Origin: Gemmatimonadota bacterium
Lineage (GTDB): Bacteria; Gemmatimonadota; Gemmatimonadetes; Gemmatimonadales; GWC2-71-9
Direction: 5' to 3'
Assembly (NCBI GenBank): GCA_037440225.1
Contig: JBBIUN010000008.1
Coordinates: 51,225 to 115,224, forward strand
Length of the DNA stretch: 64,000 nucleotides
Shown here piece after piece: positions 1 through 64,000 of the stretch (position 1 is the stretch's first letter; every line of letters begins with the position of its first letter). Position numbers and translations under genes: made by a program. The notes under the pieces are model-generated. The model saw only the letters and a list, made by a program, of their open reading frames with translations. It had not been told where the DNA came from and did no database searches.

Positions 1-1
1 G

Positions 2-295
2 CTGGTGGGCGGGTTGGGCGTGGTAGCGGGTGCCAACCTCGGGGAGCGGGCGGCTATCTTCGAGGCGGTGCACGGCTCGGCGCCGGACATTGCCGGGCGG
101 GGGATCGCCAATCCCTCGGCGCTGATCTTGGCCGCCTGCATGATGCTCGATCACGTGGGCCAGCGCGAGGTGGCGGGGCGGATTCGGCGGGCCTTGGAGG
201 AGACGCTGCGCGAGGGATGGGTGCGCACCCCGGACTTGGGAGGGCATGCTTCGACGCAGGTTTTCGCAGACGCCGTTCGTCGCCGGCTTGCTTGA
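2..295 (+). CDS. isocitrate/isopropylmalate dehydrogenase family protein, C-terminal fragment (5' end outside window)
   Basis: Frame is open from the window edge. '[32 protein letters not shown]' and 'TPDLGG..ST' are conserved C-terminal motifs of beta-decarboxylating dehydrogenases. The fragment cannot separate Icd from LeuB or homoisocitrate DH. Confidence 0.8.
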
Positions 296-557
296 GCACG
301 AATGCCCGCGGTGCCACCGTCCGGTGGAGCTGCCGTTCGGGACCCTCTGCCGAGCCTGCCGGGGCGAGATCGAGCGCAAGGCGGCGCGATTGGCGCACCT
401 GGTGGCGGGGCTCAGCACGGCCGGGCTGGCGCTGTACGCGTTGCTGCGCCTGCCGCCCGACCCGCGGGCCCGGCTGATGGTCGGCCTGGCGGTGGCGGTC
501 TGGTATGTCCTGGTCAAGCTCACGGTGCAGCGGGCGGCCCGAGAGTTGTGGCCCTAG
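246..557 (+). CDS. small zinc-ribbon membrane protein (hypothetical)
   Basis: '[19 protein letters not shown]' (CxxC-x12-CxxC) is followed by two hydrophobic helices. Start is uncertain: ATG 246 overlaps the upstream gene by 50 nt, and an in-frame TTG at 288 is an alternative. Confidence 0.5.
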
Positions 558-573
558 GAGGAGCAGGAGCCGG

Positions 574-1443
574 GTGAGCTTCAGCATCGTGCACTTGGGC
601 GATCCCCACTTTGGCGGCGTGGCGGATCTGGCCCTGATCGAGGGGGTGGAAGCCCTGGTGCCGGACTTGGAGCCCCGGTTGATCGTGGTGGCGGGCGATC
701 TGTCCCAGCGGGCGCGACACGGAGAGTTTCAAGCCGCCCGGGCCTGGGTGCGGGAGCTGGAGCGCACCGCGCCGGTCTACGTGCTGCCGGGCAACCATGA
801 CGTCCAGTGGTGGCGGCGGCCGTTGGTGCCGTTCGGCTCGGAGGCGAAGTACGCCAAGTACCGGAGCTACTTCGGGCCGGACCTCGCGCCCACGATGGTC
901 TTCGGGGAGGCGGTCGTGGCCGGAGTGTTGACGGCGCATGGCGTCTCTTGGGGCTCGCTCACCTTTCGCCTGCGCGACGTGGCCGTCAAAGGTCACCTGC
1001 CCAAGCGCGAGATCCGGCGGGTCAAGGCGGTGTTCGATGCGGCCTCCCCGGGCCAGGCACGGGTGCTGGTGGTGCACCACAACGTGCTCCGGGGCGAGTT
1101 GTCGGGCCGCATGGGGCTGGCGCGCTGGCGCGGGGCCCAGCGCCGCATCGTCCAGTCCGGCGCCGAGGTGGTGCTCTGCGGCCACGATCACCAGGAGCAG
1201 GCGGAGTTCTTGGAGCAGACCGTGGTGGTCTCGTGCGCCGGGACGCTTTCGACCCGCTCGCGGGGCGGCCGCCCGGCGGCCTTCAATCGGGTGCTGATCG
1301 AGGACGATGCGGTGCAAGTGGAGTTCTACCGCTGGGAGGCCCAGGCGAGAGCGTTCCGGCGCTCGGACGTGCACGTCTTCGCGCGGAACCGGCGGGCGGT
1401 GGAGCGCCAGGGCGACGCTCAGGTGGCAGCCGATGTGGCCTGA
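574..1443 (+). CDS. calcineurin-like metallophosphoesterase
   Basis: Motifs 'GDPHFG', 'GDL', 'GNHD', 'VHHN', 'GHDH'. GTG 574 is preceded by GGAGGAG at 557-563. The track start at 505 looks like an upstream extension. Confidence 0.8.
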   Translation: MSFSIVHLGDPHFGGVADLALIEGVEALVPDLEPRLIVVAGDLSQRARHGEFQAARAWVRELERTAPVYVLPGNHDVQWWRRPLVPFGSEAKYAKYRSYFGPDLAPTMVFGEAVVAGVLTAHGVSWGSLTFRLRDVAVKGHLPKREIRRVKAVFDAASPGQARVLVVHHNVLRGELSGRMGLARWRGAQRRIVQSGAEVVLCGHDHQEQAEFLEQTVVVSCAGTLSTRSRGGRPAAFNRVLIEDDAVQVEFYRWEAQARAFRRSDVHVFARNRRAVERQGDAQVAADVA

Positions 1444-2104
1444 CGCCGTGGCCTTGGTCCGCCGGCTGGAACGACTAGGGCTTTCCGGGATCCGGGCGGT
1501 CGAGGTGCACCAGAATCGCACCGTGATGGTGAGCCTCACCCGGCGGGGCGTGCTGCGGGTGCACCGGGGCTACCAGTTCGCGCCCGATCGGGTGCTCGAG
1601 GCCATCGTCCGGTTCGTGAGTCCCGGCGCCCGGCGGCTCGAGCGGTCGCGTGCCCGGCGCGAGCTGTTGGCGTTTCCGGTGGCGTCCTGGTTCCCGCCCG
1701 GACCGCCGCCACGGCGGGAGCGGCCGCAGCCGGGAGACGTACGCCTGCTGGAACGCCTGGGGCGGCTGTGGGGCGAACTCAACCGCGAGCACTTCCAGGC
1801 CCGCCTGGCCCCGGTCCCGATTCGCCTCTCGGGCAGGATGCGCACCCGGCTGGGGGAGCTGGTTCTGGAGGACAGTTCGGGGCGCGCTCGGGAGATCGTG
1901 CTGTCGCGCCGGCACATAAAGCGCGACGGTTGGGCGGAGGTGCGGCAGACGCTGTTGCACGAAATGGTTCACCAGTGGCAGGCGGAGAACGGACTCCCAG
2001 TGGACCACGGGCGCAGCTTCCGAAGGAAAGCGCTGGAAGTGGGCATCGAGCCCGGCTCGCGCCGCATGCTGCGGCGCCGAAGACCTGCAGCCCGGTATCC
2101 GTAA
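1433..2104 (+). CDS. SprT-like zinc metalloprotease domain protein
   Basis: C-terminal 'LLHEMVHQW' HExxH in a SprT-like context ('REHFQARL...IRLSGRMRTRLGE'). ATG 1433 overlaps the upstream stop by 11 nt. Track residues upstream of it look non-protein-like. Confidence 0.7.
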   Translation: MWPDAVALVRRLERLGLSGIRAVEVHQNRTVMVSLTRRGVLRVHRGYQFAPDRVLEAIVRFVSPGARRLERSRARRELLAFPVASWFPPGPPPRRERPQPGDVRLLERLGRLWGELNREHFQARLAPVPIRLSGRMRTRLGELVLEDSSGRAREIVLSRRHIKRDGWAEVRQTLLHEMVHQWQAENGLPVDHGRSFRRKALEVGIEPGSRRMLRRRRPAARYP

Positions 2105-2187
2105 GAAGGGCCGGGCCGGCGGGAGCATGTCCGGCGCCGAGGGCGGGCGCGGGATTCCGCTTTGGGATTGCGACGAGCGAGGGTGCC

Positions 2188-3369
2188 ATGCCGTTTCAGG
2201 GCGTTGACTTCTACGATACCGAGTCGCTGCTCTCCGAAGACGAGCGCGCCGTCCGCGATACGGTGCGCCGGTGGGTGGACGAGCAGGTCATGGGGATCAT
2301 CGGCGAGCACTATGTCCGGGGCGAGTTTCCCCGGCACCTGGTGCCCCAGATGGCCGAACTGGGTCTCTTCGGCGCCAATCTGCCCGAGGAGTATGGCTGC
2401 GCCGGACTCAACAACGTAGCCTACGGCCTCATCATGCAGGAACTGGAGCGGGGGGACTCGGGACTCCGCTCCTTTGCCTCGGTCCAGGGGGCGCTGGTGA
2501 TGTACCCCATCTACCAGTTCGGCTCCGAGGAGCAAAAGCGCCACTGGCTGCCCAAGCTCGCCAGCGGCGAGGTGATCGGCTGCTTTGGCCTGACCGAGCC
2601 GGATTACGGGTCCAATCCCGGAGGCATGATCACCACGGCGCGCCGGACCTCGGGGGGCTGGGTGCTGAACGGCGCCAAGATGTGGATCACCAACGGGTCC
2701 ACGGCCCAGGTGGCGATCATTTGGGCCAAGACCGGCCCGCTGGACGACACCAAGTCCATCCGCGGCTTCATCGTGCCCACCGACGCGCCGGGGTTCACGG
2801 CCAAGGACCAGAAGGGAAAGCTCTCGCTGCGCGCCAGCGATACCAGCGAACTGGTGCTGCAGGACGTTCGGGTGCCGGAGGAGGCGTTGCTGCCCGGGAG
2901 CGCCGGCTTGAAGAGCCCGCTCATGTGCCTGACCCAGGCCCGCTACGGGATCGCCTGGGGCGCCGTGGGAGCGGCCATGGCTTGCTTCGACGAGGCGGTC
3001 CGCTACGCCAAGAGCCGGATCATGTTCGATCGTCCCATCGGCGGCTTCCAGCTCCAGCAGGCGCGCCTGGCGGACATGCTCACCGAGATCACCAAGGCCC
3101 AGCTCCTCTGTGTCCAGTTGGGCCGCCTCAAGGACCAGGGGCGGGCGACGCCGGAACAGGTCTCCCTAGCCAAGCGCAACAACGTCAACATGGCCACCGA
3201 GGTGGCACGCGAAGCGCGCCGGCTGCTGGGGGCCAACGGCATCCTGGCCGAATACCAGGCGATGCGGCACCTCGCCAACCTGGAAAGCGTCTATACCTAC
3301 GAGGGCACGCACGACATTCACACCCTGGTGCTGGGACAGGCCATCACCGGGCTGGACGCCTTCCGGTAA
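2188..3369 (+). CDS. gcdH: glutaryl-CoA dehydrogenase
   Basis: 'FGLTEPDYGSNPGGMITTA', 'GAKMWITNG' and the C-terminal 'NLESVYTYEGTHDIHTLVLGQAITG' match the GCDH subfamily of acyl-CoA dehydrogenases. Start set at ATG 2188 ('MPFQGVDFY'). Confidence 0.9.
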   Translation: MPFQGVDFYDTESLLSEDERAVRDTVRRWVDEQVMGIIGEHYVRGEFPRHLVPQMAELGLFGANLPEEYGCAGLNNVAYGLIMQELERGDSGLRSFASVQGALVMYPIYQFGSEEQKRHWLPKLASGEVIGCFGLTEPDYGSNPGGMITTARRTSGGWVLNGAKMWITNGSTAQVAIIWAKTGPLDDTKSIRGFIVPTDAPGFTAKDQKGKLSLRASDTSELVLQDVRVPEEALLPGSAGLKSPLMCLTQARYGIAWGAVGAAMACFDEAVRYAKSRIMFDRPIGGFQLQQARLADMLTEITKAQLLCVQLGRLKDQGRATPEQVSLAKRNNVNMATEVAREARRLLGANGILAEYQAMRHLANLESVYTYEGTHDIHTLVLGQAITGLDAFR

Positions 3370-3381
3370 ACCGCGCGGCGG

Positions 3382-4206
3382 TCAGCGGCGCCAGAGCGCC
3401 CGCTGAGCCAGGCGGTCCAGGACCGCATCCGGCAGCCACTGCAACATCCGAAATCGCCACCGCCGCCTGACCACCACGACCCGCGCTCTGGGGTGCTTGC
3501 ACGTCAGCGCTTCGAGCACCGCGGTGGCTACCGCTTGCGCCGGGAGGCCGCGCCGGGCCCCGGCTAGGGCCTGGTCCCGGATGAGCGGCAGCAGCGGGGC
3601 GTAAGGGGTATCGCGGTAGCGCGACAGCTCGGCCTCGCCGACCTTGTCCCATATCGGCGTTCGCACGGAGCCGGGCTCGATCACGATGACCCGCACGCCG
3701 CTCGGCGCGAGTTCGCGGCGCAAGCTGTCGGAGAGCGCTTCCAGGGCGAACTTCGAGGCCGAATAGGGTCCGGCGAAGGGCATCGCGATGCGGCCCGAGA
3801 CCGAGCTGATGTTGACAATCCGCCCCCGCCCGCGGGCACGGCGCAGGAGAGGCAGGAAGGCTTGGGTGACGGCCACCACGCCGATCACGTTGACCTCCAG
3901 CACTTGGCGCAACGCTTCCAGCGGGAGGAACTCCAGAGGGCCTGCCGCCGGGATGCCGGCGTTGTTGACCAAGCCCACCAGAGGCCGATCGCCCAAAGCG
4001 GACTCCACGAGCTTCCGCCCCTCGGCAATGCTGGCGCCGTCGGTGACATCCATGAGGATCGGCCTGATGCCCTCCTCGATGAGCTGTCGGGCATCGGCCT
4101 CGCGCCGCACCGTGCCGAAGACTTCGAAGTGGTGTGCCGCCAGCAGGCGCGCCGTCTCTCGCCCGATGCCGCTGGATGCTCCGGTGACCAGCACTCCGCC
4201 CGCCAT
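3382..4206 (-). CDS. short-chain dehydrogenase/reductase (SDR)
   Basis: 'VLVTGASSGIGRE' (TGxxxGxG), 'NNAG', 'YSASKFA' (YxxxK). ATG at 4206 has GAGGA about 9 nt upstream. Confidence 0.85.
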   Translation of the reverse strand: MAGGVLVTGASSGIGRETARLLAAHHFEVFGTVRREADARQLIEEGIRPILMDVTDGASIAEGRKLVESALGDRPLVGLVNNAGIPAAGPLEFLPLEALRQVLEVNVIGVVAVTQAFLPLLRRARGRGRIVNISSVSGRIAMPFAGPYSASKFALEALSDSLRRELAPSGVRVIVIEPGSVRTPIWDKVGEAELSRYRDTPYAPLLPLIRDQALAGARRGLPAQAVATAVLEALTCKHPRARVVVVRRRWRFRMLQWLPDAVLDRLAQRALWRR

Positions 4207-4377
4207 ACCGCGCCATCCTCGAAGGCTGCTGTACCGAAATGGTAACACCGGTGGGCGGCGGACCTAGAGCCTGAAGCCTTGGGAGGCGGCGCGCCGGCCC
4301 GGGCAACGTCGCGGTTGCGAGCGCGGCGCGGGCCGTCTAGACTCCCCGCGGGCTCGAAACTGCAGGAGAGGCATCCC

Positions 4378-4584
4378 GTGGCCGTCATCATCGTGCGGAA
4401 GAACGGTCCCTACCGGGTGCAGGGACCGATTGTGCTCCAGGACCATCAGGGCCGCGACATTCCGCTCCCCGGCGAATTCTTTGCCCTCTGCCGGTGCGGG
4501 CACTCGAAGACCAAACCGTTCTGCGACGGTTCCCACAAGCACGTCGGCTTCTCCGACGAAAACCCGGAGCCGCCCGCCCCGTGA
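4378..4584 (+). CDS. CDGSH-type iron-sulfur domain protein
   Basis: 'CRCGHSKTKPFCDGSH' signature. GTG 4378 follows GCAGGAGAGG. Its stop overlaps the etfB GTG start (GTGA at 4581-4584). Confidence 0.75.
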   Translation: MAVIIVRKNGPYRVQGPIVLQDHQGRDIPLPGEFFALCRCGHSKTKPFCDGSHKHVGFSDENPEPPAP

Positions 4585-5333
4585 ACATCGCCGTCTGCCT
4601 CAAGCGGGTGCCCGACACGGAAACCCGTATCAAGATCGCGCCCGATGGCCGCTCCATGGACGAGGCCGGCGTCAAGTTCGTCCTCAACCCCTACGACGAA
4701 TATGCGGTGGAGGAGGCCCTGCGCCGCAAGGAAGCCGCCGGGGGTGGCGAGGTGGTGGCGGTGGCCTTGGGCCCGGAGGCGGCCCAAGAAACCCTGCGCA
4801 CGGCGCTGGCCATGGGAGCGGACCGCGCCGTCTTGCTCAAGACCGACCAGCGGCCCGCCGATCCCCTGCCGGTGGCCCGAGCCCTGGCCGAGGAGCTGCG
4901 CGCCGGAGGCTACGATCTGATCCTCTTCGGGAAGCTGGCGGTGGACGACGGCGCCCAGGCCGTGGGGCCGATGGTGGCCGAGCTGCTGGGACTCCCGTGC
5001 GTGAGCGCGGTCTCGCATTGGGAGCCGCTGGAAGGCGGGGGCCGGGCCCGGAGGGAAATCGAGGGGGCGGTGGAGGTGGTCGAGGTCAAGCTCCCCGCCG
5101 TGCTCACCGTGGACAAGGGCTTGAACGAGCCGCGCTATCCGGCGCTCAAGGGCATCATGGCGGCAAAAAAGAAGCCTCTCGAGGTCAAGCCGGTCGCTCT
5201 CGATGCCGGAGGGCTGGAGATCGTGCAGTTGGCGTTGCCTCCGGAACGCAAGCCGGGCCGCATCCTGGGCGAGGGCCCCGAGGCGGTGCCGGCCCTGATC
5301 GAAGCCTTGCGAGTGGAAGCGAAGGTGCTGTGA
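4581..5333 (+). CDS. etfB: electron transfer flavoprotein beta subunit
   Basis: 'NIAVCLKRVPDTETRIKI...GVKFVLNPYDEYAVEEAL' is a typical EtfB N-terminus. Stop overlaps the etfA ATG (TGATG at 5331-5335). Confidence 0.9.
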   Translation: MNIAVCLKRVPDTETRIKIAPDGRSMDEAGVKFVLNPYDEYAVEEALRRKEAAGGGEVVAVALGPEAAQETLRTALAMGADRAVLLKTDQRPADPLPVARALAEELRAGGYDLILFGKLAVDDGAQAVGPMVAELLGLPCVSAVSHWEPLEGGGRARREIEGAVEVVEVKLPAVLTVDKGLNEPRYPALKGIMAAKKKPLEVKPVALDAGGLEIVQLALPPERKPGRILGEGPEAVPALIEALRVEAKVL

Positions 5334-6313
5334 TGGGAGGCCTGCTGGTCGTGCTGGAACAGCGGGACGGAGGGCTCAAGAAGGTGTCCTTCGAGGCGCT
5401 GGCCGCCGCGCGCTCGTTGGCCGACCGGCTGGCCGTGGGAGTGGACGCCATCGCCTTGGGCCCCACCAACCTGGACGCCACGCGGGCCGCGCAGTTCGGC
5501 GCCGACGAGGTGGTCATCATTGCCGACGATCGGGTGCGGCTCTACCAGCCTCACTGGTATGTGGGTGCGATCACCGAGCAGGCCAAGACCAAGGACTACC
5601 GGGCGATCGTGCTGCCGGCTACGGCCTTGGGCAAGGACTTGGGGCCCCGGCTGGCGGCCCGGCTGGGCTGGCCCCTGGCCCCCGACGTGACCGAAGTCTC
5701 AGCCGAGGGCTCGGAGCTTTTCGTGACCCGCCCGGTGTACGCGGGAAAAGCCCTCTTGCGGCTCCGGGTGGCTGCTCCGCGGGCCGTGGTTTCGGTACGC
5801 CCCAACAGCTTCACGCCGGTGGAGCAGGGCCGTACCTCGAGCCTGCGACACACCGTGTTGGGGCCGGAAGGCGCGGCTCCGGCGGTGCGCACGGTGGCGC
5901 TCGAAGCACCCGCCGAAGCCAAGCTGGACGTGGCTGAGGCGCCCATCGTGGTCAGCGGCGGGCGGGGCCTCAAGGAGCCGGCCAATTTCAAGCTGCTGGA
6001 AGATCTGGCCCGGGCCCTGGGCGGCGCTGCGGTGGGGGCCTCGCGCGCCGCGGTGGACGCCGGCTGGCGACCCCACGCCGATCAGGTAGGACAGACCGGC
6101 AAGACCGTAAGCCCGACCCTGTACTTTGCCATCGGCATTTCCGGCGCGATCCAGCACCTGGCGGGGATGCGCACCGCCAAGGTCATCGTGGCCATCAACA
6201 AGGACAAGGACGCCCCCATCTTCAAGGTGGCCGACTACGGCATCGTGGGCGACCTGTTCGAGATCGTGCCCCGCCTGACGGAAGAGATCACCAAGCTGCG
6301 CGCCGGAGCTTAG
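5333..6313 (+). CDS. etfA: electron transfer flavoprotein alpha subunit
   Basis: C-terminal FAD-binding region '[48 protein letters not shown]'. The 627-aa track ORF is a chimera with an out-of-frame upstream extension. Confidence 0.9.
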
Positions 6314-6316
6314 GCA

Positions 6317-8002
6317 ATGGCGCCGGCCGCTCCGGAGTCCCAGGCGCGCTTCCCCATGGTCCCCGCCGACTACCAGCCGCCGCTCCCGCTGGATCGGCTG
6401 GTGATCCAGGAGCCCGCCGGCTCGGATGCCATCGAGTTGGATGTGCTGTTCGTGGGCGGCGGCCCCGCCAGCCTGGCGGGCGCCATCGCCCTGGCCCAGC
6501 TCATCCGCCGGGACAACGAGGCAGGCGGCGGCCTGGGCGACGTGAGCATCGGCGTGCTGGAGAAGGGCGAGCGGCTGGGCGACCACTGTTTATCCGGCGC
6601 GGTGGTCAACCCGATCGCGTTTCGCGAGCTGTTTCCCGACCTCGGCGATCAGGACTTCCCGTTCGGCCCGCCGGTGGAGAGAGAGGCGGTATATCTCTTG
6701 ACCCCGCGCGGCCAGATACGCCTGCCGACGCCGCCCACGATGCGCAACCAGGGGTGCTACGTGGCATCGCTCTCCGAGATGGTCCGGTGGCTGGGCGAGC
6801 GGGCCGAAGCCCTGGGTGTCAACATCCTGCCCGGATACCCCGCCGGCGCGCTACTGGTCAATGGCCGCCGGGTCGTGGGCGTGCGAACCACCCCCAAGGG
6901 GTTGGATCGGGACGGCCAGCCGGGGCCAGCATACCAACCCTCGGCAGACGTCACCGCCAAAGTCACGGCGCTGGGCGAGGGGAGCCGCGGGATGCTGACC
7001 CAGGCGTATCTCGAATGGCAGGGCATTAGCTCGCCAAACCCCCAGATCTACGCGCTCGGCGTCAAGGAGCTGTGGGAGACCAAGCAGCCGCTCGATCGGG
7101 TGATCCACACCATGGGCTGGCCGCTGCCCGGATACGCCTTCGGTGGGAGCTTCATGTACCCGCTCGAGGCCAACCTCGTGGCCTTGGGACTGGTGGTGGG
7201 CTTGGACGCGCCCGACGCCGCCCTCGACGTCCACGGACTGCTCCAGCGCCTCAAGCTCCATCCGTTCGTCCGCCGCTACCTGGAAGGCGGCGAACTGATC
7301 GAGTGGGGTGCCAAGACCATTCCCGAGGGCGGCTACTACGCGCTGCCCGAGCGGCGCTACGGAGACGGGCTGGTCATCCTGGGCGATGCTGCAGGGTTCG
7401 TCAACGTTCCGGCGCTCAAGGGCATTCACTACGCCATGCAATCGGGCATCTTCGCGGCGCGGGCCATCTTCGAGGCGCTGAAGCGCAACGACCCCTCCTC
7501 CGCCACGCTCGCCGCCTACGACCGGCTGGTGGACGGCTCCGCCATTCGGCAAGACCTCTACCGCACCCGCAACATGCGGCTGGCCTTCAAGGACGGCCTC
7601 TACGTCGGGGCGCTCAAGGCCGGCCTCATGACCTTGACCCGCGGCCGGTTCCCCGGGCGGCGGATCGCCCTGCACGCAGACGCCCGGTCGCCGCGCACGC
7701 GCGCGACACCGGTCGCCTACACGCCCGACGGCAAACTCACGTTCAGCAAGCTGGACGCGGTCTTCCGCTCGGGAAACACGACCCGGGATACCATCCCCTC
7801 GCACCTGGTTCCGGGTGCCACGATCCCCAGGAACGTGGCCGAGCTGTATGCCAGCCTCTGTCCCGCAGGGGTGTACGAGTGGGTGGACGGGCGGCTCCGC
7901 ATCAACCCGCCGAACTGTGTGGACTGCAAGGCCACCGACGTTCTGGGCCCGCGCTGGACACCCCGCGAGGGGGGTAGCGGCCCCAAGTACCGCCGGATGT
8001 AG
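6317..8002 (+). CDS. electron transfer flavoprotein-ubiquinone oxidoreductase (ETF-QO)
   Basis: N-terminal FAD fold 'VLFVGGGPASLAGA'. C-terminal 4Fe-4S region 'CPAGVYEW...NPPNCVDCKATD' and 'W..PEGGSGP.Y..M' tail typical of ETF-QO. Confidence 0.9.
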   Translation: MAPAAPESQARFPMVPADYQPPLPLDRLVIQEPAGSDAIELDVLFVGGGPASLAGAIALAQLIRRDNEAGGGLGDVSIGVLEKGERLGDHCLSGAVVNPIAFRELFPDLGDQDFPFGPPVEREAVYLLTPRGQIRLPTPPTMRNQGCYVASLSEMVRWLGERAEALGVNILPGYPAGALLVNGRRVVGVRTTPKGLDRDGQPGPAYQPSADVTAKVTALGEGSRGMLTQAYLEWQGISSPNPQIYALGVKELWETKQPLDRVIHTMGWPLPGYAFGGSFMYPLEANLVALGLVVGLDAPDAALDVHGLLQRLKLHPFVRRYLEGGELIEWGAKTIPEGGYYALPERRYGDGLVILGDAAGFVNVPALKGIHYAMQSGIFAARAIFEALKRNDPSSATLAAYDRLVDGSAIRQDLYRTRNMRLAFKDGLYVGALKAGLMTLTRGRFPGRRIALHADARSPRTRATPVAYTPDGKLTFSKLDAVFRSGNTTRDTIPSHLVPGATIPRNVAELYASLCPAGVYEWVDGRLRINPPNCVDCKATDVLGPRWTPREGGSGPKYRRM

Positions 8003-8008
8003 GGCAGG

Positions 8009-8031
8009 CCGGCGGCTGCGGCGCCCGCCGG
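8009..8031. terminator. GC hairpin between convergent ETF-QO and moeA genes
   Basis: CCGGCGG (8009-8015) / CCGCCGG (8025-8031) inverted repeat with a 9-nt loop, in the 40-nt convergent gap. No U-tract. Confidence 0.3.
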
Positions 8032-8042
8032 GGCTCCGGCGT

Positions 8043-9338
8043 CTAGAACGGCGGTTCCGGCGTGTGCACCGGTTCGTCCAGGAGCATGGCGTTCAGCGTT
8101 TCCCCTTCCCGAACCTGCAAGCGATCCTCCGGGACGATCAAGAGCGCGTTCGCCTTGGCCATGGAGGTGAGGATCCCCGAGCCCTGAGGGCCGGTGAGCG
8201 CGGCCCATCGCGTGCCGTCGGGCTTCTCGCTCACCACGGCTCGCAGGAAATGCCGCAGCGGGACGCCAAGCGAGATCGGCTCGGCCAGGGTGACGGGCAC
8301 TGTTCGCCGGAACAGGTTCGTGTGGCCCAAGAGCTTCCGAATGGCCGGCCGCGCGAACAGCTCGAAGGTCACCATGGTGCTCACCGGGTTGCCGGGCAGG
8401 CCGATCCACGGCAGCGCCCCGATGAGCCCGAACCCAACCGGGGCGCCAGGCCGCATCCTCACCCGCCAGAACGTGAGCGTGGCGCCCGCCTCTTCTAAAG
8501 CCTGCCGGACGTAGTCGTGCTCGCCCACGCTCAGGCCCGCGGAGGTGAGCAAGAGATCGCTGGTGAAGGCGGCCCTGATGCGGGCGCGTAAATCGTCGAG
8601 GCTGTCCTTGGCGATCCCCAGGTTGACCGGCTCGGCGCCGGCGCGCCGAATCATGGCCTGCAGGGTGTAGGTGTTGGAGGAGGCGATCTTGTGGCCCTTG
8701 AGGATGGCGTCGCGCTCGTCCAACTCGGCGATCTCGTTTCCCGAACCGAAGAACGCCACCCGCGGCTGGCGGTGCACGAACACCTCCGCCTCGCCGATGG
8801 AAGCCAGCACGCCCAATTGGGCCGGGCCGAGGAGCGTTCCTCGGGTGAGAACCCGGCTTCCCTTCCGGATGTCCTCTCCCCGGCGCCGCACGTTGCGGCC
8901 CACGTCCCGGGTGCGGTTGATGCGCACCCGATTCCCGTCGAGCGGCGTGGCGTCCTCCTGGCGGATCACGCTGTCGGCGCCGGCGGGAAGCGGAGCACCG
9001 GTGAAGATGCGGGCGCATTGGCCGGGCCCCAGCGGTCTCGAGGGAAAGCGGCCCGCGGGGATGGTCTCGATCACTTCGAGTTCCCTGCCCTCCGCCGCGG
9101 CGCCGGAGAAATCGCCACTCTGCACCGCGTAGCCGTCCATGGCGGAATTGTCCCACGCCGGGATATCCAGCGGGCTCTGCACGTCGCTTGCCAGCACCCG
9201 ATCCAGAGCCTCCGGCAAGGGGATGCATTCGATCGGGAGGGGCTGGATGGTCGAGACGATCTGGCGGGCCGCTTCCGCGGGGGTCAAAGGCGGGATCTCG
9301 GAGCCCGGACCGGGGGGTGCGGAGGGGGCGCCGGACAT
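8043..9338 (-). CDS. moeA: molybdopterin molybdenumtransferase
   Basis: 'PLDIPAWDNSAMDGYAV', 'TGAPLPAGADSVI', 'LLLTSAGLSVGEHDY', 'PGNPVS' MoeA motifs. Start set at ATG 9338. Confidence 0.9.
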   Translation of the reverse strand: MSGAPSAPPGPGSEIPPLTPAEAARQIVSTIQPLPIECIPLPEALDRVLASDVQSPLDIPAWDNSAMDGYAVQSGDFSGAAAEGRELEVIETIPAGRFPSRPLGPGQCARIFTGAPLPAGADSVIRQEDATPLDGNRVRINRTRDVGRNVRRRGEDIRKGSRVLTRGTLLGPAQLGVLASIGEAEVFVHRQPRVAFFGSGNEIAELDERDAILKGHKIASSNTYTLQAMIRRAGAEPVNLGIAKDSLDDLRARIRAAFTSDLLLTSAGLSVGEHDYVRQALEEAGATLTFWRVRMRPGAPVGFGLIGALPWIGLPGNPVSTMVTFELFARPAIRKLLGHTNLFRRTVPVTLAEPISLGVPLRHFLRAVVSEKPDGTRWAALTGPQGSGILTSMAKANALLIVPEDRLQVREGETLNAMLLDEPVHTPEPPF

Positions 9339-9342
9339 AGGC

Positions 9343-9873
9343 TCACTCCACCAGCACCGCGCGGTCCCAGGCCAGGTCCGCCAGCCTGACCAGCCATCCC
9401 GTATCACCGAAGCGGAAGGTCGGCACGGGGAGCCGCAGGGTTTCATCGTCGGTCACTAGGGCCACCCACAGGGCCGCGTCCGAGCTTTCGGGATGGAAGA
9501 GCGGTTCGGGGTGCCGCGCGCGGCGATGGACCTCGATCTTCGGGAGCCCGGACTTCTTGAACCCCTCGACCACCACGATCTCCGCGTCCCCGAGGTAGCG
9601 GCGGGCGAGCGCCAGCGGGTCGGCCTCTTCCTGGGTCCGCTCGAATAGCACCCGGCCGCCAGGGAACTCCATCAGGACCTGGCCCGCCATCCCCTGGTGA
9701 AAGTGCCGGTAGGTGTCGGTGCCGGGGGTGTCTACGTCGGCCGGGTGGGAGCCGTGCTTGATGGTGGCCACTCGGTGCCCGCGCTTGACCCACTCCGCGG
9801 CCAGCGCCACCACCAGCGAGGTCTTGCCGGCGTCCTTCTTGCCGATCACCGAGATGAGACGCGTTGCCGCCAT
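9343..9873 (-). CDS. mobB: molybdopterin-guanine dinucleotide biosynthesis adaptor protein MobB
   Basis: 'ISVIGKKDAGKTSLV' P-loop, 'VATIKH', 'VVVEGFK'. Start is ATG 9873. The N-terminal 205 aa of the 381-aa track ORF are an out-of-frame overlap with mobA. Confidence 0.85.
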   Translation of the reverse strand: MAATRLISVIGKKDAGKTSLVVALAAEWVKRGHRVATIKHGSHPADVDTPGTDTYRHFHQGMAGQVLMEFPGGRVLFERTQEEADPLALARRYLGDAEIVVVEGFKKSGLPKIEVHRRARHPEPLFHPESSDAALWVALVTDDETLRLPVPTFRFGDTGWLVRLADLAWDRAVLVE

Positions 9874-10463
9874 AGCGCTTCCGCTTCCGCCAGCTCCTCG
9901 GCGGTATTCACGTTGAAAAACAGCAGCGCGGGATCGCCGTGCCGGGCGACTTGGTCGAGCGGCAGCGTGCCCACTCGGACAGCGTCGTGAAAACCGATCA
10001 TGCGATAGTCCTCGCGCTGGAGCCGCTCCCGAATGGCCGGCCCGCATGCGGGACGGTACACCCCGCACAGTGGCTCCAGTCCTCTCCGGTTGTTGCTCTC
10101 CGGCAGGAACACGTCGTAGTCCGCGGCTCCCTCGACCAGGGCGCGGAGCAGGGAAACCGGTACGAAGGGCATGTCCCATGCCAGGACCAAGACCGGTTGC
10201 TCCGACGACGAGACCGCCGTGTAGATGCCTCCCAGTGCCCCGCAGTGCGGCATCAGATCCCGAAACACGGTGAGTCCGGGATACCAGGATTCCGCATCCT
10301 CCGCGTTGGCCACCAGAGCCGGCAGGGCCCCGGTGGCATCGCGAAGCGACTCCACCACGAGATCCAGGATCCTTTGTCCCCCCACCCGTTCCAATCCCTT
10401 GGGCCGCCCGCCGAACCGGCTGGCTGCGCCGCCGGCTAGGACTGCGCCGCGGATCGCTGCCAT
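9846..10463 (-). CDS. mobA: molybdenum cofactor guanylyltransferase MobA
   Basis: 'GAVLAGGAASRFGGRPKGL', 'LAWDMPF' MobA motifs. ATG 10463 overlaps the fdhD stop (ATGA). The 3' end overlaps mobB by 28 nt. Confidence 0.85.
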   Translation of the reverse strand: MAAIRGAVLAGGAASRFGGRPKGLERVGGQRILDLVVESLRDATGALPALVANAEDAESWYPGLTVFRDLMPHCGALGGIYTAVSSSEQPVLVLAWDMPFVPVSLLRALVEGAADYDVFLPESNNRRGLEPLCGVYRPACGPAIRERLQREDYRMIGFHDAVRVGTLPLDQVARHGDPALLFFNVNTAEELAEAEALWRQRVSSR

Positions 10464-11185
10464 CAGGCGCCGTCCGGCCAGTGGACATGCGGGGCTCCGC
10501 TCACCGCGCGGCCTACCAGCACCAGGCCGGCGCGGCGGGCGATCTCCACCGCGAGCGAGGAGGGCACGGAGGGAGTCGCAATGTAGGCCAGCGCGGCCCG
10601 AGCCCCCTTGAAGGCCAGCTCTGCCGAAATCCGGCCGGTGACCAAGAGGCCCAGTCCCGAAAGCGGGCGCCGGGCCAGGATCGCTCCGCCGATCACCTTG
10701 TCCACCGCGTTGTGCCGGCCGATGTCCTCGGCGTGGTGCAACAGGCTCGCGCCGTCCGTCAAGGCGGCCGCGTGAATGCCTCCGGTTTCGCGGTACCTGG
10801 TGCCGCGGGCGAACAGCTCCTTGAACAAGGCCCGCAACCTCTCGGGGTCCGGGACCGGCCCCCGCTGCGCGCTGGCCGGCAGCACAGCCGGATCCGCCAG
10901 CATGGTGGTGACGGCCCCGCAGCCGGACGCCAGCACCCGTTTCCGGTTCTCCCGCTTGACGGCGGCTGCGAGTTCGGCGCTCACCTCCGCCCAGAAGCCC
11001 AAGTCCGTAGCGCAGGGCCTCAACTTGAGCAGGTCGTCCCCGGTGCGGATGTATCCCTCTCCGTGCAGCCAGCCCACGGCCAACTCCTCGAGCTGGTCCG
11101 GGGTGCACATCCAGGTCACCGCGGGCTCTCCGTTCACCTCGAGCCAGACCGCCACCTCTTCGACCACCGCAGACTCGGCCGCCAT
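10463..11185 (-). CDS. fdhD: formate dehydrogenase accessory sulfurtransferase FdhD
   Basis: 'ASGCGAV', 'GGIHAAAL', 'EDIGRHNAVDKVIG', 'LLVTGRIS.E' FdhD motifs. ATG 11185 has GGAGG 4 nt upstream. The track start at 11251 is a TTG without an SD box. Confidence 0.85.
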   Translation of the reverse strand: MAAESAVVEEVAVWLEVNGEPAVTWMCTPDQLEELAVGWLHGEGYIRTGDDLLKLRPCATDLGFWAEVSAELAAAVKRENRKRVLASGCGAVTTMLADPAVLPASAQRGPVPDPERLRALFKELFARGTRYRETGGIHAAALTDGASLLHHAEDIGRHNAVDKVIGGAILARRPLSGLGLLVTGRISAELAFKGARAALAYIATPSVPSSLAVEIARRAGLVLVGRAVSGAPHVHWPDGA

Positions 11186-11346
11186 GCGGCCTCCGCGCTT
11201 GATGGGCCTTGCGGCGTGATGCTGGTAGGCCGGACCTGGTGAAGTGTCCAAAGGAACGCCCGCTGCGCTGGAGTCGGTGAGAATCTACCCCGCCGCTCGG
11301 CAACCTGCACGCGCCGCGGGTCGCCGAGATCGCGAAACGCGAACCT

Positions 11347-11375
11347 CGGTGCCGGGCCAAGGCACCGCGGTTTTT
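11347..11375 (+). terminator. orphan intrinsic-terminator-like hairpin + T5 on the plus strand
   Basis: CGGTGCC (11347-11353) / GGCACCG (11361-11367), 7-nt loop, then CGG TTTTT (11371-11375). No plus-strand gene ends here. Confidence 0.3.
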
Positions 11376-11405
11376 GCGGCGGCGGTTGCTGCCCGCGGGG
11401 CGGGC

Positions 11406-12407
11406 TCAAAACACGCGTACCGCCATGGTCTTGATCGAGAGCACCACCGCAGAGCCCAGGGTGAGCCCGAGGTCCGCCAGCGCGGCGTGGGTCAGCCGGA
11501 CTACCAAGTCCACGCCGACGTCCACCGTGAGGGTGACACCGCCGCGTCCGTCTTCGCTGATGCTTCTCACGCGGCCGCGAAACTCGTTGCGCGCGCTGGA
11601 GTGGAGCGGCGCCGTGCTCACCACGATATCCTCGGGTGGCAGGGCGATGATCGCGGGCCCGGTGCGTTCCGTATAAACCTGCAGCGTGAGCGGCCCGGCA
11701 CGGACCGTGCGCGGGCCCGTCCCGGGCGGGATGTCAACGCGGAAGAGGTTCGCCGGCGTTACCGGGGCGAGTTCGCCGCCGGCCAAGGCCACCACCCGGT
11801 CGGACCAGCGGTAGGCGTCCTCGAGCTGGTGCGAGGCGAAGCAGAGTGCCGCGCCGCGCCCGCGCTCCTCCGCCAGCACGCGGTAGAGCAGGCCGGTGGA
11901 GGCCGGGTCCGCGGCACTTGCCGGCTCGTCGAGCAGGAGCACGTCGGGCTGAAGCGCCAGCGCCCGGGCCACCGCGACTTTTTGCACTTCGCCCTCACTG
12001 AGCCGCCGGGCGTCGCGATCGCGGAGGGAGCCGATAGCCAAACGGTCCAGGGCTCGAGCGCTCCGTTCCGCGGCGGCGCGGCCTCGCAACCCGTGCAGCG
12101 CGAGCGCGTAGGCCAGGTTCTCCGCCACCGAGCCGGGGAAGAGCAAGGGCCGTTGCTCGACCAGTGTCACCCGCTGCCGCGCCCGCCGCCAGTCGTGGGG
12201 CCGCGCCAGGGGGCGCCCGTCGAGCCGCACCGTGCCTCTGGTGGGGACTTCCAGGCAGGCCAGCAGCCTGAGCAGGGTGCTCTTGCCCGCGCCGTTGGGT
12301 CCCACCACGGCGGCCACGCTCCCGGGTTCCAGCTCGAACGCTGGAATGGCCAGCACCCGGCGGTCGCCGTAGCAATGCTCGACGCCTTGCAGGCTAATCC
12401 GCGCCAC
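11406..12407 (-). CDS. ABC transporter ATP-binding protein with C-terminal Mop/TOBE domain (TupC/ModC-like)
   Basis: Walker A 'GPNGAGKSTL', signature 'LSEGEVQKV', Walker B 'LLLDEP'. The C-terminal 'SARNEFRGRV...VDVG..LV..LT......L.L..G..V...IK' resembles a molybdate/tungstate-binding Mop domain. GTG start at 12407. Confidence 0.8.
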   Translation of the reverse strand: MARISLQGVEHCYGDRRVLAIPAFELEPGSVAAVVGPNGAGKSTLLRLLACLEVPTRGTVRLDGRPLARPHDWRRARQRVTLVEQRPLLFPGSVAENLAYALALHGLRGRAAAERSARALDRLAIGSLRDRDARRLSEGEVQKVAVARALALQPDVLLLDEPASAADPASTGLLYRVLAEERGRGAALCFASHQLEDAYRWSDRVVALAGGELAPVTPANLFRVDIPPGTGPRTVRAGPLTLQVYTERTGPAIIALPPEDIVVSTAPLHSSARNEFRGRVRSISEDGRGGVTLTVDVGVDLVVRLTHAALADLGLTLGSAVVLSIKTMAVRVF

Positions 12408-13089
12408 GGCCCTGGAAGAGTTGCAGCAGCACGTTGACGGTCAGAGCGAGCCCCAGAAGCAAAAGCCCGAGTGCCATAGCCAGGCCGAAGTCCCCCTGCG
12501 AAGTGGCCAGTGCCACGGCGGTGGTGAGGGTGCGCGTGTGGTAGCGGATGTTGCCGCCCACGATCATGGCCGCCCCCACTTCGGCCAGCACCCGCCCGAA
12601 CGCTACCACCACCCCGGACATCAGGCTGAACCGCGCCTGGCGGGCCACGGCCCAGTGCGCCTGCCAGGGGCCGGCACCCAAGGTGAGCGCGGTGCGCCGT
12701 ACCCGCGGGTCCACCGCCTGTACCGCGGCGGCGGTCAGCGCGGCCGCGATGGGGACCGCCAGCACCACCTCGGCCAGGACGATCGCGGGCCAGGTGTACA
12801 ACAGGCCGAACCGGCCGAGCGGGCCCCGGCGGGCCAGCAGTCCCCAGATGAGGAGGCCGACCACCACGGTGGGGAAGGCGAGGAGCGTGTTGAGCGTGGT
12901 GATGACCGCCCGCCGCCCGAAAAACCGCGTGGTGCCCAGCACGAACCCCGCGGGCACTCCGAGGGCGCAGGCTATCAGCGTGGCGAGCAGCGCGACCTTG
13001 AGCGACAGCCAGGTGGTGCCGAACACCTCGGCGTCGCCTGAAAAGATCAGCTCGGCGCCGCGGCGCAGGCCGTCAGTGAAGAAGTCCAC
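12394..13089 (-). CDS. ABC transporter permease (TupB-like tungstate/molybdate family)
   Basis: Five or six TM helices, 'RTALTLGAG' EAA-like loop, 'VGGNIRYHTRTLTTA' typical of TupB-type permeases. The 3' end overlaps the ATPase start by 14 nt. Confidence 0.75.
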   Translation of the reverse strand: MDFFTDGLRRGAELIFSGDAEVFGTTWLSLKVALLATLIACALGVPAGFVLGTTRFFGRRAVITTLNTLLAFPTVVVGLLIWGLLARRGPLGRFGLLYTWPAIVLAEVVLAVPIAAALTAAAVQAVDPRVRRTALTLGAGPWQAHWAVARQARFSLMSGVVVAFGRVLAEVGAAMIVGGNIRYHTRTLTTAVALATSQGDFGLAMALGLLLLGLALTVNVLLQLFQGRGAD

Positions 13090-13116
13090 GAAGCGGTCCG
13101 GGGGGCAAAGCCCCTC

Positions 13117-13818
13117 TCATCGGCGCAGGATGTACCCCAAACCGACGAGCAGCGTGGGGTTATGGACCCACTCCTTGATGGGATCGCTGGGCAGCAGCAC
13201 GGGGTTGGACCCGCCGGTCCAGCCGGTGGGATAACGCAGGCGCCAGATCGGGTCCCACCCCTCGACCCACACGCTGAACGGCCCCGCGCCGTAGAAGCGG
13301 ACGCCCACGTGGGGGCCCGCCTGGAACGGCGTGCCGAAGGAAAAGCCGCTGGCATCGCTCACCGTGCTGCCGGTCGCCGTCCCCAACGAAGCGCCCACGT
13401 ACGGTAAAAGCCCGTGCCAGGTCTTGGCGCCGGTGATCCGCAGCGCGAAACCGGCATCGAAGATCACCACCTGCTGAGAGGCGGTGCCCACCGACCTGCT
13501 TTCCGGTGGGGCCGAAGGATCAATCAGATGGCGGGTCAACTGCGCGCCAGTAACGCCGAGCCAGGCCTCGAGCGGCGCGCTCAAGCTGATGGCGAAGCGC
13601 GCCCCCCCGAGAAACCCTTGTCTGGGCCCCACCCCCGCGACTCCGCCTCCGCCGCCCAAATATCCCCCGCTCAGGGTGATCTGCTGGGTGGCTCGCAGGT
13701 CCCGGTACGGGGAATGCTGCGGGTCGTGGCCAACCTGGCCCGCGAGCGCGGGCGGCCAGGCTAGGGCCGCGACCCCGAAACAGGCTAGCGCGGCGATGGG
13801 AGGGAGGCGGTTTGACAT
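13117..13818 (-). CDS. secreted beta-barrel-like protein (hypothetical outer-membrane protein)
   Basis: Signal peptide 'IAALACFGVAALAWPPALAG', then alternating Gly/aromatic-rich strands. Lies 27 nt upstream of the permease gene. Confidence 0.55.
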   Translation of the reverse strand: MSNRLPPIAALACFGVAALAWPPALAGQVGHDPQHSPYRDLRATQQITLSGGYLGGGGGVAGVGPRQGFLGGARFAISLSAPLEAWLGVTGAQLTRHLIDPSAPPESRSVGTASQQVVIFDAGFALRITGAKTWHGLLPYVGASLGTATGSTVSDASGFSFGTPFQAGPHVGVRFYGAGPFSVWVEGWDPIWRLRYPTGWTGGSNPVLLPSDPIKEWVHNPTLLVGLGYILRR

Positions 13819-13856
13819 CGAGCCAAGGCTCTCGTACGTTGCTCTAAGTTACGGCG

Positions 13857-14897
13857 ATGCGGCAATCTAGCTTGGTTCGCGCCACCCTACCAGCCTGGTG
13901 TGCGGCGCTGGCGCTGGCCGGGGCCGCCCTGCCCACGACGGCGCAAACCCGATACCGCACCACGCGACCCGATGCCTTCCGCCAACAGCCCGGAGCGGAC
14001 CAGAAGGTGCTGGCCTCCGTCGCCCGAGGCACGGAGCTGGCCGGCGGTCGAACCCAAGACGGCTGGACCGAGGTCACGCTGGAGGGCTGGATCTGGGCTC
14101 GGTCCGTGGCTCGCACCGACCGGGACGGGTTCGAGTTGGTGGTATCGGCCTCGCGGGGAGAGAATCTCCGAGCCCAGCCCAACGGGCCGATCATAGCCCG
14201 GCTGGCAGGCGGGTTCCTGCTCGACGAAGTGCGGCGTGACGCGAGCGGCTGGGTGCTGGTCCGCCGTACGGGGTGGATGCGGGCCGGTTCGCTGGAAGCG
14301 GTGGGCGCCTCGCGCGGCGCGGGCGCCGGCGCGCCGCCTGGTGCCCCGGTCGAGAGCGGCGGGCTGGCTCAGCCGGGCTCCTCCGCGCTCGACCGGGCGG
14401 TCACCGCGCGCGCGGCTGAACTGAAGCAAACGCCCGGCGGCCCTCCGTTGGGATCGCTGGCGGCGGACGCAGCCATCAAGGTGCTGGCGCGCTCCGGCGA
14501 GTGGGTGCGGGTGCAGGCGGAAGGCTGGATCCGGGAAGAAGACCTCCGGCCCCAAGCCCCGGGCGTGCTGGTCGGGGTCAGTGGGGCCGAAGTGCGGGCG
14601 CGACCGGCCGACTTCGAGGGGAAGGTGGTGCAGTGGAGGGTCCAATATCTGGCCCTCCAGACCGCCGACGAGATCCGGCGCGAGATGCCCGTCGGACAGC
14701 GCTACCTGCTGGCCCGGGGACCCTTGCCGGAGGCAGGGTTCGTGTACGTGTTGCTGGCCCCGGAGCAGGCGCAGCGGATCGGCGAGCTTCAGCCGCTCAG
14801 CGAGCTGGTCATCGTGGCGCGCATCAGGGTCGGGCGATCCCAGTACCTGGGCAACCCCGTGGTCGAGCTGCTGGATCTGGCCGTTCGGCAGCCGTAG
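13857..14897 (+). CDS. secreted protein with three SH3b-like repeats
   Basis: Signal peptide ending 'TTAQ'. Three repeats of the pattern 'R..P......L......L......GW..V...GW'. Confidence 0.6.
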   Translation: MRQSSLVRATLPAWCAALALAGAALPTTAQTRYRTTRPDAFRQQPGADQKVLASVARGTELAGGRTQDGWTEVTLEGWIWARSVARTDRDGFELVVSASRGENLRAQPNGPIIARLAGGFLLDEVRRDASGWVLVRRTGWMRAGSLEAVGASRGAGAGAPPGAPVESGGLAQPGSSALDRAVTARAAELKQTPGGPPLGSLAADAAIKVLARSGEWVRVQAEGWIREEDLRPQAPGVLVGVSGAEVRARPADFEGKVVQWRVQYLALQTADEIRREMPVGQRYLLARGPLPEAGFVYVLLAPEQAQRIGELQPLSELVIVARIRVGRSQYLGNPVVELLDLAVRQP

Positions 14898-14920
14898 GGT
14901 ACCGCCTCGAGGGAGAGGGG

Positions 14921-15313
14921 ATGGACGAGATTCTTCGCCGGCGCATCGAGCGCAAGTTGGAAGGCCTGCCGGAGGACAAAGCCTACCAGGTACTCGACTA
15001 CCTCGAGTTCCTGGAATCCAAGTACGGCACCACCGCCCGGGCGCCCGGTGTCTTGGAGCGGGTCGCCGAAGGGGTGGGCGATACCCTGCGAGCTGCCCGG
15101 CTGCCCGCGGTGGCGCTCGAGGGCACCATGAACGCGGTGGACTCGGCGGCCCGGTTGATGCGCGGCCTGGTGGCCGCGGGGCGGGCTGCGATGGAGGAAC
15201 TGCGGCGCGCCGCGGCAGCGCCGGCCGGCAGCCAGACGAGTGCCAAGCCGGCCGAGCCGGCGGGCCCGGCGCCCGCTGAACCTCGAGCGGAGCCGCCTTC
15301 AGGGACTGCTTGA
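14921..15313 (+). CDS. hypothetical protein (DUF2281-like N-terminus, Ala/Pro-rich tail)
   Basis: ATG 14921 follows GGGAGAGGGG. 'LPEDKAYQVLDYLEFLESKY' resembles DUF2281-type helices. The upstream part of the 270-aa track ORF overlaps the SH3 gene out of frame. Confidence 0.5.
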   Translation: MDEILRRRIERKLEGLPEDKAYQVLDYLEFLESKYGTTARAPGVLERVAEGVGDTLRAARLPAVALEGTMNAVDSAARLMRGLVAAGRAAMEELRRAAAAPAGSQTSAKPAEPAGPAPAEPRAEPPSGTA

Positions 15314-15368
15314 CCGGCCGGCCGCGGCGCGGCTACCTTCCGCCATGGAACGCGAGAACGGTGTGCAG

Positions 15369-15403
15369 CAAACCCGCGCGGCCGCACCAGGCCGGCGGGT
15401 TTG
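15369..15403 (+). terminator. strong GC hairpin upstream of guaB
   Basis: 13-bp stem with one bulge (CAAACCCGCGCGGC / GCCGGCGGGTTTG) and an 8-nt loop, followed by AGTGTTT. Could terminate the upstream gene or act as a guaB leader structure. Confidence 0.4.
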
Positions 15404-15404
15404 A

Positions 15405-16880
<1,476 letters not shown>

Positions 16881-17022
16881 CGCGTGGAACCCGCCCTCGC
16901 CGCGCCGCGTTGCTGCGGGCGCAGGTTGGTCAGTATCGGCATGAGCGAGGAGGCTCAGCTCGAGACGGCGCGGCTCCAGCAAGCGCTTCAGGCGCGCACC
17001 GCGCCGGCAGGAGGACAGCGGC

Positions 17023-18078
17023 GTGGGCCGCAAGCGCGCGAGTAGCCGGGTGCCGGGGCGGGGCGTCTCGGTGCCCGCGGCGCGCCGCCGGGCTGCGGCG
17101 GAACTCGCCCGCCTCTTGAAGCCGGGCATGCGTGTGGCGCTGACCACCCACGTCAATGCGGACGGCGACGGGGCGGGTTCGGCAGTGGCTCTCTGGCACC
17201 TGCTCACGGCGCGGGGTGTGCGGGCGGCCATCGCCAACCCCACGCCGTTTCCCGAGCGGTACGCCTTCCTCCTCCAGGGGAGCGAGCACGCCGACAAGTC
17301 CGCCGACGCGGTACGCCACCTGAGGCGGGCGGATGCCGTGGTGGTGCTGGACATCAGCGACGTGGGCAGGCTGGGTCAGCTCGGCGCCGTGGTGCAGGAG
17401 ACCGGTGTCCCGGTGGCTTGCGTGGATCACCACACCAGTGACGGCTCCCTGCCGCCGGGCCCCCGGCTGGTGGACGACCGGGCCAGCGCCACGGGCGAGC
17501 TGATCTACGATTTGGCGCGTTCGGTGGGCTGGACCCTGAGCCCCGAGGCGGCGCGCGCCTTGTACGTGGCCATTCTCACGGATACCGGCGGGTTCCGGTT
17601 CAGCAATACCTCCTCCCGGGCGCTCCAAGTCGCGGCCCACCTCTTGGCCCACGGCCTCGATCCGGAAGAGATCTACCGGGAGGTGTATGCCACGGCCTCC
17701 GAAGGCCGGGTGCGCCTCTTGGCCGAAGTGCTCGAGACGCTGGTGGTGGAACACGACCGCGGCTTGGCCTGGATGACCGTGCCCCCGGGCGCCCTGGAAC
17801 GACACGGGGTGGACGCCGAAGACCTCGAGGGCGTGGTGGAGTTCGCCCGTTCCATTCGCGGCATCCGGTTGGCCCTGCTGTTCCGGCTGCTGGCCAACGG
17901 CCGGGTCAAGGTCTCGTTCCGCTCGACCGGCGACGTGGACGTGGCCCAGCTGGCGTCGCAATTTGGCGGCGGGGGACACAAGAAGGCGGCCGGTGCCGCC
18001 CTGGGAGGCCCGCTGGCGGATGCCCAGGCCAGGGTCCTCGCCGCCGCGCGGGAATGGCTTTCGTCCCGGCGCGCGTGA
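17023..18078 (+). CDS. DHH-family phosphoesterase (NrnA-like oligoribonuclease/pAp phosphatase)
   Basis: 'HVNADGDGAGS', 'DHH' in 'CVDHHTS', and the DHHA1 motif 'GGGGHKKAAGA'. GTG 17023 is 8 nt after GGAGGA. Confidence 0.8.
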   Translation: MGRKRASSRVPGRGVSVPAARRRAAAELARLLKPGMRVALTTHVNADGDGAGSAVALWHLLTARGVRAAIANPTPFPERYAFLLQGSEHADKSADAVRHLRRADAVVVLDISDVGRLGQLGAVVQETGVPVACVDHHTSDGSLPPGPRLVDDRASATGELIYDLARSVGWTLSPEAARALYVAILTDTGGFRFSNTSSRALQVAAHLLAHGLDPEEIYREVYATASEGRVRLLAEVLETLVVEHDRGLAWMTVPPGALERHGVDAEDLEGVVEFARSIRGIRLALLFRLLANGRVKVSFRSTGDVDVAQLASQFGGGGHKKAAGAALGGPLADAQARVLAAAREWLSSRRA

Positions 18079-18181
18079 AGGCGCCGGCCGAGCAAGAGGC
18101 CAACCGGAACCGGGTGGCCCGGCGGGCCGCCGCCGGCGCAGCCTAGGCTCTTCTTACCCCGCCGCTTACATTGCTGGAACC

Positions 18182-19276
18182 ATGGCTGCCACGTTGGAAT
18201 CCCAGGTCGCCGCCGCTCTGTCCCACCTGCGGCACCCGCGCACGGGCGGGGATGTACTTTCGTCCGGGGCGGTGCAAGACCTGGAGATCGAGGAGGGAGG
18301 CCGGGTCTCGCTCAAGTTCCTGCTTTCGCGGGAGGATCCCGCGTCCCTGGTGCGCGAGGTCCGCAGAGCGCTGCAGGCGATTCCCGGCGTCAGCGAGGTG
18401 AAGATGGAAGTGGTCGAGCCGCCGGGCCGGGCGGCGCCGGCCGGGACCGTACCGGCCGCCGCCCCGCCCCACGCACCGGATGCCGCAGCCACCGGGCAGC
18501 TGCGCCACGTTCTCGCCGTATCCAGCGGAAAGGGGGGAGTCGGCAAGTCCACGGTGGCGGCCAATCTCGCGGCTGTCTGGGCGCGGCAGGGGTGCCGGGT
18601 GGGCATCATGGACGCCGACGTGTACGGGCCGAACATCCCCCGCATGTTCGGCGTGAACCAGAAGCCGCCGGTGCGAGACGGCAAGATCATCCCGCTGGAG
18701 CGCTTCGGCGTCAAGCTCATGTCCTTGGGCTTTCTGGTGGATCGCGATGCTCCCGCGATTTGGCGCGGGCCTATCGTGACCAAGATCATCCAGCAATTCC
18801 TCCACGACGTGGATTGGGGCGAGCTGGACTACTTGGTGGTGGATCTGCCGCCCGGTACCGGCGATGCCCAGCTCTCCTTGGCACAGGCGGTGCAGTTGGA
18901 CGGGGCGATCATCGTGACCACGCCCCAGGAAGTGGCCATCGGTGACGCCCTCCGCGGCGCCAAGATGTTCGAACGCGTGAGCGTGCCGGTCCTCGGCGTG
19001 GTGGAGAACATGAGCTATTTCGCCTGCCCCCACTGCGGGACCCGGACCAACATCTTCCTGGCCGATGGCGGCAGCCGCCTGGCCGGTGAACTGGGCGTTC
19101 CGCTGCTCGGTCAAGTGCCGCTCCAGGCCCGGATGGCCGACCTCGCCGACGCCGGGCAACCCATCGTGCTGGCTGAACCGGACTCGCCGGCGGCGAGCGC
19201 CTTGATAGCCGTGGCCCAGGAGGTGGAAGCGCGCGCCGGGGGCAAGAAAGTGCGCCTGCCCATTCTCACTGGCTGA
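18182..19276 (+). CDS. apbC: Mrp/ApbC-type iron-sulfur cluster carrier ATPase
   Basis: N-terminal DUF59-like domain, deviant Walker A 'SGKGGVGKST', 'CPHCG' cluster-binding motif. Start set at ATG 18182. Confidence 0.9.
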   Translation: MAATLESQVAAALSHLRHPRTGGDVLSSGAVQDLEIEEGGRVSLKFLLSREDPASLVREVRRALQAIPGVSEVKMEVVEPPGRAAPAGTVPAAAPPHAPDAAATGQLRHVLAVSSGKGGVGKSTVAANLAAVWARQGCRVGIMDADVYGPNIPRMFGVNQKPPVRDGKIIPLERFGVKLMSLGFLVDRDAPAIWRGPIVTKIIQQFLHDVDWGELDYLVVDLPPGTGDAQLSLAQAVQLDGAIIVTTPQEVAIGDALRGAKMFERVSVPVLGVVENMSYFACPHCGTRTNIFLADGGSRLAGELGVPLLGQVPLQARMADLADAGQPIVLAEPDSPAASALIAVAQEVEARAGGKKVRLPILTG

Positions 19277-19280
19277 GGCC

Positions 19281-20033
19281 GTGCGCCCCATCGTCACCTT
19301 GCTCACCGATTTCGGCCTGAGCGACAGCTACGTGGCCGAAATGAAGGCTGCCATTCTTTCCGAAGGGACGGACATTCGCTTGGTGGATATCTCCCATCTG
19401 GTGCCGCCGGGCGACATTCGAGCGGCGCAGTACCTCCTCCGGCGCGCCTGGCCCCGGTTTCCGGTGGGCACGGTCCATGTGGTGGTGGTGGATCCCGGCG
19501 TGGGCTCCGGACGGCGCGCGGTGGCGGTGCGCTATCAGGGGCACTTCTTCGTGGGTCCCGACAACGGCGTGTTCACGCCCGTCTTGGACGGCGCCGAGGT
19601 GGTGGAACTCAGGATTCCGCGCGAGGCGTCGCCCACCTTCCACGGCCGGGACGTGTTCGCGCCGGTCGCGGCGCGGTTGGCCGAAGGCGAGCCCTTCCAG
19701 GTGCTGGGGCCGGCGGTAGCAGCCCCGGTTCGCCTGGCCCCGCCCGAGCCGCGGCGCCGGGAGGGAAGGGTGGAGGGCGAAGTGATCTATGTGGACCGCT
19801 TCGGCACGCTCATCTCGAATATCCCGGGTGCCTGGGTGCAGGGTGCGCCTGCCGTGGAGGTCGCCGGCCGGCCTATCGGCCCGCTGCGCCGTACCTTCGC
19901 GGACGTGGAGACCGGCTCGCCGGTCGCGTTCGTCGGCTCGGACGGGATGTTGGAGATCGCGGTGCGGGACGGTTCGGCCCGCGAGCGACTGGGTGCTGGC
20001 GTGGGAGCGGCGGTGGGGGCCCGCCTTACTTGA
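19281..20033 (+). CDS. SAM hydrolase / SAM hydroxide adenosyltransferase family (DUF62)
   Basis: 'VTLLTDFGLSDSYVAEMK', 'VVVDPGVGS.RR', 'FHGRDVFAPVAA' family motifs. GTG start at 19281. Confidence 0.8.
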   Translation: MRPIVTLLTDFGLSDSYVAEMKAAILSEGTDIRLVDISHLVPPGDIRAAQYLLRRAWPRFPVGTVHVVVVDPGVGSGRRAVAVRYQGHFFVGPDNGVFTPVLDGAEVVELRIPREASPTFHGRDVFAPVAARLAEGEPFQVLGPAVAAPVRLAPPEPRRREGRVEGEVIYVDRFGTLISNIPGAWVQGAPAVEVAGRPIGPLRRTFADVETGSPVAFVGSDGMLEIAVRDGSARERLGAGVGAAVGARLT

Positions 20034-20883
20034 CCCACTCCACCTGAACGTCGCCCACGGCCGCCCTGAGGCTGATGCGGAGCTTGGTGGCGGCCGTATC
20101 CCAGTTGGCGGAGTAGTAACTGGCACCCCGCCGGAGCAAGCCCGAGCGATCGAAGGCCGCAAGAAAGCCCTTGAGGTCGGCTTCCACGCCCACCTCCTGG
20201 GGCAGGCGTAAGGTCACCGCGCCCAAGGCCGCCGCGATGTCCACCACGCTGGTCGTTCCCGCCGGCCACTGACCGGTGAGATCCAAGACCACGTTGCCCG
20301 CCGCCCCCTTGACGCCGATGCGCTGGCAGCGGGCATTGCCCAGGCTGCGGGTGGCAAAATCTATGGCGCCGACCTCCAAGGTCAGCTCGCGACAGGTGAC
20401 GGCGTTCGGAGTGCTGAAGCGAAGAGTGGCCTCGCCCGCTCCGGCCTTGATGGTCGCGTCGGTTAGCGAGAGCCCTCCCAGTTCCAACTCCGCAGACCCC
20501 GCTCCAAAACTCACCTCGAGCGAAAGCGGCGTGGCCGGCGAGAAGCTCGCCTCCAGGCGCTGCCGCGTACCGCCGGCGCGCCGGTAGGAGATGCCCCCGC
20601 TGCCGCGCGAGTTCACCCCGAGCCGCACGCGGTGCGCCTGGGGATCGTAGCTGGTGACCGGGTCGAACTGGCCGGCGTCGTACACCAGGCTGTAGCGGTA
20701 CAGGGTGCCCGGCTCCCCCGGCACCAGGCTGAGAGTGCCGGCAGCGAACTCCACCCTGGCCCTGAGTTCGGTTTCTCCGCGCCGCAGCCGCGATCCGCTC
20801 ACCACTCGGTAGTCCTGCGCCGCGACCGTCGAGGCGAGAAGCGCCGTGCCCACCGCCGCGATGGCTCCCAGACGAAGGATCAT
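20026..20883 (-). CDS. secreted toastrack/DUF4097-like (LiaF-C-like) beta-helix protein
   Basis: Signal peptide 'AAVGTALLASTVAAQ'. Repetitive 'G.G...L.L......' strands as in LiaF-C/DUF4097 proteins. ATG 20883 overlaps the upstream stop (ATGA). Confidence 0.6.
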   Translation of the reverse strand: MILRLGAIAAVGTALLASTVAAQDYRVVSGSRLRRGETELRARVEFAAGTLSLVPGEPGTLYRYSLVYDAGQFDPVTSYDPQAHRVRLGVNSRGSGGISYRRAGGTRQRLEASFSPATPLSLEVSFGAGSAELELGGLSLTDATIKAGAGEATLRFSTPNAVTCRELTLEVGAIDFATRSLGNARCQRIGVKGAAGNVVLDLTGQWPAGTTSVVDIAAALGAVTLRLPQEVGVEADLKGFLAAFDRSGLLRRGASYYSANWDTAATKLRISLRAAVGDVQVEWVK

Positions 20884-22118
20884 GTTCCGCTCCGGCCGGA
20901 CTCCGTGCGCGCCGGCACGCCGGACATCCAGATCTGGTCGGGGGCCAGTTCCGCCCGCCGCTCCCCGGACGCTCCCAAGGGGCGGGCGCCGGCCCTGGTG
21001 AGAATGGCCGCCCCGAACCCGGTGGTCACCATCACCCAGGTGAACACGAAAGCGGTGACGAACAAGATGATCCCCGCTACCGGAATCCAGCGGAGCAGCA
21101 CCGCCGGCACCCAAATGATCAGCAGGCCGATCAGGCCGTACACCACGTGCCGGTAGGCGGTCCAGCCTGGGGTATAGGTGCCGTCGTGAGCCCGCCGCGC
21201 CGCGTAGAGTTCGCCCACCACGCGGGCCACAGCCAGGTAGCCGCCCACCAGGGCCGCGGCCACCGCCAGCGCGAAGGCCACCACCGCAACCGGCACCACC
21301 AGGATGCCCACGATGGTGAGCACCAGGCCGATCACCAGAGTGATCAGGGCCGGCAAGAGCAGGGGTTGCGCGAACAGCCCAGCAAAGAAGGAGCGCACCG
21401 GGCTGCGGCGCACCGCCGCGGCCACCACTTCGAGCCGCTGAGGCACGAAGAACAGGGCGCCGAAACCCAGCGAGGCGAGTGCCACCAGCGCGCCGAACAG
21501 GCTGGCGACGTCGGTGGCGAGCCGGCCCAAGGCCAGCCGCGCGCGATTGGACGTTGTGACCGGGACCACTCGGACGAACCGGTTCCGCTCGCTCCCCCGC
21601 ACCGCCCCTTCCTCGGGTGGCGACTGGTTCAGGCTGTCGAAGTTGATCTCCGGGCCCGCCATCAGTTCCCTCAGGCTGGGAACCGGCCCGGACGCCGTGG
21701 GCTTCGCTGGGGGCAGCGCGGCCGTGATGGCCGCTGCCACGGCGGGCGCCTCGGGACCCAAGTCGGGGGCCCGCAAGCCGCGCAGCGCCAGCACGACCTG
21801 AGGGGTCGAGAGCGAGCCGGCCCGAAAGAGCAGGGCCCGCCAGGCATGCTCCAGGGGGCCACCCGCGGCATAACTGGCCGCTGAATCGCCGTTCACCAGC
21901 ACGGTGCCCCGGGCGAACGCGATGCTCACCTGCGAACCGTCGCTCAAGTCCACCACGAGCTTGGCGGACTTGGGGGAGATAGACGTGCTGTGGCCTACCA
22001 GCTCGGGAACCGCTTGAGGGTCCGGGGCCACCCCGGCAGCGGCTGCGGCGGTCGCGGCCGAAAGGCTCGCAGCCAGCCCGGCGCCGAGGATCAGGGTCAA
22101 TCGTCTAGCGCGCCGCAT
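20880..22118 (-). CDS. membrane protein (N-terminal periplasmic domain, C-terminal multi-TM region)
   Basis: Signal peptide, soluble segment, then four or five hydrophobic helices. Overlaps the anti-sigma gene by 14 nt. Confidence 0.55.
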   Translation of the reverse strand: MRRARRLTLILGAGLAASLSAATAAAAAGVAPDPQAVPELVGHSTSISPKSAKLVVDLSDGSQVSIAFARGTVLVNGDSAASYAAGGPLEHAWRALLFRAGSLSTPQVVLALRGLRAPDLGPEAPAVAAAITAALPPAKPTASGPVPSLRELMAGPEINFDSLNQSPPEEGAVRGSERNRFVRVVPVTTSNRARLALGRLATDVASLFGALVALASLGFGALFFVPQRLEVVAAAVRRSPVRSFFAGLFAQPLLLPALITLVIGLVLTIVGILVVPVAVVAFALAVAAALVGGYLAVARVVGELYAARRAHDGTYTPGWTAYRHVVYGLIGLLIIWVPAVLLRWIPVAGIILFVTAFVFTWVMVTTGFGAAILTRAGARPLGASGERRAELAPDQIWMSGVPARTESGRSGT

Positions 22119-22623
22119 ACTTGCGCATCCTTACCGGGGTTCGGGCGATCTGCCAGAGCGCCACGGCGCTCACCGGCGTGGCGAGGCTCGCGGCCAAGAG
22201 CCAGATGGCCATGGCCGGGATCCTGCCGGCTAGTACGTCGCTGAGGACAGCCGCTCCCACCCCTGCGCTTTGGGCGGCGAGCCAATCGAGCAGCCGGTGC
22301 CAGGCCGGAAGGCCGACGGCTGTAAGGGTAGCGGCGAGCCAGGCGCTCAGGGTCTCGAAGTGCCCCGCTGCCCACACCGTGAGGGCCGTGCTCGAAGCGG
22401 CGGCGGTGCCGGAGAGAGCCCCCACGAGCACCGGCCACCGGCGCCGTCGGGCCAGGCGAGCGCCGGGGAGGGGCGCGGCCGGGGCGGGTGTCACGCGAAC
22501 GCGTGCCATGACCCGGTCTGCGAATCCCGGACGGGGAGCGTAGCGGCCCAGCGAGGCCAGGTACCGATCCAGTACCGGGTCGAGGTCGGGCTCGAGCGGG
22601 GGGGTGTTGCGGTGGTCCGTCAT
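22105..22623 (-). CDS. putative anti-sigma factor (membrane protein)
   Basis: Sits directly downstream of the ECF sigma gene. Short cytoplasmic N-terminus 'LDRYLASLGRYAPRPGFADRVMARV' followed by TM helices. Assigned by position only. Confidence 0.55.
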   Translation of the reverse strand: MTDHRNTPPLEPDLDPVLDRYLASLGRYAPRPGFADRVMARVRVTPAPAAPLPGARLARRRRWPVLVGALSGTAAASSTALTVWAAGHFETLSAWLAATLTAVGLPAWHRLLDWLAAQSAGVGAAVLSDVLAGRIPAMAIWLLAASLATPVSAVALWQIARTPVRMRKYAAR

Positions 22624-22660
22624 CTGTGTGACCCCATACGCTAGGTTAAGGGTTCGGGTT

Positions 22661-23263
22661 TCACTCCCGCCATGGGCCCAGCATGGCTTTCAGCTCGGCC
22701 CGAGCGCGGTGGAGATAGGTCTTCACGGTGCCCAGGGGCAAGTCCAGGATCTCGGCGATTTCTTCATAGGAGCGATCCTCGACATGTCGCAAGATGATAC
22801 AGGCGCGATACTCCGGTCTCAGGCGGCTGATGGCTTGCTCGATCAGGCTGCCCAGTTCCCGCGCCTCGAGTTCTTGAAGCGGAGATTCGGCGCGGTCGGC
22901 AAGCTCGAGCGAGCTGGATTCCATCTGATCCGCGGTGGTCGCGTGGGGTGCTCCGTCCACCGACAGCGTCTCCAGTTGGCGCCGGCGCAGGTGATCAATG
23001 GCGGCGTTGTTGGCGATCTTGAAAATCCACGAAGAGAACTTGAACTCCGGGCGATAGGATGCCAGGGCGTTCAAGACCTTGACGAAGGTTTCCTGAGCGA
23101 GGTCTTCAGCCAGCTCCCGGTCGCGGACCATGCGATAGATGAGCGAGAAGACGGGGCGCTCGTAACGCCGGATCAGCTCGCGGTAGGCCGGTTCGCTCCC
23201 GGCGCGAGCCTGCTCGACGACGTCCTGGTCGCTGGCGCTCGAGAAGTCAGGGATCAGCGGCAC
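22661..23263 (-). CDS. ECF-type RNA polymerase sigma-70 factor
   Basis: Region 2 'AYRELIRRYERPVFSLIYRMV.D...AEDL.QETF', 'FSSWIFKIA.N...D.LRR'. Region 4 'SYEEIAEILD.PLGTVK..LHRAR'. Confidence 0.9.
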   Translation of the reverse strand: MPLIPDFSSASDQDVVEQARAGSEPAYRELIRRYERPVFSLIYRMVRDRELAEDLAQETFVKVLNALASYRPEFKFSSWIFKIANNAAIDHLRRRQLETLSVDGAPHATTADQMESSSLELADRAESPLQELEARELGSLIEQAISRLRPEYRACIILRHVEDRSYEEIAEILDLPLGTVKTYLHRARAELKAMLGPWRE

Positions 23264-23277
23264 CTCGACCTGGCCTT

Positions 23278-23305
23278 TTACGAGCGGTAAGCGCAGGACG
23301 TTTCA
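23278..23305 (-). promoter_or_regulatory. possible ECF-type promoter upstream of the sigma gene
   Basis: The minus strand reads TGAAAC-N17-CGTAA, 15 nt before the GTG start. This resembles the GAAC...CGT architecture of autoregulated ECF promoters. Pattern match only. Confidence 0.25.
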
Positions 23306-23356
23306 GCCTGCATCGTTCTTGCGGCAAGTTCAAGCGTATCAGTATCTTTCGGCCCT

Positions 23357-24085
23357 ATGACGCCGGCCCCTTCGACCGCCCGCCCCGAAGCCGGCTCGAA
23401 CCAGCGATCCTATGTCCGCGGCATGTTCAGCGCCATCGCGCCGCGCTACGATTTGCTCAACCACCTGCTGAGCTTCAACCTCGATCGGCGCTGGCGGGCC
23501 CGTGCGGTGGAGCGCCTGGCCTGGCGAGCCGCCCCCGCGGGCCGGTACCTCGACGTGTGCGCGGGCACCTTGGACCTGGGGATCGCGCTGGCCAAGAGCA
23601 GGGGCTTTCGCGGCCGCGTCATCGGCGTGGATTTCGCCCTCCCCATGCTCGACCTAGGCCGAAGGAAGGCTCCCGAGGTGCGGGTCCTGGCGGCGGACGC
23701 GGAACAGTTGCCCTTCGGCGACGCCACGTTCGACGGGTGCATGGTCGCCTTCGGGGTCCGCAACCTCGCCGATCCAGATCGCGGTTTGGGCGAGATGGCC
23801 CGGGTGCTCAAACCCGGGGCCAGCCTCGTGATCCTGGAATTCGCCCTTCCCTCGACCTGGCCGGTACGGCCGCTCTACCTGTGGTACTTCCGGCGCGTGC
23901 TGCCGCGCATCGGCCGGCTGGTGTCCAAACATAGGAGTGCGTATCAGTACCTGCCAGATTCGGTGAGCCGGTTCCTCGATCCGATGGCCTTGAGCCAGCG
24001 GGTGGCGGCTGCCGGGTTTGGAGCGGTGGGATTCGAACCGCTGACGTTCGGCGTGGCGGCGCTCCACTGGGGGCGGCGGCTGTGA
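23357..24085 (+). CDS. ubiE: demethylmenaquinone/ubiquinone methyltransferase UbiE/MenG
   Basis: 'V..MF..IA.RYDLLN...SF...R.WR', SAM motif 'LDVCAGT.DL', 'VAFG.RN' typical of UbiE/MenG. Confidence 0.9.
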   Translation: MTPAPSTARPEAGSNQRSYVRGMFSAIAPRYDLLNHLLSFNLDRRWRARAVERLAWRAAPAGRYLDVCAGTLDLGIALAKSRGFRGRVIGVDFALPMLDLGRRKAPEVRVLAADAEQLPFGDATFDGCMVAFGVRNLADPDRGLGEMARVLKPGASLVILEFALPSTWPVRPLYLWYFRRVLPRIGRLVSKHRSAYQYLPDSVSRFLDPMALSQRVAAAGFGAVGFEPLTFGVAALHWGRRL

Positions 24086-25581
24086 GCCTCGATCGCTTGG
24101 GCGATTTTCTGGCCGCGCTGGAGCGCTCGGGCGAGCTGGTGCGGGTGCGCGAGCCGGTCTCGGTGGTGCGGGAGATTGCCGAGGTGGCCGACCGGTGCAT
24201 GAAATCCCCCGGCGGAGGCCCGGCGCTGCTGTTCGCCCGGCCGACGCTGGCAGACGGCAGCACCTCTCCCATTCCCGTAGGCATCAATCTCTTTGGCTCG
24301 GAGCGCCGCATCAGTCTGGCGCTGGGGGTGCAGAGTCTCGAGGAGATCGCCGAGCGGCTGGCGAAGCTGTTGGCCATCAAGCCGCCTGCGGGATGGCGCG
24401 AGAAGCTGGCCTTGCTTCCCAAGCTGGCGGAGCTGAACCGGTTCGCTCCGCGGACGGCGAGCGGGCGGGCACCGTGCCAGCATATCGTGCTCCGCGGCCG
24501 GGAGCTGGATCTGGGCGCCCTGCCGATCATCACGTGCTGGCCGGAGGATGGAGGCCCCTACATCACGCTGCCGCAGGTGATCACGCAGGATCCGGTGACG
24601 GGGGTACGGAACGTGGGCATGTACCGGGTCCAGGTGCTGGGGCGCGATCTGCTGGCGCTGCACTGGCAGCGGCACAAGGTGGGGGCGGCGCACTGGCGCG
24701 AGATGGCCGCGCGGGGGCAGCGCATGCCGGTGGCCATCGTGTTGGGTGGCGATCCCGCTTCGATCTACGCCGCGTCGGCTCCTCTGCCGCCCAACGTGGA
24801 CGAGTACCTGTTCGCCGGCTTTCTCCGGCGAGAGCCGGTGCGGCTGACCAAGGCCGCCAGCGTGGAGCTGCTGGTCCCGGCCGAGGCGGAGCTGGTGATC
24901 GAGGGCTACGTGGATCCCGCCGAGCCGCTGGTGCTCGAGGGGCCGTTCGGGGACCACACCGGGTTCTATTCGCTGGCCGACTACTACCCTGCCATGCACG
25001 TCACCGCCGTCACCTTCCGGCAGGACCCCGTCTACCCGACGACCATCGTGGGCCGCCCGCCCATGGAGGACTACTATCTGGGCCTTGCTACCGAGCGGAT
25101 TTTCCTGCCCCTGCTCAAGCTTCTGGTGCCGGAGATCGTGGATTATCACATGCCGGCCTATGGGATCTTCCACAACCTGGTGTTCGTCAGCATTCGCAAG
25201 CAGTACCCGGGCCAAGCCTGGAAGGTGATGCACGCGCTCTGGGGCCTGGGATTGATGTCGCTCGCCAAGGTGATCGTGGTCCTCGACCAGGATGTCAACG
25301 TGCGGGATCCCGAAGAGGCGTGGTGGGTGGCGCTCAATCACATAGACCCCGAGCGCGACGTCCGGTTTACCCTGGGACCGGTTGACGTGTTGGATCACGC
25401 CTCGAGAGCCTTCACCTATGGCTCCAAGATGGGGATTGACGCCACCACCAAGTGGAAAGAAGAGGGCTTCACGCGGGAGTGGCCCCGCCGGATCGTGATG
25501 GACGCCGATACCAAGGCCCGGGTGGATGCCCTGTGGGACAAGCTCGGGATCGCACTCCCCGGCACGAGGCCGCTCCTGTGA
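24082..25581 (+). CDS. UbiD-family (prenyl-FMN dependent) decarboxylase
   Basis: 'L..LE..GEL.R....V', 'N.GMYR.QV', 'GPFGDHTGFY', 'IDAT.K' UbiD motifs. GTG 24082 overlaps the ubiE stop (GTGA). Confidence 0.9.
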   Translation: MSLDRLGDFLAALERSGELVRVREPVSVVREIAEVADRCMKSPGGGPALLFARPTLADGSTSPIPVGINLFGSERRISLALGVQSLEEIAERLAKLLAIKPPAGWREKLALLPKLAELNRFAPRTASGRAPCQHIVLRGRELDLGALPIITCWPEDGGPYITLPQVITQDPVTGVRNVGMYRVQVLGRDLLALHWQRHKVGAAHWREMAARGQRMPVAIVLGGDPASIYAASAPLPPNVDEYLFAGFLRREPVRLTKAASVELLVPAEAELVIEGYVDPAEPLVLEGPFGDHTGFYSLADYYPAMHVTAVTFRQDPVYPTTIVGRPPMEDYYLGLATERIFLPLLKLLVPEIVDYHMPAYGIFHNLVFVSIRKQYPGQAWKVMHALWGLGLMSLAKVIVVLDQDVNVRDPEEAWWVALNHIDPERDVRFTLGPVDVLDHASRAFTYGSKMGIDATTKWKEEGFTREWPRRIVMDADTKARVDALWDKLGIALPGTRPLL

Positions 25582-26537
25582 AGGGCAAGACTCAGGTCCG
25601 CCGCGCAGGGCTCGAGCCGGTGCTGAGGCCGGAGGAGGGCGCGGCCGCCGGGCGGGACGGTCAGATCTTCACCGGCGAGTCGCTCTTGGTCCGGTACATC
25701 AACCTGGTCAAGCTGCCGCACACTGTCTTTGCGCTGCCCTTTGCGCTGCTGGGCGTGGTGTACGCCTCGCGCACCGCGCCCGTCACCTGGCGGCAGGTGG
25801 TCTTGATCGTGGTGGCGTTTACCGCGGCGAGGTTTGCGGCCATGGGATTCAACCGCATCGTGGACCGAGAGTTGGATGCGCTGAACCCGCGCACCCGGAG
25901 CCGCGAGCTTCCTGCGGGGCGCCTCACCGTACGGGCGGCTGCCGCGGCGGTCGCGGCGGGGGCCCTGGTGTTCGTCGCGGCTGCAGGCCTGCTCAACCGG
26001 CTCTGCTTGGTACTGAGCCCTCTCGCCTTGATCTGGATCCTGGCCTACAGCTACACCAAGCGCTGGACGCATTGGTCCCATTTCTGGTTGGGGGCTTCGC
26101 TGGCCATCGCGCCCGTGGGCGGATTTCTGGCCGTGGCCGGGCGCTGGAGCGAGCCCGGCTGGCCGCTCGTGACGCTGGCCCTGGCCGTGGTGGCCTGGGT
26201 GGCGGGCTTCGATATCCTGTACGCGCTGCAGGACGAGGCCTTCGACCGCGTGCAGGGCCTGAAAAGCGCGGTAGTGGCATTGGGGCGCCCGAGGGCGATT
26301 GCCGCCGCGCGGCTGGCGCACGTGGCGACGGTGCTCTTGCTCGCCGCGTTCGGGGCGGGTGCCGGTTTCAGAGCACCGTACTTTGCGGGCGTCGTGATCG
26401 CAGCGTGGCTTCTGGCCTTCGAGCACCGGCTGGTCCGGCCGGACGATTTGCGCCGCTTGGACGCGGCCTTCTTCACCATGAACGGCGTACTGAGCGTCGT
26501 GGTCTTCCTAGCCGCCCTGGCGGATCGCTGGTTATGA
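25578..26537 (+). CDS. UbiA-family aromatic prenyltransferase
   Basis: 'LVKLPHTVFALPFAL', 'NRIVDRELD' (NxxxDxxxD), 'YALQDEAFD' second Asp-rich motif, eight or nine TM helices. GTG 25578 overlaps the upstream stop. Confidence 0.85.
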   Translation: MKGKTQVRRAGLEPVLRPEEGAAAGRDGQIFTGESLLVRYINLVKLPHTVFALPFALLGVVYASRTAPVTWRQVVLIVVAFTAARFAAMGFNRIVDRELDALNPRTRSRELPAGRLTVRAAAAAVAAGALVFVAAAGLLNRLCLVLSPLALIWILAYSYTKRWTHWSHFWLGASLAIAPVGGFLAVAGRWSEPGWPLVTLALAVVAWVAGFDILYALQDEAFDRVQGLKSAVVALGRPRAIAAARLAHVATVLLLAAFGAGAGFRAPYFAGVVIAAWLLAFEHRLVRPDDLRRLDAAFFTMNGVLSVVVFLAALADRWL

Positions 26538-26737
26538 GCAAAGGGGCCGGGGGCCAGGGCGGCGGAGCCGGGAGTGCGAGCAAGCCCTTGCCGGGCAAAA
26601 CGATTGCCGAACCGGCCCGGAAGCGCGGCGGCAAAGGCTCGGGCTTGCCCGGAAGCCGGCTGCCGCGGAGGCCGCTTCCGGCAGGTCCGGTCCGCCACCC
26701 ACACCATGTCCCCACACCCAACCGGAGAGGCCGGTGA
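26534..26737 (+). CDS. possible 67-aa Gly/Arg/Pro-rich basic peptide
   Basis: This ORF exactly fills the UbiA-UbiX gap. Its ATG overlaps the UbiA stop (ATGA) and its stop overlaps the ubiX GTG (GTGA). No recognisable family and low complexity, so it could be spurious in GC-rich DNA. Confidence 0.3.
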   Translation: MSKGAGGQGGGAGSASKPLPGKTIAEPARKRGGKGSGLPGSRLPRRPLPAGPVRHPHHVPTPNRRGR

Positions 26738-27324
26738 ACCGGCTGCCATGGGTGCTCGCTGTGACCGGCGCTTCCGGGGGCCCGTATGCGGTGCGGCTGC
26801 TCGAGGTGCTGGCCCGCGCCAAAGTACCGTTGTGGTTGATCATCTCGCGGCACGGCTGGCGGCTCTTGGAGATGGAGACGGGAATCGCCTCGGATGCGGA
26901 ACTCAGGCGGGCCACGGGCGGCGACTGGAGTTCGATCACCGCCTTCGACGACGCCGACCGCGGAGCGCTGCCGGCTTCGGGGTCCGCCCGCAGCGCGGGG
27001 ATGGTCATTTGTCCCTGCTCCATGGGTACCGTGGCGGCCATTGCTCACGGCACCAGTCGTTCCCTGATCGAGCGGGCGGCGGACGTGGCGCTCAAGGAGC
27101 GGCGGCCGCTGATCCTGGTCCCCCGGGAAACTCCCCTCTCCCTGGTGCACCTGCGCAACCTCACCGCCGCCGCCGAGGCGGGGGCCACCATCGTGCCGGC
27201 GGCGCCGGGGTTCTACCACCGGCCCAGCCTGGTGGAACACCTGGTGGATTTCATCGTCCAGCGCGTGCTCGATCACATGGGAGTGGAGGCCGAACTCGCG
27301 CCCCGCTGGACGGGACGTGCCTGA
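26734..27324 (+). CDS. ubiX: flavin prenyltransferase UbiX
   Basis: 'AVTGASGGPYAVRLLEVL', 'MVICPCSMGT.AAIAHG', 'LILVPRETPLS..HL.N' UbiX/Pad1 motifs. Confidence 0.9.
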   Translation: MNRLPWVLAVTGASGGPYAVRLLEVLARAKVPLWLIISRHGWRLLEMETGIASDAELRRATGGDWSSITAFDDADRGALPASGSARSAGMVICPCSMGTVAAIAHGTSRSLIERAADVALKERRPLILVPRETPLSLVHLRNLTAAAEAGATIVPAAPGFYHRPSLVEHLVDFIVQRVLDHMGVEAELAPRWTGRA

Positions 27325-27339
27325 GTCGCCAGGCTCCGC

Positions 27340-27819
27340 ATGCGCCTCGGCGTGATCTCGGATACCCACGGCCTGTTGCGGCCCCAAGTGCTGGAGCTGT
27401 TCCGAGGAGTGGACCACATTCTCCACGCCGGCGACGTGGGCTCGGTAGAGCTGTTGGATCGGCTGGCTGCGCTGGCGCCGGTGACCGCGGTGTACGGGAA
27501 CGTGGATGGCATGGCGGTGCGGGCGCGCTGTCCTCGCGTGGCGCGTATCGAGCCGGAGGGATGCATCGTCGTGGTGACGCATGGGGATCAATTCGGGTCG
27601 CCCACGCCCGAGATCCTGCACCGGGAATTTCCCGGCGCCGAAGTCCTGGTCTTCGGGCACACCCACCGGCCCCTGCTCGAGTTAGTAGGGGGAACGGTCA
27701 CGGTGATGAATCCCGGCGCCGCCGGCGCGGCGCGGTTTGGCCTGGCGCCGTCGGTCGGCATCATGGAGTTCGAGCCCGGACTTCCCCCCCGGGCGCGGCT
27801 GGTGCCGCTCGCACCGTGA
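27340..27819 (+). CDS. YfcE/MJ0936-family metallophosphoesterase
   Basis: 'ISDTHG', 'HAGD', 'GN.D', 'THGD', 'GHTH' motifs in a 159-aa protein. Confidence 0.85.
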   Translation: MRLGVISDTHGLLRPQVLELFRGVDHILHAGDVGSVELLDRLAALAPVTAVYGNVDGMAVRARCPRVARIEPEGCIVVVTHGDQFGSPTPEILHREFPGAEVLVFGHTHRPLLELVGGTVTVMNPGAAGAARFGLAPSVGIMEFEPGLPPRARLVPLAP

Positions 27820-28670
27820 CGGCCTTGAGCGAGGCGCTGGTGTCGGCGGACCAACTGGCCCCGCACGTGGGCGACCCCGGTTGGCTGATCGTGGACTGCC
27901 GCTTTCGCCTGCTCGAGCCGGGATTCGGGCGCGAGGCCTACGCCGAGGCGCACCTTCCCGGCGCCATCTATGCCGATCTGAACCGGGACCTGTCGGGGCC
28001 GGTCATCGCGGGCCGCACCGGGCGGCATCCGTTGCCGGAGGTGGCGTCGCTGGTCCGCAGGCTGTCGGCCTGGGGCGTTGACGCCTCGGTGCAGGTGGTC
28101 GCCTACGACGACAGCGGCGGTTCCATGGCCGCGCGCCTGTGGTGGCTGCTGCGCTGGTTGGGGCACCGTGCCGTGGCGGTGCTGGACGGCGGCTGGCCGG
28201 CCTGGGTGGCGGCCAGGCTGCCCGTCGAGTCCGAGGTGCCGTCCCGTACGCCGCGGCCGTTCGAGCCGCACGTGCGATCCGAACTGGTAGCGGACGCCGA
28301 CTTGGTGAACCGCATCCGCCAGGATCCCCGATGGCGGCTGCTGGATGCACGTGCGGCGGAGCGATTTCGCGGCCAGCAGGAGACGATTGATCCGGTGGCC
28401 GGCCACATCCCCGGCGCCTATTCGGCGCCGTACGCCGAGAACCTGGATGCCGGCGGCCGCTTTCTGCCGGAGGAGGAGCTGCGCCGGCGGTACGCTGATC
28501 TGTTGGGAGCGGTTCCCGCCGATCGCTGTGTGTGTTACTGTGGCTCGGGAGTCACCGCGGCTCACGACGTGCTGGCCATATTCCGGGCGGGCTTGGGGGA
28601 AGCCAAGCTGTATCCCGGTTCCTGGAGCGAGTGGATTCTGGATCCCCGCCGCCCGGTGGCCAAGGATTAG
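27816..28670 (+). CDS. tandem-rhodanese sulfurtransferase (SseA/3-mercaptopyruvate or thiosulfate sulfurtransferase type)
   Basis: Two rhodanese domains. Active-site loop 'CYCGSGVTAAH', C-terminal 'YPGSWSEW'. GTG 27816 overlaps the upstream stop (GTGA). Confidence 0.85.
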   Translation: MTALSEALVSADQLAPHVGDPGWLIVDCRFRLLEPGFGREAYAEAHLPGAIYADLNRDLSGPVIAGRTGRHPLPEVASLVRRLSAWGVDASVQVVAYDDSGGSMAARLWWLLRWLGHRAVAVLDGGWPAWVAARLPVESEVPSRTPRPFEPHVRSELVADADLVNRIRQDPRWRLLDARAAERFRGQQETIDPVAGHIPGAYSAPYAENLDAGGRFLPEEELRRRYADLLGAVPADRCVCYCGSGVTAAHDVLAIFRAGLGEAKLYPGSWSEWILDPRRPVAKD

Positions 28671-28708
28671 GCGCCGGGGCGGGGCCGTCACATTCTGATG
28701 GAGGACGC

Positions 28709-30055
28709 ATGCAGCGGCCTATGGCACGGTTGAGGGCGCTAGGTTGGGTCCTGGCAGTCTCCGGCGGCGTCGCGGCGCCGTCGTGGGGTCAGAGTGGACC
28801 GACGTTGGATCCGCGGATCCTGGCCTTGGTGAGCGCCATTTCGGAAGAACGGCTCAAGGCCACGGTCGAGCGCCTGGCCGGGTTCGTCACCCGGCACACC
28901 CTTTCCTCGCCGGATCGGCCCGGCAGGGGAATCGGAGCGGCCCGGCAGTGGATCCAGGCGGAGATGCAAAGCTATAGCCCTCGGCTGCGCGTGGAGCTGG
29001 ATCGCTACCGCGTGCCGCCGGGCGGGCGGGTGACCCGGGAGGTCGAGCTGGCCAACGTCATGGCGATCCTGCCGGGGCGAAGCGCGCGGCGGGTGTACGT
29101 GAGCGGCCATTACGACACGGTGGTGCTCCGTCCGGCGCCGGAGGACTCGGCGGCGGCGCGGACCAACGACAATCCGGCGCCGGGGGCGAACGACGACGGC
29201 AGCGGCACGGCCCTGACCATGGAACTGGCCCGGGTCTTCGCCCAGAGCAACCTCGAGTTCGACGCCACGCTGGTTTTCATCGCCTTCGCGGGCGAAGAGC
29301 AGGGCCTGGTGGGGGCGCGGGCGCACGCGCAGCAGGCCCGGGCCGACGGCGTGCGCATTGACGCGGTATTCAACAACGACATCGTGGGCAACAGCCATGG
29401 CGGCGACGGCGTGGCGGACGGCGCCAGCGTGCGGGTCTTTTCCGAAGGACCCGAAGATTCCCCCTCGCGGGCGCTGGCCCGCTTCATTCGCCGGCACGCG
29501 GCGCGCTACGTGCCCGGGCACCGAGTGCGCCTGATGGCGCGCGAGGATCGCTTTGGGCGCGGCGGCGATCATACCCCGTTCAACCAAAACGGGTATCCTG
29601 CGGTGCGGATCAGCGAGTCCCGGGAGAACTACGACCGCCAGCATACTGTGCGGGACACGCCGGACGGGGTGGATGCCGCTTATCTGGCCCGCAATGCCCG
29701 GGTCAACGCGGCCGCTGTGGCCGTGCTCGCTCTGGCGCCGCCGGCGCCGAACGTCATCGGTGCGGGCGGCGCGCCCAGGCTGGGCCGGGGCGAGTCGCGC
29801 TACGACGCCGCCCTGAGCTGGGATCCGTCGCCGGGGGCCGCCGGGTACCGGGTCTTCTGGCGCGAGGCCTGGTCGCCCGACTGGGAGCACGAACTCGACG
29901 TGGGGAACGCGACCGGGATCGTGTTGCCGGGACTCTCCATTGACGACTATGTGTTCGGGGTCGCCGCGGTGGGGCCTGGGGGACACGAGAGCGTCGTGAC
30001 CGCCTACGTTCGGCCCCCGAGGGCCAACACCCCGATCGAAGCGGTGCGCCGCTGA
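28709..30055 (+). CDS. M28-family zinc aminopeptidase with C-terminal Fn3-like domain
   Basis: Signal peptide. 'VSGHYDT', 'PGANDDGSGTA', 'FAGEEQGLVG', 'GGDHTPF' M28 metal-ligand motifs. ATG 28709 is 5 nt after GGAGGA. Confidence 0.8.
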   Translation: MQRPMARLRALGWVLAVSGGVAAPSWGQSGPTLDPRILALVSAISEERLKATVERLAGFVTRHTLSSPDRPGRGIGAARQWIQAEMQSYSPRLRVELDRYRVPPGGRVTREVELANVMAILPGRSARRVYVSGHYDTVVLRPAPEDSAAARTNDNPAPGANDDGSGTALTMELARVFAQSNLEFDATLVFIAFAGEEQGLVGARAHAQQARADGVRIDAVFNNDIVGNSHGGDGVADGASVRVFSEGPEDSPSRALARFIRRHAARYVPGHRVRLMAREDRFGRGGDHTPFNQNGYPAVRISESRENYDRQHTVRDTPDGVDAAYLARNARVNAAAVAVLALAPPAPNVIGAGGAPRLGRGESRYDAALSWDPSPGAAGYRVFWREAWSPDWEHELDVGNATGIVLPGLSIDDYVFGVAAVGPGGHESVVTAYVRPPRANTPIEAVRR

Positions 30056-30107
30056 CGCCGCGGGCCAGGGAAGGCGAGCTTGAAGAACCAACGGAGGAGC
30101 GACTAAC

Positions 30108-30515
30108 GTGCGGGTCGTGCGCGGGTATGTCGGGGTGGCAGGGAGGCGGGCGCTGGCCCGCCGGTTGCTTGGTGCGGCGCTCGTGTGGGGAGCGGCGGCC
30201 TGCTCCCGGACCCCACCGGTCACGGTGCAGGTCCAGGGTACCGTGCGGGTGGTGGGGACGCGGAAGCCCATCGCGGGCGCGGAGGTCAACATCGAGTGGC
30301 CGGCCGTGCTGGGCGGAGGCCAGAGCCTGATCAAGACCAACGCCGCGGGCCAGTTCGCCATCGGACGCACGCGCCGGCAGCCGCCCGCCACGTGCGCCGG
30401 GCTGGCGCTCACGGTCCAGGCCCCTGGGTTCGCCTCGGCGTACCTGCGTCACGAGAGCGGCTGCGGCGATTACGTGCTCAACTTCGACTTCGTGCTCTTG
30501 CCGCAGCCGCGTTGA
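30108..30515 (+). CDS. lipoprotein with carboxypeptidase-regulatory-like (CarboxypepD_reg) fold
   Basis: Lipobox-like 'WGAAAC'. 'GTVRVVGTRKPIAGAEVNI.......TNAAGQFAI' is typical of the Ig-like regulatory domain. Confidence 0.55.
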   Translation: MRVVRGYVGVAGRRALARRLLGAALVWGAAACSRTPPVTVQVQGTVRVVGTRKPIAGAEVNIEWPAVLGGGQSLIKTNAAGQFAIGRTRRQPPATCAGLALTVQAPGFASAYLRHESGCGDYVLNFDFVLLPQPR

Positions 30516-30521
30516 AGAGAC

Positions 30522-31028
30522 ATGCCGGCGCCAGGCGCGTTCCCGACGATCCATCCGGGCGTCAGCATCGGCCACGTGCACCTCAAGGTGGCGGATCTGG
30601 AGCGGGCCGTGCGGTTCTATCGGGACGTCCTGGCTTTCGAGGTCACGCAGCGCTACGGGCGAGATGCCGCCTTCCTCTCGGCGGGGGGCTATCACCATCA
30701 CATCGGCCTCAACGTGTGGGAGAGCCGGGGCGGTTCGCCGCCTCCGCCGGGCTCGACCGGGCTGTATCATGTCGCCATCCGGTACCCCACCCGCGCGGCC
30801 CTGGCCGATGCCCTGCGGCGCTTGCTGGCCGCGGGTGTGCCGCTCGAGGGAGCGGCGGACCACGGCGTGAGCGAGGCGCTCTACCTCAGGGACCCGGACG
30901 ACAACGGTTTGGAGTTGTACTGGGACCGGCCCAAGGAGCAATGGCCCAGGAGCCCGGATGGCAGCCTGGCGATGTACACCCGGGCCCTGGACCTCGACGC
31001 CCTGTTGCGGGAGCCGCCGCCCGCCTGA
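30522..31028 (+). CDS. VOC-family (glyoxalase/extradiol dioxygenase-like) protein
   Basis: 'IGHVHLKVADLERAVRFYRDVLGFEV'-type beta-alpha-beta-beta-beta module, 'YHHHIGLN', 'DHGVSEALYL.DPD.NG.ELY'. Confidence 0.8.
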   Translation: MPAPGAFPTIHPGVSIGHVHLKVADLERAVRFYRDVLAFEVTQRYGRDAAFLSAGGYHHHIGLNVWESRGGSPPPPGSTGLYHVAIRYPTRAALADALRRLLAAGVPLEGAADHGVSEALYLRDPDDNGLELYWDRPKEQWPRSPDGSLAMYTRALDLDALLREPPPA

Positions 31029-31112
31029 TCGCCCGATCTCAGGCCCGCACGGAGAACCACGGCGGCCGCCCAGGAAGGCAGGGGGCGCGCTCGTGCTTCG
31101 CCCGCTGCGCCC

Positions 31113-32216
31113 TCACCGGCCCGAGGGCCGGGACCGGTCCTCGTAGGGCCTCAGCACCCATTCGAAGAACGCCCACGTCCGGTTCCACGAATCCCGCTGT
31201 TCGGGCGTGTCGTCCCGCTCCAGCGTCTGGGGATTGACCCTCCGGCTGAAGCTGTGGCCTCCCGGCGGATCCACGTAGATCTTGGTCTCGGCGAGGTCGG
31301 GTTTCTGCGCCCGCAGAGCCCAGATGAGCTGCTGGTCTTCGACGAAGTTGACATCCTCGTCGTTAGTGGCCACGTGGACCAGCAGCGGGATCTTGAGCTT
31401 GGGCACCAGGTACAGCGGAGAACGCTCGAGGTAGAGGTCGGGTTTCTCGAACGGCAGGCCGCCGATCCGCTGCTGGGTGGCGAACTGTCGCTGGTAGGCC
31501 GGTCCCTTGAGCGAGAGCCGGAATACCAGGTTGGTGACCGGGACGATGGCGGCGGCCGCCTTGAAGGGGTGCTGGTCGCGCAGCACCGCGTGCAGCGTGA
31601 TGAAGCCGCCGTGGCTCCATCCCATGATCCCCACCCGGTCGGGGTCCACGTGCGGGAGGTTTTGCACCATCCAGTCGTAGGCGGTCATCACGTCATCCAC
31701 TTCGTAGCCGCCGTAATCAATGGCGTTGTGAAATTCTTTGCCGTAGCCCGTACTGCCCCGGTACTCGGGCGCGATGATCACGTAGCCGCGCTCCACCGCC
31801 TCGCGCACAAAAGGCAGGCCGCTCTCGTTCCAGTTCCCATGGACGCCGCCGTGCACCCAGATCATGGCGGCGTGTCCTCGGGGACCTCGCTTCGCGAGGG
31901 GCTGAAAGAGATACGCGGGAATGTCCAGGTCGCCGACCCTGCTGCGGTAGGTCACCTTCCGGTAGTCCATCACTCCCCGACTGCGCGCTTGGTAGATGCT
32001 GTCCGTGCGGGCCTTGGCCGCGACATCGCGGGCGTAGTTGGCGACGGGGTGATCTTCCGGCCGGTTGCTGACGTACAACAAGGCCGCGCGCGCGGAGTCC
32101 AGGGGAACCACTTGGCGCGACCGGGCGGGAGAGGGGATCGTCCCCTGCTGGGCGAAGGCGGGGACGCTTATCAGGCACCAGGCGGCGAGCACGGCGAAGG
32201 CGGGGTAGGCTTGCAT
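31113..32216 (-). CDS. S9-family (prolyl oligopeptidase/dienelactone hydrolase-type) serine hydrolase
   Basis: Signal peptide. Nucleophile elbow 'GWSHGG', 'HGG.H', and a C-terminal 'D..V' / 'GGH.F' catalytic-triad context. Confidence 0.85.
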
Positions 32217-32285
32217 CGTTGTTCTCCATGGTGTGGAATGGTGGCATCAATCGGTGCCTCGGGGCTCGTGCTGTCAAGCTCCCGG

Positions 32286-32314
32286 TTGGCGGCGCGGCGG
32301 CACTCGGGTATTAT
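32286..32314 (+). promoter_or_regulatory. sigma-70-like promoter upstream of the small-gene pair
   Basis: TTGGCG (32286-32291), 17-nt spacer, TATTAT (32309-32314). An AT-rich -10 hexamer stands out in this GC-rich DNA. Confidence 0.4.
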
Positions 32315-32363
32315 CCTCGCACGCCGGCCTCGCCGGAGGCGGCGCCTTCAATCGAGGTCTTCC

Positions 32364-32525
32364 GTGAGGAAACTCCTGGGCCTCATCGGAGCGACGGTGG
32401 GAGGGACGCTGGGGTGGTGGTTGGGCGCCCATGTGGGCATCATGACCGCGTTCGTGCTGAGCATGATCGGCACGGGAGCGGGGATCTATGCCGGCGCCCG
32501 GATGGCCGACCGGTACGGCGGCTGA
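32364..32525 (+). CDS. 53-aa glycine-zipper membrane protein
   Basis: '[41 protein letters not shown]' gives two Gly-zipper helices. GTG 32364. Hidden at the end of a 423-aa antisense track ORF. Confidence 0.45.
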
Positions 32526-32587
32526 CGGCGCCAGTTGCACCGCGTGGAGCATCGGGCATTCAACGTCAAGCCAACGGAGTGCGGGCT

Positions 32588-32698
32588 ATGGGAAAAGGAG
32601 ATCGTCGGACTCGGAGAGGGAAGCTGTGGCGGGGGACCTTTGGCAAGCGGCGGCCCCGAAAGAAGCCGCGCAAGCTGCCGGCGGCCAAGCCGAGCTGA
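32588..32698 (+). CDS. 30S ribosomal protein Thx (bTHX)
   Basis: '[26 protein letters not shown]' is nearly identical, as I recall it, to Thermus thermophilus Thx '[25 protein letters not shown]'. Hidden at the end of a 159-aa track ORF. Confidence 0.8.
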
Positions 32699-32700
32699 CC

Positions 32701-32727
32701 CCGCCGGCGCTCGCTATCGCGCGGCGG
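32701..32727. terminator. GC hairpin between convergent Thx and RND genes
   Basis: CCGCCGGCGC / GCGCGGCGG arms (one bulge) with an 8-nt loop, inside the 54-nt convergent gap. Confidence 0.35.
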
Positions 32728-32752
32728 TCCCCGCCTTCACGCCCCGGCGGCG

Positions 32753-35700
32753 CTAGTCCGCCGGGACGCCGAGGGCGGCCCGTTCCTCGGGGGCGCTGGT
32801 CCAGCGCTTGACCAGCGCGCTCACCCGTTGGCCCAGGTCGTCCAGGTAGGTATAGACCACCGGGATCACCACCAAGGTGAGCAAGGTGGAGGTGATGAGC
32901 CCGCCGATCACGGCGTGGGCCATGGGGGCTCGGAACTCGGAGCCGGCGCCCAGGGCCAGGGCGGTGGGAAGCATGCCGAAGATCATGGCCAGGGTGGTCA
33001 TCACGATGGGCCGCAGCCTCAGTTCGCCCGCGTCAATCAAGGCTTCTCGCCGGTCCGCGCCGCGAGCCCGAGCTTTGTTGGCGAAATCCACCAGCAGGAT
33101 CGCGTTCTTGGTCACCAGGCCCATGAGCATGATCACGCCGATCATGCTCATGATGTTGAACGTGCCTCGGGTCACCATGAGGGCGAGCATGACGCCTACC
33201 AGCGAGAGCGGCAGCGAGATCATGATGGCCAGCGGCTGGAGGAAGCTGCCGAACTGGGACGACAGGATGAGGTAGATGAAGGTGACGGCCAGTACCAGCG
33301 ATTCGACCACGTAGCCCACCGTCTCGACGAAATTCTCCTGCTCCCCGCCGAAGTCGAATCGGTAGCCGGTCGGCAGCTCGATGGCGGCCAATCGCGTGCG
33401 CACGTCGCGCACCACCTCGGTGAGCGCCCGCCCCTCGTAGTTGCCCTCCAGCGTCACCACGCGCTCCAGGTTCAGGCGCTTGATCTGACTGGGCGCCGCG
33501 CTGGGCTGGATGGTGGCCACCTGTGCGAGCGGAACCATCACCGGCGCGCCGGTTCGCTGGTCTATCCGGCCGGTGGCCAGCGGGATGCGCCCCAGGTCGG
33601 CGGCGGACTCCCGGGCAGCCGGGTCCAGTTGCACGATGACGTCGTGCGCCAGGCCGGTCTCGTCCTCCCAGTTGCCCGCTTTCTGGCCCGAGAGGACGGG
33701 CCGCAGGCTGGCCCCGATCGCGCCGATGCCTAGGCCCACGTCGGCCGCGAGGTCGCGGTGGACGTCCACCACGAGTTCCGGCTTGCGCCCTTCCAGGCTG
33801 GACTTCAGGCCCACCAACCCGGGGACGTCGCGCAGCACCTCCAGCGCCCGGTCCGACATGGCCTGAAGGCGGCTCAATTCCGGTCCCTGCAGGTTGATCA
33901 GGATGGGGGCGCCGCCCGGTCCCATGCCAATGTGGGCTACCCGCAACGTCACCCCCTTGAACTGCGGGGCCGCCTGGCGGAGGAACGCCTCGAACTCCTG
34001 CTGGGAACGCTGCCGGGCATCTTTGGGCGTGAGCTTGATGAAGATCTGCCCCTTGTTGACCGCGTTGTTCTGCTGGGCACCCCCAATGGCGGCGTACGTC
34101 AGGGCGACCTCGGGCTGCTGCGCCAGCCAGCGAGCCACTTCCACCGCCTTGGCTTCGGTATAGCTGAGCGAGGAGCCTACCGGGGTCTCGAGGTCCAGCG
34201 CCGTGCGCTCCTGGTCCGAGGTGGGCACGAACTGCCCTCCCACGAGCCCCAGGCCGAAAAGACTCATGGCGGCCACGAAGGCTGCGGTGGCGATCCCCAG
34301 GGTCACGAGCCGGTGGTCCAGCGCCCAGGCAATGAGCCCGCGGTACGCCTTTCCCAGACGGCGGAACGACCCGTTGAAGCGCTCCAGGAGCCGGCCCACG
34401 GGCCCCCGGGGCGCCCGCCCCTCGGCCTGGGGATCGTACCACAAAGACGAGAGCATGGGATCGAGGGTGAACGAGACGAACAGGGACACCAGCACGGCGA
34501 AGGCTACGGTGATGCCGAAGGGATAAAAGAACCGGCCCACGATCCCCTTCATGAACGCCACGGGGATGAAGACCGCGATCACGGACGAGGTGGTGGCCAG
34601 CACCGCGAAGCCGATTTCCGACGTCCCGTGCCGGGCCGCGGTATAGTGATCCTCGCCCCGCTCCACGTGGCGCACGATGTTCTCCCGGACCACGATCGCG
34701 TCGTCAATCAGAATGCCGATGGCCAAGGACAGCGCCATCAGGGTCATCGTGTTCAGGGTGAAGCCGAAGGCGTAAATCGCTCCAAAGGCGGAGATCACCG
34801 AGACCGGCAAGGTGAGCCCCGTGATCACGGTCGAGCGCCACGAATTGAGGAACAGGAAGACGATGAGCACGGTGAGGGCGGCGCCCTCCACCAAGGTCTT
34901 CTGCACGTCGTCCACCGAGTTGCGGATCCAGGTCGAGTTGTCGTTGATCAAGTCCAGCCGGACGCCTCCGGGGAGCGTCCGGTTGAGCTGCTCCACGATC
35001 CGGTGGACCCCATCGGCCACATCCACCGTGTTCCCGCCGGAGACCTTGCGCACCTCCAGCACCACCGCCCGCTGGCCATTGACGTAGGCCGCATCCCGGG
35101 CATCCTCCTGGGCATCCTCGACCCGCGCCACTTGGCCCAGCCGCACCGGGGTGCCCCCCCGTACCGTCACCACCAGGCTCGCGAAATCCGCCGGGTCGCG
35201 GATGCGTCCTTGGACCCGCACCAGGTTCTCCGCGTTGCCCCGTTCGACGCGCCCAGCCGGGACGTCGGCGTTCTCCCGGCTCACCGCGGTCACGACCATG
35301 TCCGGGGATACCCCGAGAGCCTCCATGCGCGCGGGCTGGAGCAGGACGTGGATCTCGCGCTTCAAACCTCCCAGCACCGTCACGCTCCCCACGCCCGGGA
35401 CGTTCTCGATCCGCCGGCTCACCACCTCGTCCGCTAACCGGGTGAGTTCGCGCAGGGGCCACCCTTGGCCTCGCACTGCGATGGTCATGATGGGCTGCTG
35501 TGAGGGATCGGCCCGGGAGATAATGGGCGGATCAATGTCCCGCGGCAGTTCCAGCCGGATGGCGTCAATCTTGGAGCGCACGTCGGCTTGGGCATCCATG
35601 ATGTTGGTGCCCAGCTCGAACTCCACGAAGATGTTGGAAAAGCCTTCGGTGGACGTGGATTGGATCTGCTTGACCCCTTCGACCGGGTTGATGGCTTCCT

Positions 35701-35902
35701 CGATCTCCTTGGTCACCTCCCGCTCCACGGACTCCGGGCTCGCCCCGGGGTACCGCGTCTGGACCACCAGGAAGGGGAAATCCACCTCCGGGAACAGGTC
35801 AATGCTGAGCCGGCGATAGGAGAAGAGGCCCAGCACCACCAGGGCCATGATCATCATGGTGGCCAAGACCGGCCGCTTGATGGACAACTCGCTCAGAAAC
35901 AC
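32753..35902 (-). CDS. RND efflux transporter inner-membrane permease (AcrB/HAE1 family)
   Basis: 1049 aa with 12-TM / two-large-loop architecture. '[10 protein letters not shown]' N-terminus, '[16 protein letters not shown]', '[15 protein letters not shown]'. Confidence 0.95.
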
Positions 35903-35906
35903 GGCG

Positions 35907-36986
35907 TCAACCCTCCCGGCTCACGATGTTGACCGGATCGCCCACCCGGAGTCCTTCGACCGGGCCGACGATGGCCACTTCGCCCTCGCTGAGACCGGCC
36001 ACGATCTCTACCAAGTTCTGCACTTCGTCATAGAGCCCGATCGTGACGTCGCGCCGCGCGATGCGCCCGTCCGCTACGACCAGCACGTAGGTCGTGCCGT
36101 TGTCGTCCCGCCGAATGCCGCTCCGCGGCAGGGCCAAGGCGCCCCGGGCTTCGCGGGTCACCACCCGCCCCGACGCGAACAGCCCCGCTACGATGCGCCC
36201 CTCGGGATTGGGAACCTCGACGTACACCTTGACCTGGCGCGTGGCCGCATCGGCGGTGGCATTGATCCGGGCGACTCGGGCCGTGACACCAGGACCGTCG
36301 AGCCCGGTCACCGTGAGCAGCGCGGGCGCCCCCACCCGGATGTCGCCCACGTACTGGCTGGGCACCGTGGCGGAGAACTCGAGTCCCCTGATGTTCACCA
36401 ACCGGAACAGGGGATCACCGTCTTTGACTCGGTCGCCGGATTCGTGGAATCGCTGCGCGATCACGCCGTCCACCGGCGCCCGGACCGTAGCTTCCTCCAA
36501 GCGCTTGACCGCCGCCGCCTCGAGTGCCTCGGCGCCTCTCAGGGCCACTTCGGCGGCCTCGACGTCCCGCGCCGCCACCGCCCCCTCCCGATAGAGGCTC
36601 TGCATCCGTTCGTAGTCGGCCTGCGCGATGCGGCGCTGCGCCTTAGCGCTGGCAGCCTGCGGCGCCAGGGCCTGCGTGGAGAGCCGCGCCAGCACCTGCC
36701 CTCGCTTGACCGCCTGGCCCTCCTCGACCAGCACGGCCTCCAAGACCTCCGGAGCAGGCGCGTTGATCCGGATGTCCACCGCCGGATCCAGCGTGCCCGA
36801 AACCGGAACACCGGCGACCAAGTCGGTGCGCCGCACGGTCCAGACGTCGCTGGGCCCCAGGGTGGCAGCGGCAGGTGCGTCCGCCGAGGTCTCCGCCCGG
36901 CCGGGCGCCCCTCGGCACCCCGGCAGGGCCAGCGAAGCGGCCGCGAGGGAAAGGGTAAGCCCGTATGTCAAGGCACGATGAGTCAT
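35907..36986 (-). CDS. RND efflux periplasmic adaptor (MFP/HlyD family)
   Basis: Lipoprotein-like signal, coiled-coil hairpin region, beta-barrel 'VTARVARINATAD..TR...V.VEVPN'. Located 4 nt upstream of the RND gene. Confidence 0.9.
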   Translation of the reverse strand: MTHRALTYGLTLSLAAASLALPGCRGAPGRAETSADAPAAATLGPSDVWTVRRTDLVAGVPVSGTLDPAVDIRINAPAPEVLEAVLVEEGQAVKRGQVLARLSTQALAPQAASAKAQRRIAQADYERMQSLYREGAVAARDVEAAEVALRGAEALEAAAVKRLEEATVRAPVDGVIAQRFHESGDRVKDGDPLFRLVNIRGLEFSATVPSQYVGDIRVGAPALLTVTGLDGPGVTARVARINATADAATRQVKVYVEVPNPEGRIVAGLFASGRVVTREARGALALPRSGIRRDDNGTTYVLVVADGRIARRDVTIGLYDEVQNLVEIVAGLSEGEVAIVGPVEGLRVGDPVNIVSREG

Positions 36987-38392
36987 GAGTTAGGCTCCTC
37001 GCCAAGAATCGTGCGGCGCAGCTCGTCCAGCGAGCGGCGCTCCACCGCCACCGGACGGCCCAGCGCGCGCTCCAGCTGCGCCAGCGCGGACAGGTAATCC
37101 CGCATGGCCTGCGCTTCGTTGACCTGGGCCTGCTGCAAGAGCAGCCGCGCATCCGAAACCTCGAGCTGCGTGCTCAGGCCGTTGGCGTACCGCACCTGCG
37201 CGATGCGGTGAGCCTGCTCGGCCTGCCGGACGGTCTCCCGCCGCGCCAGCAACAGGACCTGGGTCCGCTTGAGTTCGCTTCGAGCCTGCGCCAGTTCCTG
37301 CGCGGCCTGCTCGCGCACCTGGTCGCGGGTGGCCACCGCACGCTCCAGTTGCGCCCGGAGCCGAGCCACGGTGCCCTCGGTCCTGAGGCCGTTGAAGAGG
37401 GGAATGGAGACCTTCACCGCGGCGTTCCAGTTCCGCCGGAACTGCTCGCCGAAGGGGAACAGCGCCGTGGGAAACGCCTGTTCGGAGAAGGTGGACGATA
37501 CCGACAGCGTGGGCCAGCGATCCGCCTGGGCCGCGCGCAGCAGGTGCTCCTGGACCCGCACCCCGGCTTCCGCGGCCGCCACCGCGGGACGCTGAGCCGC
37601 CTCGAGGTCCTCCTCCACCACCACCGGAATGGAACCGTCGGCGGTGATAAGCGGCGTGGTCAGTGCCAGCGGCCGCTCCACCGGGACGTTGATCAGCCGC
37701 TTGAGTTCAAGCAGCGCGAGGTCGTAGTCGTTCGCCGCCGCCACGACCAGCGGCTCCTGATTGGCGGCCTCCACCTGGGCCCGCAACAGGTCATATTCCG
37801 CGCGCGTGCCCGCCTGGTGGAACAGTTGCACCTGATGCAACTGCTGCCGGGCCTCCTGCACGGCCGCCAGCGCAACCCCCAGCAACCGCTGGCGATACTG
37901 GGCGTTGAGGTAGGCTTGCTTGACCCGAAAGACGAGGTCCTGAGCACTGGCCTGCTGGTTCTCCAGCGCCGCCTCGCGCGCGGCCTTGGCCGCCGCCAAG
38001 CCCGCTCCCACCTTGCCGGCCGAGAACACCAACTGCGAGGCCGTCAGATCGAACGCCCACGCGTTGGGGGCTCCAAAGGGCGATTTCTTGAACACGTTGG
38101 TGAAGCTGGTATCGCCCCCACCCCCGCCCCCCAGCCCTTGGAAAATGGAGGCGAACTGCCGCGTGTAGGTCACACCGCCGTTGATCTGCGGCAGCGCCCC
38201 CGCGAACGCCTCCCGCACCTGGCCATTGGTCTCCCAAACCTGCGCCCGAGCCAGGCGTACTTCCTCGCTCTGGCTGAGCGCGCGCTCCACGGCTTCCTCG
38301 AGCCCGATCCGCAAGGTATCGGTCTGGGCCCAAGCCTGGGCTGGGATCGCCAGCCACACCGCCACGGTCACCACCGGGATCATGTATCGCAT
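36983..38392 (-). CDS. TolC-family outer-membrane efflux protein
   Basis: Signal peptide 'VAVWLAIPAQAWAQ' and two OEP repeats. ATG 38392 follows GGAGGAAGG. The 3' end overlaps the MFP start (ATGA). Confidence 0.85.
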   Translation of the reverse strand: MRYMIPVVTVAVWLAIPAQAWAQTDTLRIGLEEAVERALSQSEEVRLARAQVWETNGQVREAFAGALPQINGGVTYTRQFASIFQGLGGGGGGDTSFTNVFKKSPFGAPNAWAFDLTASQLVFSAGKVGAGLAAAKAAREAALENQQASAQDLVFRVKQAYLNAQYRQRLLGVALAAVQEARQQLHQVQLFHQAGTRAEYDLLRAQVEAANQEPLVVAAANDYDLALLELKRLINVPVERPLALTTPLITADGSIPVVVEEDLEAAQRPAVAAAEAGVRVQEHLLRAAQADRWPTLSVSSTFSEQAFPTALFPFGEQFRRNWNAAVKVSIPLFNGLRTEGTVARLRAQLERAVATRDQVREQAAQELAQARSELKRTQVLLLARRETVRQAEQAHRIAQVRYANGLSTQLEVSDARLLLQQAQVNEAQAMRDYLSALAQLERALGRPVAVERRSLDELRRTILGEEPNS

Positions 38393-38406
38393 GCGCCTTC
38401 CTCCGT

Positions 38407-39036
38407 TCAGGCGGCCAGACCGTCCAGCACCAGCGAGATGCGTGCCGCCAGCTCCTCCCGCAACGGGAAACCCGCTTCCTCGCAGCCCGAGGTTCCCTTC
38501 CGGCAACACAGCCACATGAAGACCGTACCCATGTACACGCTGCCCAGCACCGAGACCGCACGGTCCACCGGAGCTTCGCGCCGGAACTCGCCCGCCTCCT
38601 GCCCCTGGCGAATGAGCTGCGCCAAGAGCCGGTGCCAGTGCACGTGCAAATCGTCACTGGGCGTGTGCGCCCGCTTCATGGATTCCTGCACCACGAACCG
38701 GGAAAGCTCGGGATCCTCCTCGTACACTCGAGCCGTGCGCTGCAACAGCTCGATGAGCTTCCTGCGAACCGGCCCCTGGGCCGCCAGCATCTCCTCGGCC
38801 AGCGCCTCGACCTCGGCAAGCTGTAGTTCCGAGAGGTAGCCCAGTACTGATTCCTTGCGCGGGAAGTAGTTGAAGAACGTGCCCTTGGCCACGTCCGCTC
38901 GCTCGGTGATCTCATCCACCGTCGTGGCCTCGAATCCCTTCTCGCGGAACAACGCCACGGCCGCCCTGAAGATCCGAGTGCGGGTCTCGTCCTTCTTACG
39001 TGCCCGGCGCGAGACTTCGGCTGCCGGTGTGCTCAT
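38407..39036 (-). CDS. TetR/AcrR-family transcriptional regulator
   Basis: N-terminal HTH 'TR.RI..AA..LF.EKGFEATTVDEI.ERA.VAKGTFFNYF'. GGAGAGG lies 4 nt upstream of the ATG. Confidence 0.9.
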   Translation of the reverse strand: MSTPAAEVSRRARKKDETRTRIFRAAVALFREKGFEATTVDEITERADVAKGTFFNYFPRKESVLGYLSELQLAEVEALAEEMLAAQGPVRRKLIELLQRTARVYEEDPELSRFVVQESMKRAHTPSDDLHVHWHRLLAQLIRQGQEAGEFRREAPVDRAVSVLGSVYMGTVFMWLCCRKGTSGCEEAGFPLREELAARISLVLDGLAA

Positions 39037-39072
39037 GTCGCCTCTCCATCTGGTTGACGAACTGCGAGTTAG

Positions 39073-39093
39073 CCTTTGGTCTCAGGCCAAATG
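39073..39093. promoter_or_regulatory. imperfect 9-3-9 palindrome, candidate TetR operator
   Basis: CCTTTGGTC-TCA-GGCCAAATG (7 of 9 arm positions complementary), 37-57 nt upstream of the tetR start in a locally AT-richer stretch. Confidence 0.35.
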
Positions 39094-39113
39094 TGACTAT
39101 GGTCAACAATGAA

Positions 39114-39130
39114 CCGGTTACAATAACCGG
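39114..39130. promoter_or_regulatory. perfect 7-3-7 palindrome
   Basis: CCGGTTA-CAA-TAACCGG, about 80 nt upstream of tetR. Second candidate operator or another regulator site. Confidence 0.3.
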
Positions 39131-39171
39131 CGCTCTCTGAAGTGGCAAGGGGCAGCACCGGAGCGGCGGGT

Positions 39172-39257
39172 GCGCGCCTGACCCTACGGGTTGGGGGACG
39201 TGGGTGTCTTCGGCGCCGCAACACCCTGCGGCGCGCCCTCGACCCTACGGGGTGGGG
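39172..39257. repeat. about 25-nt direct repeat pair flanking a hairpin
   Basis: GCGCGCC-T-GACCCTACGGGTTGGGG (39172-39196) and GCGCGCC-CTC-GACCCTACGGGGTGGGG (39231-39257). Confidence 0.5.
39213..39234 (-). terminator. GC hairpin downstream of the Cho-like gene
   Basis: GCGCCGCA / TGCGGCGC 8-bp stem with a 6-nt loop, starting 25 nt past the stop at 39259. No U-tract. Confidence 0.3.
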
Positions 39258-39258
39258 A

Positions 39259-40356
39259 TCAATGCGGCCAAGCGGGATCCAGCCAGGCCTGAAGAGGCTG
39301 GGTGCGGCGCAAGGCCGCCGGGTGGCGTCGAAACCAGCTCAGTACCAGCAGCATCTCCTCCACGGTATCGGGTGCCAGGGCGGCCGGCTCCGGCTCTGGG
39401 CCGGCGTGCGCCGCCACCAGCGCGCGGAAAGCCTCGCGCTCGATGGGTGTCACCGGAGCCGGGGCCGAAGCGCGGACCGTGGCCCGGCGGATCACGTACG
39501 CGCGAGCATCGCCCAAGGCCCCCGGGTCGGTGTACACGAAGGTCAAGGCCGCGATCGCCGCCCGGGCGCGCATGGAGGCGGCCAGGAGCCATTCCAGCGC
39601 CTCGAAGCGTTCCCTCAGGCGCGCGGCGCGCTCGAACTGCTGGGCCTCCATCGCCGCGGTCATCTCGGTGATGACGCGATCCAGAGGACCCAGCGCCCGG
39701 CCTTCCAGGAAGGCGGCTGCGGCGGCGACCCGGGCGCGGTAGTCGGTTTCCGCCACCAAGCCGCCGCAGGGGCCGCTGCAGGTGCCGAAGTCGTAGCGCG
39801 GGCAGGCGGCGCGCCGGCTCGAGCCGAACAGATCTCCCTGCTCGGCAAAGTGCATGGGCAAATCGAGGGCGCAGTCTCTCAGGCCCAAGAGGTCGTTCAG
39901 CACTCGGACCGCCTGCCCGGTGCGGGCCGGACTGGGGAAGGGCCCGTAATGGGTCATGCCGGCCGATGGGGTGGCCGCCGCGACGAACACCTTGGGGGCG
40001 GGCCGGCCGGAAATCTTGATGAAGGCGAGCCGCCGCGAGCGGTTGAACTGGGCGTTGAACAGGGGGCGGTAGCGCCGGATCTGGCGCAGCTCGGCCAAGC
40101 AGGCGGCGAACTCGGAAGGTTGATAGTCCCACTCGATGTCGGCGGCGGCCCGAATGATGCGGCCGGCCTTCTCGTCGCTGCCGGCCGACCGGAAGTAGCT
40201 CAGCAGGCGGGCGCGCAGGCGCTTGGCCTTGCCTACGTACAGCACGCGTCCCCCCGGGTCCAGCATGCGATAGACGCCGGGCCGGTTCTCGGCCAGGGCC
40301 CAAACGCGCCGCCGGAGAGGCTCCAGGTTGCCCAGCGCCAGCCCCAGCGCGCTCAC
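39259..40356 (-). CDS. UvrC-N-terminal-half homologue (Cho-like GIY-YIG excinuclease)
   Basis: GIY-YIG 'GVYRMLD..GRVLYVGKAKRLRARLLSYF', UvrC-type Cys cluster 'CPRYDFGTCSGPC', UVR-like helix 'AMEAQQFERAARLRERFEAL'. Lacks the RNase H-like/HhH C-terminal half of UvrC. Confidence 0.75.
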   Translation of the reverse strand: MSALGLALGNLEPLRRRVWALAENRPGVYRMLDPGGRVLYVGKAKRLRARLLSYFRSAGSDEKAGRIIRAAADIEWDYQPSEFAACLAELRQIRRYRPLFNAQFNRSRRLAFIKISGRPAPKVFVAAATPSAGMTHYGPFPSPARTGQAVRVLNDLLGLRDCALDLPMHFAEQGDLFGSSRRAACPRYDFGTCSGPCGGLVAETDYRARVAAAAAFLEGRALGPLDRVITEMTAAMEAQQFERAARLRERFEALEWLLAASMRARAAIAALTFVYTDPGALGDARAYVIRRATVRASAPAPVTPIEREAFRALVAAHAGPEPEPAALAPDTVEEMLLVLSWFRRHPAALRRTQPLQAWLDPAWPH

Positions 40357-40365
40357 CGCCTGGCC

Positions 40366-41370
40366 TCAGGACCTGCCACGCAGGTAGTCGTGCAAGGTGA
40401 GGAACTTCTCGTACACCACTAGGGCCTTGCGCTTGAGCCCCAGCTCGGCAAACAGTTCCCGCATGCGGCCGCGGCGGGTCACATAAAAGCGGAACGTTTC
40501 GGCAAAGTCCTCCTGGGGGTGGGTGGCCGCGTAGCTGGAGACGTACTCCGGCAAGGTGGTGGCCACGCGCCGGCGCTGGAAGTCCACCCAGGTGTCGTCC
40601 ACGCCCCGGTAGGTCTTGTACACCTCGCCAAAGGTGCGGCGAAACCGGTCGCTTCGGGTCCAGCGCCAGTTGTGATAGAGAAAACTGTGGCCCAATTCAT
40701 GCGCCAGCAGGCCCACCAGCATGGGCCAGTCAATGTCGTCGCGCGACGGGCGGTCGGTGACGTAGCGCTGCTCGATTTCCACGATCTTGGGCCAGCGGGG
40801 ATCCACCCCCGAGACGCCGGGTCGCAGCAGGACGCGGAAGCCCCAAGGCTTGATGCGGGCGACGGCCAGCAGGCGGCGCACCCGGCGCAGGGCCGGCCGA
40901 AGGAGGTCTTGCCCCGTGGCATCGCCGCGGCACCAGGGACAGTGGTCCATCCAATCGTCCACCCCGCGCCCGCAGTGGGGACAAGACCCCTCGAATTCCT
41001 GGGACTCGTCCCAGTGCTGGGGCTTGCCGCACCAGGGACAGTATGGCATAGGGTACTGCAGGCCGCCGCCGCAGCCCCAGTCGCACCGGGCGTGAAACCG
41101 GAAGCCCTTGGGGGCCTTGAGCGGCACCGGGCTGCTGACCCCGTCTTCGTGGATGTCGGCACCGCACCAGGGGCAGAAGGCGTACTTCTCCGAGACTACC
41201 CAGCCGCACTGGTAGCACTCCGCTCCGGTGAGCCGCTCGCTGTCTCGCCAGAGGTGAGCCCGGCCGCAATCGGGGCAATAGCGCCAGAAGCGCTTGAGCT
41301 CGTAGCCGCAGGCGCACCGGAGTTCGGGCCGCGGCGTGGGTTCCCGCCGGCGGTTACGGTTCCGCGTCAT
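40366..41370 (-). CDS. four-zinc-ribbon protein with C-terminal HExxH (putative zinc-binding metallopeptidase-like) domain
   Basis: Four tandem CxxC...(Y/F/H)CP(D/W)C ribbons at aa 19-35, 52-69, 96-114 and 130-147. Then 'LLAHELGHSF' (aa 221-230) and 'HPQEDFAETFRFY'. Confidence 0.7.
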   Translation of the reverse strand: MTRNRNRRREPTPRPELRCACGYELKRFWRYCPDCGRAHLWRDSERLTGAECYQCGWVVSEKYAFCPWCGADIHEDGVSSPVPLKAPKGFRFHARCDWGCGGGLQYPMPYCPWCGKPQHWDESQEFEGSCPHCGRGVDDWMDHCPWCRGDATGQDLLRPALRRVRRLLAVARIKPWGFRVLLRPGVSGVDPRWPKIVEIEQRYVTDRPSRDDIDWPMLVGLLAHELGHSFLYHNWRWTRSDRFRRTFGEVYKTYRGVDDTWVDFQRRRVATTLPEYVSSYAATHPQEDFAETFRFYVTRRGRMRELFAELGLKRKALVVYEKFLTLHDYLRGRS

Positions 41371-42373
41371 AGCGCCGCATGGCCTCGTCTACGATGCGCT
41401 GGATGAAGGCCGGGTAGTCGAGACCGGCTTTCTCGGCCGCGTTCGCCATGTCGTGTCCGAAGCTGATGAACGGGTTGGCGTTCGCCTCGATCACCCAGAC
41501 GTCGCCGTCGGGTGTGAGCCGCAGGTCCAAGCGGGCGTAATCCCTGAGCCAGAGCGCCCGGTACGCGGTAGCACAGATACCGGCGATCCGCTGCCGGGCC
41601 GCCCGCGGGATGGGCCGCGCGAAAACGTTGCGGATTCCCTTGCGCTCCCGGTACGCCAGGTCCCATTTCGCGAGGTGGGTGGCGATGCGCTCTTCGGGGC
41701 GGGTGCGCCGCTTGTCCCAAACCATCTCGACGATCGGCAAGATCGCGAGGTCGGAGCCGTTGCCCAAGATGCTCACGTACAGCTCGCGGCCGTCCACGAA
41801 CTCCTCGGCGATGGCCGGCTGCCGGAAGCGCTCGTGGATGAAGGCCACCCGCGCGGCCAGCTCGCCGGGATCTTTCACCACCGAGGCGCCCGAAATGCCG
41901 ATCGAGGCATCCTCGGACAACGGCTTGACAATGACCGGGAAGATGAGGTCCGAGATCTCCCCCACGGCTTCCCCGGGCCGGTAGGTGCGAAACCCCGGCA
42001 CCCGAATGCCGTGATACGCCAGGACCTTCTTGCTCATGGCTTTGTTGCGCGTGGTGAGCAAGGCCAGGGGGGGAGAGCCGGTGTAGCGATAGCCCTCCGC
42101 TTCGAAGAGGGCGGGGAAGAGGTAATCGAGCGCGGGGTTGCCGCCGAAACCTTCGGCACAGTTGAACACCAAGTCGGGCTGGAAGGCCCGGAGGCGATCC
42201 ATGAGGCACTTCAAGTCCGTGCGGACCCCGATGAGCCGAACGTCGTGTCCGCGACTGGCGAGGGCTTCTGCCACCTCGTACTCCGCCTCCTCGACTCCAG
42301 CCTCCATCTCCCGCCGAAAGTCGGCGTCCTCCCAACCGGCATGCGGGGTGTCGAAGACCACCGCGATCTTCAT
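41354..42373 (-). CDS. ATP-grasp ligase (D-Ala-D-Ala ligase / RimK-like superfamily, non-canonical)
   Basis: 'KIAVVFD', 'PDLVFN.AEG', 'GY.YTGS', 'NKAMSKKVLA..GI.VP', 'FPVIVKP..EDAS.GI', 'ARLDLRL...G.VWVIEANANP'. ATG 42373 overlaps the mutM stop (ATGA). Confidence 0.85.
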   Translation of the reverse strand: MKIAVVFDTPHAGWEDADFRREMEAGVEEAEYEVAEALASRGHDVRLIGVRTDLKCLMDRLRAFQPDLVFNCAEGFGGNPALDYLFPALFEAEGYRYTGSPPLALLTTRNKAMSKKVLAYHGIRVPGFRTYRPGEAVGEISDLIFPVIVKPLSEDASIGISGASVVKDPGELAARVAFIHERFRQPAIAEEFVDGRELYVSILGNGSDLAILPIVEMVWDKRRTRPEERIATHLAKWDLAYRERKGIRNVFARPIPRAARQRIAGICATAYRALWLRDYARLDLRLTPDGDVWVIEANANPFISFGHDMANAAEKAGLDYPAFIQRIVDEAMRRYDAEP

Positions 42374-43203
42374 GGGGCCGACTGACAGCGCCAGCAGAAG
42401 GTGGTCGAGCGCCCGTCCACCGCGTAGGTCGTATGGAGCCGCGTGCCGCAGGCCAGGCAACGCTGGCCCCCGCGGCCATAAACGCGCAACGCGAACTGGT
42501 ACCCTCCGCGCTCCCCCGTTCCCGTGCGATAGTCCCGGAGGGTGGTGCCCTTGGCGGCCAGCGCCTCCTCCAGCACCGCCCGCAGGGCCCCGTGCAGGCG
42601 GCTCAGGGCGCCCGCGTCCAACCGGTGCGCGGGCCGGGAGGGATCAATCCCCGCTCGGAACAAGGCTTCGTTGGCATAGATGTTCCCGATCCCCGCCACG
42701 CGCCGCTGGTCCATGAGGGCCTTCTTGACCGCCTGCCGCGTCGCTTTGAGCTGCCGGGCCAGGGCGGCCACGTCGAACGCCGGCGAGAGAGGTTCCGGCC
42801 CCAGGGCCTCGGTGTACCGCCGCCAGGCCGCTTGGTCCAGCAGCCGCACCACGCCCAAACGCCGGACGTCACGGTAAACGAACGTGCCGCCCCCGCCCAG
42901 GTCCGCTTCCAACACGACGTAGCGGCGCGCGGCGGGATCGAGCCGGCGCCGGTACACCAGCAAGTTCCCCGTCATCCCCGGCTGGATCACCATCCGGTGC
43001 CCGCTGGCCAGGCGGAAGACGGCGTGCTTGGCCCGGCGGCTCACCTCGGCGATCCGGTTCCCTGCCAGGGTGGCGAGGAGCCGGCGCGGGCTCGTGCCTC
43101 GCAGAACGTCCGCCTTGAGCAGCCGCACCGAGCGCATGGTGCGCCCGGTGAGGTCGCGGGCTAGGTCCCGCACCATGGTCTCGACCTCAGGAAGCTCGGG
43201 CAC
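42370..43203 (-). CDS. mutM: formamidopyrimidine-DNA glycosylase
   Basis: GTG 43203 yields 'M-PELPEVET', which places the catalytic Pro at position 2 as Fpg requires. H2TH region and C-terminal zinc finger 'CLACG...........FCWRCQ'. Confidence 0.9.
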   Translation of the reverse strand: MPELPEVETMVRDLARDLTGRTMRSVRLLKADVLRGTSPRRLLATLAGNRIAEVSRRAKHAVFRLASGHRMVIQPGMTGNLLVYRRRLDPAARRYVVLEADLGGGGTFVYRDVRRLGVVRLLDQAAWRRYTEALGPEPLSPAFDVAALARQLKATRQAVKKALMDQRRVAGIGNIYANEALFRAGIDPSRPAHRLDAGALSRLHGALRAVLEEALAAKGTTLRDYRTGTGERGGYQFALRVYGRGGQRCLACGTRLHTTYAVDGRSTTFCWRCQSAP

Positions 43204-44464
43204 GCGCCACCTCGCGCCAGGCGATGTCGCGGCGAAAGATCTTCCCCTCGTACTGAATGGCATCGGCCAGCGCCCGGCTGGCCTGGGCGGCGGCGGCGAC
43301 GTCTGGGCCCAGGCCCGTGGCGCCGAGGACCCGGCCCCCCGCCACCCTGAGCCGCCCCTCGGCGTCCCGCCTGGTGCCGGCGTGGAAGAGCAGGGTGTCG
43401 GGTGGAAGGGACGGCGGCAGGCTGATGAGTGCGCCTTGCTTGGGGGCGTCCGGGTAGCCGCTCGACGCCAGCACCGTTACCACGGCCGACCGCTGGGGCG
43501 CAAGCAGGAAGCGTCGAGGGCGCCAGGGCTCGCCCGCAGCGATCTGCCAAAACGCGGTCGCGAGGTCCTCCGCCAGCGCCGGCAGCACCGCCTGGGTCTC
43601 CGGGTCGCCGAAGCGGCAGTTGAACTCCAGCACGTAGGGGTCTCCGCCGGGCGTGAGCATCAAGCCGGCGTAGAGCACTCCCCGGTAGGGCGTACCGTGT
43701 TCGGCCATCACCCGGAGCACCGGTAGCAAGATCTCGCGCCTGACCCGCTCGAGCAGCTCCTCCGTGCCCAGCGAGACCGGCGTGTAGGCCCCCATGCCGC
43801 CGGTGTTGGGCCCGGTGTCGCCTTCGCCTAGACGTTTGTGGTCTTGCGCGGGCGGTAGCAGCACCACCTGCTCGCCGTCGGTGAGCCCCAAGACCGACAA
43901 TTCCTCCCCCTCCAAGAACTGCTCCACCACCACGTGTTGCCCTGCGGCGCCGAACTTGCCGCCGAACATCTGGCGAGCCGCCGCAGCGGCTTCTTGCCGA
44001 GTGCGGCAGACCACGGCACCCTTGCCGGCTGCGAGCCCCGAGGCCTTGACCACCAGGGGCTCGGGATGGCCTGCAATGTAGCGGATCGCGGCTCGCTCGT
44101 CGTCGAACGTGCGACTGGGGGCGGTCGGCACTCCCGCCCGCGCCATGACCTGCTTGGCGTAGGCCTTGGAGGCTTCGATGCGGGCGGCGGCGGCCGTGGG
44201 TCCGAAGGCGGGAATGCCCCGGGCGGCGAGGTGGTCCACCAGGCCCGCGGCGAGCGGCGCCTCCGGACCCACCACCACGAGATCAATGTGGTGGCGCCGG
44301 ATGGCCTCCACCAAAGCATCGGGCTGGTCGCCGGTGAGGGGGAGGTTTATCGCCACTTCTGCGGTGCCGGGGTTCCCCGGTGCGCAGTGGACGGCGGCCT
44401 GGCGGGCGAGCATCCAGCACAGGGCATGCTCCCGGCCCCCGCCGCCCACTACCAGGATTCTCAC
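43187..44464 (-). CDS. purD: phosphoribosylamine-glycine ligase
   Basis: 'RILVVGGGGREHAL', 'VVKASGLAAGKGV', 'GPNTGGMGAY', 'LEFNCRFGDPE'. GTG 44464 overlaps the M48 stop (GTGA). The 671-aa track ORF is a chimera. Confidence 0.92.
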   Translation of the reverse strand: MRILVVGGGGREHALCWMLARQAAVHCAPGNPGTAEVAINLPLTGDQPDALVEAIRRHHIDLVVVGPEAPLAAGLVDHLAARGIPAFGPTAAAARIEASKAYAKQVMARAGVPTAPSRTFDDERAAIRYIAGHPEPLVVKASGLAAGKGAVVCRTRQEAAAAARQMFGGKFGAAGQHVVVEQFLEGEELSVLGLTDGEQVVLLPPAQDHKRLGEGDTGPNTGGMGAYTPVSLGTEELLERVRREILLPVLRVMAEHGTPYRGVLYAGLMLTPGGDPYVLEFNCRFGDPETQAVLPALAEDLATAFWQIAAGEPWRPRRFLLAPQRSAVVTVLASSGYPDAPKQGALISLPPSLPPDTLLFHAGTRRDAEGRLRVAGGRVLGATGLGPDVAAAAQASRALADAIQYEGKIFRRDIAWREVARARAS

Positions 44465-45468
44465 CGCTTGGTGGCGTCCTTGAAGGTTTCGCTGAAGGCG
44501 CGAGCCGCTCGCCGCGCGGCCTCGGCCACCTGGTCCACCGTTTTTCGCGCCTCGGCGGCGTAGTGCGCCGCCGCTTCCCCGACTTCCTCGCCCAGGGTGC
44601 GCTGCGAGGTGGCAGCATCCCGCCTGGGGTAGTCGCCCTCCAGAATCCGCTGGTAGGCGCCGCTGTCGGCCCATCGCTTGAGTTCGGCGGCGCGCAGGGT
44701 GTTGAACGGATGGGTCGCGCCCAAGGTATTGAGAATCTTGTAAATGGTGTCCAGGGCCCCGCCCTTTTCCTCGTACTCGCTGGCCTGCTCGAGAAAGGCC
44801 TCCACGTCCATCTGCTCCATGCTGGCCCCGCCGGCGAGCTTGAGAAACACCCGGTTCGCTGCGGCGGGATCCTGGCTGGCCAGCAGGCCGGCGCGATCCG
44901 AGGAGAGTTCGCTTTTCCGGTACCATTCCAGCAGCGCCAGCTTGATGGGAAGCAAGGCGATCCCCGCCAGGAAGGGCAGGCTCTGGAAGCCCAGCTCCAG
45001 CAGGAGAATCAGCACCGTACGGTAGAGGGCGTGCCCGCTGATCACGTGCCCCAACTCGTGGCCCAACAGAACGCGTAGCTCGTCCGTGTCGAGCAGGTTG
45101 ACCGCGCCGGAGTTGAGGATGATGAACGGGCGCTCGAGGCCCACCGCGCCCGCGTTGACCAACGGCGTCTGGGTGACGTACACCTCGGGCGCCTGGGGCC
45201 AATCCATGGTGGCGGACACTTCGGTGATCAACCCGTGGAGGATCGGGAACTGCCTGGGCCCCACGCGCACCGCGTTCGCCTGGAACAAGAGGCGGATGCC
45301 GCGCTCGCCAAAGGTGCCCACGATCTTCCGGACGGCTTCATCAAAGCCGGGGATGGCGCGCAGGGTTTGCAGGGCGGCGCGGTCGGCGGGGTGTTCCCAG
45401 GTCACCGGGGCGATCTGCGTGAGCACCTTCCGGGGACGAGGCGAGGGGAGCGTGGTGGCGTCAGGCAT
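44461..45468 (-). CDS. M48-family zinc metallopeptidase
   Basis: 'LLGHELGHVISGHALY' HExxH and a downstream 'SELSSDRAG' (E..DR) third-ligand region. GGAGGTATTGCC precedes the ATG. Confidence 0.85.
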   Translation of the reverse strand: MPDATTLPSPRPRKVLTQIAPVTWEHPADRAALQTLRAIPGFDEAVRKIVGTFGERGIRLLFQANAVRVGPRQFPILHGLITEVSATMDWPQAPEVYVTQTPLVNAGAVGLERPFIILNSGAVNLLDTDELRVLLGHELGHVISGHALYRTVLILLLELGFQSLPFLAGIALLPIKLALLEWYRKSELSSDRAGLLASQDPAAANRVFLKLAGGASMEQMDVEAFLEQASEYEEKGGALDTIYKILNTLGATHPFNTLRAAELKRWADSGAYQRILEGDYPRRDAATSQRTLGEEVGEAAAHYAAEARKTVDQVAEAARRAARAFSETFKDATKR

Positions 45469-45600
45469 GGCAATACCTCCAGATGAGCGCCGGCGGCCGG
45501 GCGGGGAAAACTTCCCTCTGGTTGCGGATGGCGGCGCGACCAGCCGGCCCGAGCGTTTCCGCCTCTCGCCCTGGCCGTACGCGCGAGCCGGGGGCCGGTT

Positions 45601-46782
45601 TCACTCCAGCGCCTTAGCCAGGGCCTGGTCCAGATCCGCCCGCAGATCGTCCACGTCTTCGATCCCGACCGACAGGCGCACCAGCCCGTCGCTCAAGCCC
45701 ATGGCCTCCCGCATGGCACGCGGCACGCTGGCGTGGGTCATGCTGGCCGGGTGGCCCACCAAACTCTCCACCCCGCCCAACGACTCGGCCAGGGCGAAGA
45801 TCCGGGTGCTTTGCACGAACCTGCGGGCCCGCGCGGCGGACCCCAATTCCAGCGAGATCATGCCCCCGAAGCCGGTCATTTGCCGGCAGGCCAGGTCGTA
45901 TTGGGGATGGCTGGTGAGGCCCGGATAGTAGACCCGTTGCACCGCAGGATGACCCTCCAGCCATTCGGCCAGGCAGCGGCCGTTTTGGTCGTGCTGGCGC
46001 ATGCGCAGCGTCAAGGTCTTGGTGCCGCGCAGGGCCAGCCAGCAGTCGAACGGTCCGGGCACCGCACCCGCCGCGTTTTGGAGAAAGGCCAGTCGCTCGG
46101 CCAAGTCATCCCGGTTGGTGATCACCGCGCCGCCCACCATATCGCTGTGGCCGTTCAGGTATTTGGTCGTGGAGTGGATCACCAGGTCGGCACCGAGGGC
46201 CAGGGGGCGCTGGAAGACCGGGGTGGCGAAGGTGTTGTCCACCACCAGCAGGACTCCCCGCTCGCGGGCCAGAGCCCCGACGGCCGCCAGGTCGGTGAGC
46301 CGCATCATCGGGTTCGACGGCGTCTCGACGAAGATCATTCGGGTGGCGGGCGTGAAAGCTTCGGCGATCCGGTCCACCTCGCGGGTGTCCGCGAAGCTGA
46401 ACCCGAGCCCGAGGTCGGCGAAGACCTGGGTCATGAGGCGATGGGTGCCGCCGTAGACGTTTTCCCCGCACACCACGTGGTCGCCGGCCCGGAGCAGCTT
46501 GAGCACTGCGTCGGTGGCGGCCAGGCCCGAGGCGAAGGCGAAGCCGTGGGTGCCGCCCTCGAGCGCCGCGAGATTCCGTTCCAGGGCGTCCCGGGTGGGA
46601 TTGCGGGTGCGGGCGTACTCGAATCCCTTGTGCTGGCCCAGCGCAGGTTGCACGTAGGTCGAGGTCTGGTAGATGGGGGTCATGATGGCGCCCGTGGGCT
46701 CATCGGGCCGCTGGCCCGCGTGGACCGCGCGGGTGCCGAGCCCCAACTTGAGGTCGGACTCGAAGATCCGGGTCATGGGCAC
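45601..46782 (-). CDS. PLP-dependent trans-sulfuration enzyme (cystathionine gamma-synthase/beta-lyase/gamma-lyase family)
   Basis: 'T.AVHAG', 'YSR..NPT', 'DNTFATP', 'HSTTKYLNGHSD' (PLP lysine), 'SLGGVESL'. Start may be ATG 46776 rather than GTG 46782. Confidence 0.9.
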   Translation of the reverse strand: MPMTRIFESDLKLGLGTRAVHAGQRPDEPTGAIMTPIYQTSTYVQPALGQHKGFEYARTRNPTRDALERNLAALEGGTHGFAFASGLAATDAVLKLLRAGDHVVCGENVYGGTHRLMTQVFADLGLGFSFADTREVDRIAEAFTPATRMIFVETPSNPMMRLTDLAAVGALARERGVLLVVDNTFATPVFQRPLALGADLVIHSTTKYLNGHSDMVGGAVITNRDDLAERLAFLQNAAGAVPGPFDCWLALRGTKTLTLRMRQHDQNGRCLAEWLEGHPAVQRVYYPGLTSHPQYDLACRQMTGFGGMISLELGSAARARRFVQSTRIFALAESLGGVESLVGHPASMTHASVPRAMREAMGLSDGLVRLSVGIEDVDDLRADLDQALAKALE

Positions 46783-46873
46783 TTCGCGAGGAGGTCGCAG
46801 GGGAACCTACACCCGCGCCGCCGGGCGCGGCAAGCGACTGGCCCGGCCGGCTCAGGGCGGGTACGTTTTCCGC

Positions 46874-47971
46874 ATGGGTTCCGAGGCCGTCCGCTGTCTG
46901 GTGGTGGACGACGAGCCGCGCATCCGCGATGCGCTGGCGCGGGTCTTGGAGAGCGTGGGCTACCGGTGCCAGCAGGCCGGCAGCGCGGGGGCGGCGCTCG
47001 AGGCCTTGGAGCGCGAAGCGTTTCCCGTGGTGCTCTCGGACATTCGGATGCCGGGCATGGACGGGGTGGCACTCCTCAACCAGATCCGCCAACGGTGGCC
47101 TGACACCGCGGTCCTGATGCTCACCGCCGTGGCCGAGGTGGAAACCGCCGTCGCCTGCCTCCAGGCCGGCGCCTTCGACTACATCCCCAAGCCCTTTCAG
47201 GTGGACGAGGTGCGGGCCCGCGTGGCGCAGGCCTTGGAGAAACGCCGTCTGCTCTTGGAGAACCGGCGCTATCAGGAGCATCTGGCGGAAATGGTCGAGC
47301 AGCAGGCGCTGCGCATCGAGGAATTGTTTCTCGAAGGAGTGCAGACCTTGGCCCACGCCTTGGAGGCCAAGGACGCCTACACCCAGGGCCACTCGGCCCG
47401 GGTTTCGGCGTACGCGGGGCGCGTGGCCCGGGAACTCGCCATCGCCGAGGCGGACATCCAGCTCATCGAGCTGGGGGCGGAGTTGCACGATATCGGCAAG
47501 ATCGGGGTGCGAGAGGCGGTGCTGCACAAGCCGGCCCGGCTCACCGATGAAGAATACCGGCATATCATGCAACATACCGTGATCGGGGCCCGGATCCTGA
47601 GCCCGCTGCTCAAGCATGCCCCGCAAGTCTTGGCCGTGGTGCGGTCGCATCACGAGCGCTTGGACGGCCGGGGGCTGCCCGACGGCTTGGTGGGGGAGCA
47701 GATCCCGTTTCCGGCGCGGGTGGTGGCGGTAGCCGACGCCTTCGATGCCATGACCACGGGCCGGCCGTACCGGCCGCCGCGGACGGTGCGCGACGCCTTG
47801 AACGAGTTACGGATGGGAGCCGGCACCCAGTGGGACCGGTCCGTGGTAGAAGCCTTCTTCGCGGCGTGTGACGGCATGGGGCAACTGCCCATTCCCACGC
47901 CGGCCGTGGTACGGCGCCGCGTGCCCCATCGGGTGGCGGCAGGATCCCTGGGGGGCCCGCCGCTCGCCTGA
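46874..47971 (+). CDS. response regulator with HD-GYP phosphodiesterase output (RpfG-like)
   Basis: REC: 'LVVDDEP', 'VVLSDIRMPGMDG', 'LTA', 'KPF'. HD-GYP: 'GHSARV', 'LHDIGKIG', 'HHERLDGRGLPDG'. Start set at ATG 46874. Confidence 0.9.
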   Translation: MGSEAVRCLVVDDEPRIRDALARVLESVGYRCQQAGSAGAALEALEREAFPVVLSDIRMPGMDGVALLNQIRQRWPDTAVLMLTAVAEVETAVACLQAGAFDYIPKPFQVDEVRARVAQALEKRRLLLENRRYQEHLAEMVEQQALRIEELFLEGVQTLAHALEAKDAYTQGHSARVSAYAGRVARELAIAEADIQLIELGAELHDIGKIGVREAVLHKPARLTDEEYRHIMQHTVIGARILSPLLKHAPQVLAVVRSHHERLDGRGLPDGLVGEQIPFPARVVAVADAFDAMTTGRPYRPPRTVRDALNELRMGAGTQWDRSVVEAFFAACDGMGQLPIPTPAVVRRRVPHRVAAGSLGGPPLA

Positions 47972-48044
47972 GGCGCCAGCACCCCGGCACCCGGCGGCAC
48001 TCCGCAGGTGGTCAACCTCCCAGGGGACGAGTAGTTTCTGGGCC

Positions 48045-49526
48045 ATGCAACAACGCCTGATCGCCAGCGTGTCCGGTCTGCGCGGTGTGGTGGGGGTGAG
48101 CCTGACGCCCGAGCTGGTGGCGCGGTACGCGGCAGCCTTCGGCTGGCTGATGCGCCGCAGGGCGCACCAGCATGCCGGCGAGAAGGTCCGCCGGGGAACG
48201 GTGCGGGTGGTGCTGGCGCGGGATGCGCGCGTCTCCGGCCCGATGCTGGAAGCCGCCGCACGAGCGGGCCTGCAATCGGTGGGCGTCACGGTGGTGGAGT
48301 GTGGACTGGTGCCCACGCCTACGGCGCAATTGGCCGTCGAGCACCATAAGGCGGCTGGCGGCCTGGTGATCACGGCGAGCCACAATCCGGCCGAGTGGAA
48401 TGCGCTCAAGTTCATCGGGCCGGACGGGATCTTCCTGGCTGCGGCGGACGCCGCGCGCCTCGGGCGGCTGGCGGACCAGGGCGCCTTCCCCCGCTCCGGG
48501 TGGGATGAGGTGGGGGGCTCGGAGCCGGACGGCGAGGCCGTGGGGCGCCATGTCAGCCGGGTGCTTAGGCTCGACCAGGTACCTGCGGCGCGCATTCGGC
48601 GCCGGCGGTTCACCGTGGCGCTCGACTGTGTGCGGGGTGCGGGGGGGACGATCATGCCGCTCCTGCTCCGCCGCTTGGGGTGCCGGGTGGTCGGGATCGG
48701 CCTCGAGCCTGACGGCCGGTTTCCCCGGCCGCCGGAACCCGTGCCGGAGCACTTGGGTGCGCTGGGCGAGCTGGTGCGCCGGCACGGTGCCGACCTGGGT
48801 ATGGCGGTGGATCCGGACGTGGATCGGCTGGCGCTGGTGGATGAGCGCGGCGAGCCGATCGGAGAGGACTATACCTTGGCCCTGGCGGTGCAGGCGGTGT
48901 TGGGCGGCCAAACCCCTGCGCCGCGAACGGCGGGAGACCGCCGGCCGGGCCGCGCGCGGGGGCTGGGGGGGGGGCGGGGGCGGCCGGTTGTGGTGTGCAA
49001 TCTGTCCACCAGCCTGGTGGTGGAGGCGGCGGCGCGGGCGGCTGGGGGGCGGGTGGTTCGCTCTCCCGTGGGCGAGGCCAATGTGGCGCGCGCCATGCGG
49101 CGGCGGGCGGCGGTGATTGGGGGCGAGGGCAACGGGGGCGTCATCTTCCCGGCGCTCCACTTGGGGCGCGACGCGCCCGTGGGGGCGGCGCTGGTGTTGG
49201 GGTTGCTGGCCCGCGTTGGGGTGCCGCTGAGTCAGGTGGTGGCGGCGCTGCCGCGGTTTGTGATCGTGAAGGCCAAGGCGCCTCGGGGCCGGGAGTTGGG
49301 GGCGGCGTACGCCGAGCTGAAGCGCCTTTTTGCCGGAGCCCGAGTCAACGAGCAGGACGGCCTCAGGCTGGCTTGGGGAGACCGGTGGCTGCACGTTCGG
49401 CCTTCCGGCACCGAGCCCATCGTGCGACTGATTGCGGAAGCGCCCTCGCGGCGGGAGGCGGCGGCTCTGGTGGCCGCGGGTCGCGAGGCGCTGGTGCGAG
49501 AGAGGACGGCGGTATGTGCGGGATAG
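48045..49526 (+). CDS. glmM: phosphoglucosamine mutase (alpha-D-phosphohexomutase, 'TASHNP.EWNALKF' type)
   Basis: 'SVSGLRGVVG', active site 'TASHNPAEWNALKF', Mg loop 'AVDPDVDRL', 'GGEGNGGV'. Overlaps glmS by 13 nt. Assignment to GlmM rather than PMM/PGM rests on the motif type and the glmS linkage. Confidence 0.8.
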   Translation: MQQRLIASVSGLRGVVGVSLTPELVARYAAAFGWLMRRRAHQHAGEKVRRGTVRVVLARDARVSGPMLEAAARAGLQSVGVTVVECGLVPTPTAQLAVEHHKAAGGLVITASHNPAEWNALKFIGPDGIFLAAADAARLGRLADQGAFPRSGWDEVGGSEPDGEAVGRHVSRVLRLDQVPAARIRRRRFTVALDCVRGAGGTIMPLLLRRLGCRVVGIGLEPDGRFPRPPEPVPEHLGALGELVRRHGADLGMAVDPDVDRLALVDERGEPIGEDYTLALAVQAVLGGQTPAPRTAGDRRPGRARGLGGGRGRPVVVCNLSTSLVVEAAARAAGGRVVRSPVGEANVARAMRRRAAVIGGEGNGGVIFPALHLGRDAPVGAALVLGLLARVGVPLSQVVAALPRFVIVKAKAPRGRELGAAYAELKRLFAGARVNEQDGLRLAWGDRWLHVRPSGTEPIVRLIAEAPSRREAAALVAAGREALVRERTAVCAG

Positions 49527-51340
49527 TGGCCTACGCGGGCAAGAAGAATGCCGGCCCGCTGGTGCTGGAAGCGTTGAAGCGGCTCGAGTACCGGGGGTAC
49601 GACTCGGCGGGCATCGCGGTGGTGGCGGGCGACGGGCTGGCTGTGGAGAAAGCCGCGGGCAAGATCGCGGTGCTGGAGAAGCGCTTGGATGGGAACATCC
49701 CGCGGGGGCACACCGCGCTGGCGCATACTCGCTGGGCGACCCATGGGGTCCCTACCGATGTCAACGCGCACCCACATACCGACTGCGCGGGCACCATCGC
49801 TCTGGTGCACAACGGCATCATCGAGAACGCGGCATCGCTCAGAGCCCGCCTGGCCGAGCGGGGGCACCGGCTCCGTTCGGACACGGACACCGAGGTGTTG
49901 GCGCACCTGATCGAGGAGGCGTACAACGGCTCGCTGGAGCTAGCCGTGGCGGCGGCCCTGCGGCAGGTGGAAGGGACCTACGGCATCGCGGTGATTTCCT
50001 CGCGGGAGCCGGGGACGGTGGTGGCGGCCCGCCACGGTTCTCCCCTGCTGGTGGGCGTGGGGGAGGGGGAGTATTTGGTGGCTTCGGACGCGGCGGCCTT
50101 GCTGGAGCACACCCGCAACGTGATCTATCTCGACGATGGGGAAATCGCGGTGCTGTCGCCCGAAGGGTACAAGGTGACGGACCTGGAAGCCGAACCTGTG
50201 GACAAGGTGATCAGCCGCGTGGAATGGGATCTGGCGAGCGTGGAGCGCGGGGGCTATCCCCACTTCATGCTCAAGGAGATCATGGAGCAACCGGAGGCGT
50301 TGGGATTGACCTTGGGCGGGCGGCTGTTGGAGGAGGAGGGCACGGCGCGGCTGGGCGGGCTCAACCTCACCGACGAGCAGTTGAAGGCCGTCGAGCGGGT
50401 GGTCTTGACGGCCTGCGGCACGTCCTGGCATGCGGCCCTGATCGGCGAGTACATGCTGGAGGAGCTGGCCCGCATTCCCGCCGAGGTGGAGTACGCCTCG
50501 GAGTTCCGGTACCGGAACCCCATCGTGGACCATCGCACCCTGGTAATCGGAATTTCCCAGAGTGGCGAGACGGCCGACACCTTGGCGGCGATCCGCGAGG
50601 CCAAGCGGCGCGGGGCGCACACCCTGGGCATCGTCAACGTGGTGGGCAGCACCATTGCCCGCGAGGTGCAGGGGGGCATTTACATTCACGCCGGGCCGGA
50701 GATCGGGGTGGCCAGTACCAAGGCCTTTGCCTGCCAGCTCGCGGCTTTGGCCCTGCTGACGCTGAAGCTCGGGCGCCTGCGGGCGATGTCGGTGCTGCAG
50801 GGCCGGGAGATGGTGCGGGCGTTGCGGCGGCTTCCCGAACAGATGGGCCGGGTCCTGGCGCGGGCGCCGGAGATCGAGCAGGTAGCGGAGCACTTTGCGG
50901 GGGTGAGCAACGCGCTCTATTTGGGGCGGGGCTACAACTTCCCGGTGGCGCTGGAAGGGGCGCTCAAGCTCAAGGAAATCTCCTACATCCATGCCGAGGG
51001 CTACCCCGCGGCCGAGATCAAACACGGGCCCATCGCGCTGATTGACGAGAACATGCCGGTGGTCTTCATCGCGCCGCACGACGGGGTGTACCCCAAGATC
51101 GTCTCCAACGTCCAGGAGGTGAAGGCCCGGCGCGGCCGAGTGATCGCGGTGGTGAGCGAAGGCGATACCGAGATTGCGCCGCTGGCGGACTTCCTCTTCC
51201 CCATCCCGCACACCCTGGATCCCCTGACGCCGCTGCTCTCGGTGATCCCGCTGCAGTTGTTCGCGTATTACATCGCGGTGCGGCGGGGCTGCGACGTGGA
51301 CAAGCCGCGGAATCTCGCCAAGTCGGTGACCGTGGAATGA
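49514..51340 (+). CDS. glmS: glutamine-fructose-6-phosphate aminotransferase
   Basis: 'MCGIVAY' Ntn Cys, 'HTRWATHG', two SIS domains, C-terminal 'DKPRNLAKSVTVE'. Confidence 0.95.
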   Translation: MCGIVAYAGKKNAGPLVLEALKRLEYRGYDSAGIAVVAGDGLAVEKAAGKIAVLEKRLDGNIPRGHTALAHTRWATHGVPTDVNAHPHTDCAGTIALVHNGIIENAASLRARLAERGHRLRSDTDTEVLAHLIEEAYNGSLELAVAAALRQVEGTYGIAVISSREPGTVVAARHGSPLLVGVGEGEYLVASDAAALLEHTRNVIYLDDGEIAVLSPEGYKVTDLEAEPVDKVISRVEWDLASVERGGYPHFMLKEIMEQPEALGLTLGGRLLEEEGTARLGGLNLTDEQLKAVERVVLTACGTSWHAALIGEYMLEELARIPAEVEYASEFRYRNPIVDHRTLVIGISQSGETADTLAAIREAKRRGAHTLGIVNVVGSTIAREVQGGIYIHAGPEIGVASTKAFACQLAALALLTLKLGRLRAMSVLQGREMVRALRRLPEQMGRVLARAPEIEQVAEHFAGVSNALYLGRGYNFPVALEGALKLKEISYIHAEGYPAAEIKHGPIALIDENMPVVFIAPHDGVYPKIVSNVQEVKARRGRVIAVVSEGDTEIAPLADFLFPIPHTLDPLTPLLSVIPLQLFAYYIAVRRGCDVDKPRNLAKSVTVE

Positions 51341-51349
51341 TGCGGTAGC

Positions 51350-51787
51350 ATGCGGGTGGTGGTGCAGCGCGTCGCGCGCGCGTCGGTCACGGTGGAGGGC
51401 CGCGTCACCGGAAGCATCGGGCGCGGCCTGCTCGTGCTGGTGGGGTTCGCGCCGGGCGACACGCCGGAGACGGTGGAGTGGATGGCGGACAAGGTGGCCG
51501 GCCTCAGGATCTTCGCCGACGCCGAAGGCAAGATGAATCTGGACGTCGGCCAGGTGGCCGGGTCGCTGCTCGTGGTCTCGCAGTTCACCCTGTACGGCGA
51601 TGCCTCCAGAGGCCGGCGGCCCTCGTTCGTGGGTGCGGCCGCGCCGGAGGCGGCGATCCCGCTCTACCACGCGTTCATCGCGCGACTCAAGGCACGGCAG
51701 CTGCCGGTCGAGACCGGGGAGTTCGGCGCCATGATGGACGTGGAGCTGGTCAACCAGGGGCCGGTGACCCTGATCCTGGAACGCTGA
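51350..51787 (+). CDS. dtd: D-aminoacyl-tRNA deacylase
   Basis: '[12 protein letters not shown]', 'SQFTLYGD...G.RPSF', 'GEFGA.M.V.LVN.GPVT' Dtd motifs. Confidence 0.9.
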
Positions 51788-51807
51788 GCCGGCGGGAACG
51801 CTCTCGC

Positions 51808-52380
51808 GTGATCGTGCTGGCTTCCGCGTCGCCCCGGCGGCGGCAGCTCCTCGAGATGCTGGGGATTGCCCATCGGGTGGATGCCCCCGACGTACCCGAA
51901 GAACCGGAGCCGGGGGAGGAGCCGGAGGCCCTGGCAGTGCGTCTGGCCCGGGAAAAGGCCCTCCGGGTTTGGGCCCGGCATCCCCGCCTGCCGGTGTTGG
52001 GGGCCGACACCGTGGTCGTGCAGGGGAGTCAGCTGCTGGGCAAGCCCGCCTCGCCGGAGGATGCCGCCCGCATGCTCCGCCTGCTGAGCGGCCGGGAGCA
52101 CCGCGTGATCACGGCCGTGGCGCTGGTCCGAAACGGCGAGGTGCGGCATCGCTGCGATGTCACCCGCGTGTGGTTCCGCCCGCTCAGTGCCGCCCTGATC
52201 GCCGACTACGTCGCCACCGGCGAGCCGATGGACAAGGCCGGCGCCTACGGCGTGCAGGGCTACGGAGCGGTGCTGGTGGAACGGATCGAGGGCGACTTCT
52301 TCTCGGTGATGGGGCTGCCGGTCCGCTTGGTGGTGGAGCTGCTGGAAGAAGCCGGCCTGCCCTACCGCTTCACCCGATAG
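51808..52380 (+). CDS. maf: Maf-family nucleoside triphosphate pyrophosphatase
   Basis: 'LASASPRR..LL', 'GADTVV', 'LSGR.H.V.T', 'DKAGAYG.QG' motifs. Start codon uncertain; GTG 51808 chosen. Confidence 0.85.
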   Translation: MIVLASASPRRRQLLEMLGIAHRVDAPDVPEEPEPGEEPEALAVRLAREKALRVWARHPRLPVLGADTVVVQGSQLLGKPASPEDAARMLRLLSGREHRVITAVALVRNGEVRHRCDVTRVWFRPLSAALIADYVATGEPMDKAGAYGVQGYGAVLVERIEGDFFSVMGLPVRLVVELLEEAGLPYRFTR

Positions 52381-53984
52381 ACCGCCACCGCCTGGGCCTT
52401 GCCCTTGAGCTGCATGGGCTCCAGGGCTTCGACGTCGGGTGGCTGCTTCAAGCACCGATAGAACGGCTCGGAGACGATGATTTCACCCGGGCCCGCCTTG
52501 GAGCAGAGTCGCGAGGCGGTATTGACGGCATCGCCGATCACGGTGTACTCCAACCGGCGCTCGCTTCCGATGTTGCCCGCGAACACCTCCCCGAAATTGA
52601 TCCCGATCCCGATCTGTACCGGCTTGCGGCCCTGCTGAGTCCACTTGGCGTTGAGGTCGCCCAGCACCCGCTGCATGTCAATAGCCGCTCGCATCGCTCG
52701 GTCGGCGTCGTCTTCGTGGGGGATCGGCGCTCCCCAGATGGCCATGATGGCGTCGCCGATGAACTTGTCGAGCGTGCCGCCATGCTGGAAGATGATCTCC
52801 ACCATCTCGGTGAAGTACTCGGTGAGCAAGGTCGCGATCTCGTCCGGGCTCATGGTCTCCGACATCGGCGTGAATCCCCGGATGTCGCTGAAGAAGATGA
52901 CCACCGGCCGCTTGGAGCCCCCCAGCTGGACCGCGCCTTCCTGATTGGCGATCTGCTGGGCCAGATTGGGCGCGAAGTAGCGCTGGAAGTTGGACAGCAC
53001 CACGGCTTCCCGGCGTATGCGATCGGTGAGCTGGCTGTTCTCGATCGAGACCGCCGCGATGCCGCTGAAGGCGATCAGGAACTCCAGATCCTCGTCGCCG
53101 AAGGAGTGCGTGGCCGTGAGGTTGTCCACGTAGATGATCCCCAAGACCTTCCCCTCGCTCGAGATGAGCGGGGTGCACATGGCACTCCGGACGCTCTGCA
53201 TCAGGATGGACTTGCCCTTGAAGCGCTCGTCCGCGGCCGCGTTGTCCGTGAGGATCGCCAGCCGCTCGCTCACCGCGCGCCGGGCGATGGACTGCGGCAC
53301 GTGGCGGCTGCCGCCCGAGTCGCCCAACCGGTTCCGCGAAATGCGCGGCACCAGCTCCCCGGATGATTCCTCCACCATGAGGATGGACACCCGGTCCACG
53401 TTCATCACTTGGAAGGTGATGTCCACGATCTTCTGGAGCAGCTTGTCCACTTCCTGCTGCTTGGACAGTTCCTTGGAAATGTCCAAGAGCAGCGAGAGCT
53501 TCTTGGCCTGCCGTTCCTCCACCGACTCGCCCGGCACCTTGAGCTGGGTGCCGCCACTGGGCCGGCCCGCCACCTGGGCTTCGATCTTGGGCCCTGCTTC
53601 GACCGGCAGCTGCCGGACGATGGTCGCCTCGGGCGGGCGGGGGGCGAACCCGCCGGGCTCTGAGACCGGCTTCACGGCGGGCCGGGGCTCCGCCGGCGTG
53701 ACCTGGCGGACGCGAAAGGCGACCTTGCCAAAGGTCACCACGTCGCCGTCGCCCGCGGCGGACTGGGTGATCGGCGTGCCGTTCAGATAGGTACCGTTGC
53801 TGGATCCTAAGTCCTTGATCGAGACACTCCCGTTCGCCAGCAACAACTCGGCGTGGCGCCGCGACACCGTGGGATCGTAGATCGGCAGGTCGCTGGTGGC
53901 GGCCCGGCCTACTACCACGGCGCGGCCTTCGGGCAGCTCGAAGGTTTGATCGCCGGCAGTGCTGATCAACTTGAAGGCGGGCAC
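52362..53984 (-). CDS. FHA-GAF-class III adenylate/guanylate cyclase
   Basis: FHA 'VVGR....DL.I.D..VSRRHAEL......V.I.DLGS.NGT.LNG'. GAF middle region. Cyclase 'VIFFSDIRGFT', 'LDKFIGDAIMA.WGAP', 'IGI..GEV..GNIGS..R.EYTVIGD.VN.ASRL'. Confidence 0.85.
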   Translation of the reverse strand: MPAFKLISTAGDQTFELPEGRAVVVGRAATSDLPIYDPTVSRRHAELLLANGSVSIKDLGSSNGTYLNGTPITQSAAGDGDVVTFGKVAFRVRQVTPAEPRPAVKPVSEPGGFAPRPPEATIVRQLPVEAGPKIEAQVAGRPSGGTQLKVPGESVEERQAKKLSLLLDISKELSKQQEVDKLLQKIVDITFQVMNVDRVSILMVEESSGELVPRISRNRLGDSGGSRHVPQSIARRAVSERLAILTDNAAADERFKGKSILMQSVRSAMCTPLISSEGKVLGIIYVDNLTATHSFGDEDLEFLIAFSGIAAVSIENSQLTDRIRREAVVLSNFQRYFAPNLAQQIANQEGAVQLGGSKRPVVIFFSDIRGFTPMSETMSPDEIATLLTEYFTEMVEIIFQHGGTLDKFIGDAIMAIWGAPIPHEDDADRAMRAAIDMQRVLGDLNAKWTQQGRKPVQIGIGINFGEVFAGNIGSERRLEYTVIGDAVNTASRLCSKAGPGEIIVSEPFYRCLKQPPDVEALEPMQLKGKAQAVAVYRVKR

Positions 53985-54040
53985 GGGGTTCTCCTACCGC
54001 GCATAATATACCCGCCGCCCCGCGGAGCGGCAGAAGCGGC

Positions 54041-55543
54041 CTAGGCTCGGGAGGCGAGCGCCAGGGCCTGTAGCACCGCCCGGGCCTTGTTCTCGGTTTC
54101 CTCGAATTCGCGCGCCGGATCGCTGTCGGCCACGATGCCGGCGCCGGCCTGCACGTGCGCGCGCGAGCCCCGCAGGATGGCGCTCCGGAGGGCAATGGCT
54201 GTGTCCAGGCTCGCGGCCCCCCAGCCCAAGTACCCTACCGCCCCGGCGTAGGGCCCTCGCCGGGTGGGCTCCAGCTCGTCAATGATCTCCATGGCGCGAA
54301 TCTTGGGGGCGCCCGTCACCGTGCCCGCCGGAAAGCAGGCCCGCAGCACGTCGCCGGCGTCGAGCCCCGGCCGCAGCGTGCCCCGTACCTCGCTGACCAA
54401 GTGCTGCACGTGCGAGTAGCGCTCGATCACGCGGCTCTGCGTCACCTTGACGGTGCCGAACCGGGCCACCCGGCCCACGTCGTTGCGACCCAGGTCCACG
54501 AGCATGGCGTGTTCGGCCAGCTCCTTGGGATCAGCCAGCAGTTCCCTGGCCAGGCGCTCGTCCTCTTCCGGTGTGGCGCCGCGCGGGCGCGTGCCCGCGA
54601 TGGGCCGCACCAGCACTTCGCCCTCCTCCACCCGCACCAGCACCTCCGGGGAACTGCCCGCCAGCACCACGTCGTCCAAGGCGAGGAAATACAAATACGG
54701 CGCCGGGTTGAGCGTGCGGAGCGCGCGGTAGACCGTAAGCGGCCGGCCCTCGAAGGGCACGTCCTGGCGGCGCGACAGCACGGTCTGAAAGGTGTCTCCC
54801 GCGCGGATGTAGTCCTTGATGCGTTCGACGTCGCGCTCGAAATCGGCGCGGGGGTAGGGACTGTCCACCGGGAGCGGGGGGCCGACGTCCAGAGACAAGG
54901 GCTCGAGCGCCGGCGGCCGCCGCAACCGCTCCAGCAGCTCCTCGATCCGGCCCATGGCCGCCTGGTACGCCGCCCGCAAGGCGGCACGGTCGGCCCCGGG
55001 GCGCACCTGGGTATTGGCCACGATGGCAGCCCGGGCGAACGCGTTGTCAATGATCACCAGCGCGTCGGCCAGCATGAAGACCGCGTCCGGCAGGCCCAGG
55101 TCGTCCGGGGGGCCGGCGGGCAGGCGTTCGAAGGCTCGGACCACGTCGTAGCCCAGGTAGCCCACCGCGCCACCGGTAAAGCGGGGAAGCCCCGGGCTGG
55201 GAGCTGGCTTGAGGTCGCGGAGGCGGCGGGTGAGATCGGCCAGCGGGTCGCTGGCCGGTCCTATCGTGGTCCAACCCTCCTCGCTGGTCCAGCGCTCCAC
55301 TTGGCCGGCCCGGTAGCGCCACGCCTCGCGGGGCTCCGTGCCCAAGAAGGTGTAGCGGGCCCAGCGCTCGCCGCCCACCAGCGACTCCAACAAAAAAGCA
55401 AAGGGCCCTCGCGCGATGGCGGCGTAGGCGGTGACCGGCGTCAGCGTATCGCCCCCGAGTTCCCGTACCACCGGGACCATGCCGCCGGCTGCGGCGCGCG
55501 CGGCGTAGTCGGAAAAGTCGGTATCGCGGACCAAGGGGGTCAC
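54041..55543 (-). CDS. trpE: anthranilate synthase component I
   Basis: 'LLES', 'PYLYF', 'SPE.L', 'IAGTRPRG', 'LL.D.KE.AEH.MLVDL.RND', 'FPAGTV.GAPK.RAMEII.E.E...RG.Y.GAVGY'. GTG 55543 overlaps the upstream stop (GTGA). Confidence 0.92.
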   Translation of the reverse strand: MTPLVRDTDFSDYAARAAAGGMVPVVRELGGDTLTPVTAYAAIARGPFAFLLESLVGGERWARYTFLGTEPREAWRYRAGQVERWTSEEGWTTIGPASDPLADLTRRLRDLKPAPSPGLPRFTGGAVGYLGYDVVRAFERLPAGPPDDLGLPDAVFMLADALVIIDNAFARAAIVANTQVRPGADRAALRAAYQAAMGRIEELLERLRRPPALEPLSLDVGPPLPVDSPYPRADFERDVERIKDYIRAGDTFQTVLSRRQDVPFEGRPLTVYRALRTLNPAPYLYFLALDDVVLAGSSPEVLVRVEEGEVLVRPIAGTRPRGATPEEDERLARELLADPKELAEHAMLVDLGRNDVGRVARFGTVKVTQSRVIERYSHVQHLVSEVRGTLRPGLDAGDVLRACFPAGTVTGAPKIRAMEIIDELEPTRRGPYAGAVGYLGWGAASLDTAIALRSAILRGSRAHVQAGAGIVADSDPAREFEETENKARAVLQALALASRA

Positions 55544-56133
55544 TTCGGGGCCGCTGCTATGTAGGTCCCGGCCTCTTGGAGGCTGGCGCGAAGTTCGGTT
55601 CCCGCCGTCCCCGAGCCGCCCACGCTGGTCCAGCGGTCGAGGGCGCTTTCCCGCCAGACTTCCAAAGCCCGGGCATAGGCGGCGGCATCCGGATACCGGG
55701 TCGAGCCTAAGGCCACGCTGAGGTTGCCGTAGCGGGCGTACGAAAAGGTGAGCAGGGGCCGCCCCAGCGAGGCGAACCGCAGTCCCGTGGGGCTCAGTCG
55801 CACGCCGTACACCCCGGGTTCGGGGCTCACCGTGACCAGCACCGAATCGCTGAGCCCCAACACCCTGCCGTCCAGCGAGCCCAGAGAGCCGCTGGGAAAC
55901 TCCAAGCGCGCGAACAAGGTGTTGAACCCGTCGCTGTGGATCAGATTGCGGGTGGTGGCTCGGGCGTTGGAGACGTAGAAGCTGGTGCCACCCGGGGGCG
56001 GGGCGGTGGCTTGGAGCGGCAGGACCAGGAGATCGGACGTAGCCAGGCCGCCCGAGGGCACGGCCAGGTCTTGGCAGGCGGCGCTGGCGAAGAGCAGCGC
56101 GGCGCTTGTCGCACGCTGGAAGGCCCGTGATAT
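55540..56133 (-). CDS. putative lipoprotein (hypothetical); no canonical start codon
   Basis: Protein-like composition and a lipoprotein-type leader 'SRAFQRATSAALLFASAAC'. Translationally coupled to trpE. The best-fitting start is an ATA at 56133-56131. There is no in-frame ATG, GTG or TTG for more than 150 nt upstream. Confidence 0.5.
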   Translation of the reverse strand: MSRAFQRATSAALLFASAACQDLAVPSGGLATSDLLVLPLQATAPPPGGTSFYVSNARATTRNLIHSDGFNTLFARLEFPSGSLGSLDGRVLGLSDSVLVTVSPEPGVYGVRLSPTGLRFASLGRPLLTFSYARYGNLSVALGSTRYPDAAAYARALEVWRESALDRWTSVGGSGTAGTELRASLQEAGTYIAAAPK

Positions 56134-56142
56134 TGCCGGACG

Positions 56143-58173
56143 ATGCGGCGTGGGCTCTGGGTGCTGGTTCTCAGTCTCTCCCCCGCGGCGCTGGCCGCTC
56201 AGGCGTGGAACGATCCCGCCACCCTGGCGCTCCTCGCCCGCGCCGCGGGCCGGCGCGCGAGTGCGCTGGCCGAAGGACTCCGGGACTTCGAGGCGCGGGC
56301 GCACGGTTTGGTATTCTTCCTCGGGCAGTTGGGTGAGGGGCTCGAGGCACCACCCAAGTTGATCAAGGCCGACCAGCTGGCGCTGGAAGTTTACTGGCAG
56401 GCTCCGGGCCGCAGCAAGCAGCGCATCGTGGGCTGGCGCGACCGCATGGACCTGCCAGCCGACATCCAGTATCACCGCGACCACTTGGGCATCGTGATGA
56501 ACGGGTTCGGGGACCGCATCCGGCTGGGCGACGGCGACGAGGTGCAGGACGTGCCGCACCCCTTGGCCCCGGGCGCGGCTGAGTGGTACGACTACGCGCT
56601 CTCCGACTCGCTGATCATCGCGCTGCCCGAGCGGCGGGTGCGCGTCTACGAGGTCGAGGTCCGCCCCAAGGACCCGGCGGCGGCCCGCCTGGTGGGCCTG
56701 CTCTATCTCGATGCCGAGCAGGGCGATCTGGTGCGCATGCGGTTCCAGTTCACCCGCGCCGCCTACCGGGACGCGAGCCTGGAGGACATCACCGTGATGC
56801 TGGACAACGGGCTGTGGGAGGGCCGCTACTGGCTGCCGCGGCAGCAGGAGATCGAGATCCGGCGGCACACCACCTGGCTCGACTTGCCGGCCCGCGGCAT
56901 CATCCGGGCCCGGTGGGAGATCGGCGACTACCGCTTCAACCTGGGCTTGGACCCCAGCTTGTTCGCCGGTCCCGAGATCGTGGCGGCGCCTGCCGCAGAG
57001 CGGGCGCGCTATCCCTGGAGCGAGCCGCTGGACGCCGCGGTGACCCGCAGCGCGGGGCAGGATGTGCTCGACCTGGGCTCGGTGCGCAGGGCGGTGAGCG
57101 CCTTGGCCTCGCGCCGGCTGCTCTCGGGAAGGCCCGCGGCAGGCGTCGGTGCCGGCTCGCTCAGCGAGCTGGTACACGTCAACCGGGTGGAAGGGTTGGC
57201 CTTGGGGCTGGGGACGGTGGTGCGGCCTGGCGGCGGGGTGCTGGAGGCCCGCCTCTCGGGCTCCTTCGGTACCAGCGACCGCCGGTTCAAAGCGAGGCTC
57301 CAGGTGCGGCGCCGGGCGAGCTGGGGCGACGTCACGCTCGAGGCGGGCCGCGAGGTGCGGGACGTGGCGGACGAGCCGCTCATCGCGCCGATACTCAACT
57401 CCCTGGCGGCCCAAGAGCTGGGCAGGGATTACGGCGATTACGTGCTGCGGGATGGCGCAAGCCTGAGACTGAGGAAGCCTGGGCCGCGTTGGGCGTGGGA
57501 GGTCGCCCTGGGCGCCGAACGATCGCAGAGCGTCGCGGTGCGCGCCTCTCCCGTGACCGGCAGCTACCGGGTCAATCCGCCGCTGGGCGCGGGCGCCTAT
57601 CGGCTGCTCCGGGTTTCCCTCCGGCGGGTGGCCCAAGCCCTGCCGCAAGCATTTGAGACCAGGACCCGCCTCGACCTCGAGGCGGGCTCGGGTGACAGCA
57701 CCGGCTACGTGCGCCTCCTGGGAGCAGGCGGTTTCGAGGCGGCCGCAGGGGGCACCCGGCTTCACGTGCTGGCCTGGGCCGGGTGGGCGTCGCAGGAGGT
57801 GCGGCGGGATCGCGCCCTCCTGTGGGGTGGGCGGGGCGCAGTGGGCTGCGCCGGCGGCCTCCGCTGCGCCGGCCGGTACGGAGCGGGCGGGGGCCTCGAG
57901 TGGCGGGTTTCGGCTCCGGTCCCGGAACTTTCGCTCGGCGCCTTCGTCTCGACCGGGAGGCGCGCGATGGTCGCCCCCTTCGTCCGGGCGGCCTGGCTGG
58001 AGGGAGCGGTGCCGGGATCTCCCTGGAGCGGCACGGATGGGGTGCGCCCGGTGGCCGGCCTGGGGCTCGAGTGGCCGCATCAGTTGTTGCGGGTGGAAGT
58101 GGGCCTCGACCTGAGGACTGGGCAGCGGGCGGTCACGGTGGACTTGAACCGCAGCCTCTGGCCCCTGCTGTGA
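56143..58173 (+). CDS. outer-membrane protein: N-terminal periplasmic domain plus Omp85/surface-antigen-like C-terminal barrel
   Basis: Signal peptide 'LWVLVLSLSPAALAAQA'. The middle region has 'NRVEGLALGLG'. The C-terminus 'GLGLEW....LRVEVG.DL' resembles D15/Omp85-type barrels. The long minus-strand track ORF across it is antisense. Confidence 0.6.
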   Translation: MRRGLWVLVLSLSPAALAAQAWNDPATLALLARAAGRRASALAEGLRDFEARAHGLVFFLGQLGEGLEAPPKLIKADQLALEVYWQAPGRSKQRIVGWRDRMDLPADIQYHRDHLGIVMNGFGDRIRLGDGDEVQDVPHPLAPGAAEWYDYALSDSLIIALPERRVRVYEVEVRPKDPAAARLVGLLYLDAEQGDLVRMRFQFTRAAYRDASLEDITVMLDNGLWEGRYWLPRQQEIEIRRHTTWLDLPARGIIRARWEIGDYRFNLGLDPSLFAGPEIVAAPAAERARYPWSEPLDAAVTRSAGQDVLDLGSVRRAVSALASRRLLSGRPAAGVGAGSLSELVHVNRVEGLALGLGTVVRPGGGVLEARLSGSFGTSDRRFKARLQVRRRASWGDVTLEAGREVRDVADEPLIAPILNSLAAQELGRDYGDYVLRDGASLRLRKPGPRWAWEVALGAERSQSVAVRASPVTGSYRVNPPLGAGAYRLLRVSLRRVAQALPQAFETRTRLDLEAGSGDSTGYVRLLGAGGFEAAAGGTRLHVLAWAGWASQEVRRDRALLWGGRGAVGCAGGLRCAGRYGAGGGLEWRVSAPVPELSLGAFVSTGRRAMVAPFVRAAWLEGAVPGSPWSGTDGVRPVAGLGLEWPHQLLRVEVGLDLRTGQRAVTVDLNRSLWPLL

Positions 58174-58215
58174 TCCGGGACGAGCCAGGCCCGAAAGGGG
58201 CAGCCAGACTGCCTG

Positions 58216-60576
58216 ATGGCCAAGACCCCGGCCGGGTGGTGTCCCGCGCTGGCCGGCGGCGTTTGGCTCAATTGGGCACGTGGCTTATCTTCTTGTGGAG
58301 AGGGTCCCCTCGGTACCTCGTTTAAGGAGGTGCGTGTAGGCCGCTTCCAGGACGAATGGCTCAGCGCCACGGTCGAAGAACTCTTGGGGCGTGAGGCGCT
58401 GGAAGAACTCCGGAGCAGCGAAGCTGCCAAGGAGACGCTGTGGGAGACCGTGGTCTCGCAGGGCAAGGCCACCGACGAGCAGCTCCTCGGCAGCCTGGCC
58501 ACGCGGTTCCGCCTGAAGCTGGCGGACATCTCTCAGAGCGAGAAGCAAGCCCGGGAGCTGGTCTCCGAGGCGGTGGCTCGCAAGTACCACATCCTGCCGC
58601 TCCGGATCACGGATTCGTACCTGGAAATCGCCACGGCCAACCCCTTCGATCTGGACTGCGAGAAAACGCTGGCCTTTGCCACCGGGCGCGAAGTGCGGAT
58701 GCAGCTCGCCTCGCCCCGGAAGATTCAGGAGAAGATTGACGAGTTCTACCGGCCCGAGAACGTAATCGGCCAGCTCCTGGAGGGCATGGGGTCGGATGCG
58801 GAGGTGACGCAGCTCGAGGACCAGCCTGAACTGGACGAGATTGCCGTATCGGCGGAACAAGCGTCCCAGCGCCCCGTCGTCCGGCTGGTGGACTTGATTC
58901 TCTCCGAGGGCATTCTCTCGCGGGCCAGCGACATCCATGTGGAGCCGGAAGAGGGCGGCGTGGCGGTGCGGTACCGCATAGACGGGGTGCTGCGCCAGGT
59001 GATGAAGATCCCGCGAGCCGCCGGCCTCCCCTTGATTTCCCGGATGAAGATCATCTCCTCCTTGGATATCGCCGACCGGATGCGCCCGCAGGACGGCCGC
59101 GCGCGGGTGGCGGTGAACGGGGTTCCGGTGGACCTCCGGGTCTCCACCCTGCCGGCGCAGCTGGGCGAGAAGGTGGTCATCCGGATTCTCGACTCCAGCC
59201 GCACCGTCCTGTCGCTCGACTCGCTGGGCTTGAACCCCGAGGAGGCCGCGGCGATCAAGGCCCTGTTGGACAACCGGGATGGGATCATTCTGGTCACCGG
59301 TCCCACGGGCTCGGGCAAGACCACTACCTTGTATTCCGCCCTGCGGCATGTGCAGAGCGAGGGCGTCAACATTGTCACGGTGGAAGATCCCGTCGAGTAT
59401 CGCATCCAGGGCATCGTGCAGGTGCAGGTGAACGAGAAGGCGGGGCTCACCTTCGCGGCGGCCCTGCGCTCGATCTTGCGCCAGGATCCCGACGTGGTGC
59501 TGGTGGGCGAGATTCGCGACAAGGAGACCGCCCAGATCGCCGTGCAAGCCTCGCTCACCGGGCACCTGGTGCTTTCGACCTTGCACACCAACGATGCCCC
59601 CAACGCAGTGACCCGGCTCATTGACATCGGCATCGAAGGGTTCAAGATCGCTTCGGCGCTGCGCGGCGTGGTGGCCCAACGGCTCATGCGGCGGCTCTGT
59701 CCCACCTGCAAGGAAGTCTGGGTGGAGTCCATCCCTCCCAAACTGCAGCGCTGGATTCCCAAGGATACGCCGCTCTACCGGGCGGTGGGCTGCCCCGAAT
59801 GCGCCATGACCGGCTACCGGGGCCGGTTCTCGATCGTCGAAGTCCTGGCGGTGACGCCGGAGGTCGAGCGGCGGATCGGCCAGAGCGAGACGGCCGACCG
59901 GATCGCGGACGCGGCCCGGGCGGCCGGCATGAAGTCGCTGTGGGACAGCGGGCTGTCTCACGTGCTGCGAGGCGAGTCCACGGTTGACGAGCTGCTGCGG
60001 GTGGTGGACATGCCCCAGGACGACCTGGTGCCGTCAGCGGGGACGGCGGAGCGCGCCCCAGGCAAGCGCGCCTCGCCGCCGGGGATGGCGGCGGTCAAAG
60101 AGCGCGCCTCCGGGCCGCAGCCCTGGCCCGTCGTCGCGGATTTCGAGCTGCTGGACAAGCCCGAACATGCCGAGCGCCCACCGGTGCAAGCCAAGGTGCT
60201 GCTGGTAGACGACGAGGACATGCTCCGCAAGGTGATGAGGGACCTGCTCGAGCGCGAAGGCTACGTGGTCGTGGAAGCGCGCGACGGCATCGAGGCGCTG
60301 GACCAGGTGGACCGCCACGGTCCCGACATCGTGGTGCTGGATCTCAACCTCCCTGGGCTGGACGGCTACGGTGTGCTCTCCCACCTCAGGTCCCGACCCG
60401 CTACGCAGCACCTGCCGGTCGTGGTTCTCACGGCTCAAGGGGATGAAGAGAACGAGGTGCGGGTCTTCGAACACGGCGCGGATGACTTCTTGAGCAAACC
60501 CTTCCGGGCGCGGGCCTTGTCGGCACGACTGGCCGCCGTCCTGGGGCGGGCCCGGGGCCGTCAGGCAAGGGTCTAG
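58216..60576 (+). CDS. GspE/PilB-family secretion ATPase fused to a C-terminal response-regulator receiver domain
   Basis: T2SSE_N-like N-domain. Walker A 'GPTGSGKTTT', Asp box 'VTVEDPVEY', Walker B 'PDVVLVGEIRD', His box 'GHLVLSTLHTN', tetracysteine 'CPTC...CPEC'. REC (nt 60193-60540): 'LLVDDED', 'VVLDLNLPGLDG', 'VVVLTA', 'SKPF'. Start uncertain (ATG 58216 or GTG 58330). Confidence 0.85.
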   Translation: MAKTPAGWCPALAGGVWLNWARGLSSCGEGPLGTSFKEVRVGRFQDEWLSATVEELLGREALEELRSSEAAKETLWETVVSQGKATDEQLLGSLATRFRLKLADISQSEKQARELVSEAVARKYHILPLRITDSYLEIATANPFDLDCEKTLAFATGREVRMQLASPRKIQEKIDEFYRPENVIGQLLEGMGSDAEVTQLEDQPELDEIAVSAEQASQRPVVRLVDLILSEGILSRASDIHVEPEEGGVAVRYRIDGVLRQVMKIPRAAGLPLISRMKIISSLDIADRMRPQDGRARVAVNGVPVDLRVSTLPAQLGEKVVIRILDSSRTVLSLDSLGLNPEEAAAIKALLDNRDGIILVTGPTGSGKTTTLYSALRHVQSEGVNIVTVEDPVEYRIQGIVQVQVNEKAGLTFAAALRSILRQDPDVVLVGEIRDKETAQIAVQASLTGHLVLSTLHTNDAPNAVTRLIDIGIEGFKIASALRGVVAQRLMRRLCPTCKEVWVESIPPKLQRWIPKDTPLYRAVGCPECAMTGYRGRFSIVEVLAVTPEVERRIGQSETADRIADAARAAGMKSLWDSGLSHVLRGESTVDELLRVVDMPQDDLVPSAGTAERAPGKRASPPGMAAVKERASGPQPWPVVADFELLDKPEHAERPPVQAKVLLVDDEDMLRKVMRDLLEREGYVVVEARDGIEALDQVDRHGPDIVVLDLNLPGLDGYGVLSHLRSRPATQHLPVVVLTAQGDEENEVRVFEHGADDFLSKPFRARALSARLAAVLGRARGRQARV

Positions 60577-62918
60577 CCGGACTGCCGGCCGAGGTGTCTC
60601 CCGTGACCCGTCTCCCCCGCCGCCGGGTCTTGCAGCAGTTCGGCGACCGCGGCTCGAAGCTGCCGCGCATTGACCGGCTTGCGCAGGTAGCGAAAGCCCA
60701 GCTCCTCGAGCCAACTCTCTGTCTCGGGACGCACGTCCGCCGGCATGAAGATGGTGCGCGCCCGGAGATCGGGCCGCTGGCGGGCCAGCGCGTCGCCGAA
60801 GACCTCGGTGGCTGAGACCGGCTCGCGCGGATCGGCGATCACCACGTCATAGGCGCCCCCCTCCAAGAGCTTGAGAGCGTGGGGGCCGTCCCGCGCGGGC
60901 TCCACCAGATGCCCATCGGCGGAAAACAGCGCGGTGATCATCCGCTGGACGGCGGGATCGCCGTCCAGCAAGAGCACCTGGAGGCCGGCCCTCGCCACGG
61001 GCCCGCGCGGCCCAGCCGGGTACGTGCCGGAGATCCGATCTCCCGGCCGCACCTCGGCGATCCCACCGGCCAGGGGGAGCTGGGCGATGAAGTGCGCCCC
61101 GCCTCCGGGGGCCCGCTCGACGCGCAGCGTCCCGCCGTGCCGCTCGATGATGCTGTACGAGATAGCCAGCCCGAGACCGGTTCCCTGGCCCGGTTCTTTG
61201 GTGGTGAAGAACGGGGTGAAGATCTGACTCACCAGTTCCTCCGGCACGCCGGGCCCGGTGTCCTCGACCTCGAGAAAAGCGCGGTCGGCTTGCGCCGCGG
61301 TCCGCACCGTGATCCGGCGGGGCCGCTCGGGAGGATTCTGGGCGACGGCCTGCACTGCATTGGTGAGCAAGTTGACCACCACCTGCTGGAGCTGCATCCG
61401 GTCGGCGCGCACAGTGACGGGCTCGGCCGACAGCTCGGAGCGCAGCTCCACCTGCTGCAGCCGCAGCTCGTACTCGAGCAGCAGGGCGGTTCGCCGCGCC
61501 ACGTCGGTCAGGTCTACCAGCGTGATCTCTGCCGGTCCCTGCCGGGCGAAGGTGAGCAGGTTGCGGACGATCCCGCTGGCCCGTTCGGCCTGCTCGTAGA
61601 TGATCTTGAGGTGTTCCTTGGTTCGGGGCGTCGGCTGAGGCTGCTCCAGCAACAATTCGGCCAAGCCCGCTATCGAGGTCAGCGGGTTGTTGAGTTCGTG
61701 GGCCACGCCGGAAACCAGTTGGCCCACCGCCGCCATCTTCTCGTGCTGGATCATCTGGGCTTCGAAGGCGCGCTGCTCGGTGACGTCCTCGATGAGGGCT
61801 ACGCTCCAGCCCGCCGACTCGGTCCCCTGCATGGGGGCGGCACTGATCCTGAGGATCCGGCGCAACCGCTCGGAGTGCTGGGTCAGCGGGGCCAGCCGCT
61901 CACCCCGGCCCACTGCCTGCAACAGACCTGCCAGGCTGCTCGCTCGCCCGAACAGCTCCTCGGCCAAGCCAGCGCCGATCACGGCGGGCAGCGGCCGTCC
62001 CAAAAGCTCCGCGAGCGCCCGGTTGGCCCGCCGGATGCGGCCCTCCCCGTCCACTACGGCGATGCCGTCCGCCAGGGCGTCGAAGGTGCTTTCCCACTGC
62101 ACCTTGCCCAGACGGACTAAGTCGAACAGTCGCGCATTGGTCAGCACCGCGGCCGCATGGGCGGCCACCGTGGAGAGCAGCCGCAGGTGATCCGGCCCGA
62201 AGGCCTTCGCGGGATCCGCCGCGACGATGGCGCCCGCAGCGGCACCGCGGGCCCGAAGCGGCGCGATGGCGGCCCGGCGAACGTCGAGCCCGGGCCATAG
62301 CGCAGCTGCCGCAGCCGGCTCCACGACCTCGAGCTTCTGCTGGTTGATCGCGAACGCGATGAGACCCGCTTCCGCTTCCTGCACCTCCTGGCCGGCCAGT
62401 GGTGCGAGACTCCCCTCGGCGCCGGCCACGCGGAGCCGGTCGCCGGTTTCCTCCCGGAGCACGACCATCGCCCCGGTCGCGTCGGAGAACCGCACCAGAT
62501 AGCGGGCGATCTGCTCCGCGATCCGCTCGGGATCCAGTGACTCCGAGAGCAGATAGGTAATCTCCTGCAGCAAGAACAGCTCGCGGAGCCGCCCGGCCAG
62601 TTCCGCCTTGGCGCGGGCCAACTCGGCGGCCGCGTGCGCCCGGGACCAGCGGGAGCCGGCCCAGTAGGCGCCAACCCCCGCCAGGGCGGCGATCAAAAGC
62701 ACCAGAGCAGGACTCAGGTTCACGGGCACAAGATGCGCTACGGGATGGGTTGCCGGAAGCAGGGCGAGCTGCTGTTCGCTTTTCTCCGACTGACTCGATG
62801 AGTCGTCTGCTAAGGGAGGCGTTGCGAGAAGCAGGGCCCGCGCCGGCAGGCTGATGAGCCGCAGCGGATGGTAACGAGACCGCTTGACCCAAACAAACGG
62901 GATAGCTACATTCGGCAT
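60573..62918 (-). CDS. membrane sensor histidine kinase (GAF-PAS-HisKA-HATPase) with divergent C-terminal receiver-like domain
   Basis: One TM helix, then a GAF-like region and a PAS domain ('WESTFDALADGIAVVD'). H-box 'SGVAHELNNPLTSI', N-box 'VVNLLTNA', G-boxes 'EDTGPGV' and 'GTGLGL'. C-terminal 'VLLLDGD...DVVIAD...LRKP'. Start uncertain (ATG 62918, or GTG near 62728). Confidence 0.85.
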   Translation of the reverse strand: MPNVAIPFVWVKRSRYHPLRLISLPARALLLATPPLADDSSSQSEKSEQQLALLPATHPVAHLVPVNLSPALVLLIAALAGVGAYWAGSRWSRAHAAAELARAKAELAGRLRELFLLQEITYLLSESLDPERIAEQIARYLVRFSDATGAMVVLREETGDRLRVAGAEGSLAPLAGQEVQEAEAGLIAFAINQQKLEVVEPAAAAALWPGLDVRRAAIAPLRARGAAAGAIVAADPAKAFGPDHLRLLSTVAAHAAAVLTNARLFDLVRLGKVQWESTFDALADGIAVVDGEGRIRRANRALAELLGRPLPAVIGAGLAEELFGRASSLAGLLQAVGRGERLAPLTQHSERLRRILRISAAPMQGTESAGWSVALIEDVTEQRAFEAQMIQHEKMAAVGQLVSGVAHELNNPLTSIAGLAELLLEQPQPTPRTKEHLKIIYEQAERASGIVRNLLTFARQGPAEITLVDLTDVARRTALLLEYELRLQQVELRSELSAEPVTVRADRMQLQQVVVNLLTNAVQAVAQNPPERPRRITVRTAAQADRAFLEVEDTGPGVPEELVSQIFTPFFTTKEPGQGTGLGLAISYSIIERHGGTLRVERAPGGGAHFIAQLPLAGGIAEVRPGDRISGTYPAGPRGPVARAGLQVLLLDGDPAVQRMITALFSADGHLVEPARDGPHALKLLEGGAYDVVIADPREPVSATEVFGDALARQRPDLRARTIFMPADVRPETESWLEELGFRYLRKPVNARQLRAAVAELLQDPAAGETGHGRHLGRQSG

Positions 62919-62993
62919 CCTGGTAGTTGCGACTGAGTCTCAATTGCAAGATGATCTCAACGTCAAATTCTAACCTGTGAGGGGTAAGGTCAC

Positions 62994-64000
62994 ATGCGGC
63001 GGTATTGGGTGGCAGGCATCGCGCTGGCAGGGGCGGCGCTCTTTCCCGCAGGCGCGCTGGCGCAGGCTAAGGACACGACCGAGCTGGCGCGCCTCAAGGC
63101 TCAGATCGAAGCCATCACGCTCGAGCTGGAAGCGCTCAAGTTGGGGCGCGAGGTGGTGGCGCGGGCTGACACGGCGCAGTTCGGGTTTGGGCCGGCGGCG
63201 TCGAAGGTCTATCGGGCCGCCGAGGGCGTCTCGATCGGCGGCTATGGGGAATTTGCCTACCGGCATGACGCCGGCCGGCGGCAGGATGGCCGTCCCTCGA
63301 CGGGCGAGGATCAACTGGATGCCTTGCGGGGCATCGTGTACGTGGGCTACAAGTTCGCCCCTGGCCTGCTTTTCAACTCGGAGATCGAGTTCGAGCACGC
63401 CAGCACCGAGCGCGCCGGGGCGGTCTCCCTGGAATTCGGCTACGTGGAATACGGCTGGACGCCGCATATCGGCATACGAGCCGGGCTGCTGCTCGCTCCC
63501 TTGGGGTTTATCAACGAGCAGCATGAGCCGCCCATCTTCTTGGGCACCACGCGACCCGAGACCGAGCGGTTCATCGTTCCCTCGACCTGGGCCGAGAACG
63601 GCGTGGGGGTGTTCGGGCAAGCCGGCCGGTTCTCGTATCGGGCCTATTTGCTCAACGGTTTCGACGCGGTGGGAGGGCGCAACGGCGAGGGGGAGGGATT
63701 CAGTGCGTCCGAGGGGTTGCGCGGGGGGAGGCAGGGAGGCTCGGAGGCGCTGGCCGAAACCTTTGGGCTCGCCGGGCGCGTCGAGTACGCGATGCCCGCC
63801 GGACTGAGCCTGGGGATGTCCGGCTACCTGGGCGGGGCGGGCCAGGCGCAACCCTTCGCTGCCCGCACGGTCATTGGGGAAGCCCACATCCAGTATCGTG
63901 CCCGCGGCTTCGATCTCCGGGGCCTGGCCGCCCTGGCTTCCGTGGGGGATGCTGCCCGGATCAACGCGGCCAAGGGTCTTTCCGGTAACGAGTCGGTTGG
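62994..64000 (+). CDS. porin-like outer-membrane beta-barrel protein, 3' end outside window
   Basis: Not in the supplied track; I translated it by hand. ATG 62994 follows GAGGGGTAAGG. Signal peptide 'IALAGAALFPAGALAQA', coiled coil 'ELARLKAQIEAITLELEALKL', then 'GGYGEFAY', 'VYVGYKF', 'EIEFEH', 'LEFGYVEY' amphipathic strands. Open to nt 64000. Confidence 0.65.
   Translation, partial: MRRYWVAGIALAGAALFPAGALAQAKDTTELARLKAQIEAITLELEALKLGREVVARADTAQFGFGPAASKVYRAAEGVSIGGYGEFAYRHDAGRRQDGRPSTGEDQLDALRGIVYVGYKFAPGLLFNSEIEFEHASTERAGAVSLEFGYVEYGWTPHIGIRAGLLLAPLGFINEQHEPPIFLGTTRPETERFIVPSTWAENGVGVFGQAGRFSYRAYLLNGFDAVGGRNGEGEGFSASEGLRGGRQGGSEALAETFGLAGRVEYAMPAGLSLGMSGYLGGAGQAQPFAARTVIGEAHIQYRARGFDLRGLAALASVGDAARINAAKGLSGNESV

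Follow-up and report, generated by a model that had tools for sequence, protein, structure and literature searches.

A conserved, uncharacterised two-gene pair of an ATP-grasp ligase and a zinc-ribbon metallopeptidase in Gemmatimonadota

Analysis of a 64,000-nucleotide stretch of a Gemmatimonadota genome (the window) and of related loci revealed that the genes for an ATP-grasp ligase and a zinc-ribbon metallopeptidase, designated ZnMx, constitute a conserved, uncharacterised two-gene pair in this phylum. The neighbourhood survey covered the 80 closest species-level loci, and further loci were found separately. The ATP-grasp gene is located directly upstream of the ZnMx gene, and usually overlaps it, in 72 of the 80 loci, while the remaining eight are mostly cut at contig ends. 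The same adjacency was observed in L081–L083, as well as in a divergent Gemmatimonadota clade (L084–L087), where the overlap is 20 nt, and the pair is also present in Myxococcota-labelled genomes. Conservation of the two genes as neighbours, which an earlier note on this DNA had wanted checked across genomes, is thus established. Across loci, the pairwise distances of one protein correlate with those of the other (r = 0.88), and no third gene was found to be conserved with the pair across the surveyed loci.

Most likely, the pair works in the cytoplasm as a self-contained module, with one enzyme forming and the other cleaving an amide bond on a peptide or protein. The ligase, apparently of Ddl-lineage descent with its acyl-phosphate chemistry kept, would join a carboxylate to an amine in an ATP-dependent manner, and probably makes no D-Ala-D-Ala, because its substrate pocket appears to have been rebuilt. 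ZnMx would be a cytoplasmic gluzincin of the lethal-factor/PPEP type, with the peptidase domain placed behind four zinc ribbons. We infer that both enzymes act on the same kind of amide bond in a shared substrate, that this substrate is a peptide or protein, and that the ribbons most likely dock the peptidase on a macromolecule. Such an add-and-trim, or writer/eraser, logic had been suggested in the earlier note, and the pair can reasonably be read in this way. The module appears to be autonomous, translationally coupled and Gemmatimonadota-specific, with one branch in Myxococcota-labelled genomes, and its site between mutM and a Cho-like gene would be due to the order inherited in the housekeeping string of one sub-lineage. 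Taken as a whole, i.e., as an autonomous, coupled module in which a Ddl-derived non-Ddl ligase and an active-looking gluzincin form and cleave amide bonds of one kind, in an inherited gene order, this reading has, in our estimate, about an even chance of being correct.

The ATP-grasp gene (41,354–42,373, minus strand) encodes a protein of 339 aa (N-terminus MKIAVVFDTP) with a Ddl fold. It matches Pfam family Dala_Dala_lig_C (5e-22), but remains under every NCBIfam Ddl cut-off, with the top Ddl model scoring 114 bits vs. a cut-off of 243. The AF2 model (pLDDT 85.7) has Ddl enzymes as its top Foldseek matches (E-value, 1e-24; TM, 0.7–0.85; 20–24% identity), and the best PDB and NCBIfam sequence matches are Ddl and the D-Ala-D-X ligases VanA/VanG. 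With these enzymes, the window ligase shares the fold as well as the ATP/Mg and acyl-phosphate catalytic residues (K111, K150, E190, E197, K236, R281, D283, E296, and N298 are all intact); the ATP/Mg residues are invariant across the family, and the full catalytic set is strongly conserved. In contrast, mapping onto E. coli DdlB revealed that all of the D-Ala-specific determinants checked are replaced. The D-Ala1 anchor E15 is absent, its position being variable, the S150/Y216 pair is changed to A156 and W237 (41,663–41,665), G276 to F302, and the D-Ala2 carboxylate binders S281 and L282 to H307 and D308 (41,450–41,455). In addition, the omega-loop region exceeds that of Ddl by about 15 residues. 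The replaced determinants, together with the scores below the Ddl cut-offs, rule out a true Ddl, and the window holds no cell-wall genes near the ATP-grasp gene; on both points the earlier description of a Ddl-like enzyme without cell-wall context was correct.

A Ddl-derived ligase could also serve a small-molecule pathway by making a dipeptide or pseudopeptide, with ZnMx either cutting peptides to supply the amino-acid substrate or, like VanX alongside VanA, removing product that competes or is in surplus. The window ligase has only small-molecule D-Ala-D-X ligases as its nearest relatives, by sequence as well as by fold, and both mobile lid loops are retained in its active site, where they correspond to the low-pLDDT segments 156–158 and 303–306 of the AF2 model. 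The characterised enzymes of the Ddl lineage are small-molecule ligases, an observation that favours a small-molecule product and counts against the preferred reading. Nevertheless, the anchor for the alpha-amino group of the first substrate (E15) is gone, the pair is not accompanied by a conserved gene for a racemase, a transporter, or another biosynthetic function, and four zinc ribbons combined with an endopeptidase-type lethal-factor/PPEP set would be unusual in a dipeptidase. We therefore regard this pathway as unlikely, albeit with an appreciable chance.

The ZnMx gene (40,366–41,370, minus strand) encodes a cytoplasmic protein of 334 aa without a signal peptide, which matches Peptidase_Mx (PF15887; 1e-12, 48 bits vs. 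a gathering threshold of 27) and DZR zinc ribbons (1e-9). The family shows 64–96% identity over the best 120 matches, and the AF2 model has a pLDDT of 86.5 and a pTM of 0.79. The four zinc ribbons (residues 19–147; 40,930–41,316, minus strand) contain 16 cysteines in CxC/CxxC ... CPWC pairs, 15 of them without variation in alignments A1 and A2 and the other, C19, conserved to at least 90%; the translation of this segment was checked. Also invariant in both alignments are the zinc-binding/catalytic HELGH motif (H224, E225, H228; 40,687–40,701, minus strand) and residues Y280, H284, P285, E287, D288, F289, and E291 of the downstream motif YAATHPQEDFAE (40,498–40,533, minus strand); translation confirmed the presence of the two motifs, as previously noted. 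The spacing of Y280 and E287 (Tyr-x6-Glu) is that of PPEP-type gluzincins and matches Tyr190 and Glu197 in PPEP-3 (PMC12828418); the two residues are predicted to act as oxyanion Tyr and third zinc ligand, respectively. Judging by its sequence, ZnMx looks like an active peptidase with a catalytic set (HExxH, Tyr, Glu) of the lethal-factor/PPEP type.

The best fold matches of the peptidase domain in PDB and BFVD are lethal factor and PPEP, every one of them weaker than E = 1e-3 (E-value, at least 3e-3; TM, ~0.2–0.45). The M34-type gluzincins (anthrax lethal factor, PPEP-1/Zmp1, and PPEP-3) have the HExxH and the downstream Tyr-x6-Glu in common with ZnMx, but show no sequence-level family match to it. 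Moreover, some 20 disordered residues are inserted between HExxH and Tyr in ZnMx (residues 255–266 are of low pLDDT), and ZnMx is cytoplasmic, whereas the M34 enzymes are secreted toxins or adhesin-processing proteases. The HExxH domain is likewise shared with other members of Peptidase_Mx, including the Bacteroidota 'substrate import-associated zinc metallohydrolase lipoproteins' (TIGR04549; PDB 9urd, 4l7a). The C-terminal helices of ZnMx align with 9urd around the ...YA..ExEDF.E... motif, although ZnMx scores only 24 bits with TIGR04549 vs. a cut-off of 75. The known Peptidase_Mx members are secreted lipoproteins and adjoin SusC/SusD transporters, while ZnMx resides in the cytoplasm, has four zinc ribbons at its N-terminus, and comes with an ATP-grasp partner. 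To our knowledge, there is no known biochemical function for either the Peptidase_Mx lipoproteins or the ZnMx group.

In four loci (L002, L005, L008, and L023), ZnMx has no adjacent ATP-grasp gene and all of its catalytic residues are intact; therefore, it is able to persist without a neighbouring ligase gene. These loci sit uneasily with the preferred two-enzyme module, as do the weak fold matches and the MGMT gene found in L086 (see below). They would be in line with ZnMx as the main effector, either a regulated protease or a protease-like regulator similar to MtfA, which the ATP-grasp enzyme, as an accessory, modifies, activates or antagonises, without the two acting on a common third-party substrate. 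The translational coupling of the two genes is consistent with this, as is the mean pairwise distance, which is lower for the more conserved ZnMx (0.24) than for the ATP-grasp protein (0.32). On the other hand, neither terminus of ZnMx bears a conserved tail, acidic or otherwise distinctive, that could be a ligation site, and the catalytic set of the proposed accessory is complete and under strong conservation, which makes such an arrangement rather improbable.

The writer/eraser logic of the preferred module has precedents in RimK/RimB and in the eukaryotic TTLL glutamylases/CCP deglutamylases, where an ATP-grasp writer of amino-acid tails has a peptidase eraser as its genetic or functional partner. 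However, the window ligase belongs to the Ddl lineage and not to the RimK/TTL lineage (RimK Pfam E-value of 0.009, below threshold), and the peptidases of these systems are of another family than ZnMx. The LysX-LysW-LysK amino-group-carrier system has the same three kinds of part as the window pair, i.e., an ATP-grasp ligase, a protein with a zinc ribbon, and a product-releasing metallohydrolase. LysW is a separate small zinc-ribbon carrier with an acidic C-terminal tail, whereas in ZnMx the ribbons are fused to the hydrolase and no acidic tail is present, and the lysine/arginine biosynthesis context is absent around the window pair.

Transfer between Gemmatimonadota and Myxococcota is likely, because ZnMx from Myxococcota-labelled loci is closer to the window protein (~66–70% identity) than that of the divergent Gemmatimonadota clade (~60%). 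This, together with a highly variable genomic context, would suit a mobile ribosomal-peptide or toxin-antitoxin-like module, with the pair either maturing a small precursor peptide or acting in addiction or defence. We give this only a very slim chance, as no conserved small ORF adjoins the pair across clades, the ATP-grasp is Ddl-type rather than graspetide-type, PADLOC returned no defence-system matches, and plasmid or phage copies were not found, while the sequence conservation of the pair is very high and most genomes hold a single copy.

In the window, the pair is part of a string of six minus-strand genes, coding for an M48-family zinc peptidase (44,461–45,468; PF01435, 3.7e-21), the housekeeping phosphoribosylamine-glycine ligase PurD (43,187–44,464; TIGR00877, 454 bits vs. 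a cut-off of 288), MutM, the ATP-grasp ligase, ZnMx, and a Cho-like protein. Direct reading of the sequence confirmed this layout along with the junctions reported earlier: GTGA at 44,461–44,464 comprises the M48 stop and the purD GTG start, ATGA at 42,370–42,373 is the mutM/ATP-grasp junction, and a 9-nt gap (40,357–40,365) separates the ZnMx and Cho-like genes. For the junctions at 43,187–43,203 (purD/mutM) and 41,354–41,370 (ATP-grasp stop with ZnMx start), the length of 17 nt was correct, and both are overlaps and not gaps. No terminator-like sites above chance were found in the interior of the string. A gene for a Cys/Met-metabolism PLP enzyme of the cystathionine gamma-lyase/synthase type (45,601–46,782, minus strand; PF01053, 5e-155) is located 132 nt upstream of the M48 gene. 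Since it shares the strand of the other six and its synteny is retained in relatives (L001–L012, L067, L068, L074, and L089), the string may consist of seven genes. With purD, the M48 peptidase, and the PLP enzyme aboard next to mutM, the pair, and the Cho-like gene, it is a mixed housekeeping string.

The earlier note had proposed a DNA-damage-linked peptide-ligation or protein-modification module, acting, e.g., on DNA-protein crosslinks or on a repair factor. In the window, in 13 of the 80 loci and in two members found separately, the pair is indeed tightly coupled with mutM upstream and a nuclease resembling the N-terminal half of UvrC downstream, in synteny with purD and M48. The linkage to mutM and cho is thus not unique to this genome, but it is confined to one sub-lineage, the 13 mutM-linked loci being mutual nearest relatives, and even there the Cho-like gene is absent after the pair in L003 and L046. 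The largest clade (~31 loci) has the pair by itself, flanked by a divergent small ORF on one side and a convergent amine-oxidase gene on the other, and in more than 30 other contexts the neighbours are unrelated (CorA, Na/H exchanger, GMC oxidoreductase, Uma2, M29 peptidase, NicO, amidohydrolase, and others). No repair gene adjoins the pair in about 60 of the 80 loci, nor in most of these contexts. Outside the lineage of the window, a single repair gene occurs among about 30 annotated immediate neighbours, a rate about background: MGMT, encoded 7 nt downstream of the pair in an unrelated context (L086). A link to repair would also be in line with the Lhr helicase gene 4–5 kb from the pair in L085 and L087, and the UDG gene about 4 kb away in L081. 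A scan of the upstream region, suggested previously, found no LexA box of known types, and ZnMx has neither a SprT/WLM Pfam match nor a SprT/Wss1-type signature; its predicted Glu third zinc ligand with a helper Tyr is unlike the SprT/Wss1 arrangement. The neighbourhood survey therefore weakens the DNA-damage reading, which is not supported and which we consider very unlikely, and the mutM/Cho-like flanking looks like a local, inherited gene order of one sub-lineage without a repair function.

Both flanking genes lie outside the two-gene module. The mutM/fpg gene for formamidopyrimidine-DNA glycosylase (42,370–43,203, minus strand) has a GTG start, reading GTG-CCC-GAG-CTT, and the N-terminal sequence (M)PELPEVE; its product contains Fapy_DNA_glyco, H2TH, and zf-FPG domains and scores 260 bits with the Fpg equivalog NF002211 (cut-off, 212). 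The last co-directional gene (39,259–40,356, minus strand) encodes the Cho-like paralogue of the UvrC N-terminal half, with GIY-YIG and UVR matches slightly under the Pfam cut-offs and a match to residues 8–229 of UvrC TIGR00194 (6e-39). As in Cho, the C-terminal nuclease and HhH of UvrC are absent, but the protein is far under the cut-off of the Cho equivalog NF007833 (59 bits vs. 367), and its nearest match is the C-terminal part, which contains GIY-YIG, of DEDD-exonuclease fusion proteins (NF005906, 1.7e-45).

In the window, the ATP-grasp ligase gene (41354–42373, minus strand) and the gene for ZnMx (40366–41370, minus strand), a 334-aa protein which combines zinc ribbons with a Peptidase_Mx metallopeptidase domain, lie next to each other in a minus-strand gene string. 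Reading of the sequence reproduced exactly the six minus-strand ORFs and the junctions described in the earlier note: a GTGA (44461–44464) at the M48 peptidase stop and purD start, a 17-nt overlap of purD and mutM (43187–43203), an ATGA between mutM and the ATP-grasp gene (42370–42373), a 17-nt overlap of the ATP-grasp and Zn-ribbon genes (41354–41370), and a 9-nt gap (40357–40365) between the latter and the Cho-like gene (39259–40356). Profile searches upheld the gene identities, the Cho label only loosely. The M48 peptidase was backed, PurD scored above its equivalog cut-off, and the flanking mutM encodes Fpg/MutM (NF002211, 260 bits vs a cut-off of 212), with three Pfam domains, H2TH and zinc finger included, and an N-terminus, (M)PELPEVE, that carries the N-terminal catalytic Pro. 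The ATP-grasp protein contains Dala_Dala_lig_C, and ZnMx contains double zinc ribbons and Peptidase_Mx (PF15887). The last gene product, called a Cho-like nuclease, is a paralogue of the N-terminal half of UvrC with GIY-YIG and UVR domains, and its score against the Cho model (NF007833) is 59 bits vs a cut-off of 367.

The G+C content of the window is about 70%, its closest relatives are Gemmatimonadales metagenome-assembled genomes (MAGs), and no Rfam matches were obtained anywhere in it. A gene for a Cys/Met PLP enzyme, syntenic in relatives, is located 132 nt upstream of the string and may share its transcript; no terminator-like site above chance was detected inside the string. Purine synthesis, sulfur amino-acid metabolism, a membrane-type peptidase and two repair genes are all represented, and the functions being so mixed, the string is a mixed housekeeping one.

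Among 185,579 species-representative genomes, 296 loci proved to encode a ZnMx relative, and the best 80 of these were fetched. According to tblastn, an ATP-grasp gene is found directly upstream of the ZnMx gene, on the same strand and usually overlapping it, in 72 of the 80 fetched loci. An intact pair likewise occurs in genomes labelled Myxococcota and in a more divergent clade of Gemmatimonadota (about 60% identical), where the two genes overlap by 20 nt, and the expectation that the two genes are conserved as neighbours outside close relatives was thus borne out. The pairwise distances of the ligase and ZnMx correlate across 75 loci (r = 0.88). The two are translationally coupled, co-inherited ligase and peptidase genes.

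Among the other eight loci, a contig end or frameshift accounts for the absence of an adjacent ATP-grasp gene in four (L036, L038, L047 and L051), while an adjacent ligase gene is truly missing from four of the 80 (L002, L005, L008 and L023). In three of the latter, all groundwater Gemmatimonadota MAGs, mutM runs directly into the ZnMx gene and no remnant of the ATP-grasp gene is seen (L002, 7101–8942; L005, 7149–8999; L008, 5188–7103). The fourth (L023, 8001–8993) is a second, solo ZnMx copy from a bin that has a complete pair at locus L018, and reflects either paralogy or contamination of that bin; the large ORF adjoining it resembles, when read by eye, an Slt-type lytic transglycosylase. 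All four solo proteins keep the 16 cysteines and all of the catalytic residues. Such copies would be explained if ZnMx were the primary effector and the ligase its accessory, which is the second rival to the add-and-trim reading favoured below.

Neither the flank surveys nor ORF clustering across loci yielded a third gene travelling with the pair. The idea that a further gene, or a precursor peptide, is conserved with the pair was dismissed, as the clustering gave clade-specific neighbours only: a conserved divergent ORF of about 87 aa without Pfam matches, which clusters in 38 loci and adjoins the ATP-grasp gene directly upstream in the largest clade (about 35 loci, for example L007, L013 and L035, in the last at 6538–6930 on the minus strand), and a 163-aa ORF that clusters in 7 loci. 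Homologues of these two ORFs are absent from the window. Three proteins of the representative library (P0251, P0253 and P0263), in which the C-terminus of the ATP-grasp seemed joined to ZnMx in Rosetta-stone fashion, were rejected as frameshifted gene calls from low-quality assemblies, P0251 and P0253 being frameshifted read-throughs of adjacent genes. The Myxococcota-labelled pairs (L044, L045, L049, L061 and L082) come from Haliangiales and Kofleriaceae. Their ZnMx copies share about 66–70% identity with that of the window vs about 60% for the divergent Gemmatimonadota clade, which suggests that the pair moved horizontally between phyla as a unit. No copies of the pair were found on known plasmids or phages, and PADLOC gave no anti-phage defence matches for the Cho-like, ZnMx, ATP-grasp and M48 proteins. 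Near its pair, L082 further encodes a Ser/Thr kinase and, separately, a DZR-rich protein of 714 aa.

The mutM and Cho-like flanks had led to the proposal of a DNA-damage-linked ligation or modification module. Both flanks of the pair were surveyed in 88 loci, with 20 neighbour ORFs annotated by Pfam and genes called in nine further loci. The string of PLP enzyme, M48, purD, mutM, pair and Cho-like gene is present in 13 of 80 loci and in two genomes found via the ligase, and the linkage of the pair to mutM and the Cho-like gene is accordingly not unique to this genome. The syntenic loci are mostly mutual nearest relatives in the ZnMx alignment and so represent one inherited arrangement, the linkage being lineage-specific. 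Even within this lineage, L003 and L046 have no Cho-like gene after the pair. The largest clade, of about 31 loci, has a small divergent ORF on one side of the pair and a convergent gene of the amine-oxidase family on the other, and more than 30 different contexts were recorded in total. Elsewhere, the adjoining genes include those for CorA, a Na/H exchanger, NicO, GMC oxidoreductase, amidohydrolase, an AMP-binding enzyme, Uma2, DUF6265, DUF445, PGA_cap, an M29 peptidase and a sensor kinase. The only repair gene directly adjoining the pair outside the lineage of the window is an MGMT (O6-methylguanine-DNA methyltransferase) gene with Methyltransf_1N and DNA_binding_1 domains, located 7 nt after the ZnMx gene on the same strand (L086, CP070722.1, 7018–7563). 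This amounts to 1 in about 30 annotated immediate neighbours, about chance level, and no enrichment of repair genes next to the pair was seen outside one lineage across the 88 loci and the nine further ones. Farther away, on the opposite strand, there are Lhr-type helicase genes 4–5 kb downstream of the pair (L085, from 12930; L087, from 11068) and a UDG gene about 4 kb downstream (L081, 12911–13516), which are probably coincidental.

Upstream of the M48 gene, no E. coli-, Cheo-type, alphaproteobacterial or cyanobacterial LexA box was detected at up to one mismatch, four known types from which the Gemmatimonadota motif may differ; near-matches upstream of the PLP enzyme gene occur only inside the divergent response-regulator coding sequence. 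The flanking repair genes, which made the finding look striking, do not hold up, and tight operon coupling to mutM is no sign of a repair role here.

The AlphaFold2 model of the ligase (pLDDT 85.7) retrieved exclusively Ddl or Van ligases among the top 50 Foldseek hits (E-values down to 1e-24; TM 0.66–0.85; 20–24% identity), and Ddl enzymes are also its nearest solved structures by sequence (E-value, 1e-18). The ligase and 30 family members were aligned to E. coli DdlB, whose sequence was checked for length and 14 residue identities. The equivalents of DdlB K97, K144, E180, E187, K215, R255, D257, E270 and N272, which constitute the ATP/Mg2+ and phosphoryl-transfer set, are invariant in all 31 family members. 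The D-Ala determinants are altered and fixed in the family (S150 to A, Y216 to W, G276 to F, S281 to H, and L282 to D), the GGxSxE motif that holds DdlB E15 is replaced by FDTP...W with the E15 position variable, and the omega-loop region exceeds that of DdlB by about 15 residues. None of the NCBIfam cut-offs for Ddl or Van ligases is approached by the scores (best model PRK01372, 114 bits vs 243; TIGR01205, 99 bits vs 246). Thus, the ligase is not a Ddl, in agreement with the doubt raised previously about its assignment to bona fide Ddl enzymes. A RimK-type assignment was rejected as well (PF08443, E-value 0.0088, 16 bits vs a cut-off of 21, 52 residues covered). The retained ATP/Mg2+ set, the altered D-Ala determinants and the low Ddl scores indicate a probably active carboxylate-amine ligase that belongs to the Ddl lineage but differs from Ddl in specificity, and loss of the alpha-amino anchor for the first substrate would fit a carboxylate donor other than a free amino acid. 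The window contains no second Ddl, and neither the ligase nor ZnMx has a signal peptide.

ZnMx has four zinc ribbons (residues 19–147) formed by 16 cysteines, mostly in CPWC motifs; the 15 other than C19 are invariant, and C19 itself is conserved to 90% or more. The C-terminal domain that follows carries HExxH as HELGH and matches Peptidase_Mx over residues 218–298 (48.4 bits vs a cut-off of 27), HExxH included; PF15887 was also precomputed on all of the 120 relatives listed. Residues H224, E225, H228, Y280 and E287 are invariant in the family alignments. In PPEP-3, the oxyanion tyrosine is Tyr190 and the third zinc ligand is Glu197 (PMC12828418), and the Y280-x6-E287 spacing of ZnMx is the same, with Tyr seven residues before Glu. 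At the level of motifs, ZnMx is therefore a good fit to an M34/PPEP-type gluzincin, as judged from the sequence, while Pfam M34 gave no match. Apart from loop 255–266, AlphaFold2 modelled ZnMx with confidence (pLDDT 86.5, pTM 0.79). Searches of PDB and BFVD returned no significant structure match for this model, the best being consistently weak hits to anthrax lethal factor and Pro-Pro endopeptidases in PDB (E-values, 0.02–0.1) and, in BFVD, to a "lethal factor" from a phage (3e-3). A DNA-protein-crosslink protease of the SprT/Wss1/Spartan type was rejected, as no SprT-like or WLM Pfam match was found at E ≤ 0.01 and none occurs in the PDB top 50; the one such BFVD match (81 columns, E = 0.04) covers the generic zincin core only.

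The sole solved sequence relatives of ZnMx are Bacteroidota lipoproteins (9urd and 4l7a). When a peptidase-domain profile was run against 1.84 billion representative proteins, just 23 matches reached E ≤ 1e-30, all of the same family or fragments of it, and the next relatives appear at about 1e-9. Nearest among these outside the family are two Lys-rich library proteins, P0290 and P0298 (E-value, about 1e-9). Both carry the HExxH...HPQEDFAEVF domain N-terminally, followed by different C-terminal sequences: one protein has a zinc ribbon there, the second a possible HGDE motif like that of M14/AstE. The family is narrow but very conserved, with a mean pairwise identity of about 76% in the fetched genomes. 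In the syntenic loci, identity to the counterpart in the window is higher for ZnMx (68–82%) than for purD (58–77%) and mutM (58–71%), which points to an important cytoplasmic function of ZnMx.

By sequence, both partners have complete catalytic sets. The ligase is inferred to form, and ZnMx to hydrolyse, one class of amide bond, with the zinc ribbons docking ZnMx on a macromolecule. The favoured reading is that the pair would act on a peptide or protein in the add-and-trim style of RimK/RimB or TTLL/CCP, because the catalytic arrangement of ZnMx is of the endopeptidase type and combined with four ribbons, the ligase is devoid of the alpha-amino anchor, and genes of small-molecule pathways are not conserved beside the pair. 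That the ligase yields a small-molecule product is the main rival to it, since the characterised enzymes of the Ddl lineage are all small-molecule ligases. A narrower version of the add-and-trim reading, which we regard as a rather unlikely one, is an undescribed reversible protein-tailing system, where a Ddl-derived ATP-grasp writer would extend a carboxylate of some conserved cytoplasmic protein by at least one amino acid, and a dedicated lethal-factor-like zinc peptidase docked by its four ribbons would act as the eraser. If true, bacteria would have a writer/eraser pair whose evolution was independent of RimK and the TTLs.

The pairing of an ATP-grasp ligase with a peptidase recurs in cells, where peptide tags are added and removed and small peptides are built. 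To our knowledge, the characterised pairings all use ligase lineages other than Ddl. Ligase/peptidase modules as such are thus known, and what is new is the Ddl-lineage combination and the architecture of the pair: an enzyme of this lineage minus the D-Ala pocket, locked to a multi-zinc-ribbon gluzincin. No description of the pair was found in the searchable literature, with a mention in the 2009 survey of ATP-grasp amidoligases (Iyer et al., Mol Biosyst) being possible. Public names for these conserved genes from a poorly studied phylum are generic ("putative zinc-binding metallopeptidase" and "ATP-grasp domain-containing protein"), and the "D-alanine-D-alanine ligase" of JGI entries is misleading and unsuited to these ligase genes.

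The downstream limit of the string is marked by a palindrome and promoter-like site at 39113–39148, which open a separate TetR/RND-efflux unit. Here, a promoter-like TTGCCA-17-TATTGT overlaps the palindrome GCCGGTTATTGTAACCGGT, with 8-bp arms, just upstream of a TetR-family gene (38407–39036), the only one of the unit confirmed by Pfam. It is followed, likewise on the minus strand, by an outer-membrane factor gene (36983–38515), a periplasmic adaptor-like gene (35907–36986) and an ORF of about 1055 aa (32753–35920), probably an RND pump. The region 32753–39148 resembles an efflux operon under TetR control, in which the palindrome is the probable operator. Divergent from the PLP-enzyme end of the string, a gene on the plus strand (46673–47971) encodes, by eye, a response regulator with an HD-type output domain.

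Follow-up and report, generated by a model that had tools for sequence, protein, structure and literature searches.

We found that a Gemmatimonadales bacterium encodes a motor ATPase of the PilB/GspE class with a response-regulator receiver domain (REC) fused to its C-terminus. The gene lies in the stretch of DNA analyzed here (64 kb in total, hereafter the window), within a conserved block of genes. Judged from database searches, the C-terminal REC fusion is not a rarity but is widespread, in a very large family that extends over several phyla. As to its function, we lean towards a phosphorylation-gated motor of the extension type that would serve a type IV filament machine whose genes lie at another place in the genome. 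The features of the fused gene and its neighbors are collected in the table.

Table. Features of the fused gene and of its neighbors in the window.
Feature	Position	Strand	Basis
FHA-GAF-adenylate/guanylate cyclase	52362..53984	-	Pfam; same block in 8/8 loci
Omp85-type (BamA/TamA-like) barrel protein, signal peptide, DUF5686, 676 aa	56143..58173	+	weak Pfam match, AlphaFold2, Foldseek
PilB/GspE-class ATPase with C-terminal receiver	58330..60576	+	748 aa from GTG 58330
Four-helix N-terminal subdomain, MshEN_N-like, c-di-GMP motif degenerate	58354..58509	+	AlphaFold2 and motif search
MshEN (T2SSE_N1), PF05157, residues 100-181	58513..58758	+	Pfam E 2.3e-16
T2SSE ATPase core (N2 + CTD), residues 214-595	58855..60000	+	Pfam E 1e-134
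Walker A GPTGSGKT	59299-59322	+	translation
Walker B DPDVVLVGEIRD	59485-59520	+	translation
His box TGHLVLSTLHTND	59557-59595	+	translation
Tetracysteine Zn site CPTC...CPEC	59698-59802	+	translation
Disordered low-complexity linker, ~60 residues	60004..60186	+	AlphaFold2 pLDDT ~32, flanking domains confident
Receiver (REC), residues 661-772	60196..60531	+	Pfam Response_reg E 2e-32
Phospho-acceptor Asp709 of REC	60340-60342	+	translation
Hybrid histidine kinase, convergent	60573..62918	-	Pfam: one TM, then GAF-PAS-HisKA-HATPase and a weak atypical REC

The mechanical open reading frame (ORF) spans 58216-60576 on the forward strand (786 aa) and opens at ATG 58216, which an earlier sequence-only reading had taken as the start. 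This start is probably not the true one. An independent metagenome contig, about 95% identical, has a 1-nt insertion after 58320 that would be intolerable in coding DNA, and the N-termini of homologues fall at ORF residues 30-43. Therefore, GTG 58330 is probably where translation begins. The same contig spans 58239-60700 and is in frame across the junction between the ATPase and the receiver. Besides the 1-nt insertion upstream of the likely start, its only listed indel is a 3-nt in-frame insertion at 60184/60185, inside the linker. The sequence-only reading had allowed that the fusion might be a mis-assembly or a frameshift, and had proposed a search for other proteins of the same architecture. 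The protein of the window itself had no database record, and its context was therefore read from homologues. Our searches recovered the T2SSE plus receiver architecture in over 200 clusters (90% identity); the best 120 clusters all had it, as did all 120 listed from a profile search, with NCBI, JGI, ENA and Logan assemblies among the sources. In addition, GC3 was 0.86 in frame over the whole ORF, and the catalytic residues are invariant (see below). Against all this, the chance that the fusion is an artefact of assembly, frameshift or gene calling, or a decaying pseudogene, is negligible.

Along the ORF, Pfam placed an MshEN domain, the T2SSE ATPase and the C-terminal REC, in that order. The MshEN match scored 60 bits (cut-off 23.1) and covered the C-terminal subdomain; T2SSE (PF00437) scored 449 bits (cut-off 24.9) over profile positions 1-370, which is its full length; and REC (PF00072) scored 112.3 bits (cut-off 30.2). 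In the AlphaFold2 model of the 748-aa protein, the N-terminal helices lie at 9-60 (pLDDT 86-91) and the REC shows the (beta-alpha)5 alternation of strands and helices (pLDDT ~90). The receiver and the ATPase are modeled as independent, confident domains on a disordered tether. The complete ATPase core and canonical REC claimed by the sequence-only reading were both recovered, with all motifs read in the translation, and its low-complexity linker proved real in the model. The length and the sequence of the linker vary among homologues, and the family has no consensus there. The MshEN domain was absent from that earlier account.

The full set of catalytic, zinc and phospho-acceptor residues is present in the translation. 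The Asp box reads VTVEDPVEY, and the other key residues of the REC are DD665/666, T739 and K761. Among 45 diverse family members (identity 35-56%), the Walker A and B motifs, the Asp and His boxes, the arginine fingers, the catalytic Glu and the four zinc-site cysteines (C495, C498, C526 and C529) were invariant. The REC residues D665, D666, D709, T739 and K761 were each retained in 82-96% of the same members (37-43 of 45): D666 in 43, K761 in 41, D709 in 40 and T739 in 40, with Ser at the last position in three more. Within Gemmatimonadales the fused protein is 73-95% identical, and the protein of its upstream neighbor is less conserved (49-95%, mostly 50-67%). By these measures, the fusion is genuine and under strong purifying selection.

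The MshEN domain seems to have fared differently. MshEN domains that bind c-di-GMP have two tandem motifs, RLGxx(L/V/I)(L/V/I)xxG(L/V/I)(L/V/I)xxxxLxxxLxxQ (PMC5013675). A relaxed form of this 24-residue motif matched none of 120 family members; the half-motif left in the family reads 'sLWetvV..g.atDEq.L..L.tRF', without the R, the first G and the Q. As the tandem motifs are missing, an active c-di-GMP input through MshEN appears to be ruled out.

Sequence comparisons assign the protein to the extension-ATPase class (PilB/GspE): a search of PDB sequences matched PilB 5zfr/5tsg at 1e-121, GspE 4pht at 1e-113 and PilT at 1e-35. Its placement inside this class is less simple. PilB (Geobacter metallireducens 5TSG, Myxococcus xanthus 3JC8) was the top match among solved structures, over residues 28-597, and shares the N1 (MshEN), N2 and CTD layout, the Walker, Asp and His boxes and the tetracysteine zinc site. 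In contrast to PilB, the protein has a C-terminal receiver, sits at a locus without pilT, pilC or pilM, and scored only 532.3 bits with the PilB equivalog model TIGR02538, under its cut-off of 675.65. It might instead serve as GspE in a type II secretion system whose other genes lie at a different site. GspE/EpsE (Vibrio 1P9R, 4KSR, 4PHT) is of the same ATPase class, and the GspE equivalog TIGR02533 gave the top NCBIfam score (564 bits). However, this score is also under its cut-off (630.25), the PDB search leans slightly to PilB, the extra receiver is foreign to GspE/EpsE and no gspC-M genes lie nearby. A neighbor-joining tree put the protein with neither PilB nor GspE, outside the group formed by the context-linked members of both; as bootstrapping did not support the split between fused and context-linked ATPases as an exact bipartition, we read the tree as a tendency only. 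In the literature searched, the evidence for a machine in Gemmatimonadota concerns type IV pili and Flp/Tad genes only. Altogether, a role as GspE is improbable.

The fusion extends well beyond this lineage. Of the best 150 representatives (clustered at 50% identity), 113 have the C-terminal REC, among them proteins from Omnitrophota, Acidobacteriota, Deltaproteobacteria and Actinomycetota metagenome-assembled genomes. Matches in a profile search built from the 45 diverse members were mostly from Gemmatimonadales, with little taxonomy for the distant ones, and the clusters themselves yielded few names. The sequence-only reading could not tie the fusion to a characterized system. This was right in that we found no description of the C-terminal receiver fusion and no experimental study of any fused-family member in the searchable literature. 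However, the family is large, its members already carry both domain labels in automated annotation, and an N-terminal form, REC-MshEN-T2SSE (Geobacter metallireducens Gmet_3473), was catalogued in 2016 in Supplementary Table 4 of PMC5013675, a table from which the C-terminal fusion is absent. Gmet_3473 combines a receiver with the same ATPase class and, like the C-terminal form, is uncharacterized; its receiver stands before MshEN, whereas the one described here follows the ATPase, at the end of a long disordered tether.

The sequence-only reading had also noted that no machinery genes lie near the ATPase, and this now extends to the whole window. Genes for T2SSF, pilins, PilM/N/O/Q, secretins or prepilin peptidases were not found by Pfam in 144-46806 or among the five genes of 52362-62918, and the content of 46.7-52.4 kb was deduced by synteny with related loci (GlmM, GlmS, Dtd, Maf). 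Likewise, platform, pilin, PilM and secretin genes were absent within 6 kb of the fused gene at all 11 fused loci, namely this one and 10 related ones. Comparatively, 57 of 75 unfused PilB/GspE loci had a platform gene within 6 kb. The difference is significant (Fisher P = 1e-6, or 0.0014 with lineages counted once). The scan of genome contigs, with at least 599 candidates, was a sample rather than a census and contained no Gemmatimonadota genome. L010, L011 and L015 were dropped as fused loci because they were split genes or unfused, despite full-length matches in the table of hits. Hence the earlier term 'orphan' holds for the window and the related fused loci, rather than for the genome. 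It would be unusual for a motor dedicated to pili to be so regularly detached in different phyla, and this speaks against the pilus reading.

The partner machine is probably encoded elsewhere rather than missing, as genes for type IV pili are reported in Gemmatimonadota of every environment but the marine one (PMC10581226). In a survey of Gemmatimonadota, PilM reached the same per-genome frequency as ribosomal proteins. A second, canonical PilB might exist as well; Wang et al. (PMC5013675) listed two MshEN proteins in G. aurantiaca.

In the Gemmatimonadota loci, the fused gene follows genes for the FHA-GAF-cyclase, TrpE and the Omp85-type outer-membrane protein, and is often followed by a hybrid histidine kinase gene in convergent orientation, a Nudix gene, or both. 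The wider region is a syntenic block of housekeeping genes (GlmS, Dtd, Maf, TrpE ... EngB, ClpX, ClpP, Tig). The Omp85-like gene lies upstream of the ATPase gene in 8/8 Gemmatimonadota loci and was not found at the fused loci of other phyla. Its product was modeled by AlphaFold2 with pLDDT 85 and matched BamA 8xnb (1e-8) and TamA 4n74 (4e-7) in Foldseek; an identification as a secretin was rejected on the basis of this Omp85-type barrel. Scans for promoters and terminators around the fused gene gave background levels, and searches of the window for Rfam families and tRNAs gave no match. The sequencing runs that matched were from related strains only, with no more than 15% of words, and none was an RNA run.

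The stop regions of the kinase gene and the ATPase gene overlap by 4 nt. The hybrid kinase lies downstream in five of the eight Gemmatimonadota loci and is missing from the other three; in L001, L086 and L087 it sits just as it does here, and in L088 it is two genes off. In an Omnitrophota locus a PAS kinase opens 3 nt past the fused gene, and in an Acidobacteria locus a hybrid kinase is two genes from it. On this circumstantial ground, we regard the convergent kinase as a candidate cognate kinase.

It is also conceivable that the protein is not a pilus or secretion motor at all. The fused ATPases might be an old separate subfamily in which the ATPase is the output of a signaling pathway and works on another target, perhaps jointly with the Nudix hydrolase or the Omp85-like envelope protein, or itself serves as a signaling protein. 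The missing machinery genes and the tendency of the fused members to fall outside the context-linked group speak for this possibility. The same ATPase clade bears other C-terminal modules, including Nudix (P0133, P0152, P0211), PAS-GGDEF (P0242) and REC-TPR (P0179). A stand-alone Nudix gene directly follows the fused gene in L004, L005 and L088, and fused and stand-alone Nudix domains are 48-60% identical, a link of the Rosetta-stone type. The constant Omp85-like neighbor in Gemmatimonadota might be added. However, the protein retains the N1-N2-CTD layout of extension motors in full, along with their zinc site and arginine fingers, and shows no sign of relaxed constraint. The Omp85-like gene does not accompany the fusion in other phyla, and its adjacency may be meaningless because the whole region is a housekeeping block. 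The split in the tree lacks bootstrap support, and some pilus motors, Thermus PilF among them, are known to be encoded apart from the remaining pilus genes. We consider it unlikely, though with a real chance of being correct, that the protein has such a non-pilus target. A broader version is rather doubtful: the ATPases with C-terminal REC, Nudix, PAS-GGDEF or REC-TPR modules would together be an old subfamily, spread over several phyla, that has abandoned pilus and secretion machines entirely, serving as the ATP-driven output of two-component and nucleotide signaling, and in Gemmatimonadota the target might involve the co-inherited Nudix and Omp85-like proteins.

Our preferred interpretation remains a phosphorylation-gated motor. 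The gene product would be a hexameric 'extension' ATPase and a response regulator in one. As its MshEN-type domain seems to have lost the c-di-GMP-binding residues of MshE, input would instead come through the canonical receiver, on its tether of about 55 disordered residues. A histidine kinase would phosphorylate Asp709, and the best candidate in the genome would be the adjoining, membrane-anchored GAF-PAS hybrid kinase. Phosphorylation might switch ATPase activity, hexamer formation or docking to the membrane platform. With the platform, pilins and outer-membrane parts outside the locus, the motor would drive a type IV filament machine from another locus. Type IVa pili, reportedly common in Gemmatimonadota, are the most likely candidate.

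Regulatory input built into the motor has a parallel in the MshE-type ATPases regulated by c-di-GMP, which also have MshEN and an N-terminal helical subdomain (PMC5013675); here the tandem motifs are gone and the input is a receiver at the opposite end of the protein. Control of the pilus extension motor by two-component phosphorylation also has precedents. Stand-alone receiver proteins are reported to act on PilB in trans: PilG/PilH, PATAN-REC proteins in Synechocystis (10.1101/2021.06.11.447907) and DrdR in Xanthomonas (PMC13507683; see also PMC11656802). These are separate proteins that bind or localize the motor, whereas here the receiver is covalently part of it, which would mean one receiver per hexamer subunit.

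What times the extension of type IV pili and the firing of related secretion systems is an active question. The known answers are second messengers, such as c-di-GMP acting on MshEN, or adaptors and receivers that are proteins apart from the motor. With a receiver built in, a motor would be linked to a sensor kinase by the shortest possible route, and each hexamer would have six phosphorylation sites. Members of this large family occur in abundant soil and sediment bacteria of several phyla, and they offer a clean system in which to ask how a PilB-type motor is gated by phosphorylation. Should these detached ATPases instead not serve pili at all, they would represent a new use of the motor fold.

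The fused gene under study, PilB-REC, was read as an ORF of 786 aa, and residue numbers refer to this ORF unless the 748-aa form is named. Direct translation recovered every motif that a sequence-only reading had named in it: Walker A (GPTGSGKT), the Asp box (VTVEDPVEY), Walker B (DPDVVLVGEIRD), the His box (TGHLVLSTLHTND), CPTC...CPEC, and the receiver residues D665/D666, D709, T739 and K761. ATG 58216 is probably not the start codon. As homologues start at ORF residues 30-43 and, in a related contig, 1 nt is inserted after 58320, the likely start is GTG 58330, which would give a 748-aa product. The window has a G+C content of about 70%, and GC3 in the PilB-REC frame is 0.86 along its full length. 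Two antisense ORFs over real genes were rejected by GC3-based calling as by-products of high G+C.

Positions of PilB-REC, its domains, and other features of the window and of homologous loci (L numbers)
Feature	Position	Strand	Remark
PilB-REC ORF	58216-60576	+	
MshEN	residues 100-181	+	Pfam
T2SSE	residues 214-595	+	Pfam, E 1e-134
Response_reg	residues 661-772	+	Pfam, E 2e-32
DUF5686 protein	56143-58173	+	upstream of PilB-REC
Hybrid kinase	60573-62918	-	convergent neighbour of PilB-REC
FHA-GAF-adenylate/guanylate cyclase	52362-53984	-	
Mrp-type gene	17777-19276		40 kb from PilB-REC
Antisense ORF	55540-58080	-	846 aa
Antisense ORF	58285-59961	-	558 aa
Stand-alone Nudix	L004:12353-12817		directly after PilB-REC
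Stand-alone Nudix	L005:12261-12725		directly after PilB-REC
Stand-alone Nudix	L088:9217-9696		directly after PilB-REC
Fused-gene region	L008:1842-7295		Actinomycetota MAG
Fused-gene region	L009:12-5457		Actinomycetota MAG

The architecture MshEN, T2SSE and Response_reg was present in all of the 120 best clusters at 90% identity (73-100% identical to the query), which came from NCBI, JGI, ENA and Logan assemblies; their taxon-named members were all Gemmatimonadetes or Gemmatimonadales. The 120 clusters listed by a profile search all had this architecture too, with identities going down to 60% in Gemmatimonadaceae. In addition, an unrelated subsurface metagenome yielded a 3.6-kb contig of about 95% identity that covers 58239-60700. 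Only two indels are listed for it, 1 nt inserted upstream and 3 nt inserted in frame within the linker, and it otherwise differs by substitutions. An alternative explanation of the fusion would be misassembly or a frameshift. Such an artefact is excluded, with scarcely any residual doubt, because the architecture recurs across independent assemblies and the metagenome contig spans the junction.

Pfam scans found only housekeeping, efflux and metabolic genes at 144-46806, and the segment at 46.7-52.4 kb was read by synteny (GlmM, GlmS, Dtd, Maf); Pfam also covered the five genes at 52362-62918. Genes for a platform, a pilin, PilM-Q, a secretin or a prepilin peptidase are all missing from the window, which extends to its whole length the earlier remark that machinery genes were missing nearby. 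We compared eight distinct Gemmatimonadota loci (the window, L001, L002/L003, L004, L005, L086, L087 and L088). They share the order FHA-GAF-cyclase(-), TrpE(-), a 675-700-aa DUF5686 protein(+) and PilB-REC(+). The cyclase gene lies downstream of trpE, on the strand opposite the ATPase gene, in all eight. A convergent GAF-PAS hybrid kinase follows PilB-REC in five of them and a Nudix gene (154-159 aa) in three; L088 has both, with the Nudix gene overlapping the ATPase gene by 4 nt. Downstream of the block are EngB, ClpX, ClpP and Tig. As the block stands among housekeeping genes, adjacency alone is weak evidence of shared function.

The C-terminal half of the upstream DUF5686 protein (AlphaFold2 pLDDT 85) matched Omp85-type barrels, namely BamA (8xnb, 1e-8), then TamA, FhaC and Sam50, which rules it out as a secretin. 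Its N-terminal part is predicted to be a beta-rich domain with no evident POTRA domain. Its named homologues in a family search were all from Gemmatimonadota and annotated only as hypothetical. The receiver of the hybrid kinase (residues 648-758) scored 25.7 bits, below the Pfam cut-off of 30.2; DGD replaces DD, and the usual Thr/Ser position holds neither. Instead of serving as a phosphorelay step, this domain may be a pseudo-receiver.

When representatives at 50% identity were searched, 18,941 proteins matched at E <= 1e-30. Among the best 150, 113 had the order (N-)ATPase-REC (35-57% identical to the query), and a comparison of 45 of these showed the phospho-acceptor set to be conserved. 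Outside Gemmatimonadota, genuine fusions came from a sample of species genomes: one Deltaproteobacteria MAG (L006), Omnitrophota (L007), Acidobacteria (L073), and Frankiaceae and Mycobacteriales MAGs (L008, L009). Pfam confirmed the fusions in L007, L008, L009 and L073, and that in L006 rests on phmmer domain matches. The neighbours were aconitase, DsbD and a hybrid kinase in L073, and a PAS kinase beginning 3 nt downstream in L007. In L008 and L009 the fused gene lies between an MgtE_N-CBS/DUF1003 pair and an Mrp/ApbC-type P-loop gene.

As a control, we clustered all neighbours of 86 loci (75 with unfused ATPases, 11 with fused ones) and used Pfam to put names to the clusters that recurred. 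Within 6 kb, the unfused loci had a T2SSF platform in 57 cases, a pilin in 26, PilM in 18 and a secretin in 16; each count was zero for the 11 fused loci. Fisher P was 1.4e-6 (0.0014 with each fused lineage counted once). The chief rival reading, which we regard as rather improbable, is that such detached, C-terminally decorated ATPases function outside pili and secretion. Type IV pilus genes were reported in Gemmatimonadota of all environments but marine (PMC10581226). They are also reported in G. groenlandica, and the per-genome frequency of PilM in Gemmatimonadota is about that of ribosomal proteins.

Among solved structures, PilB (1e-121) and GspE (1e-113) were the best sequence matches to PilB-REC, and PilT was far weaker (1e-35). 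The NCBIfam models scored below their cut-offs (GspE, 564 bits against 630; PilB, 532 against 676). By these matches PilB-REC is clearly classed as an extension-type ATPase and as the equivalog of neither PilB nor GspE. A neighbour-joining tree built on the ATPase cores put context-linked PilB and GspE in one group, with the fused ATPases outside it. Bootstrapping did not support the exact fused/context-linked split (best-matching clade, Jaccard 0.93), and it gave 97% support to a clade of Gemmatimonadota REC- and Nudix-fused ATPases. That PilB-REC acts in the GspE role seems very unlikely.

The closest relatives lacking a receiver (P0133, P0152, P0211; 47-59% identity) were MshEN-T2SSE-NUDIX fusions, whose Nudix domain shares 48-60% identity with the stand-alone Nudix adjoining PilB-REC in L004 and L005. 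No Nudix homologue was found in the window. Nudix is fused in these three proteins, and a stand-alone orthologue directly follows PilB-REC in three Gemmatimonadota loci; the motor ATPase and a Nudix hydrolase are thereby linked in the Rosetta-stone manner. Further C-terminal modules on this ATPase class (P0242, P0179, P0159, P0135) were PAS-GGDEF, REC-TPR, double zinc ribbon-REC extended by a tail of some 750 aa, and a run of three receivers. With PAS-GGDEF, a PilB-like motor carries a diguanylate cyclase. Among the 150 best representatives, about 14 proteins of about 1000 aa had one MshEN followed by two complete T2SSE cores (P0130, P0131, P0136, P0138, P0139, P0142, P0150, P0153, P0166, P0167, P0175 and others); in these, two PilB-like motor units would be covalently joined as a dimer.

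The AlphaFold2 model of PilB-REC (748-aa form; mean pLDDT 79, pTM 0.47) had an N-terminal four-helix subdomain, an alpha/beta MshEN_C part, then N2 and the catalytic CTD. Residues 565-617 were disordered (pLDDT about 32) and the receiver was a confident (beta-alpha)5 fold; the model had no fixed packing of receiver on ATPase. The c-di-GMP-binding signature of MshE consists of two 24-residue RLG...Q motifs (PMC5013675). It is absent from PilB-REC, and no family member fits even a relaxed pattern; only one half-motif is left in the family, without the Arg, first Gly and Gln. Because this signature is absent, the receiver would now be the built-in regulatory input in its place.

Our full-text literature searches found no description of a C-terminal receiver fusion. 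Receiver fusions go unmentioned in a review of PilB regulators from 2024 (PMC11656802). The catalogue of Wang et al. 2016 holds REC-MshEN-T2SSE, GAF-MshEN-T2SSE and MshEN-T2SSE-cNMPbind but not MshEN-T2SSE-REC, and counts two MshEN proteins in G. aurantiaca (PMC5013675). The observation of the sequence-only reading was confirmed, and the data show the architecture, its conservation and the context statistics. The interpretation given by that reading is supported in part: we infer phosphotransfer, an effect of phosphorylation and a partner machine. On balance we lean slightly towards PilB-REC being a PilB-class motor that would be gated by phosphorylation, with the neighbouring hybrid kinase as its likely input, and that would serve a type IV filament machine whose genes lie elsewhere. 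PilB-REC belongs to a large family that is already sequenced and uncharacterised.
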